NCBI GenBank assembly: GCA_010909165.1
Contig: MU008168.1
Coordinates: 558,001 to 622,000, forward strand
Direction: 5' to 3'
Source of the DNA: Anthoceros angustus
Lineage: Eukaryota > Plantae > Anthocerotophyta
DNA length: 64,000 nucleotides
The position numbers and the translations under genes are program-made. How positions within the stretch are numbered: position 1 is the first letter of the stretch; the number at the start of each line of letters is the position of its first letter. The notes under the pieces are model-generated. The model did not search any database, was not told the origin of the DNA, and saw only the letters and a program-made list of their open reading frames with translations. Below are positions 1 through 64,000 of this stretch, one piece after another.

Positions 1-9856: not shown

Positions 9857-12800
9857 ATGGGGGTGATGTCGAGGCGCGTTTTGCCGGTGTGCGGGAGGTT
9901 GTGCGTCTTCTGCCCCGCCTTCAGAGCCCGGTCGAGGCAGCCGGTGAAGCGGTATAAGAAGCTTCTGGCGGAGATCTTCCCCAAGTCGCAGGCAAGGGCC
10001 GGGATCGCAGTCTTTACTGTGTGTTAGTGTGTGTGTGTGCTGCAATGTGAGGGAGAGGGATGGCGGTTTACGGGTTTCAGAGCCTGTGGTGTGCAGGAGG
10101 AGGCTCCAAATGACCGCAAAATCGGCAAGTTGTGCGAGTACGCATCGAAGAATCCGTTGCGTATTCCCAAGGTTGGAGCCACTGTCCGTGGCCTCTGCGG
10201 GAGTTTTTGTTTTACTGTTGTTGGCTGAGCGAAGTAGTCATGCTAGTCTGGTCTGGCAGATTGCGAATGCTCTGGAGCAGCGGGGGTATAAGGAGGTGCG
10301 CAGTGAACACTTTGGCTCGGTTCAAGTGGTCATGAGGGCGTATTCCAAGTTGCTTTCGTTATGCAAAGACCAAATGTAAGACCGTTCGTTGAGTGTGGGG
10401 GAATATGGTTTGCTATGGGGTGCCGTGGAACTGAGTGAGCTGTGTTTCGCTGTTGCCGTGCAGGCCCTTGTTTGCTGTGAGCGCGTTGAACATGATTCGT
10501 GCACTTCTCGAACAGCAACGCCACGATGAGATGCGTATTCTGGGCTGCCAGGCTCTCGTTGATTTCATTAACAATCAGGTACGATCTGCAGCACCTGAAA
10601 GCCTGGGCATGATTTTGGGGCTTGTTGTTTGGACAATCAAACCTATTCGCACCAGGTGAAGGTAGGAGGTCCCATTTCTCGTGTAACATGTGTCATATGC
10701 AGACGGATGCGACCTACATGCGAAATCTAGAGGTCCTGATTCCAAAGCTTTGTGCACTTGCTCGAGAGGTGGGCGAAGAGAAGCGACGCCTACCTTTGCG
10801 AGCTGCTGGTCTTCAGGCTCTTTCGTCCATGGTGATCTTCTTGTACATTTGAGCTTTGCCCTTTTCTATGGGACCACCAAACTGTCAGTATGAACCTGGC
10901 TGCCTGCACGGCTTACACATAGCATGGTCTCAGTCCTTGTGCATCGACAGCAATGATAATCTGTGGCTTACAGTCACGCCACGATTTTAATTGTTGCTCA
11001 CTCTTTGCAGGTCTGGCTTATGGGACTATACTCCCACATGTCGGGAGAGTTTGACGAGGTAAGTTCGGTGCTTGCTGATTCTAGGATTCTGCAGGAACGT
11101 GGCTGGAAGGCTCTGTCAGCTTTAACTGGTGTTGCCCTTGGCCAGATTGTGGCTGTGACTTTGGATAATTACGAATTTTCTTCTCTCGAAGTGGAGGCTG
11201 ATGAGCGCAGTGAACCACAGCAGAACTGGTTAACAGACATGTTGAGTGCTGAAGGTCGAGGACCTATTGCTGTCATGAGAGATGCAATGTCGAGGCTCTC
11301 CTTTCAAAAGGAAAACTCGCACTTCAAGGACCCATCTAATCTTACCAGGTATACGTTGACCTGGATCCGGCTAGCTTTGATTTGGGTGGTTAGTTCAAAG
11401 TGCTAGGGCAGTTTAGAACTGTTAACCGTGGGTTCTGCTAATGTGGATCGCTCAACAGGGCTGAAGCAGAGAGTCCAAAGGTCTGGTCTCAAATTTGTGT
11501 TCAAAACATGGCCAAACTGGCTAATGAAGCAACAGCGGTTCGACGTGTCCTGGACCCGATGTTCAGATACTTTGACATTGGCAAGCATTGGTCACCAGGA
11601 CATGGCCTTGCTCTTTCGGTCCTCCGTGATCTACAGATTCTAATGGAGAAAACAGGTATGAGGCAATCACTTATTGATGTGTTCCGAAATCTTTGATTTT
11701 GAGTTATCGTCTGTGTCTTAGTTTCATGTTGTAATGATGTTGAAATTTCTTTTCAGGAAACAATCAGCTCCTGTTGTCAGCGCTGATCAGACATCTCGAC
11801 CATAAAAATGTGGCAGTCCACCCTGTTCCAAAGACACACATCGTTGCAATTGCAGCTGTGCTTGCCAAGCATTCCAGAACAAAAGCAACTGTCGCCGAAG
11901 TGGGTGCCATGAGTGACCTGTCGAAACATCTACGCAAGAGCCTTCAGGCTGCCATAGAAGCATCTGGGGCAGAGAAGGACACAATTGTGGAGCATCATCG
12001 TACACTGCAAAAGGCCATCGAAGATTGCCTTCTGCAGCTTGCAAAAAGGGTAGGTGCCTGGGTACTTTTTCCTTGTGCTCCCTTGTGTGCAGGAGTAGTA
12101 TGGTGATCCACGCCCTGTTTAATTTGTTTTGAAGGTCGGAGAGGCTGGTCCGATTCTTGATATGATGGCGTCAGCATTGACAAAGCTTTCAGGAAATTCT
12201 GTGGTCGCAAAGACCACTATGGAAGCGATGTGCATGCTGGCACAGACGCTAACATATCTACCTGATCAATCATATGCACATCAGGTACATATTCATGTTT
12301 CTGGGGATGAGTATTTGCTGATGAGAGGGTATATTTTTGAAGAATCCTGTGCTATGTAATTTCAAATCTTTCCTTAACAGTTGTCTTGAACTATGTCCAG
12401 GTTTTCCCAGAAACATTGTTTCATGAGCTTATCCAAGCTATGGTGCACCCGGACTTTGAAACAAGGATTGGTGCTCATCGGATTTTCGCTCTTATACTGG
12501 TGCCGTCAAGTACATTCCCTAAGGACAGCAGTCAATCACAGCTAGAAGGCACAACCACGGCTGTTGACCAACCAAGCATGCTATCTAGAAGTACCTCTAT
12601 GTTTCAATCTGCTACGGCACTGTTTGAAAGGCTCAAGAAAGAGGTAATTGTCGCAGGTGGGGAAGGAGAAACTGCAGAAGCATCTATCAGTGGTAAAAAT
12701 ATGGAAGTCAGAGAGTCACTCCAAAGAGAAGTTACAGATAGCTTGGGAAAGGAGCATGTTGGAAGCTCTAAAAGATCTGCAGAGGACCCACGGCATGACT

Positions 12801-15102
12801 TTTTGGCGCATAGTTTCAAAAACAGCTCTGGCCGTCCTACATCTCATCACAGACAGCCAAGCGTTTCAAGAGAGATGGTGAGTAGGACCTGCTTGTTGTA
12901 TACTATTCCTAACTGAAATCATACTGGACCCTGTGGTGCTCTACTTAAATATGGCTGTGCTGCAATGCAGGAAATGACTGTTGTCAGGTTGAGTGGTCAC
13001 CAGGCAGCTCACTTGCTTTCAACTATATGGCTGGAATTGAGCCTGCCTGATAGCTCCCCTGCCAACTTTGAGGCTATTGCCCATACCTACAGTCTCACTT
13101 TACTGTTCTCTCGGGCAAAGGTATGTCCTCTCCTCGTATAGGTTCCCAGGAAAGCGACTTTTAGCAGGTTTCACTCTTGCATCTGGTCAATCTCGTTGAA
13201 GGCTTGCTTATTATCTCAAAACAGAATATGCCGGGTCTTAAATCACCAAGTCATAACTAATAGACGGCCCTGTTTATGTGCAGACATTGAACAATAGCAC
13301 GCTTGTAAGGGCATTTCAGCTGGCTTTGTCGCTTCGGGGCTTGGCTGTGGATGACAAGAGTATGATATCATATTTCCCATCGTCTCTGTTGGTGTCAGCA
13401 AGTCAAGTTATCACATTTGCTATTTCTCTGGATGCCTTCGGACTGCATGGGTATTTTCAGTAGTGCCTCAGTTACTGTAGTCACTTGTACAAGGAGTGCT
13501 GGAGCAAGTGCAAGGACTTTCCTATGCTATTCATGTGAGGACTTACTCTGTGGCCTTGGATCAGGTGATCTTCCTCCATCGAGGCGTAGGTCTATCTTCA
13601 CTCTGGCTAGTGCAATGCTGGTGTTTGCTGGCAGAGCTTACAACATCCCTGAGATAACATCCAATGCAAAATCAACTCTGACTCCTGGAACGGTACGTCT
13701 ACTTGATGGTGCTTGGTGTTAGTCTTGCTGACCTTGTCCGGGGTGGTGGACAAATGAGCAGCATGGTATTAATTTGGCTGGTATGTAACCTGCAGAAAGA
13801 TCCATTTCTGGAGTTGGCAGACGACACACGGCTTAAGGTCGTGGCAAATGTAGATTTAGGTGAATATGGTCAGGTCAATGATGACCGTGCAGCTCTCGTC
13901 TCACTTTCAAGAATAAGTTTCACGTCAGAGACATCCAAAGAAGCCATAGTCTCTGTTCTCCTTAAAAGCTCCAGCATTGTAGAGGTTTGCCTCGTTTGAT
14001 ATGCCGAATTAGATCATTGGCAAATGTTGTTTGAGTGAAAGGGCTTGTTCTTTTTTGCTTATCTGTGGGTTGTAGGGGTAGTGGGTGACTAAGCTGAGGC
14101 TGTCTCCGTAAGGGTTGTGCTGATATATAGTAATGTTTGCTTTCCTGCAGGCAGAGGGGCATTTAGTTGGTGAGCAGCTCATGCAAACATTTGTGCCTGA
14201 AGCATTTGGCTTTGGACCCCGGTTGTACTTTGATGCTGCCCATCCGTACACTCCCATTGGGTCAAGAAACTCGGTGTATTTTGAAGAGGTAGCAACACAG
14301 TTCTTTGATGACGACTTATCCAGTGTTATGTCTCTGCAATTTGTGGATTTACACCCTTGCATGCTGTCCAGCTTGTGAAAAACTCAGTAGTCAACGATGA
14401 CGACTTCGGAAGTGAGCAGTCTGGTCCAGAGCTTCCTCGACTGATTGCAAATACCCAAGTTCCAAGCTCATCCCCACAAGCTATCAGTGTTAGTCAACTG
14501 CTTGAAGCGGTAAGAACAGTCTGTGGTATTTAACTGATTTTGATATGGAGCGACTGATGCCCTGTTAAACTGAATGTGTTTCCGATATAGCTCGTTCCTT
14601 ATCTCGCGGTCTGCATGGCAGGCTCTGGAAGCAGCTGGACAGGTGGCAAGTGTGACTGTGTCCTCTGCTCCTGTGTCCTTCAGCACAATGGCCAGCCAGT
14701 GCGAAGCCTTTGGATCGGGTATCAAGAAGAAGCTTTCAATTGTATTAAAGCTGGATGCAAAAGCAAACACACTTCTTCTTACCATGCCTGTTAAGGATTG
14801 GACTGCAAGTAGCCCACCTCGACAGTCAGGGTCTCCAAATCTGGTCCGCACTCCACATTCGTTGCTCGTAAAGGGTCGCTGACTTGCTACCTTAACAAAA
14901 TTTTGGTTCCTGTTGGTGTAACTGACAATCTCTCTTTTGGGTGGGCCAGCGTGTGGGCAGGGATGAGAGAATGCAGAATGCCGGCACACCGAGCAACCAG
15001 CTCTCGTCTTGGGTATCACCTGGTCTCGGAGAGCCCTGCCAGGGGCTTAAGCTTCCTCCGGCAAGTCCATACGACAATTTCTTGAGGGCCGCCGGTGTGT
15101 AG
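9857..15102 (+). CDS. EFR3: EFR3-like ARM-repeat protein (plant SEMI-ROLLED LEAF 2 / EFR3 family), multi-exon
   Basis: N-terminus MGVMSRRVLPVCGRLCVFCPAFRARSRQPVKRYKKLLAEIFPKSQ|EEAPNDRKIGKLCEYASKNPLRIPK; internal VFPETLFHELIQAMVHPDFETRIGAHRIF; C-terminus LKLPPASPYDNFLRAAGV*. Many short introns. Confidence 0.93.
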
Positions 15103-15707
15103 ATCTTTGAAGCATAGGGAGCCGGCTAGTAGGGGCCTCCTGACTACCATGTGTATGTTGATGTACTCTGGTATTGTCTGTCCTTCCCAAACCAGGAAGC
15201 AAGATTTGGACAAAGATGTCCAGATTGTTGTGGTGGAATTTTCCTTTTGGGCTACTCAACTCTCTTCAGAGGTGTGAATATAGAAACGAAACTATGGAAC
15301 GGAAGGCAAATTGTTCAAGCTGCCATCCAAAGTGGTTTTATGTGCTGGATTCATAAATTGCTACCTAGTACAGGACTGCGCAGAGATTACTTTTGCCATG
15401 CTTACATGTGCAGAGATTACTGGCTGCCATCGTTCAGGGACCTCTGTCGCTGTCGGAAGACGAGTCTAACGACGGACTAAGGAAGTAGAATGCCCAGTTC
15501 TGTGTATGACCACAGCATAGTGGCGTATATGTAGGTAGTTTGCCTTACACCGCATGTGGTTTTTCTAACGGAGGTATGATTACGCTTCCCAATAAAGCTC
15601 CTTTCACCAACGCTGCGCTTTTATGATTGTAGTGAATTACACGGAGAAAATTGAAGCATCAGGTGCGTCGGGCGATTTCTTCCTCGCCACGACCATGGTC
15701 AATTGCC

Positions 15708-18700
15708 ATGGCCGTGGCTCTGTCGACCGTGGGAAGAGGGGTTCTGGGGAAAACTCCCGCTCACCTGACTTCAAGGATTCAACAGTTAGCTATCAAGCAA
15801 GCCAGCACGAGCAGCTTTGCAAGAAGGCCGGCCCATCCAATCGTGTCGGCTGAAATTGTGAGCAGGATTTGTAATCAGGGCCGCGTCACAGAGGCTGTCG
15901 AGGCTTTGGGAGTTCTGGTGCAGACAGACTGTTTTATTTCGAAGTCTCTCCTTTATGCTGTCCTGAAGCAATGTGTAGGACAGAAAGAACTTGTTCTGGG
16001 ACGCCGGGTGCATGCTTTTGCGGTGAAAAGGGGATACCAGTCGGACACGTTCCTGTGCAACCACATCCTGCGTCTCTATGCTTCTCATGGCAAGTTGCAA
16101 GACGCGATGGATGTGTTCACCATGGCCACCGGACCAGATGCCTTCATGTGGTCCTCCATAATCTCTGCGCACGTGAAGCACGGAAAAGACAAGGAGGCCA
16201 TAGAACTGTATGATCGGATGCGCAGGTCAAGAGTGAAGCCAGATGACCATGTGTTTGCGGCAGCGCTTCAGGCTTGTGCCAAGGGTTATGACTTGAAAAC
16301 GGGGCAGCGGGTGCATGCTGATATGTTGGCCAGTGGGATTGAGCCCCAATTGTTTGTGTGCAATTGCTTGGTGGACATGTATGCCAAGTGTGGTAGCTTG
16401 GAAGACTCTCAAAGAGTGTTCGATGGACTTGGTGAAAAGGATGTGGTCACGTGGACTGCTCTTATTGCAGGATATTCTCAGCAGGGCATGGGCCAAGAGG
16501 CCCTTCGTCTCTACAGTGATATGCAGAAAGAAGGCATGGCCGTACCCAATGCTGTGACATTTGTGTGCCTGCTGCAGGCATGTGCAAGTGTGGGCACAAC
16601 AGCTCTGGAGGAGGGGAAGAAGCTGCTTGCAAAAATTAGCGAGCATGGACTTCAGACTGATGTCTTTGTAGCCAGCAGTCTGGTAAACATGTTTGCGAAG
16701 TGTGGCAGCCTGGAGGATGCTCAGAGTGTGTTTGACAGACTTGGTAAGAAAGATGTAGTGACTTGGACTGCTCTAATTGCAGGGTATTCCCAGCAGGGCA
16801 TGGGCCAGGTAGCCCTTCGTGTCTACTGTGCTATGCAAGATGAAGGCATCGCTGTTCCTAATTCCGTGACATTTTCTTGCCTCCTGCAGGCATGTGCAAA
16901 TGTGGGCAACGCGGCTCTGGAGGTGGGGAAGCAGCTGCACATGCAAATCAAACAACGAGGACATGAAGCTTCCGTGTTTGTAGCGAATAGTTTGGTAAAC
17001 ATGTATGTGAAGTGTGGCAGCTTAGGGGATGCTCGGAGTGTGTTTGACGGGCTTGGTCAAAAAGATGTGGTGACATGGACTGCTCTAATTGCGGGATATT
17101 GCCAGCAGGGCATGGGCCAGGAAGCCCTTCGTCTCCACAGTGCTATGCAAGAAGAAGGCATTGCCGTGCCCAATTCTGTGACATTTTCGTGCCTGTTGCA
17201 AGCATGTGCAAGTCTGGGCACCCCAGCTTTGGGGCAAGGAAGGCAGCTTCATACACAGATTAGAGAACACGGACACGAAGCTGATGTGTTTGTAGCCAAC
17301 AGTTTGATAGACATGTATGCAAAATGTGGCAGCTTGGACCATGCTCAAAGAGTGTTTGATGGACTTGCTCAGAAAGATGTTGTGACCTGGAATGCCATGA
17401 TAGCACGGTATTCCCAGCAGGGCATGGGCCAGGAAGCTCTTCGTCTCTACTGTGCCATGCAAGAAGAAGGTTTGGCTGTACCCGATTCCGTGACATTTGT
17501 TTGCCTCCTACAGGCATGTGCAAGTGTGGGCAGCCCAGCTTTGGAGAAGGGAAAGCAGCTTCATGCAGAAATTAGGCGAGAAGGACATCAAGCAGATTTA
17601 TTTGTGGCGAGCAGTTTGGTGAACATGTATGCAAAGTGTGGCAGCCTCGAAGATGCCAAGCGAGTGTTTGACCAAGTTAGTAAGAAAGATGTAGTGATGT
17701 GGACTACTCTCATTGCAGGGTATTCCCAGCAGGGCATGGGCCAGGAAGCACTTCGTCTGTACAGGGACATGCAGGACGAAGGCATCGCTGTACCTGATTG
17801 TGTGACATTTGTCTGCCTCCTGCAGGCATGTGCGAGTGTAGGCAGCAGGGCTCTGGAGAAGGGGAAGCAACTTCACTCACAGATTAGAGAACGAGGATGT
17901 GAAGCTGATGTCTTTGTTGCCAACAGTTTGGTAAACATGTATGCAAAGTGTGGCAGCCTAGAGAATGCTCAGAGAGTGTTTGACGGACTTGGCCTCAAAG
18001 AAGTGGTGACATGGAATGTCATGATAACAGGGTATTCCCAGCAGGGCTTAGGCCAGGAAGCCCTGCGGCTGTACAGTGCTATGCAAGAAGAAGGCTTCTC
18101 TACGCCAGATTCTGTAACATTTGTCTGCCTCCTGCAGGCATGTGCAAATCTTGCAGCTTTGCATCTGGGAAGGCAATTACATTCACAGATTGAAGAACAA
18201 GGGCTTCAAGACGATGAGTTGGTAGCCGGCAGTTTAATAAACATGTATGGAAAGTCAGGGAGCATGGTCGATGCACAACAGGTGTTTGATGCTCTGCCTG
18301 AAAGAACTGTTGTTGCTTGGAACGCACTGATTGCTGGATACAGCCACCAAGGAGACAGTAAGCAGGTTTTTGACTTGATCTTAAGAATGAGAGAGGATGG
18401 TGTACAGCCAGATGGCATCACGTTCCTCGGTGTACTAACAGTATGCAGTCATACGGGTCTAGTGAGCAAGGGGGAGGAGTACTTTGACGCTATGAGGAGA
18501 CACTATGGGATCCCCCCAACGGTGGAGCACTACACCTGCATGGTGGATCTCCTAAGTCGTGCAGGTCGACTGAATGAGGCACTAGCTTTGGTAAGGACAA
18601 TGCATGTTCCTCCTGATGCTGCAATTTGGAGCACTCTCTTGGGTGCCTGTCAAAAGTGGAGCAATGTTGAGGTGGGACAGCATGCTTTTGACCAAGCTGT

Positions 18701-18920
18701 GAGGCTAGACAAGAAAGATGCTGCCGCATATCTACTGATGTCGAACATATACACCGGTGCCCAGATGTGGGAGCAGGCACAGGAGATGCAATCGAGGAGA
18801 AAAAGAATCATGGCACGGAAGCTGCCGGGTCAGAGTTGGTGGACAGACATGGATGGACTTGTGCATAGTTTCTTAGTTCGGGATAGTAAGAATTCGCAGG
18901 AAAATAAGTTGCTAGTCTGA
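15708..18920 (+). CDS. PLS-class PPR protein with 26 P/L/S motifs, E1-E2 and truncated PG box
   Basis: Single ORF from ATG 15708 (MAVALSTVGRG...), six near-identical KCGSL-containing triplets, ending PGQSWWTDMDGLVHSFLVRDSKNSQENKLLV*. Confidence 0.96.
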   Translation: MAVALSTVGRGVLGKTPAHLTSRIQQLAIKQASTSSFARRPAHPIVSAEIVSRICNQGRVTEAVEALGVLVQTDCFISKSLLYAVLKQCVGQKELVLGRRVHAFAVKRGYQSDTFLCNHILRLYASHGKLQDAMDVFTMATGPDAFMWSSIISAHVKHGKDKEAIELYDRMRRSRVKPDDHVFAAALQACAKGYDLKTGQRVHADMLASGIEPQLFVCNCLVDMYAKCGSLEDSQRVFDGLGEKDVVTWTALIAGYSQQGMGQEALRLYSDMQKEGMAVPNAVTFVCLLQACASVGTTALEEGKKLLAKISEHGLQTDVFVASSLVNMFAKCGSLEDAQSVFDRLGKKDVVTWTALIAGYSQQGMGQVALRVYCAMQDEGIAVPNSVTFSCLLQACANVGNAALEVGKQLHMQIKQRGHEASVFVANSLVNMYVKCGSLGDARSVFDGLGQKDVVTWTALIAGYCQQGMGQEALRLHSAMQEEGIAVPNSVTFSCLLQACASLGTPALGQGRQLHTQIREHGHEADVFVANSLIDMYAKCGSLDHAQRVFDGLAQKDVVTWNAMIARYSQQGMGQEALRLYCAMQEEGLAVPDSVTFVCLLQACASVGSPALEKGKQLHAEIRREGHQADLFVASSLVNMYAKCGSLEDAKRVFDQVSKKDVVMWTTLIAGYSQQGMGQEALRLYRDMQDEGIAVPDCVTFVCLLQACASVGSRALEKGKQLHSQIRERGCEADVFVANSLVNMYAKCGSLENAQRVFDGLGLKEVVTWNVMITGYSQQGLGQEALRLYSAMQEEGFSTPDSVTFVCLLQACANLAALHLGRQLHSQIEEQGLQDDELVAGSLINMYGKSGSMVDAQQVFDALPERTVVAWNALIAGYSHQGDSKQVFDLILRMREDGVQPDGITFLGVLTVCSHTGLVSKGEEYFDAMRRHYGIPPTVEHYTCMVDLLSRAGRLNEALALVRTMHVPPDAAIWSTLLGACQKWSNVEVGQHAFDQAVRLDKKDAAAYLLMSNIYTGAQMWEQAQEMQSRRKRIMARKLPGQSWWTDMDGLVHSFLVRDSKNSQENKLLV

Positions 18921-19303
18921 TAGAAAGTAAAGTAGAGAGAGAATTTATTATTTTATGATCACATCACACAATTTGTACAAGGCCAAACCATACGATATGG
19001 AGCGTGTTTTCTAGCCTTCGTAAGGTATCAGCGGTTGTCATAAAGAGCTCAGACTCAATTGAGAGATTAATTTTAATTGAGTAATTATTATATTTATTTT
19101 TAATGAATAGCAATTTAAAGCATTCTATTGAGCATTGTGGATGAGTACCTTTCCATGAGGAGTTACACTTGGCTTGGTATGCTTTTTGACGTAATTAAAT
19201 GTTGTCAAAGCCTAAGCACTCTAAAATACACTATTATTAAGTGCTCATGGGAATCAATTTAATTCTGATTAGTCATTCTATCTTATCTTATGCATAACAT
19301 AAA

Positions 19304-22300
19304 TTATTTCAAACATTTTTTTGTAGTGATTTGCGTATAAACATCCTTTCTTAATTTTGAATCCATCATTTTCACTTGAGCAATTAAACCCGGTAGTCCT
19401 GACTCGAGAGATTGATCACATGTTTGTAGTTTTTTTTGAAACTGAAAAATAAGTTTTTCATATGCATATTTAAGTTGAAGCAAATATTTTCGTTCTGGTT
19501 CCATTCTGCATAGACAACCTAGACATTAGAATCTTTCTATAAAAAGTAATAAAAAAAAACAAGAGCAGAATCAATGAAAACCTTCTGAGGGTTAGTCGGG
19601 TTTTTTCAAGCTTCCTTCTAATAAGTTGTTGTCCTTGAATAGCTAGAATTTTTTTTTGTCTTTCCACCTACAATAAATAATAGTAGTTTTTTAATATTCA
19701 AAACACATAATTCTATAATTGGTTTTCAATAGTATATTTTCCTATATCACTAATACGTTCTTTGATTGCTCACTTGTAATATTACTTGAAGTTGCGCTAC
19801 TTTGGCTTCAGCTTTAGTGAGCTGAAGTGTTTTATTCTTGATACTTATTTGACTATCAAGTATTTGTGTATGAAATTCTTTTACTTTTTCCATCAATTGA
19901 AAGTATAAAGCTTTTAGATGAAGCCCTTCAACCACTGGAACCACACATAACTGCATGAGGAATCTATTGTATTGAGTAAAAAATATTATTAAAAATTTTA
20001 ATTGATAAATATTCTTATAAGTAATATTTCTTTACTTTCATAAAGTAATAAATACACAACTTTCTTGATTTATGCCTATTTTAACTACCTGCTGTATTTT
20101 CTATATACAACACATCGTTAAGAACCCCGTTTGCATGTGCCCCCCCAAACACTATTATGCGTTGTTTATCGGATACCATAGCATGCATTGATCTACTAAA
20201 TATTTCAGATGTTCCTTTACCCACATCCCTTGTGGAGTACACATCTTTTTTAGGCTTCATTGCAGTGCAAATTGACCACACGTTTGTGGATGTATCGAAA
20301 CTATATATATCGTCTAGAAAACTAATCCCATTAAACCCACCATATACAATAATATGTCTTCCTACCACAACCATGGAGTGATGCCTTCGTGGTGAAGGCG
20401 AATTTCCCATTGAAATAATTTTAGTCCAATTCATAGTATTCAAGTCCAACTTGTGTATATCAGCAAGATGACTTACTCCATTGAAACCACCAAAAATATA
20501 CATTTGCGTCTCTATAACGACAGCTGAATGAGCTCTTCTTGGCATAGGAGGTACTCCGTAGCACTCAGGAGAAGTCCATGTCATCCAACACACGTCTAAA
20601 ATCCAAAGCTCATTAAGATACCCCATGTCATACCTATATCCTCCAAAAACTATCATGTAATGTTGGTCTTCAGAAATACAGCTTGTATGTTGTGTTAACG
20701 GTTTAGGAGAAGCACCAATCTGAAAATGTGGGCTAGTCCACTCATAATATTCTGCAAAATATAAAATATATATTTTTAAAAATTTTGATATGAAAGTGAT
20801 AAAATATTATTGAGAATTTTTGTTGCCATTGCTGGTTATTAAGTGGAGGACACACTTAATTTTTAATGAATAGATTAAATTGACATATTCAATTGAATGT
20901 TTATGATAAGGACATTGAGTATCCGTACTTCGATCAGGAGAAAGTGTTAGCACAAAAAGTTCTGCACATTCATGTGTTCCATCAAATCCTCCAAAAATTA
21001 TAATTTGATTTTTTCCATGTGCGCATGCTGAATGATTACGCATAGCTGGAGGCGAAGTAATTTGTTGGGTATCATTTGCTACAGGATTCCACCATCGATT
21101 GTTGTCTGTATCACAAAGAGACGATACATGTATCAAATTTATAATGTAAATATATTATTACACAGTCATACAAAATTATAATCAGCTAAATAAAATAGGA
21201 AGGGTATTCGAGAAGATGTGAATACTTGTGTCAAAAATGCAAATGTCATTCAAATATTTTTCGCCATCATAGCCCCCAAATATGGCAAACATTGTACCAC
21301 CACATAATTTTGATTCCGAAGCAACAATTGTAGCTGAATGTCCAAAACGCGCATTGGGAGACCAAGTACTAGTCGATTTTTGAATGCTCCACCGTAATTC
21401 AACTATACATAGTGGGCATGACGATTATAAGATCAAGTTCATCATGATTTAAGATAGTTTTGCATGAATTTATTTGATGAAATTCTCACCATCTAGAAAA
21501 CCAGATATCCAAGGATGAGATTTGAAGTTGGGATCCTTTAATACGTGCATAATGTTAGAATGTTCTTGCTTTAATTTGGCTGTTAATTCATGGATAGTCT
21601 GCCGTACTTTTTGATCCTCCCTAAGAGTTGCCTTTAGAAGTTGCATATCTTCTGATAATCTTATTTGTTCATCCCTCACGTGAATAGTTCTGGAGGATCA
21701 CATATTAATACCATGAGAGGTTAAGTTGGGGTTTAGGATTTAACAAATGAATAAGTAGAATTTATTGATGAGGAAGTTTTATGCTTTTGTAATTAACTTT
21801 CAAAGATGAGTTTCTTTGCTTCCCAAGCACACACCTGCATTGACTTATAAAACGCTGCCAGTAAATAAAACTCTCGTACAAGAGTTTGTAATGATATTGT
21901 CTTTGAAAATATAAAATGAATTGTAATATTTTATTACTTTTTCTTACATGTAGTATCCAAGTTTTTATGATGGCCAACCTGATGAAAATAATTTATTGTA
22001 ATAATATAATATTATGAAAACCTCTTTATGTGTACTAATGCATTTGAATTTCACATTGCATAGTTCCTCTTTTACCTTTTTTTTTCTTCTCTTTTGTCCA
22101 TGAATTGTATAAGTTTGTGTTTGCGTATCCTATTGGCTTGTAAAGTTTGAAAGATAACTTGCTTCAAATTAAAAAGGTGTCTACCCATAAGAACTTTTTC
22201 AATGGATCTCATTTGACTATGTAAGATCGTAACCTTGTGCCATGCAAGAAATGTAAAACGACATGTCCGGTTTGACTTACATTGAACAAATGAGTTATAT

Positions 22301-23638
22301 CTATTCTTGAGTGTAAGATGATAAAGTCGGATGACATTCCACTTGTTAAATATATCCAATATCATCCCTTGAGTTTGCATTTGTAAAGACTTTCTTAGTT
22401 CACCTGCAACTTGTAAGTTATTTTTCGTGATGGTCTTCCATCCATATAAAGCTGTTTGCAAGATATGAGAGGTTGAAAAATGAATAGCATTACATTCATA
22501 TGCTTTGGCATCTAAAATCAACCACCTCCAGGTTTTCCACGACATGGCAAGTTGGTGTACATACCAATATTTGACGGCTCTTAGTTCTTGAGTTTTCAAC
22601 CAAACTTTATTTTTATAAATTTGCAACCATGCATATAGTAATGATTTCACTCTCCGGAAATTCCAATGAGTTATAAGTATTTGAATCTTATGTTTATTTT
22701 TAGTTGCCATCAAGGTCAGTCGTAGCCAAGCAAAAACACTCCATCTCAAGACAGTTTTGTGTCTATAACGCTCAGCTTGTAAAAATTGATATCTTGTGAT
22801 ACTAGTCTTTGTAATACCATCAACAAAGGCTTTGAGTAATCTTCTCAATTTGCGAAGCTTCCATATTCTCTCCAAGTCTTTTAGATGCTGCATGTATGAT
22901 TCAATCCAAATAAGGTGGCATATAAATGATGGAAGTTTCAAGATAATTACCATAAAAGAAAACGACTTACTTTGGCATATCTACATTCTTTACAATATTG
23001 ACGCCAACAAGATAATATTGTTCTTTGCCTTCTCTTCCACATATAGAACACCATTTGTTTCACTAAATGTAATCTCCAAGCTTCATATTTGGAAGAAAAA
23101 TGCAGCTCCTCCAAGGAAGCCTTTTTTTCAGCTTGAACTTGTAGCTCAAGAATTTTTGTTTCTGCCTAAAACAATATATTTAGCTTCTTAAAAGTACAAG
23201 ACTTTAGCAATTCAATTTTACTGTATCCCAAAATAATCTAGCTCCATGTATTGCAGGTTTTAGGTGAGTAACTCACGACTGGAAAATTAAATTTCTAATA
23301 CAATACCTTACATAAGAGATAATACCTTATCTAGAAGCAAAAGCAACTGTTGATTTCGGTCATCAAGTTCTAAAAGCGCACTATTTTTCCGATGTTCCCA
23401 ATGAGAACCTTTTACCTGAAACTTATAAGCACAGTTGTTAATAAACAAAATAGCAATTGTGTCTATCTATTCTTTTGGAACAAATGCACATAGATATTAC
23501 ATGATTGAGATCTTGGAACACTTGGTGACGAGCCTCAATAAGGGAGTAATACTGATCTTTTGGTTTGAGAACAGAATGTATAATATCCATTACATCAATT
23601 GGCCAAGTGGAATCTGTCCTTTCCTTGTCTTGTTCCAT
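19304..23638 (-). CDS. Multi-exon AT-rich gene: Sfi1-like Trp-rich helical repeats, coiled coil, Kelch repeats, C-terminal coiled coil
   Basis: Exons can be joined in frame at GT-AG sites: MEQDKERT...; VKGSHWEH...LLDK; AETKILELQ...WRQYCKECRYAK; HLKDLERIW...(F/L..W repeats); coiled coil ...SGFLD; Kelch repeats ARFGHSA...FGGYDG, MRNHSA...FGGFDG, RRAHSA...FGGFNG, RRHHSM...YGGFNG, RSMHAM...FGGAHA; then coiled-coil exons to ...KKCLK*. Confidence 0.7.
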
Positions 23639-24538
23639 TGTTTATATGAAGTCAGATTTATGTTTAAGGAGTAAACAATATAAAGAATTTTAGCAATACA
23701 CTAGTAGTATAGACTACAAGAAAGATCACAAAATAAATCACCACCACTCACCAATCAATGTAATTTTTAACAAGAAATATAATAGTGAGAATTCGAGAGT
23801 GATAACTAAGTCTAAATACAAGCTTCTCACTCTGTATTTAAAATAATTAGTATATAAGAAATATTTATTTAATTAACCTAAACATAATATAAGATTTAGA
23901 ATATATTTTAATACTTTACATCCATATTTTACTCATTTCTCGCTTACCATTTGTACTCAAGGTTAGGAAGTACTTGTATGTACATACAGGCATAACTAAC
24001 TACTTTAGCATGCAGCTTGGTAGCAGGAGGACTTTGTTATCCCCCGACAAGACACCCTGGAGGAACATGGCTTGGACATGTTTTGGTCGTTGAAAGCGAA
24101 GCACAGCTTCACGTCTGGCTGGACCGTAGCTGTGCTGCTCACCTCAGTAACCATTGCGGGGCGGAAGTTTGGAGGCAGCTCCACAGGCGGCAACATGGTG
24201 GAAGACCTAGGTGGCGTTGGAACCAAGGGGCCCCAGCTGTCTGGATTCATGACTCGGAAGGAAGGGTGCCCGTCTTCGATTTTCTTCTCGTCAGCTAGCT
24301 TCAGAATTGAATAGACTAGGAGTGTGCATGAGAGCTCCAGAGTGTGGACTGTTGAGGATGTAAATAGCCTCGGACTTCCAGCACGCTTGTTGGATCCGTT
24401 GCTGCTGCTGCTGTTGCTGGTGCTGGTGCATGCACCTCGCACACCTTCCTCAAGGCTGCTCGAAATCAATCACGAGCATCCCTTCCCCTGCTGCCTGTGG
24501 CGGCTTGCAGTTCGACAACCAGACACTCAGCTGGAGTG

Positions 24539-27500
24539 ATGAACAAGAAAAATGCCCCTGGCCACGGAGCCAGGGCAATGGGATCGGCATCGGCATCGGC
24601 ATCGGCATCGGCAACGGCAACGGCAACGGGTGTGTCTTCTACCAGAATGTCGAACCCTTCTCTGGCCCGCTCATCAGATTCTCCACAACCACGCGCGTCT
24701 ATGCAGTCTCCTCCCAGAGTGGCGAGAGTCTCGCCGCCTCCGCTGTCCAGGTCTTCGTCCCGCTCCTCATCTTCGGCGACCTCTTTGAGATTCGATGCGA
24801 ATGACAGCCAGCTGCGGTCTGCTCTCAGCGGCAACCTGGGGTCTGGCCAAGCCGACATAGCAGCGAAAGACGCGTCCTTCATAGCGGAACGCCCTGCCAA
24901 GTCGAGTAGATCAAACCTCGTGAGATCGGGATCCGGAAGAGAGATCCGGAAACATCCCTACGGCGAGCAGCTCATCCTGTTGAATGAAGCGGTGGAGTCG
25001 CTGGGAACCAATCTTATCAAACATCACACGTCATCGTCCATATCCGAGTCCGTCACCTTGGAGAAAGCTCGCAGACACTTGCTCAGGCCGAGTGGTGATG
25101 GAGACTCACAGAAAGCAAATGGCAGGGGCCAAAGCCAATCCAATCCTTCTCACATGCGTTCTGACAGCTTTTCTTCCGCTTCTGATGATGGTGATGCGCA
25201 CGCAGCTATCTCATACCAGGCTGTGGAGTCCTTCAGATTTGTTAGCGAGAGTGAGGGTGATTTTGATGTCTTCCCATCCTCCATCCACTCAGCTGGAGGC
25301 GCAGGGATTACGAAGACTGTCAGGAGGCATTCCAGGGTTTCGGTCCGTTCCAAGTCCTTCATAGAAGATCTCATGGTGGTGAGCGGGGAAGGGGATGCAT
25401 TGAGCCTGAGGACGCCTCACGAGCGAGCTAAGATATCCATTCCTTCCACATCGGTGGTAGAAGACTTGCTGGAAGATGTCGATAACAGCGGTGGAGAGGA
25501 GCAGCAAGCATACGGAGACACGCTTCTGGAAGTCACAGATACTAGCGTGGATGGTAATAGTGACTCCACAGTCGAAATTCCTGAGAGCAAAGCCGAGTTT
25601 GAGGGGCCATCCGACGGTGCAATCAGAGCTTTTGGCCTACATCTACCGCTCCGATCCAACCAGCATGACAGCCCCATGTTCAATCCAGATGCAGAGTTCC
25701 AGTTGCATTCGTCGACCACAGTTTCCAAGTCGAGGGCATATCGGGAGAGAATAAGGGCCAGCTTGCAGGAATCCAGCGACGATGATGATGAAGTGGCAGG
25801 ACCTGAGTGGGATACAGAAACGGAGAAGCCGCTACCGAGGCGCCAGCAATCGGTGAAATCTAAGCAAGAGCCTGGTGTTCAGGCTGCAGCACATCCACAG
25901 CCAGAACGGAGTCCTACTCGCAAGCCCTCGAACTTCCAACTTCCTCCACCTCAGATCGACGTTGTCCATGGCAGCTCGGACGGTCGAGAAGCACACATCA
26001 CTTCAAGGCAGAGCGGGGAGATCGGTCAGAGTGGGAGGCTGAACACCAGTTCCCTGGAAAAGACAGATTTTCATCACAAGCGGAGTCAGAGTGCCTCCGA
26101 GGCTGGTCACAAGGATAGCAATGGCAGTGGAACCTTCTCTTCGAAGGTAAAGCCACAGTCTGTTCGACGAATCAATAGTACTAAAGAATTCTCGGTCAAG
26201 GAAAGCGATGCTGGTTCCCGTCAGGATCAATCGTCTGCTATCCCCAAACCTCTTCCTGATGCTGCTGCCAGGCTTCGTAATGTCACTGCACAAAACAGCA
26301 TGTCAGTCTCTGGAGTCGCAGCGGCACATTACATGGGAGGATACCTCCCTGTTGAGGGTATTTTGACAGACAGCAACATGTCCGCCCTGAATACCTTTTT
26401 GAAAGACGGCAGGCTTGAGTTGGAAAGAGGAATATCACAGGGTAGATCGCTGACAGCAGTTATGGGCAGCGAGGGCGCAGGTAAACGGGTTCCATTTGCC
26501 TTTTGTTTTCGTTCAGACTGTAATGCATGCCTTGGAAATAATATTTCTTTCACGGACAGAGGCAGACGCGATTCTCTGCTCAATAGCCTACGCGTATCTG
26601 CTGCACTCAACAATAAAGTCCGATCACCACTGCTTCCTTCCTGTGATAAATATGAGAAGAGAGGATCTGTCTCTTCGTATGGAGGCCATGTGGATCTTCG
26701 AAATATGTGGCATTGACGAGAAGTGGCTTGTGTTTATTGACGAGGTAATGTTTTTCTTCATGACAGTGTTGCAGATGATCCATACCAGTCTCAGCCTCAT
26801 GTGTAAAGCTACCTGAGGATGAGAATGGATGGACTGCAGATAGACTTATCATACTACACCACATATGGAAATCTGAGACTGGTGCTCGTGGATCACAGCA
26901 AACTGGCTCCTCATCAGGAGGTGATGACAATTCCTAGGCATTGATGTGATTAAATGTGCAGTAGACGGTGGAACGGACTGAGGCTGATGTACAAGTCGGC
27001 GTTAGTTGACCAGTTGTGCATAGTTATGACACTTACCACTCCTTCATGGTCTGTGCTAACAGGGTCTACAGGAGGCTGTGGTGGAGATTGTTGACCACGT
27101 ACCTGCAGGGCAGGAGCTTAAGGTATCGACCGAGCAAATGCCTACTTCTTTTAGAAAGCATCTCTCACACTGTTGAAAAAATTGATTGTCATCTGTAATG
27201 TGACTCTGGATGTTCACTGGACAGAACCAGGATCTCTATCCATGGGTTTTCGCGAAAGAGATACAGCAGGTAACCAAATTGCAAGAACCTTCCATCTAAG
27301 ATTTCGTCACCGCAGAGTTTTGACAATTTATTCCCTCGCAGGTTGGATCTTGCGCTACACTCATTGCAGAGAGGTTTGCATCGGAAGCTCCTCAACTCCT
27401 TGCAGGACAAGGGATCCAAAGACTGCTGGTACATGCTGTCGAATGTATTTCATGGAACACAAACTTCGCTGACAGATACCACAAGGCGGCCATGGTTATG

Positions 27501-28613
27501 ACATTTTACTTGGCGTTGTCGCTGTAGCTGGCACCAATACTTCTAGATACAGCCAACTTGGACAGAAAAGCAGGTCAAAGTACACAAAGAGACGAAATGA
27601 TGGTAACTTTGCTGCTGAAAGGAGCTGGTTGCTACGGTCGACATGGCTTCTATAAGCTACGTGAGTTGAATCCAAGACCTCATTAAGAAGATGCCATCGT
27701 CATATCTGGCAAGAGAATCCTGTGTTCCACCATATTTTGTTAGAGAATTATGTTCCATCATATTGATTCAGCAGATGACATAATCTGCAGTGAGAAAAAA
27801 GAAGTTTGACACGTCAGTTCTCAGCACAAGGGATATGCTACGCAAGGATTTCAACTTGTGGAATTTTGGCCCTGGTACTCCTCTACCTCAGTTCAACCTC
27901 CTCGTCCTCCGGCACTGAAGCCCTTTCAAGACGTATGACTTCTCCTTTGTACTTGCCATTGCCTCAGTGAGGTCTGCGAAATATGGCTATCGAGGAGAGA
28001 GAATCTTGGTTGGCATGAGTTCTATTGGGCTGACACTGGGGGAATTCCTTAGCAGGCAGCTTCGTGTGATTGACGACATCATCAGGTTCCGAGGTACGTT
28101 TCTCAACCTGTTTGTAGTGCTTCTGGAAATGTTCAAAGTCCAAGCTGCACAACTTCCACTTCGGGACCCCGCAGAATGGAAGAGGCTGAAGCTCCTCATC
28201 ATCATCACTGGCTACTACGATCGGACCGGCGTCTTCAGGGTAAAAAGCACTAGCTTCCGCAGTTGCTCACTTTGAAAATTAGCCGTCAAGCACCTGCACT
28301 GATGTGCTTTCCATGCTTGATCTGTCACAGAGGGAGCTGGTGCTTGCACCTGAGCACGCACAAATGGCAGAAGACCTTGCCCACTTCCTCAATGTCAGCT
28401 GTGAAGAAGGACTGGAGCTTCAACCGCTGAGCGTCAAGGGTGAGCTGAGGGCTGTAAGCTGACCAGAAACACAAACGCAAGGATAAGGTGCTCATGGACC
28501 AGTCTGTTGATGTGCCAGGATTACCGAAGGAAATGAAGGCATACAGCCAGGGAAATGCAACTCTGTCAAGGAAGAGAATCCAGCCCATGCTCTCACAATT
28601 CTTTTCCAGGTGA
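24539..28613 (+). CDS. PRUNE-like DHH/DHHA2 phosphoesterase with a long Ser-rich disordered N-terminus
   Basis: Large first exon ending LTAVMGSEGA, then exons EADAILCSIAYAYLL...PVINMRREDL, IDLSYY...LVLVDHSKL, VGSCATLIAE, LAPILLDTANL, MLRKDF, VGMSSIG, LLIIITGYY, and AYSQGNATLSRKRIQPMLSQFFSR* (stop 28611-28613). Confidence 0.88.
24585..24629. repeat. Compound hexamer microsatellite (CGGCAT)4(CGGCAA)3 encoding SASASASATATAT
   Basis: Read directly from the sequence. Confidence 0.95.
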
Positions 28614-28689
28614 CAGCTTCGGCTTAGATTCAAGGTTACCTTTTGATCTTTAGTGACCATCTTATAGATCCTATCGTCGAAGGTGTGTC

Positions 28690-29520
28690 ATTAAGCAGAC
28701 CATATCAAGTACGTACACACAGGGGGACGAAATCTGACCTTTTTTCGCCCGGAGTCATGCATCCCTTGCGGGTTCTTCTTAACTTCTGCTCACTTTCTCG
28801 ACCTTTTCATCCGACGATGCTCATACCCCTACCTGATGTTACAAACAGCACTAGGACCCTCCATCAGCTGGTTCCGATTCACAAGATACTTGGACAAAAC
28901 TTGCAAGAAACTCTTGCACCTATACCTTGAGCACTCTGCTTCCACAAGCATCCACAACCCAAAGAGCACATATAGATCGCACGATGGTCCTTGACCGTCG
29001 TCCTGAGATCCTCGTCCCCCTCATCCACCAGACGCCAAACGAGAGTCGCCTCATCTGGCTTGATACCTTCCAAGCATCCCCGAATCGGCAACCTAGCCTT
29101 TCTGCTACGTAGAGCGTCGCAGAAATTCTCCTGGGCAAAGCCCAAAATCAAAACGTCATGCAAGTAAAACTGGTCGACGAAGCACGAGTCAATCTACGAA
29201 TCAGCTTCCAGGCTGCACACGCATAGAAGGCCCGCTATCAAGTACAGGGAGGCCTTCCCACTCCACATCCCAGCATCCAGCCATCGCTTCCCAGCGTTCT
29301 CTCACAGGGACTTAGAGAACATGTATGCATAAATGTGGGGCTCCACCACGTTTAAAGCCTCACTCAAGCGTCCCCTTGGAGGACTGATCCAGCCGACTCG
29401 GATGCCACAAAACCTGTTGCCGCTCAATGTTATAGTGGAACCCCGTTGGTTGGGGCCATTGCCAACCGACGCTTCCATTGTGGCTTGCGGGTCACACGAC
29501 GCTTGCAAGGTGATGTGGAT
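28690..29520 (+). mobile_element. Degraded Ty3/Gypsy-type integrase and GPY/F remnant
   Basis: Broken frames give HRGT (cf. DRGT), LPQASTTQRAHIDRTM (cf. HPQTDGQTERVNRT), SVAEILLGK, DEARVNL...KARY and EPRWLGP, in integrase order and with stops. Confidence 0.5.
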
Positions 29521-29871
29521 GGATGACCACATGCTTGCGTTGCTACAATTGTTCGTTCTCTTCTGGATCATCAGCTGTTGTATGAAAGCCATGATAATGG
29601 TGGACGCCCTTGATCCCGGCGACGACCCTGATGACACCAACCATCACCCTTAAGCAACCTTCCCTGGATATGGGCAACAGCACTTCCGCCCACGTATGTC
29701 ACGTCCACCCTAACGTCTAATGTTTCTAGGTTTTGCTCTATGAAAATCAAAATCGCCCATTCAGATGATAAGTCGAAAGCACAGACCTAAAACCATCTAA
29801 ACAGTTTAATGGGGTCTTCTTATTCTACTTTGTTGAGAAAACCGGGGTCTATGCACAGTCTGTTGTTGGAC

Positions 29872-29898
29872 TATGGAATACCGATCTCGTCACACGGG
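29872..29898 (+). repeat. Left terminal inverted repeat (27 bp)
   Basis: TATGGAATACCGATCTCGTCACACGGG, preceded by TSD TTGGAC. Confidence 0.97.
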
Positions 29899-30499
29899 CC
29901 GTTTAGGGTTTTTTTCCATTGTGACCAAAGAAGTTTTCCGGCCGCATACGGCGGGAAAACTTCCGTGCCACACACTTGATTGCCGGCTGCCTCGTGTCCC
30001 GATCTCACTAATGGTGTTTGTGTCGAATCTTTTACGGTTGTGTGTGACACACAACCTTTTCGCTTTTAGGGCCGAGGCATGGGCCATCGGACATCCTTCG
30101 CATGACCCCATCTCGCCTTGCCTTGCCATCACGAACCGTCACCAGGGCTTGATGGGAGATAGCGTGGAGGAGGGCACAAAGCTGGGCGATACAGCCCTTC
30201 TCGCTCGACACTGGTGCGCCTGTACGCCTCTACTATCGCAGCCCATCCAGCGTCAGGCGCATTGGGGCCATACAGTGCCTCGCGCACACCATCTTCCTGA
30301 ACCACTTTTACATTGCACCACAACAAAGCCACCACTGGGCTCAACTCTCAAAACGCTAACAAACAAATCCAAATTGTCACCGCCTCCCAGTCATGGTGAG
30401 CGCACAATGTCACCGCCTCCTGTGTCATGGTGAGCGACAAATCAATTTTCTCCGGCCTACACCTAGCTCACTCCGGGCTCGTCGCCCAGGCCACACGCC

Positions 30500-31864
30500 C
30501 CTCACACCTCGTGCACCATAGACGCGGCGGGGTGATGGCCGCCCACGCCCACGGGTGGCTTCACCTCCGCCCACCGGTGGAGGTATTCGGGCAATGCGCC
30601 CCTCGTGCTCCCGCACTCGCAGAGTGTTGTTAGTGCCATGTGCGGGATACATGTCCGGAGGAAGTCCATGTCCCGCAATCCTTTGCATATGCATTGTCCT
30701 CGCCATCTCGCAGCTCGACAACCATGCAGGGCCCATACGAGCCGGGCCCTGCTCGCACAATGGCGCTGCGCCCTCCTCCACAATGTCAACCATGCATAAA
30801 TGAATGGACAGTACTAGCTGTTTGCTCACCCCGCCAAGAATTTATGCCGAGTGGTGGCATCTCGGGGCCACGCTTTGTGCATACCGAGGGCCACCCACAT
30901 CGAACTCCTCGCCATCGCCTCCTCACCCCCATATGCGGGTGGTGCACCCACCCTTGTAGTCGACCTTCTTCTTGAATGCGATAGCGAGCACATGGCCGGA
31001 ATGTCCCGCTGGCCGCCGATCTTCCGCACCGGTGCCTATTCCATACCGCCTCCAACGCCGAGCTCCGCCTCATCGTGGGCATGAAGGTCACGCAGGAATG
31101 GATGTGCTGGGGTTGGTGATGTCCATCACGCTCCTCACCATATCCATCATGTACCCTTGTAGAGGAATGCCCACTTCTCTCCCAAGGACCGCCAAATGCT
31201 CAATCCTCCGCAACAATCCGCATTCATCGACTTCACCACACACCGCATAAGGAAAACGCACCAACCTCCTAACTTTTACCTCGGTTGTGCAGAGGGGCGG
31301 ATGAAGTTGCTTCCATGTGCCCTTGGCCTCGCTCGGTTCATATCTCGCCTCTATTAGGTTGTGCTCTGCTGCGTAGTCCGACCGAATCCGCGGATGCCCA
31401 AACTTCCTCACCGCCACATAGGCGTTGAAAATCGCTGCCCCTCGTTATCCTCCGACCAACTGTGGGACGAATGGGTTGCCCCATCTATGGCCCTGCACTC
31501 AAGTAGAATTGGTACATCTTGTCATAAGTCGCGACAAGGCAACCATGACCCGCCAACTCCACAACCCCGCAATCACTTCTTCCTCGCAACGCAACTCCGC
31601 GAACATCGCTGCCCCCCTCCTCACGCACTTACAATCCATATGCCACATGTACATGGGTGTCGCATTGGTGTACCGACGCGGATGCGCATCGCCGACCGCC
31701 GTGTTATGTGCTCCGGCCGCATCAAACGCAGCCTCCACCGCCTCCTTGGGATTTCGATTCCATCCAGCCTGCGCACGAATCGTATTCCGGCGTTCACGCC
31801 GGCCGGGTGATGGGTGTGTGCGTGGCACCGCGCACACCTCCTCCACGGACAACCTCCCATACAC
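30500..31864 (-). CDS. IS3EU-type DDE transposase (integrase-core fold); frameshifted as assembled, probably intron-containing
   Basis: Ordered motifs: RRYTNATPMYMWHMD (D at 31636-31634), YDKM, AIDGATH, IFNAYVAVRKFGHPRIRSDYAAEHNLI (D at 31378-31376), HN...RIE (E at 31201-31199), FMPT...WNRH (31043-31032), RKIGGQRDIP. Donor-like GTAAGT at 31632 and GTAAAAG near 31284. Confidence 0.8.
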
Positions 31865-34027
31865 CGCGCCATGCCGTGTGCCGATCGAGCCTCGTCACGT
31901 GCTCAAGCCGCAGCCTAGCTCCGTCGGTAGGCCTTTCAATGGTCTCCACGCAAGTGTTGCCGCCAAATCATAGTTTGCGGTGTAAGGCGCGCGCACCCGC
32001 GTCTCCTATGCATCCCTTCATCTCCACCTTCCAGCCCTCATCCCCACGGCTCCTCGCACGAATTGCCTCAAGTTTTCACCGTCTGATGATGATGGGCTTC
32101 CGCCATGACCTCGATGCAGCCTGGCCGGCGACCGCCCACCATCTTCCTTCGCCCCGCCGCCCGGAAGGCCGCGCGCCTGGCCCATGGGCACCCTTCACCG
32201 CTGCTCCCCACGTGATGGCCAATGTGGAGACTTGGTGGCCTCAACACCTCCAGACCTCGCGCCTACTTACTGATGGAGCGCTTTTTCCTGCCCATGCGCC
32301 TTCCTCCCGTTCAAACCCCAAATGCACCTCTCGTGAGCAGTAGGCCGACCGATCCTCCTAACACTTTCCGCCCGAGTAATGGCATGTCCGCAGCCAAGGG
32401 TTTCAGACAAAGTGGACTTCGACACCGTTAGCGTATGCCCACTCCGATTTTTGTTCCACGGACGGTCCGCCAAGCGCTATGGACGGGGTTTCCACACCGC
32501 GTGATCCGCAGAGGTAGACTGCAGCAAGTTCTGGCCGAAAGCGCCCGTAGCTCACTTTTCGCTTCCGCATTTCATTCATTGTTTGAAGTGCGACCACAAG
32601 TGCACTCCACCAACACTTCCAAACCAACAGACGCACCAAACACCGTCTGTATGTGAACAATCTAGAATGGGCCGCTCGCCGTGTGCAAACACACTTGCGC
32701 CTCGCTTTCCGCGGCCATCGACAATTAGCGATGGCCGCCTCCTCGCTCTTCACTCTTGATGCTTTCCCCGCAAACCCGCAAATGATGTAACCGCCGCCTT
32801 ACCTCAATGCGCAGGGTTCCACGACGGTCCTCGGTGCGAACAAAAGGCATGGGATCTTCCACTATCGAGCGTATCCTGCGACCCCCATTGTGTGGCATGC
32901 CCCGATAATCGTGTCACATGCTTCCAGTTTGGAATACTCCTTCGCTCGATTCAAGTCCATGTAACATATGAAATGCTCCGCCTGTGTACACGAACGGCAA
33001 TGACCGCGCCCACAAAAAGTTGTGTTGATCCAACTCGGGAGGATGCTCAATGTCCCAACCGCCGACAAACGAGCCTCACGCATGTTCCAATGCCGCCTGG
33101 GCCCGGTCCACAGTGCACATGTGACGCCGGTCCCATTCCGCCCAACCGCCTCACCACTAGCTTCCAACTCCACTCTTGCGTAACATCCATCGCTATCATT
33201 CCCTCCACTGCGACCATAGGGTGCCATCCAACCCGCTTTTCCTCCACTTTCGAACGGTGATTGCCGAAAAGGCGTCCTTCTCATCCGAAAACTCCCACGT
33301 AAGCCTCCATTGACTTCTCACGAGCATGGTCACGGTGGCGTTCCTATCTCGATGTTCAGCACGCATTGCAATCCCGGCTCTTCGCATCCACAACGGCACC
33401 AACGTGCCATGCCTTTGGCTGCTCCAAAGATTCCGCCCATGCATGATGACGCCACCGAGGCACCTTCACCCACCTCCAACCCACCTCAATGGTCAATAAT
33501 CCCCTCCACCAAAAATGAAATCTTTGTGCATTGCGGACAATGCCGAACCTCCAATACCATGAGTACCCATTTCCCGGACCAAAGATCGTGCTCACATTTC
33601 GCCCTCCGTGCCATGTACGCCTCGCACATGCGGAGTCGGTGGAGTGGATTTGCCGGGACTCTCCCACTCCCACACCGGCTCCACTGCCGGGCTTCCGCGA
33701 GCCACCGCCGCTTCCACGGCCTCCTCCGCGCCCCGCCGCGCATGCCGATCGCCGTCGGATTGAGCGCCTTCCGGCGAGGAAGGCGTTCGGCGCGGACGGT
33801 CGGCGCAAACCGCCGCTTCCGCGAGCCACCGCCGGTGCAACCTCCGGCCGTCACAACATATCGCCGACGCCGCCGCCGTGCATCATGCCGCCGCCCCTTC
33901 CTCCACTTCGCCGATCGCTGCCTCCGCCCGGCGCCCACCATCCACCTCGCCGCCTCCACTTCGCCGATCGTCGTTCGCATTGGCGCCTTCCGGCGAGGAA
34001 GGCGTGCGCCTTCCGGCGCCCACCATC

Positions 34028-34061
<34 letters not shown>

Positions 34062-36340
34062 CGATGACCACCTCGCGCCGCCGCCCCTTCCTCCACGGAC
34101 AACCTCCCATACACCGGCCATGCTGTGCCGGTGGAGCCTCGCCACGTGCTCAAGCCGCACCTAGCTCCGGTAGGCCTTTCAATGGTCTCCCCGCTGCAAG
34201 TGCACCGCCAAATCATACTTATGTGGTGGCCAAGGCGCCCCGCCGCCTCCTATGCATCCCTTCATCTCCACCTTCCAGCCCTCATCCCCACCGGCTCCCA
34301 CGAGAATTGCCTCAAGTTTTCACCGTCTCGATGATGATGGGCTTCGCCATGACCTCGATGTGCCTGGCGCACCGCCCACCATCTTCCTCCTTCGTCCGCC
34401 TGGCGAAGGCCGCGCCTGGCCCATGGGCACCCTTCACGCCGCTTTTGCCCCACGTGATGGCCAAGGTGGAGACTTGGTGGCCTCAACACCTCCACCTCGC
34501 GCCTACTGCATGCTGGGAGCGCTTTTTCCTTGCCCATGCGCCTTCCTCCCAGTTCAAACCCCAAATGCACCTCTCAGTGAACTGCCGGCGCCGATTTCGA
34601 TCCTCCCTAACACTTTCCGCCCCGAGTAATGGCATGTCCACAGCCAAGGGTTTCGTGACAAAGTGGACGCTCGATCAGTTAGCGTATGCCCACTCCGATT
34701 TTTGTTCCAGGACGGTCCGCCATTCAAGCGCTATGGACGGGGTTTCCACCGCTGCGATCTGCAGAGGTAGATCGCCCGCAGCAAGTTCGGTGAAAGCGCC
34801 CGTAGCTATACTTTTCGCTTCCGCATTTCATTCATTGTTTGAAGTGCAAGTGCACTCCAGAACACTTCCAAACCAACAGACGCACCAAACACCGTCTGTA
34901 TGTGAACAATCTAGAATGGGCCGCTCGCCGCAGCAAACACACTTGCGCTGCCCCTCGCTTCGCGGCCATCGACAATTAGCGATGGCCTCTCCCTATCTTC
35001 ACTCTTCAGCCGCTCGCCGCAAACCCGCAAACGATGTAACCGCCGCTTACCTCAATGCGCAGGGTTCCACGACGGTCCTCGGTGCGAACAAAAGGCATGG
35101 GATCTTCCACCTATCGAGCGTATCCCGCGACCCCCATTGTGTGGCATGCCCCGATAATCGTGTCACATGCTTCCAGTTTGGAATACTCCTCGCTCGATTC
35201 AAGTCCATGTAACATATGAAATGCTCCGCTGTACACGAACGGCAATGACCGCGCCCACAAAAAGTTGTGTTGATCCAACTCGGGAGGATGCTCAATGTCC
35301 CAACCGCCGACAAACGAGCCTCACGCATGTTCCAATGCCGCCTGTGGCCGTCCACAGCACATGTGACGCCGGTCCCATTCCGCCCAACCGCCTCACCACT
35401 AGCTTCCAACTCCACTTCCGATTGCGTAACATCCATCGCTATCATTCCCTCCACTGCGACCATAGGGTGCCATCCAACCCGCTTTCCTCCACTTTCGAAC
35501 GGTGATTGCCGAAAAGGCGTCCTTCTCACCGAAAACTCCCACGTAAGCCTCCATTGACTTCTCACGAGCATGGTCACGGTGGCGTTCCTATCTCGATGTT
35601 CGAGCACGCATTGCAATCCCGGCTCTTCGCATCCACAACGGCACCAACGTGCCATGCCTTTGGCTGCTCCAAAGATTCCGTGCCCAAGGCGCATGATACC
35701 GCCCACCGAGGCACCTTCACCCACCTCCAACCCACCTCAATGGTCAATAATCCCCTCCACCAAAAATGAAATCTTTGTGCATTGCGGACAATGCCGAACC
35801 TCCAATACCATGAGTACCCATTTCCCGGACCAAAGATCGTGCTCACATTTCGCCCTCCGTGCCATGTACGCCTCGCACATGCGGAGTCGGTGGAGTGGAT
35901 TTGCCGGGACTCTCCCACTCCCACACCGGCTCCACCGCCGCTTCCGCGAGCCACCGCCGCTTCCACGGCCTCCTCCGCGCCCCGCCGCGCATGCCGATCG
36001 CCGTCGGATTGAGCGCCTTCCGGCGAGGAAGGCGTTCGGCGCGGACGGTCGGCGCAACCGCCGCTTCCGCGAGCCACCGCCGGTGCAACCTCCGGCCGTC
36101 ACAACATATCGCCGACGCCGCCGCCGTGCATCATGCCGCCGCCCCTTCCACTTCGCCGATCGCTGCCTCCGCCGCCGCCCGCTTCCGCGAGCCACCGCCG
36201 CCCCTTCCTCCACTTCGCCGATCGTCGTTCGCATTGGCGCCTTCCGGCGAGGAAGGCGTGCGCCTTCGGACGGCCATACAAAACCGCCGCCCGCTTCCAC
36301 CGCCCGGCGCCCACCATCCACCTCGCCGCCTCGGATCGCC
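31841..36340. repeat. Tandem duplication of about 2.25 kb inside the transposon
   Basis: 31841 aligns with 34090 and 33840 with 36090; copies differ mostly by 1-3 nt indels. Confidence 0.9.
32311..33650 (-). other. Tentative HECT-like ORF2 remnant (second copy about 34554-35900)
   Basis: Across frameshifts: VGVFGEK, AMDVTQEW, YAIGSGVG, a P-x-A-x-TC-like segment and terminal GAFGV*. Weak motif resemblance only. Confidence 0.35.
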
Positions 36341-36844
36341 CCGCCGCCCCTTCCTCCACCGCCGCCCCTTCCTCCGCCCGGCGCCCACCATCCACCTCGC
36401 CGCCTCGGATCGCCCCGCAGCGACGACGGCCCATCGCCCACGCCTCGTGTCGCGCAAACTCGAATGGATCATACCAACACGTAAGAGTTGTGAGGCTCGA
36501 GACGACGCCGACCGCGCAAAGCTTACATTTCGCAGGAGGCCACATAGCCCCGCCGCCGCCGCCGCCAGGGCGGCGTACGGAAAGCTGCATCAAGCATGGC
36601 GTGGGCAATGGAGACCGCCACCGTGCAATCCACCGCAATCAATAGCGAGGTTTGAGAATTCATGGTGACCCACGCAGATTGCAATCGCGCACACGGGCCG
36701 AGCACCTCTGTCTCCACTTGTAGGTGCACCTCCACGAGATCCACGCCGAAAACGCCTCCCAAGGTGGGTGCGCCAATCGGTTGATCCTGCCACCGTGGCC
36801 AGCAGGCTTCCACACCACCTTCCGCTCGGGCGATTGCTACTGGT

Positions 36845-39660
36845 TGTCCATGGCCTCCCCACCTCCCCTCCGCCGCCATGGCTCCTTCCCCGGCGCCCGT
36901 GCCGCCGCACCTCCTCCTCCATCGCCTCCCGCTTCAACGCACCATCATGGCGGGCATTGAATGTGCACGAATCATAGGTATACTTGCACGGCCTCGGATC
37001 GTCGAGATCCCCGATACCGCCTTTACGCCGCCGCCCATTCGCATCCGTGACCGTCCGCAAGCGCCGCAGTATATGCCGCATGTTCCGCCACCGCACCTTC
37101 CGCCCGCGCGTGCAATTGCGATGCCATGTGCCACATGCGATTCTCGCCACACCGTGCATTTTCAGCAAACATTGAATGTGCAATCGCGCACGACCGCACA
37201 CCTTACAACGATCCGCAACTTAGCGGCAGCACCCACCGGGCCGGGACTGCCGCCGCCGCCGCCGCCTCGCAACCCTTACTTGCCGCATTGCTCACCATCA
37301 CCGCTCGCACCATCACGCCATTCCCAACCGCAACCAAGATTACAATTTTGTGCCTTCACGGCCGGCACTTGGTTCGCTTCCACCGCCCGGCACTCGCATC
37401 CTCGCCAAGTACTCGAACATGGTTCTCCGTCTGCGGTTGATATCCCGGAACAACCCCTGCTCTCATTCCATTCCATTTCTCCATACCGCACGAAATCAAC
37501 CAATTCATAATACCTCATAGGCCACCTCTCCACGGTCGTGGCACTCGATGCGTGCACTGGAAAACCAAATCCTAAGGTCGCCAGCTCGCAGCTCTCCTTC
37601 CGGTACCTCTTCCATCCCGACGGCGCCAACCGCCGAACACTTGGTGCATGAAAATGTGGCACTCCACCACCGGTAGGCACTCGCAGAATTTGTCCACCGC
37701 CACTCCATCCGGCCCGCCTCGCCGGCAGTCGTGTGACGGCAAGTTTCTGGATAGCCCTCTATGCGCAGACATCGGCTTTGATGGTCCTCCACAAATGCCA
37801 AGAACTCGGACGCTCCCGAGTTGATGGGAACCATAGGCCACGCAGAATGTACTCGCCGAGCTTTGCATCTCCCATTCCTCCGCCGCCCCTTCCACGCGCC
37901 CCCGCACAAGGCCGTGCTCGCCACAGACCGCAAACATGCGCATCCGGGCACCGTGATTTGCAGCGGTCATCTACGGCATGGGCTCCAGCTACCTACTCAC
38001 TGCTGGCCACCTTCCACTCTTCAAGCGCAACCGCCAGCCCGAGGGAACACACCAACCCACCTGAGCCGGCCGCCTACGCTCATCGCCGCCAGCGATCTTG
38101 TGTTCCTCATCCTCCTCCACGGGCACGGGCGTCGGGCGCGTTGCGCACCCTTTTCCACCCACCCGCCACCCGGCCGCGCCTTCCTTGCACGTAAGTAATG
38201 CGCACCCCCGCGTTTCCCTTCCAGCCACCCGCGGCAACCGTCCCTTCCCACTGTCCCTTCTCCGCACGGGTTGTCCATGGCCTCTCCCACTCCTCCCTCC
38301 TCCGCCGCCATGGCTCCCGGCGCCCGTGCCGCCGCACCTCCTCCGCCGCCTCCCGTTTGCACCATCATGGCGGGCATTGAATGTGCACGGAATCATAGGT
38401 ATACTTGCGGCCTCGGGATCGTCGAGATCCCCACGGCGCCGCCTTTACGCCCGCCCATTCGCATCCGCGTCATCGCAAGCGCTGCGGGCATATGCCGGCA
38501 TGTTCCGCCACCGCACCTTCCGTCCAAGTGCGTGTGCAATTGCGATGCCATGCAGGCCACATGCGATTCTCGCCACACCGTGCATTTTCAGCAAACATTG
38601 AATGTGCAATCGCGCGCATCGCACACCTTAGCGATCCGCAACTTAGCGGCGGTTGCACCCTCGGCGTGACGTCTGCAGCCATGCGAAGCCCGCCGCCTCG
38701 CAACCCTTACTTGCTGTTGGCGTTCACCATCGCCGGCTCCGCACCATCACGCCATTCCCAACCGCAACCATTACAATTTTGTGCCTTCACGGCCGGCACT
38801 TGGTTCCTTCCACCGCCCGGCACTCGCATCCGCCAAGTACTCGAACATGGTTCTCCGTCGCGGTTGATATCCCGGAACAACGCTCCGTCTTCTCATTCCA
38901 TTCCATTTCTCCATACCGCACGAAATCAACCAATTCATAATACCTCATAGGCCACCTCTCCACGGTCGTGGCACTCGATGCGTGCACAGGAAAACCAAAT
39001 CCTAAGGTCGTCAGCAGTTCGCTCTCCTTTCCGGTACCTCTTCCATCCGCCGTGCCGCCGAACACTTGGTGCATGAAAATGTGGCACTCCACCAGTCGGT
39101 AAGCGCTCTCGCAGTAATTTGTCCACCGCCACTCCATCCGGTCCGTCCCTCGCTGGTGCAGGTCGTACAGGACGGCAAGTTTCTCTGGATAGCCCTCTAT
39201 GCGCAGACACAGGCTTTGATGGTCCTCCACAAATGCCAAGAACTCGGACAGCTCCCAGTAGTTGATGGGAACCATAGGCCACGCAGGAATGTACTCGCGC
39301 GAGCTTTGCATCTCCCATTCCTCCGCCGCCCCTTCCACGCCCCCCGCCGCAAGGCCGTGCTGCCAGCACCGCAAACATGCGCATCCGCACCGTGATTTGC
39401 GGTCATCTGGCATGGCTCCGACTACCTACTCACTGGCCACCTTCCACTCTTCAAGCGCAACCGCCGGCCGAACACACCACGGGCGCCCCGCCTCGCTCGC
39501 CGCGCGGCGATCTTGTTCCTCATCCTCCTCCACGGCACGGGCGTCGGGCGCGTTGCGCACCTTTTCCACCCACCCGCCGCCTTCCTTGCACGTAAGTAAT
39601 CACCCCCGCGTTTCCCTTCCACCACCGGCCGTCCCTTCACGCCCTTCTCCGCACGGGTTG
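36845..39660. repeat. Tandem duplication of about 1.4 kb carrying an unknown minus-strand coding segment
   Basis: 36845 aligns with 38272; both copies encode WPMVPINYWELSEFLAFVEDH...LGFGFPVHASSATTVERWPMRYYELVDFVRYGEMEW. Confidence 0.85.
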
Positions 39661-39899
39661 CGACGCCGAGCGATCCAGGTGGGCACCGCGTCTGCTCAAA
39701 CCCAACCGCACACGCCATGTATCGCCACCCACTTCCATTTATTTCACTAACCTCCCTTGGGCGGGCGGCATGCACACCTGTATCACAAACCCTTTCACTT
39801 TGAGGCCGCCATACACAACCTCCCAATTTTCATTTCCAACCAATCCATCTTCCCGGCCCATGCCGGTGTGGTTTTGATATGCTGCCCGGACATACCCAG

Positions 39900-41200
39900 G
39901 AAGAGGTCGCAAATCTATATACAAAAAACCTAAAAATCATAACCCAAGGAAAAGGTCCACATGGCATGCACATGGTATGTATGCATGATGCATGGTTGCA
40001 ATCGGATGCACGTGAACATGTCTACCTAGATGCTGTGTCATAGCGCAATCCATCTATCTGCATCGTCATGTGTATATGGCACGGTACTATGACACATATA
40101 TAGGTCATCGCATCTACATAGAAAAAAACCTAAACACCATAACCCAAGGAAAAGGTCCACATGACATGCACATGGTATGTATGCATGATGTATGGTTGCA
40201 ATCGGATGCGTGAACATGTCTACCTAGATCTTTGTGTCATAGCGCAATCCATCTTTCTGCATCGTGATGTATATATGGCACGGTACTATGACACATATAT
40301 AGGTCATCGCATCTATATAGAAAAACCTAAACACCATAACCCAAGGAAAAGCGCAAGTACGTTGTTAAGTGCATACATATCATTTGTTCGAAGGCCAAGG
40401 ACAAGTATGATAATAAATAAACCCAAAGTTTCGACATTCGGGTGTGAGGTGGCACGTGATTCAACCTGTTCCCTTGGGCTTCGGCATACGCTACCAGGAA
40501 ACATGTCTATATATGTGGCTTCCCTACCCATTCATAATTCGATTGTAGAAGTTTGTCTGCATGGAACGCCATCCATACTTCGGCCCTGCAGAGGTGCAGG
40601 GCCGAAGAAGACAAGGTCTTGTCTTCTTTCTCTCTTATGTCCTGTGGGATCCGCATTTTCCGGTGGGAGCCTCGGTCCAACCCCTTGCTGTGACGTGTTT
40701 CCTTGGTCTTCGACTTTAGCGAACATTGTTGTCATACCACTTGCCATATGCCATGTGATTTGGGCGTTGCATGTGATGAGGGTGCGCATTGAATGTATGG
40801 CATGCACATGGTGTGTATGCATGAAGTATGGTTGGCATGTTGTGTATGTGAACATGCCTAGGTAGATGTTGTGTCATGCCACAATGAATCCATGTGCATC
40901 GTGATGCATGTGACGCAGTACTACAGATATATAGGGTTGCGAACACATATATAGAATACATGAACAACATAACCCAATGAAAAGGGCGAGTACGTCGCCG
41001 CATACATATCATTTGTTCAAGGCCAAGGACAAGTAGGGTTTTAAATAGACCTATAGTGCCTACCAAGTGAGAGGTGGCACGTGATTAACCCTGTTTTGGT
41101 CTTGACATACTGCATAAACATGTCTATATATGTGGCTTCCTACCCAATTCATTATTCGATTGTAGAAGTTTGTCCGCATGGAAAGGCATCCATACTTGAC
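39900..41200. repeat. AT-richer modular repeat block, in inverted orientation to 47300-48620
   Basis: Repeated units (AAACACCATAACCCAAGGAAAAGG..., CGGTACTATGACACATATATAGGTC) whose reverse complements occur near 47950, 47985-48020 and 48150-48195. Confidence 0.85.
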
Positions 41201-44200
41201 CATGCACCGGGCTTCTTTCTCTCTTGACCTTTGGGATCTAGTGGGAGCGTTAGGCAACCAACTTGATCGGCCACCGGTCAAATGCATTGCTTGCCTTGGT
41301 CTTGGACACAAGGGACCATTGTTCATGTGTTCATATAACGAATATGCACCCTCCTTCATTATTGTCATTGTCATTCGAGGAGGGAGCCGCAGAGGTGCCC
41401 CAACGTCATCCTCGTTTGAATCGCAAGTGCATTGTGTTCTATGGCGTCGTCTGTCCAATTGCACATTCAACCTCGCCTGCACATTCAACTGCAATTGCCT
41501 TTTTCGCATGCTATGCATTTTCACCAATGTAAGGCATTGTATGCATCGAAATTCCGCGTTAGGCATTTTGGGTTGTGGTTCGGCATTTTCAGCTTCTTTG
41601 GTTTGTTGGGTGGGGTGGGTTGGTCTTTGGGTTGGGGCGGGTTGGGTGGGGCGGTTTGTGGTGGTGGGGCCGGCTGTGGGTGGGGTGGCCGGTGCGGGCT
41701 CACGCCGCTTCAGCCGGCCCCTCCGTGCGGCGGGCGGATGGCGCGGGCTCGCCGCACTACCGTCTGCGGGGGCCGGCGGGAGGACCCTGCCGGGATGGGG
41801 TCGGGATGTGGGAGTGACCAGACAAATCTCCGAGCCATGAGGCCGGAAGGGCCAAGGGCAACCATGCCATCGAAAAATGTGAAGGATGATGGTTGGCAGC
41901 CAATATGGGCCATGCTCACGGATTTCATGGCAAGCAATATGGGATGGACTTCATGAGCGGATGCAGACCATGGCGCGCACTACGAAATACCTTATAAATG
42001 CATAGCCGTGGACGCATGCTGCAATGCATGAGCGAGGATGAAGGGCATTTGAATAAGCCGGGGCACAATGAATTGCTTCGAACGCCGTATTGGTGTGCGG
42101 TCCGGACACAAATGCTCGAGGCGTAGTTGATACCGCATCATTTGCCCTATGCCCACTATGTTACGGACCATATCGGACCCAATATGTTAGTGCGACACGG
42201 TGCAGATCTTCGCACATGTGACGCGGAAGGAACCATGGACCCTCCGCACCTCGACATGTTTGGCGGGCGCCACGGGAAGTCAAACGCCGGCGACCCACTA
42301 CGTCATGTCCTCTGCAACAACCAAAGTGAGCGGTGAGCGGCAACGCGATGAGGGTGTGGCGTGGCAGCGCGCGGCATGCATGGCGGCGGCGTGGCGCAAC
42401 TTGTGGAGAGTATTGTCGCAGCGCAACGCAGCAATCATGTTTTGCGAGCCAAAACTTACGCAATCGCACCGCCCTCGTAACTCAACGATGTACCGCATGC
42501 CGCCGCGTGCTCAAAGATGTCGTATGGGATACGGAGGATTATGGACAATGATTTCAGCTTTCCTGGGCTGCAACCCCACACCCTTCGAACACTGGCCGCG
42601 CAATGCTTGCAGACATCAGCTGGCCATCGATCTCCTTCCACATGCGCGCGTCTCTCGTCCCACACAACCGAGGCGCCTGCACACATTTGGCTGGCAGGGG
42701 CAGTGTGGACATAAGGTATCAGGCTAGCGCGGATCTTGCACACAGGCTCCATGGCGTCTAGCGGACACCGTGAGCATTGCACATCACAACCCGCTGCAGA
42801 AAGAAGAAATTGTGGGCACACCTTGGCCGGGGCACGCACGGGGAGAAGACGATCCGGATGGAGGCGGATGGAGGCGGCCGTGTCGGCTGCCCTCGGATGG
42901 AGGCGGCCGTGTCGGCCGCCACCGCATCGCAGCCGTTCGCGCCCGGGGGCGTCAATTGCCCGGCGCGGGACCGCGCCAGCGTGGGCGGCGGCGTCCACGC
43001 CCAAGATCGCGATGCGGACGCCTGCCCGCCCAAGCCGCCATCGGGAGCCGGAGGTTCAACGTGGTCGCCCGTGGCCCTTCCACATATGGCGGGAATGGGT
43101 GGGAGGATCCCACGCATTCCGCGCCACGCCACATTGGTGGGAGGAGGAGAGCGGAGAGCGAGCGCCTCCTGCGGGCGCCGTTGGGACAATCCCATTCACG
43201 CACTGCGGAATCACGGCGACGGTATAGGCCCGCGGAAGAAGCAAAGAGCGAGCGGCGCAACTTGTGGAAGAGCTCGGCACACAAAGTCGCTCCGGATACA
43301 AGTACGGACAAGGCTTTCCCAAGGTCGACTTGGGAGATGGAGAAGGCGGCGTTGTCTTCGTGTCCGCTCGACCTCACGCAGTGGAGCTAACGGTGCCCTC
43401 GCATGCCGGGCGAGCAGACAACGCTGCCGCCAAGGAACGGTGCGCCATTGTTGATGCGTGCGAGGCTCTATTCGACAAACTGGTGGCGATGGGACCGGGC
43501 CGCGTGGTCCGTGATGTGCCGCGCTTGCGTCGCGCACACACAAGTCCGTGTATCCGACATTCTGTCAATTCCCCAGCGACAACACACAGAGGCCGACAGT
43601 CGATGCAAATGCTGTACATCCGGGACGTGGACGCGCAATTTACACCTCTGCGGTGCGGAGAGCGAGCGGCGCGGCGCCTTCGAGGTGTGGCGAGGAGGAG
43701 GAAGAAGTGGATGTCCCGAGGATGGGAGGGATAGCGGGCGGTGGCAGGTGGTGGGGCGCGCCTGGAGGAAGAGTTCAACAACGCCGTCGTCGGCATCCCC
43801 GACCTTGAGGCACTCACGATCCCACCCGCCGCGACGGGACATGTGGGAGGAGGCACCCTCTCCTCAAGGCCAGCAGCTGGTAGAGCCTGCCTGCGGAGGC
43901 GGGCGACGAAGTCCCCGGCGCGACGCGCTGCACGCCGTTGATGGGCGTCTCGCGGGAGGCGGGAGGAGGCTCTCGGCATGGCAACGGACCTTCTTAGTTG
44001 TGGAAGAGCTCGGCACACCACCGCGGTGGAAGGATGCGGGCGGCGTGCGGCGAGACCGGCCAGCCATCCAGAGGAGCTTCTTTTCTTCAAATTTTGGGTC
44101 ACTTGCGGGGAATGGCGGGCGCGGAAACGGGCGGCTGCGCTTGCAAGGCTGCAACATCTCGTGGACACAGGCGCGAGCCGAACTCGGCGGAAGGGCTCGC

Positions 44201-44926
44201 TCGATCCGATGGTCCAAGGCATGGACGGCCGGAAATGTTCGACACGCCACCATCCAGGGGTTCTGACGCGGCGCTCTACCGGCCGGTGCGCCTTCTCGAG
44301 GACATGGACGACCGACTAGACCTTCGCCATGACGGCGGAAGAGTTGCATAACGCGAATAGCACCAACTTGAGGTTCGCGATGGATGAGGACGAGATGCTC
44401 CGATCGACCGCAGCCACCGCAGTGGGTCGCTGCAGGCAGGCGAGGCGGAGAAAGAACGGCTCAGACGCTGGCATTCCAGCGCAGGAAGCGTGACGATGCC
44501 GCACGCCGCGATGCACGGCTGACCGAGAAGGCTCAGATGCCGTCCGAGCGGAGCGGCGATTCGAGGACATCCTAACCCTCGGTGAGTGCCCAAGATGCCA
44601 TTGCACTGGGCACCGATGGGGTTCGCAACGCCACGGCTTGGTGATTGCGGGTTGAGGCGGGCATGGAGTGCCAACAATCGCTCGACGACCGGGCGGGAGG
44701 GGGGACCTTTCCACCGCTTAGAGTGCACGGCACGTGCACGGGACAGGGTGATGTAGTCCACGAGGTTGGAAGGGCGGGCCTACGAGGCGGTGCATCGAGG
44801 CTCGAAGTACTGGGAGTCGCCGTCATTTGTGGACGGCGTGTTCAACGTTAACGCGGCGGTGCTACACATTACCACATCGCCCAGTGCATCCGACCCCTAC
44901 ACATGGTAAGATATATGGTCAATTGA

Positions 44927-45020
44927 TGCAAAATGTGCGGCACGACGGCAGATGCCTCCTTGTGCGAGCCATGTTCTTGACCACCGCTCTACATGCCGCC
45001 GGGCAAATGGCATTGAGGTG
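44927..45020 (+). other. PHD-finger-like coding remnant within transposon cargo
   Basis: CKMCG...LCEPC...PPLYMPPGKWH matches the PHD pattern CxxC...LLCDxC...PPL..PxGxWxC; interrupted by apparent stops or indels. Confidence 0.55.
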
Positions 45021-47299
45021 AGTCGTCCCATGACATTTGCCACACTCGCGCACTAGGGAGCCAAAAGGATGGCGTGCACAAGGAGTGGAAGGATGCGGGC
45101 ACGAGAGGACGTTGAAGAGGGCTTTTAAGACGGATATGTTGACAAGCCACCCACTCATGGCCATCCTCCAAGAATCAAACGCGGGGCTCGGCGGGCGAAG
45201 AGGAGCGGCGATTTCATCGGCCGTTGGTCCGATGGCGAGCGAGCTCCGGATTTTTCAAGCATGTGGCCGACCAAGCCCTCGCATGTCCCGGGCGGCGGTG
45301 GCGCGATTCGGAAGAAGGTGCGACCTTTTATTCACCGGGTGCACGTTGGCGGGTGGGTGGGAGAGGGTTCCGCATGTGGTGCACTGGACAAGAGGGCCAT
45401 GTTGGAGTGTCTAGGGAGTGCACGTTTGAGAGTGTCACCAAGTTCTTCACCGCCACGCATGGATGCAGGCGACGCAGCGAGTGAGATTCGAGGCCCGCTG
45501 CGCAGCTGAGAGAAATGTTGTGAAATCGCCGAGAGATGTCATTCGGCGATAGAGCGCCTGCTCACCTTCATCACCGATGAGTTTACTTCCCAAGGCCAAT
45601 GGTGGTGCAAGTTCCTCCCGCATTTGGGCACCGCCACCGAGGACGTGCGCACTCACGCCTCCCGCCTATGTCTCAAGCTCGTGATGGCCACGCTGTGGGA
45701 AGCCATCCGCATGAACTCCGTGGGGAACGCTTGAAAGGCCGGTCGGACCTGCTTCATTAGAGACGTGGTTTCGGTTGTGTTTGTCCCGCCCCGCACAAGA
45801 GGGCACTAATGTGAAGAGACTTTGAGCCCGCACTCACGCTTGGTTTATGGCGGATCGACACGAAAACGAGGCACCGCACGTGAGAAGACGCCGCCTCGAC
45901 GTGAATTGCTTTCCGTCACCAATTGAGAATGGATGAAACAAGGTCGGGCGCAATACGGAAACGAGGGTTGGCGGTGGCATTTCGGGGCCGGTCGAATGGC
46001 GAGGCGGAAGTGCGATCCCGAGAGGTTCCAATCGGCGCCCGACAACCACATTGGGGAAATGGAAAGAGGTGCGTGAGGTTTTGAGGCGGAAGGTCTTCCA
46101 GCGTGGAGCGTGCACCGCACGCATGGCGATCGCGAGGTGGTGCGTACACGAGAGCAAGGTTGTTGTCATGCGACAATCCGAGGTGGATGCTCAAAGTTCT
46201 TGCCGACATCGGATGCGAGAGCCGCGGACTACCGAAGAAGACAATCGCAGAAGTGTGCGTGGAAGTGCGGTCGGCCCGAAAGTGCGGGTGCTCCCGATGA
46301 GACAGCGAGGTTTGGGCCATCGCATTCCGCCGGTGAGGTGCCGGGCATGACGCCGAGGAGTTTGACTGCGTGTGGAAGACGGGGATGCAGCGCAGGTCTG
46401 CGGATGCGGAGGAAGGCGCTTTGGTGCATCATCGATGGTGAGCCCACTCGCACGCCGCACACCATCCGTGCTCAGCGTGCCTTATGCGGTGGGAGGAAGG
46501 TCCTTCGAATGCGCAGTGGAGGCGGGCGGCGGACGGCGAGAGGCGCAGGAATGGCCTCAAAGGGAGGTGCATTTCGATTGCCCGCCGCAATCACCGGAGG
46601 CATAGCGTGAACTTGCCTGGGTGGCGATGGCGGCTGCTCATAATAGCAATGGCCGCGATCGCGAGTGGAAGAGTGGTTGTGGAAGGAAAGGGCACTTTTT
46701 ATACTCCTCCATAAGTTTGGTGTTTCGCAAACCAAGGACAGATCCGCAGTTGATTTGTAATCGGTCCAAAGCCTGACGAATTTGCCCGTGTAGTGGTCGG
46801 GTCCAAAGCACAACGACCGTGTTTTGCTGTGTCAGATGAAAAACTAGTCCTCTTTCCCAATGACGAAAACAACATCACTTGCCATTCGCCCAGGCCGAGG
46901 ACTAGTTCATGACATGATTTTTTCTCGTTGACGCCCAAAGGCCAAGGACTAAAATGTACTCGGATTGACGAATGGTCCGAATGTAAGGTCCGATTCAAGT
47001 GTAGGAAGAAAATCCATTTCCCAACTACACGTACTTGCCTATCCCGCCCGCCTATATATATACGAAGACAAGGCCTTCCTGGACCATCCCGACCGTCATG
47101 AAAGGGAAAATACTCATTGGCCTTTGGAGCTTTCACATTGGCAATGAAGGGAACAAAACTCCTTGGCCTTTGCACCAATATGTCAATCAATGAATGGAAG
47201 GAAGACCTTGGCCTTTGGACCAAACCGAGAATCACCAAATGAAACGGCAAGTTATGCGACCATTGCGACCGCTTAGTGACCATTGCGGCCGCATAGGTG

Positions 47300-48620
47300 C
47301 GCCCATTACAACAGACGAACCGACGCTCCCACTAGACAATGCGGTTCCCAAAGGTGAGAAGAGGGAAAAGAGAAAAGAAGGGACAAGTATGGCGCCTATC
47401 CTTTATGACAAACATGTACAATCGAAGAATCATAGGTTGGGTAGCCCACATATAGGCAAAAACCACCGGGACTCTCGATGAAGCACCACCTGACGATGGT
47501 AGGCACTACTGATCTATTTAGAGTCCTACTTCCTTGGCCTTTGAACAAATGATATTTATGCGCTTAACAACCTACTAGCCCTTTTCCTTGGTTTATGATT
47601 TTCGTATTTTCTATATAGGTGGTGACCTATATATGTGTCGAGTAATCGTGCCTTACAAACATCGCGATGCACATAGGTTGATTGTGCCATGACAAAGATC
47701 TAGGTAGACATGTTCACATACATGACGTGGTCCAAAGGCCAAGGACGTTTCTTCCTATATATAGGCGTAGGGCGGATAGGCAAGTAGCGTGTAGTTGGTA
47801 GTCCATGGTTGGGTAGCCCACATATATAGGCAAAAACCGGAACTGCTGATGGAGTGCCACCTCACCGATGGTAGGCGTTAGGTATATTTGTAATCCCACT
47901 TGTCCTTGGCCTTGAACAATTGATATTCATGCAATCAAGAACGACTCCTTTTCCTTGGGTTATGGTGTTTACGTAGTTTGAATATAGATGCGACCTATAT
48001 ATGTGTCATAGTACCGAACATGCATCACGATGCACATAGATGGAAAAGGTGCCCATGATGAGCATCTAGGTATACATGTTCACATACTTCACATGTCAAC
48101 CATCCATCCACATGCATGCATACCATGTGCTTTCCATGTGCACATTTTCCTTGGGTTTTGATTTTTAGGTCTTTGTATATAGATTCGCGATGTATGTGTC
48201 GAGTACGCGTCAACATATATCACGATGCACATGCACATGGTATGTATGCATGATGCCCGTTGATGTGATGCATGTGACCATGTCTACGTAGATGCCGTGT
48301 CGGGCACCTTTTCCTTGGGTTTTGATTTTTATGTCTTCTATATCCGCACGTGACCTTTATATGTGTCATGGTACCCTTCCCGACATGCATGACGGTGCAC
48401 ATACATGGATTGTGCCATGGCACAAAGATCTAGGTACAAATGTTCGGATGCATCACATGTCAACCAGCCATCATGCATACATACCATGTGGATGCCATCC
48501 ATAGGCAATGCACATGTGACATTGGTCCAAATGCGAAGGACTTTTCTTCCTATTTATAGGCATGCAAGGCGGGGAAAGGCTACCGTAGATGCCATGGATA
48601 GATGGCGAACACATCGGAAA
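47300..48620. repeat. AT-richer modular repeat block, inverted partner of 39900-41200
   Basis: TTTTCCTTGGGTTATGGTGTTT, GACCTATATATGTGTCATAGTACCG and CCTTGGGTTTTGATTTTTAGG units. Confidence 0.85.
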
Positions 48621-51563
48621 AAGACGGAAGTGGTAGGTTGACTAGCGGTCAACGATCGTCCGGACTCAAGCAAGTTACGCTTAGAAGGTTGGAACCGGTA
48701 AATGAATCGAAAGCAGTGGCAACATGCGAGCGCAATGCGTGCGGTGTTGAAATCGAATAGCCGCAGCAGCCGGCAGCTTGGCGCGCGCCAAACAGTGCTG
48801 GTGGCAAGAAGTGATGCATTGGGGTGCCAAATGCCACCGAAAGTACAGACAAGCGAGTTTTTCGAAGTAAGTTGGGGCACACTCAAGAACTCCAAGTGCC
48901 ACTTTTCAAAGTGGAAGCTCACGAGCATAGGCGTTTTTGGGCGGGCGGGCGCGAGGTGGAAGACATGGAGCTCGACACACCCATGTCGCCCGGGACGGAG
49001 GAGGAGGCGACCGGAAGGCATGGCGGCCGGGGCATGAGCGCACTGACCGCCGTGTGACGATGAGAAATGGCCGGCGGGCGGGCGGGCGCTCGCCTCCGGC
49101 GGCGGCCGCAGCGCGAGGCGGTGGCGGCGGAGGGCCGCGGCCACACCGAGGCCGCGGCAGTAATGCTTGAAGAGGCGCCCACGGACGAGCATGCAGGCGG
49201 AGGGCTCCCGGTCGGTAGGGCATCCCGATGCCGCCGCTTGGTGGAGCCCTCCGCAGTATACCTGGGGCCCAACAAGCGCGTGCAATGAGGTGTCGCTTGC
49301 GCCCCAAAGGGTCTGTGCAGCGGATGGGCCGCCGGTTGCGCCCGCCCAAACCGGAGGGTGCGAGGGTGATTGCATGCACCGCAAGTCCCGGATCGCAGAT
49401 GAGGGTCTGGCGACACCGAGGGTCGCAGCGCAGCCGGACGCATGCGCAGGGCCGCAGCGGAGGATGACGGCGGCGGCAGCCGACGCCGCCCGTAGGGAAG
49501 GGGTGGATGACCGCACCAATGGCGCAGTGAGGGTGGTGGCCGCATGCGCCGCCAATGGCCGCAGCAGTGGGGATGGCCCGGCCGCATGCGCCGCCGAGGG
49601 CCGCAGCGCCTTCAGCCGCCGCAGCCGACATTCGCCCACCAACGGCCGCAAGGCGGCCAAGGATCGCAACCCATGTGGTTGCCAAGGCGGAGGTTGCAAA
49701 CATGAGGCGCATGCCGTGACGGAGGACCGGCATCCTTGCGCCTTCGTGGACGTGGGGGCGAGGCGGAGGAGGTGGGGGCGGAGGGGGAGGATGGTGGGGC
49801 AAGCGGCTCCGGGCCGGAAGGAGCCGCGGGGCGCCCGAGAGTGGAGGAGAACGAAACCGAGGAGGGAGAGGAGGCGCCGGACGACGGCGGAGACGTGGAC
49901 CGGGTTGCGAACAGGGGCGCCGTGGACAACAATCGGAAGACTGATGGTAAGTGACACGAATCCGTGGATCGCAATGTGTTTGACAATGCCGGTGGGTTCG
50001 CTTGTCATTGTCATGCCTCGTAATGCCGGTTGCAAGTGGTGAACTTTGCCATGCCGTACTCATATGTCCGCGAGTTGGGTTTGCGGTGTGGACGGAGTGG
50101 ACGAGACCAGCCCTACAGGTCATCTACGACAAAACGGAACTTCTCGCATCCGCTATACACGGGACGTGAGCCGCCAAGATCGAATCGAGACCGGGCGCGC
50201 GGCGAGCGAGGAGGCAGAAGGCGAGAAGAGGCCGAGCTCATCGTTGAGCTCGGCGGCCAGCGTGGCACCGGAAGAGGAAGAGGTGCGGCCGAGCAGGGCG
50301 CGGACCTAGCGTGGGGCGGGCGGTGGGCGAGCCAAGATGCAAGGCGAGAGTGCGGGAGGCGAACCCGGTGTGAATGGGGCCACCGGGGAGGGGCCACCGC
50401 CCAAGGCCGCAACAGGTGGGGCATCCACCCAATGGAGCTCCGAGTATGGTAGCAGCAAGTCCAATGCGATTGCAATCGACGCCATGACGGGCGCCATCGC
50501 CTCCTTCTTGAAGTGGTGGAGAAGGTGCGCAACGAGGGTCCACCGCACCGACATGGAGGGAGTGATGGACAGACTCGGACGGCCGACAACGCAGGAATGA
50601 TCGGCCGCTGCTCATGGAATACATGAACGCAAAGAATGGCCGCATCCTCCATGCCATCGGGCCAATGTGCAAGTGCGGGTGGTGGATGACCACCCTCCCC
50701 AAGAATCGCCCCACGCCCAGCCCGGGTCCCCCTTCCCATTGGTGCCGGGATGAACCGCCTCCCCAACCTCACAGGTGGACGGCCGGGTGCACTGCCTGCC
50801 ATGGCACACCTCCCATGTCCGTGAGGGATATTCCCCTCCAAGAAAAGCGAACGGAAGTCCAGGAGGAGCCAAGTTCGGAGCACAAGAGGATGGAGGGCCT
50901 CGCCCGAGGCTCTTCAATCGTGGGCGAGGGAGGAGGGAGCGCTCCCACCATGAGGTGTGAGCGCAGACTATGTTCGGATGTTTTTGGTTGAACGGCAGAT
51001 GCTCAGTGTGTCTGTAGGACCGAAGTGGATTTGTAGGACGCAGTGACATTGCCTGCTTTGATGAGGTTGAGGAGGGATAGTGTGAAGCATGTTCAGACCG
51101 TAATGCCCGCATTGCAATCCTTTCGCGTCGGGGTTTGAAAGGTGAAGTTACGATCATCTTCGTCTCAAGTCGCCCCATACATCCAATCGCAAGCACAACA
51201 AGCATGTTAGTAGGCAAGCACAAACGTAGGGATCGCTCCCACATCCCGCCCTTCCCGTATATAGTGAAAGCGCATGTAAGCGGAGGATTGCGTGGCCGAA
51301 CGCTGGCCATACACAACAAAAGTTCACGTGTGTATGTGTTGCCGCCATGTTTGTGTGTAGACCCGATGAAAACCCTAACACCGCCATCAAAAACATCTCA
51401 GACACCATCTAACACCGTGCCGGAACGTGATAGAATGTTTTTTCCCCGTAAGAACCCCGTGAAGTGTGGCACGATTATACGTGTATTATACGTGAGTATC
51501 GAAAAGATTCCGTGGCATATCCTCGTAGCGTACACCGAAAAGAAAGAAAGTCACACACAGACT

Positions 51564-51590
51564 CCCGTGTGACGAGATCGGTATTCCATA
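51564..51590 (-). repeat. Right terminal inverted repeat (27 bp)
   Basis: CCCGTGTGACGAGATCGGTATTCCATA, followed by TSD TTGGAC. Confidence 0.97.
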
Positions 51591-51899
51591 TTGGACTCCC
51601 AGTGAGCGTGAGTCGTGACTCGACAGTCTGATGGTCCGACAAGCCTTATTTCAAAAATTAGGCTAAAACAAACCTGGGCTTGTCGTTGTTACAGGCAGCT
51701 CCCAGTGTGGAGGCTTCATGGCCTCAGCAACGGTAATAAGGAGTGTAATTTATATGGAGACTGGATTACGGACGACACGTGGTATACGAGCAGCAGCACT
51801 TTGGTGCTGCTGCCCCCATACCTCATATACCCTGCCTGCCAGCTCTCCTTCTGCTGCAGCTTCCTCCTCCAGCTTCTTACATATATGATTGCCAGCCTT

Positions 51900-52032
51900 G
51901 CACGGGACTGCCTCTGTGCGGGATTGCTTCTGTGCGGGATTGCCCTCTGTGCGGGATTGCCTCTGTGCGGGACTGCTTCTGTGCGGGATTGCCTCTGTGC
52001 GGGATTGCTTCTTTGCGGGATTGCGTTTGTGC
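51900..52032. repeat. 16-bp tandem repeat (TGTGCGGGATTGCCTC), about 8 copies, upstream of RBL10
   Basis: Read directly from the sequence. Confidence 0.92.
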
Positions 52033-52114
52033 AGAATTTCCTGAGAAGTGCGCAAGTCACATCCACACGGGTCTCGAACTCTTCTCTTGTCGAGGGTCTC
52101 TGGAACACAGTGAA

Positions 52115-54116
52115 ATGAACTTTGGGTGGCTGCAGCAAGGAGGTGCAATTGATGCAGGGCACGGGGGGTCGGCCATCTTTGCAAGGGCGAAGGGTTTTAG
52201 GCCATGGAATTCTTCTCCCCGCCGCGTCAATGGCTTCAGTGCGTGGGCTGGATTCCCGGATTTCCCCGTCAATGTGATTGCGCTCCCCGGCTGCGGATTT
52301 GTAGCGTTGGCTGCGGGAGCCCACATGCAGCTGCAGCACATTTTGAGCAACACTCTAAGGGAATTCACGGTATGTGGGTTGAGTTCGTGCACCTAGGACC
52401 CTGTAGAAAGGGTTCCTGTTCTCACGGTTCCTACAGCTGCTGCAGTCCTAGTAACCTAGTTGGGTGTTCACGTCCTCAGGACTCGGAGGGAAAATGCCGG
52501 CTACGTCGCCTCACTTCTAAGCAGCATTTGAAGTGCGCATTGGATTCATTTGGATGGAAGCATGGACTTGGAACTGCGAGGGACTGGGCGTTGCTGTCCA
52601 GCCCCTGGTTCTCTCTGCTTCACATGGGGGAGAAGAAGCAGATGAATCTCAATTTATTTCCCGTCATGGCCTCCATGGGTGAAGGTACATCAGTTGGAGC
52701 TTACGACTCTCCAACTCCTTCTCCAAAGTCATCTGAGGACCGGTCTACTGGCCGTGTATTGACGAATTGCATTCTTGGGTTGAACATCCTGTAAGTTGTG
52801 GTCCTTCTAGAGATTTTTCGATCTAATGTGGCCCTCGTTTTAAAGGAGTGGATACTACGGCTATAGGGATGATCATTTGGCCTGACATGCTTGTGGAAGG
52901 TGGGGCATGTTGCAGGATGTACTTTGCACAGATGGCGTCTGCTGGGGAACTTCTATTGTGGGGAGCTAAGGTATCAAAATGCACGAGCTTCCAGGAGTAG
53001 TAACCACATTGTGTGGTGTTGCTTAATCTGCCTCTGTACTTTCAACGTTGTTCTGAAGTGCCTGATGTAATAGGTCAATGGACTGATTGATCAAGGTCAA
53101 CTTTGGAGGCTTGTCACTCCAGCGTTGCTTCATGCAAATGTTGCGCACCTTATGGTCAGTTTGCTTCTCGACCTCGTGTTGTTAAGTAGTCTGTTCTTTG
53201 CTCGTCAATGGTAGGCATATTTATGTGTGAAATGCGGGCAACCTAATGAGTAGTGGGTGGTTCTGGTTTGCAGGTGAACTTGTATTCTCTGAATTCAATT
53301 GGCCCAGCGGTGGAAAACTTGGGCGGACCTAAAAGATTCACGGCTGTATACATAGCTTCTGCAATTGCAAGTAAGCTTTCCCAGGTTGGCTCCGGTTCGT
53401 TTGGTGTGAACGATCTGACAGCCGGATTAATTTCTTTCTGGACTGGCAGGTAGTACTTGCAGTTATTTTATGTGCAAGACTCCTTCTGTTGGAGCATCTG
53501 GAGCGATTTTTGGACTGGTAAGCGTTGTTGCAAATTCCCCTTCTTTTTCTAAATTGGGAAGATTCATACAAGTACCTGGCGATAGTAATGTGGTTTGTCT
53601 CCTCTTTGCATTTTCACCTCAGGTGGGTGCTTTGGCGGTGTTTTTAGCAAGGCATATGAACATCTTAATTGGAGGGAAGCGGAGCCTACAGGAAGTTGCT
53701 CGTGTCATTGTTGTCAATATGGTATGTATGTCAGCTGATAGCAATGCCAACGCTACTGCCTCTTGTATTACTGGTTACGAGTAAGAACCCGCATTGATTT
53801 TCTGATTGCCATGGTGGCTGTTTCAGGCCTTTGGTTTGGGGAATGATAGTATCGACAATTGGGGCCATGTAATGCTTCACCCCTGACTTCTTCGCAAGTG
53901 CAAAGTTCAGCGTTGCTTTTTCTTTCTATTCTGGCTTAGTATTTCTCACATCGTGGATGGGTGCAGGTTGGGGGATTGATTGGTGGGGCTGCTATCGCAT
54001 TGTTGATAGGCCCTGTTTATGCTTTAGAGACTCCTCCGAACGGGGGAAAGAGGCTCCTGGTGGACAGGTCTCCCATTCTTCGCTTGCTGCCAGCACGAAG
54101 GCGCGTTAAGGATTGA
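52115..54116 (+). CDS. RBL10: Rhomboid-like intramembrane serine protease, plastid RBL10 type, multi-exon
   Basis: Exons [82 protein letters not shown] (GxSG), IDNWGH|VGGLIGG (catalytic His) and ...RRVKD*. The start codon is inferred. Confidence 0.92.
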
Positions 54117-54728
54117 TGCCCAGGAATGAAGTTCTTCACGCAGAATTGAATGTTATGAAAATTATATTCATTATTTGATTCTTACTCAACTCATTCTTTT
54201 CCGACCTTCAGAAGGTTGGTTGACGTGCGAGAAGTGGGACTGCATGCCTAGGGAGATGTTGGAATCAACTGCCTGGCCTGGCAACGGGTTCAACTTGTAC
54301 AGCTAAGATTCTCGGATCCTTTATCTTGGAGCAGAGACTTGGACGATAGAAGATTCGAGACTTGTGATCCTTCGAGGAGGTCCATGGACGTCAACTCTCT
54401 TCAACCTTGTACACGAAGAACTTCAGTGCTTCGACCGTCAAGCACACCTTGCAGACGATTCACGCCAATTATTGTAAACATCTCACATATATCCCATGGG
54501 AGACCAAATTCCAAGACGACATTTGAAAGTTTGCAATTCATAAATAACCTTCAATGCTGGTACCACACGTCTTTCATCTTCGCAACCTTGTCCGAGCAAG
54601 TGACTGAAGGATCAAGCAAGAACAATACTAGAGTTACGTATTCGTGTCAAAGTGGAAGACGTCTCCGCGTAGTTGGAACTCTTGCTTAGTAGTCAGACCC
54701 TCTTAGATTAGTTGTTTGTGAAGATATA

Positions 54729-57314
54729 TTAAGCACTAGAATTCAAAGAATAGAAGGAGCCCGCCGTGCTACGCATGGACTTCCAACCTTGTTCTCCATC
54801 TGGCCTTGGAAGGCAAGGTTCACTGCCTTTGGGAGAGGGCTCCAAGCTACTTCTCAAATCGTCGCGATGTGAGATATCTCGGTTTTTGTCAGTGACTTGA
54901 TTGGTTTCCACCGTTTCTTTAGACCGATTCCTATGCTCGGTCTGAGACACTTCGGAATGGTCCGACGGTATCTCAAGCAAACGGGAACACTGAACTGTAC
55001 CGCAAGCATAATGGGCCGAGAAGGAATCTTCCTCGAGCTCGCTGCACTTGAAAGTATTGAGCTCTCCAATATTCAGACCATCTGAGGCCTCCAAGTCCGC
55101 TACATTCTCATTTTCAGAGCCCTCAAGCGTAAGAAGTGGGTTAGTTGGATAGGCGCATGAAAGGAAAGGGTTAGTCTGATAGGAACATGGGAGGAACGGG
55201 TTAGTCTGGACCTGGAAAGGCGCTCCTGAGGGAGCACTTTCCTTCTGCCCGTCTGCATCTCCTGGCACACCAGGTGCAGCGGGAGAAGGGGCTCCGTTAG
55301 CAGCAAGAGCAGGGGCTTCTGATGTTGCAAAACTGGAATCTGGCGAATCAGCTGAAGGAAGACTGTCATCAGAGCTGAAGACATCGTAATCCACTAAGTT
55401 CAAAACTATGGCATTCTCTTCCGAGTCTGTGTTAAAATCACTCACATCCTCTTCAGGCACATCAATATCAGAGGGAGATTTGGCTTCAAAACCAGACCCA
55501 GTAGTTGTAGGAGACGCCAAAGCAGCACCTACTGAACCAACCGGATCATTCTCCACTGCAGTGACAGGAGGAGCAGCTACTATGTCAACAGGATCAGGCT
55601 GACCGTTTCCTTGACAAGTTTTCGACAAGACATCATCTCCCGGGTCTGTTGGGAAATTCCCTTGCTCCAGCCAGATCCTGTTGACAGCACAGTTCTTTGA
55701 GGGTGTGCGCAGTTCTCCCAAACTTGGCTCCCAACCAAGAACAGAAGTTAGATACTCCCGGGGAGACACCTGTTTCTTAGGGGAAGCTGCTCTGTCACAG
55801 TGACGAGACCACATATTCCTATTTCCTCTCTCTGCCAAACGAGAAATCCTGCCCAACGCCCTCACACGTTGAGATGACACCCCAGCCAACGGAGGCAAGC
55901 TTGTGTTAGATGTAAAGGACGACGAGGAGGCAGAACCCAGCTCAGACGAGTCAACGTATTTCAAAACCATGGAGTTAGCATGATCTGCTGCTTCAAGAGG
56001 AGGTGCGGACATTTCTCGTACCTCCACATTCTCTTTCCCTTTCCGCCAGACCTCAAACCGTCGGGGCTCCACTTCACCAGACTTCGGTGGTTGCTGCAAT
56101 CTGGGGCCGGCCGGTGCCTCTGCTTGATCCCTTGCCGCCTGATCCCTTGGTTTGGAGCTCTGCCGCTGCAACCACTTGTGCAAGCTCAAGCTCTTGAACT
56201 TCGGGGACTCAGACTGTGAGTCCACGCTCCCACTGCTACTCATCCTGGAAGGTGACCGCCTTGCAGACTTGGAAGAGAAAAGTCTTCCAAGCTTAGACGC
56301 AAGCTTGGCGGAGAACGCCCGAAACGCGGAAGTCGATTTCTTCTTCTGCTCCCGAGAAAAGAAAACCGGCAGGGTAGTCCCCGGTTTGATAAACCGGACA
56401 GACTGCGACAATCGACCCGGTAGCTGATCTTCAATATGAGCAGATTTCTCAAATTCCTGCAGGGCAATTTCCGCCGCCTCCTCCTCCTGGATCTCTGGAG
56501 ACACAGGGAGCCGCCTCCCGTTCAACGATCCGGCAGGAGGAACTGGAACTTCCGATTCCGTTTTGCAGTCTCCCGCGGAAGTGTTGCTGTCCACCGCAGC
56601 ATCGAAGCTCCGCAGTGCCACGGCCTCATCCACCCACGCCTTGGTCCTGGACAGCTTGTCTGGTCCGCTGTTGTCACCGATTTTCACAGGATCGATAGTG
56701 TCTATGTTGGCCTTTATGGTGCGACAGGAGTATCCAGCTTTCCTCCTGTTCCCTCCACCGAGAACCTGATTCTCCGATGGATTACCAAGGTCACTCCTTC
56801 CTAACGACTCCTCGCAAATTCGGTGCTCCCCTGTTATTCCCGGATGCAATTCTCCCCACTTCTGCAGATCGGAATCGCACACTTCTCAAGGCTCGACACG
56901 AGGATTCAGGAAACAACGACAAACAAACCAAAACAAGGAAACAAATTGCGAGCTTCAGAATTGACGATGCGGTGAGACTTCAGTCACCTCGAAAGCTCCG
57001 GAAGCACCGCGAGAATTCGGCGCCAGGCCCGCCCCTGCCCTAGCAGAAACAGCGGCCCGAGGCTCTCTTGCAGAGGCAGATCGCCAGTCATGTCTGGTGA
57101 TGTTGGCAGCATCTGCCGTATTACTGACATGGATGTTGAAGGCTTTGGATTCGGTGAGAACAGATTCGCCCCGTGCTGCAGAGTTGAGAGCTGCCTTCGC
57201 CCTGGCCGTCTCCTTCTCCTTCAGAGCTTCAGCGGCCTGAACCATCATCTCCTTAACCTCATCGTATGACAGCCTAGGCTCCGGCGCGAACCAAGAGCCC
57301 CGGGAAGACGACAT
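54729..57314 (-). CDS. Unknown, largely disordered Ser/Pro/acidic protein (two-exon model) with NPF repeats
   Basis: The 56955-57314 ORF joins the 717-aa ORF through phase-0 GAG|GTGACT (about 56986) ... CTGCAG|AAGTGG (about 56862). No domain recognised. Confidence 0.65.
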
Positions 57315-58158
57315 GTCTGTCCCCCAACTCGGAACGGCAACCGAAGAAGCCTGCCCAGCATGGGACGGTGTAGCGCAGTCCCTTCCGGATTTCCGACACC
57401 TACCAACCTCGCATGCGAGACTACCGCCAACTAGACGTTCAACGTCCAGACGGCATGGATTTCGAGCTGCTTCGAATCCGCCACGAGGCGGGAGGCGGCA
57501 GAGAATCCCGGGCCACTCCCAGTAGCCTGTGCCAGGACGGAGGAGGAGGACGGAGGAGCTAAATCAGGACTGGCACTGTACACATGCCACGCCGGTGGCA
57601 GCGGACGACGCGGCGGCGAGCCCGTCCAAGCGGACGGTCGCCCGTACACAACCGCGTACGGAGCGAAGCGGTGCCGTACGGCAAGTCAGGCGGCCATGCC
57701 CAGGCCACGCCGCTCGCCGAGCCAGCCGGTCCCCAGAGTCCGCCATTTGGAGGCGCCGGCAGCCTCTACTTTCACGGGACGACTCATTCAAAAACGCAAA
57801 GTTCGTGGTTAGGTGAGCACGCAACACATAATGTGCTGCCGTATTCGGATTCGCCTAACAACCTCTGGGGTCTGAGCTAAGCAACAGCGCAGATCGCAGC
57901 AGGCTCGCCTTGCCTTTGCAGCCAAGCCAGCCTCCTCCACCCTTGGCTGCTTTGTTTCACTCGGTTAGGGCAACCCGCCTTCCACACGGCAACGTGGCGT
58001 CGTTGTTCGCAATGACGCGAGGCCGTGGCTTTGTCTCTCTTGTTGTCGTCCGCCCGCGTCCTGTCATGGAATATGATCGAAATGCGCATCGTAATCTGCT
58101 TGCTCCCTGATCGTCGCTCACGAGCCACCCGAGGCTGGCGTCGCTTACTTCTGTTGAG

Positions 58159-58499
58159 ACAGTCAGGCGGTCAGGAGGCACAATCTGTTGGTTCTCCTGG
58201 TATTCGACAGAGATAAAAGCGACAAGTGGTTTTTGTCGAATAAGAGAAGTTGTTTGTCAGGCTGCGGAGCCCTTGTGGAAGACTCTGAACTTCATGTTCC
58301 CAAGCGGTCCATTTTGCGAGACGATGATGTAACAGTCAGGCGGTTAGCAGGCACAATCTGTTGGTTATCCTGGTATTCGACAGGGATAAGCAGAGAAGTG
58401 GTTTTTGTCGAATAAGAGAAGTTGTTTGTCAGGCTGCGGAGCCCTTGTGGAAGACTATGAACTTCATGTTCCCGAGGGGTCCGTTTTGCGAAACGATGA
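58159..58499. repeat. 173-bp direct tandem duplication
   Basis: ACAGTCAGGCGG...GACGATGAT at 58159 and again at 58332. Confidence 0.9.
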
Positions 58500-58673
58500 T
58501 ACAACAAAGTCGTTGTTGCTCGGTACACTTAGCGACCAGATCGTAGTCGGTTGCTGCGCTGCTGCTGCTCCTGGATTTGTCGAGGAGACATCATTTGTAT
58601 GACGATGATAAGGAAAACCGTTATAATCTCTTTTAACATGACACAAACAAAAGCATAGCATGGACAGACAGCT

Positions 58674-64000: not shown

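Follow-up and report, generated by a model that had tools for sequence, protein, structure and literature searches.

A probable 21.7-kb GingerRoot/IS3EU-type transposon with additional gene-like regions in a hornwort genome

Ends and target site of the element

The analyzed window is a 64-kb stretch of DNA from the hornwort Anthoceros angustus. By its sequence the host would be a seed-free plant other than a moss, and likely a hornwort. Selaginella was rejected as the host since malate synthase shares only 72% identity with that of S. moellendorffii and is placed outside the vascular plants, a group with 87/95 support; an exact look-up of four host proteins found none of them. It contains an element of 21,719 bp with a transposase gene, gene-like regions B, C, D, and E, two tandem duplications, and an inner module of 8.6 kb. 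The 27-bp TIR TATGGAATACCGATCTCGTCACACGGG begins with TATGG and occurs in the window once on the plus strand at 29,872–29,898 and once as its reverse complement, ending with CCATA, at 51,564–51,590 on the minus strand. The TSD TTGGAC flanks the element on both sides (29,866–29,871 and 51,591–51,596). Perfect 27-bp inverted pairs are expected by chance about 1e-7 times per 64 kb. An 18-nt TIR pattern with at most 3 mismatches was found at these two places only, with an expectation of 0.02 and two or more places in 0 of 100 shuffles.

Subterminal 10-mers at the left end (29,903–30,048, plus strand) are mirrored at the right end (51,369–51,559, minus strand). The pairs TTAGGGTTTT, CGTGCCACAC, and TGTGTGTGAC appear at 29,903 and 51,378, 29,964 and 51,473, and 30,039 and 51,559, respectively. 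The order of the motifs differs between the two ends, and they are therefore scattered motifs rather than the remains of a decayed long TIR. An earlier sequence-only reading had reported the perfect TIRs, the 6-bp TSD, and the first two of these pairs; the TIRs and the TSD were found as claimed and the motifs lie within 2 nt of the positions it gave, while the third pair is an addition to it.

The left junction was recovered in a 5,287-bp contig from X1, a short-read run that may come from the same sample as the window. This contig spans 29,000–29,899; its alignment to the window has 12 gaps and no substitutions, and 28 nt of it lie inside the element. Parts of the element are also matched by diverged X1 contigs, with 19 substitutions in 231 nt and 15 in 323 nt, and no second full copy was seen among them. 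Most of 31.7–39.7 and 41.7–47 kb lacks cover by X1 contigs, for which filters, high GC, or errors in the window could account. No empty site, in the form of a paralog of the joined flanks, was found within the 64-kb window, and the TIR pattern was found in 0 metagenome contigs. The ends of the element are real, and the insertion is probably recent, as had been proposed.

Transposase and known relatives

The gene for a GingerRoot/IS3EU-type DDE transposase was identified by its motifs on the minus strand at approximately 30,500–32,000. It is frameshifted and has two putative introns with GT donors near 31,632 and 31,279. The predicted catalytic codons are D at 31,634–31,636, D at 31,376–31,378, and E at 31,199–31,201. 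Four motifs taken from the GingerRoot rows of a published alignment, a comparison made at the motif level only, are each present a single time across the six frames of the window, at 31,645, 31,488, 31,402, and 31,372. Catalytic order is preserved along the minus strand, where all four fall within 300 nt and are followed by HN at 31,289 and IEH at 31,204. The two longest motifs occurred together in 0 of 300 shuffles, a significance that is overstated because the motifs were tuned after the window had been seen. The integrase-like DDE gene of the sequence-only reading is present, but in frameshifted form.

A helix-turn-helix-like part of the transposase was noted by eye near 31,900–32,000. A candidate HECT catalytic motif near 31,960 was rejected, as another frame at that place continues, by eye, through a helix-turn-helix into the transposase. 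With the frameshifted frames as queries, no true homolog of the transposase was obtained from any database tried. A word-seeded search with the transposase frame found none, and the two matches from a full HMMER search were both repetitive and unrelated, representing repeat-summed noise. The number of confirmed transposases in viral and metagenome contigs was 0.

IS3EU groups with GingerRoot in a single lineage, with a bootstrap value of 99% (PMC10045372). GingerRoot elements are reported from Selaginella lepidophylla, mosses, and aquatic animals; they are 3.9–12.9 kb in length, with means of 8.6–8.9 kb, and often carry gene fragments (Cerbin et al. 2019, PMC6839031). The fungal IS3EUs are 5.6–13.4 kb (27 rows) and carry extra genes (Kojima 2025, PMC12730594). 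The element described here has the TA..TA termini of this superfamily, which in fungi take the form TAYGG..CCRTA; TAYGG begins 26 of the 27 fungal rows, and the first 10 nt of the element are those of IS3EU-2_MLP. It also has the 6-bp TSD, observed at one insertion, and, at the motif level, the integrase-related DDE core with the family motifs in order. No polB or RT motif was detected, blanks that are limited by the frameshifts. The TG..CA termini of Ginger1 and Ginger2 are absent.

The earlier assignment to the IS3EU lineage is upheld by the ends, the TSD, and the DDE motifs, and the element is longer than the published members compared, as its description as a giant implied. The accompanying statements about novelty were not sustained. 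No such element was said to be known from plants, but GingerRoot (PMC6839031) belongs to the same lineage according to PMC10045372; they were said to be usually only a few kb long, but published members measure 3.9–13.4 kb, often with extra genes or gene fragments.

GingerRoot shares with the element the TA..TA ends, the 6-bp TSD, matching integrase-related DDE motifs, a land-plant host, and non-transposase sequence aboard. The GingerRoot rows closest by eye to this transposase are SL_GR-020 and 'SL-Gypsy-003'. The element differs in its length of 21.7 kb and its 27-bp TIR, whereas GingerRoot of S. lepidophylla has a length of 3.9–12.9 kb and TIRs of 100–150 bp, a descriptive range and not a criterion of the superfamily. 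It contains several gene-sized regions in place of gene fragments of 84–1,654 bp, and its host is a hornwort, a group absent from Table 2 of PMC6839031. The IS3EUs of rust fungi and Tuber have the same TAYGG..CCRTA ends, 6-bp TSD, and extra genes beside the transposase (PMC12730594), but their cargo is TET/JBP and alpha-kinase, neither of which was seen here, and their TIRs exceed 30 bp. Styx/REP9 of Zymoseptoria has an IS3EU-related transposase, a 6-bp TSD, and four genes, beyond the two-protein IS3EU plan (PMC8232023, PMC10853768); it differs in its fungal host and its other accessory genes, and was studied in many genomes, in contrast to the one copy here.

Duplications, inner module, and gene-like regions

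Tandem duplication 1 (2,250 + 2,271 bp) occupies 31,839–36,359 on the minus strand and includes the N-terminus of the transposase and the upstream gene-like region B. The Cys-rich gene-like region C (36,526–39,660, minus strand) includes tandem duplication 2, with copies at 36,839–38,265 and 38,266–39,660; no homolog of region C was found. Exact microhomologies of 8 nt and 5 nt (7 of 8 positions matching) appear at the junctions of duplications 1 and 2, respectively. The copies differ by 63 substitutions and 88 gaps in the first duplication and by 42 and 85 in the second; the values for PPR paralogs are 316 and 28. The excess of gaps over substitutions, seen also between the left flank and X1, reads as a signature of sequencing error.

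The left arm of the inner module is an AT-rich array of units of about 199 bp at 39,904–41,250, and the right arm is inverted at 47,323–48,514. The arms are approximately 1.3 kb in length and are 69–85% identical in local matches. TATA-like motifs are located at 47,752 in the right arm and at 48,547, just outside it. The unusual length of the element is due to the two tandem duplications, which contribute 3.7 kb, and to the 8.6-kb inner module. The remaining 9,431 bp is an ordinary size beside the GingerRoot means. The arms are only modestly similar whereas the outer TIRs are perfect, and the module was therefore probably in place before the element last moved.

Gene-like region D extends over about 4.6 kb (41,990–46,700, plus strand) inside the module, and the inner block is likely to carry an extra gene. 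An ankyrin-like repeat at approximately 42,181–42,273 is the sole cargo identity supported. An RBR/IBR E3-ligase-like Cys/His cluster was noted by eye at approximately 46,255–46,650. A MULE transposase with a SWIM finger was considered for region D and rejected, since the motif spacing fits it poorly and the Cys/His run is, by eye, closer to IBR-RING2. Gene-like region E (48,600–51,150, plus strand) has an acidic low-complexity middle and, at its end, two CxxC motifs (51,000 and 51,081) that by eye make up a PHD-like but broken pair.

No Pfam family reached the cut-off in 150 of the 170 frames of at least 70 aa or in 118 short frames on the three likely coding strands. PHROGs matched 0 of 40 frames and Rfam gave 0 matches. 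A word-seeded search with region D found no homolog, the ESM Atlas returned no usable match for regions C and D, and five of the six PDB searches were without a meaningful match. The ubiquitin-ligase-like and chromatin-reader labels previously given to the cargo fit the motifs seen by eye and passed no database test. The cargo assignments are weak because the interior is rich in indels that resemble sequencing errors. Nearby host ORFs of 670–1,094 aa are intact while the interior is unpolished, and most of the frameshifts would be unpolished sequencing deletions.

Proposed origin of the element and alternatives

The locus is probably a GingerRoot/IS3EU-type transposon with a backbone of about 9.4 kb that grew to 21.7 kb and moved as one unit. 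The backbone would consist of the transposase and regions B, C, and E. Growth likely occurred through uptake of the 8.6-kb module with its long inverted arms and region D, and through two microhomology-driven tandem duplications of 2.25 and 1.43 kb. The element likely moved by cut-and-paste, catalyzed by its own integrase-like DDE enzyme or by that of a sister copy. Bound to the TIRs and to motifs close by, the enzyme would excise the element and integrate it through a cut with a stagger of 6 bp, the repair of which would produce TTGGAC twice. Excision, staggered-cut insertion, and formation of the TSD by repair are established chemistry for the IS3EU/GingerRoot family.

The inner module may instead be a separate Pack-MULE or foldback-like element nested in an ordinary 9-kb GingerRoot, with region D as its own cargo and outside any plan conserved in the family. 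This explanation is plausible, though somewhat short of an even chance. It is consistent with the inverted arms of tandem units that bound the module, with the typical GingerRoot size that remains once the module is removed, and with an X1 contig that joins 39,909 to 48,460 on opposite strands. The TSD of Pack-MULE and foldback elements is long, at 7–12 bp; the module has the long inverted arms of such elements, but no direct repeat of 6–11 bp flanks it for left ends scanned at 39,861–39,930 and right ends at 48,490–48,619, the true ends being uncertain. Each arm is also situated immediately upstream of a gene-like region, C or E, with matching relative orientation, an arrangement that a duplicated promoter array would fit equally well. 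Since 3.7 kb is internal duplication and the 8.6-kb module may be a nested element, the earlier term 'mobile gene island' is an overstatement.

Inflation of a real element by the assembly, with an actual size of about 18.0 kb and with both tandem duplications as artefacts of the long-read consensus, is considered rather unlikely. In its favor, the duplicate copies differ mainly by short indels in a patchy distribution, a 233-nt identical run adjoins bins that contain 18 substitutions and 14 gaps, and the interior is clearly unpolished relative to the intact host ORFs nearby. However, the microhomology at both junctions would be expected of biological slippage, whereas an assembler has no need of it. 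A Polinton/Maverick-like or other viral element, which the size class of about 20 kb, the 6-bp TSD, and the integrase-type DDE enzyme would allow, is highly improbable, as the TA..TA ends are not the AG-type ends of Polintons, the transposase motifs match the GingerRoot rows and not the Polinton rows, no polB or Walker A motif appears in six frames, and no pPolB, packaging ATPase, or capsid gene was found by Pfam, PHROGs, or motif scan, blanks that are weakened by the frameshifts.

For the preferred reading of one grown GingerRoot/IS3EU-type transposon, the accessory genes, should they be RBR-ligase-like and PHD-like, would, speculatively, most likely help the element to evade silencing. A broader proposal is that hornwort-like plants host an active family of giant GingerRoot/IS3EU transposons, 18–22 kb in length. 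Their members would carry a constant set of several complete genes from place to place, and among these an ankyrin-RBR ubiquitin ligase and a PHD-finger protein would protect the element against silencing. This proposal is unlikely on present evidence; at present the locus amounts to a single noisy copy from a superfamily whose cargo-bearing members are already known in land plants. Such a family would, if real, parallel in plants the fungal IS3EUs that carry TET. Should polished sequence contain intact genes for an RBR ligase and a PHD protein, common to many copies, the element would offer a testable case of a plant DNA transposon with its own anti-silencing kit. The little-studied IS3EU/GingerRoot superfamily is probably extended to hornworts, and its size range is extended beyond the 13.4 kb of the published members compared.

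Element ends and insertion site

The candidate IS3EU/GingerRoot transposon is bounded by 27-bp terminal inverted repeats (TIRs) at 29,872-29,898 and 51,564-51,590. They match exactly in opposite orientation and are the only two exact occurrences in the whole window. The hexamer TTGGAC adjoins both TIRs, as for one insertion, and the length from TIR to TIR is 21,719 bp. When the window was searched using an 18-nt TIR pattern with three mismatches permitted, the same two places and no others were detected (0.02 expected). The subterminal 10-mers listed in the sequence-only reading are present, together with a third; the order of the 10-mers differs between the left and right ends.

The public short-read run X1 is the sole public run containing part of the window DNA (share 0.05) and may derive from the window's own sample. 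An X1 contig of 5,287 bp covers 29,000-29,899, differing from the window by 12 gaps and no substitutions, and ends 28 nt into the element. The left junction, the one junction compared with reads, is therefore not a long-read chimera. Since the contig is unbroken at the target site, a common empty allele is suggested to be absent from X1. The whole unit would have moved by cut-and-paste.

Transposase and relation to known elements

Six DDE motifs stand in catalytic order on the minus strand: WHMD (31,645), IDGATH (31,488), FGHPRIRSD (31,402), AAEHNLI (31,372), HN (31,289), and IEH (31,204). These motifs agree with the GingerRoot rows of a published DDE alignment, SL_GR-020 and 'SL-Gypsy-003' being closest by eye. 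The first four occur once each in the six frames of the whole window; their mean counts per shuffled element are 0.07, 0.04, 0.003, and 0.003, respectively. FGHPRIRSD and AAEHNLI appeared together in 0 of 300 shuffles, a generous test with patterns tuned after the window had been seen. GT donors near 31,632 and 31,279 suggest a transposase gene with two putative introns. The row 'SL-Gypsy-003' in Supplementary File 1 of PMC6839031 is GingerRoot DDE-like and resembles window positions 31,645-31,350. That paper's inference of a shared origin for some Gypsy elements and GingerRoot may be based on a mislabelled or nested GingerRoot.

Polinton and Ginger do not fit on termini. No polB, Walker A, or RT motifs were found in a motif scan, which is weak in frameshifted sequence. 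According to PMC10045372, complete IS3EU families terminate in TA..TA, usually with TSDs of 6 bp, and belong with GingerRoot to a single lineage (99% bootstrap). GingerRoot was described from Selaginella lepidophylla, with relatives in mosses; the 77 intact copies in S. lepidophylla span 3,931-12,903 bp, with TA..TA in 72 and gene fragments in 22 (PMC6839031). Fungal IS3EU elements have TAYGG..CCRTA termini and carry TET/JBP and alpha-kinase genes; the 27 IS3EU rows of Table S1 span 5,625-13,389 bp, 26 of them starting with TAYGG, and one row shares its first 10 nt with the TIR described here (PMC12730594). Styx/REP9 has four genes versus the usual two (PMC8232023, PMC10853768). Land-plant presence and the carriage of extra sequence are thus already in print, and the novelty in plants suggested in the sequence-only reading is not supported. 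No published report of IS3EU/GingerRoot in hornworts was found among the papers listed by a literature search, weak in part, that included passages of PMC10952607 and PMC10741241. We conclude that the element is real and is an unusually large member of its superfamily, which had been described from land plants before.

Duplications, inner module, and cargo

Comparison of internal copies identified tandem duplication 1 (31,839-34,088 and 34,089-36,359) and tandem duplication 2 (36,839-38,265 and 38,266-39,660). Together they contribute 3,677 bp, leaving 18,042 bp once removed. Microhomology is present at both duplication junctions, which favors real slippage; assembly error is, in our judgement, appreciably less probable. 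The copies differ by 63 substitutions and 88 gaps (duplication 1) and by 42 substitutions and 85 gaps (duplication 2), compared with 316 substitutions and 28 gaps between PPR paralogs. The element's reading frames break at intervals of a few tens of codons, whereas host genes close by have long, uninterrupted ORFs (two PPR ORFs of 1,094 and 820 aa and a malate synthase ORF of 670 aa). The gap-rich copies and the gapped, substitution-free flank in X1 suggest deletions left in an unpolished sequence, not decay, so that the frameshifts would arise from sequencing error. Such deletions would also account for the blank library and homolog searches with the element frames.

The inner module (39,904-48,514; 8,611 bp) has inverted arms at both ends, each of about 1.3 kb and made of 199-bp units; the two arms are 69-85% similar in local matches. 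Subtraction of the duplications and this module leaves 9,431 bp, near the GingerRoot means of 8.57-8.88 kb in PMC6839031. The element would have grown through module uptake and slippage. No flanking direct repeat of 6-11 bp was detected around the module in the ranges scanned; it may therefore be an old nested insertion, of foldback or Pack-MULE-like type, or a duplicated promoter array. In the 199-bp units (39,900-41,250 and 47,320-48,560), CATGCA/TGCATG occurs at 8.1 per kb versus 0.9-1.5 elsewhere. This is the RY motif, the target of plant B3 factors.

A codon model preferred the minus strand in each of the five left-arm segments; in gene-like regions D (41,990-46,700) and E (48,600-51,150) it preferred the plus strand, every score being negative. 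Searches gave no identification for regions B (within duplication 1) and C (36,526-39,660). An ankyrin-like repeat opens region D, with a best whole-sequence E value of 7e-7 versus designed ankyrin proteins that sums over repeats, no individual stretch being significant; Pfam made no ankyrin call in this region. The Cys/His run closing region D (46,396-46,643) resembles the IBR and RING2 parts found in RBR ligases and appeared in 0 of 200 shuffles, for motifs picked after the fact. Two CxxC motifs closing region E are PHD-like by eye. Speculatively, the cargo might act against silencing. CpG observed/expected is 0.99-1.11 in the element versus 0.67-0.72 in the flanks (host PPR gene, 0.44; malate synthase, 1.0), a level that fits recent arrival or methylation escape and shows neither. 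Over 30,400-51,200, CHG observed/expected is 0.72-0.86, below the 1.08-1.31 of host genes and flanks, and CpG is not depleted.

Neighboring genes and repeats

Malate synthase (58,674-60,686, minus strand) is a single ORF of about 62-68% GC with 65-73% identity to 25 matches, Sphagnum, Marchantia, and Selaginella being about equal. In a tree of all 26 rows it joins none of the moss (100/98), algal (99/98), or vascular-plant (87/95) groups and sits on a long branch, weakly placed next to Marchantia. E-class PPR genes are abundant in the window; together with the tree position, they make a hornwort the most probable host. Three E-class PLS paralogs (1,000-3,400, 6,286-8,748, and 15,636-18,920) are 76-83% alike; the second and third are intact and the first is frameshifted, as a pseudogene or by error. 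A sharply bounded AT-rich block (19,000-24,000, 30-34% GC) contains an exon encoding kelch repeats and an ORF of 302 aa with no Pfam match. Minisatellite arrays with 47-, 30-, and 26-bp units occupy 4,134-5,621, and one with a 16-bp unit lies 300 bp right of the element (51,903-52,032).
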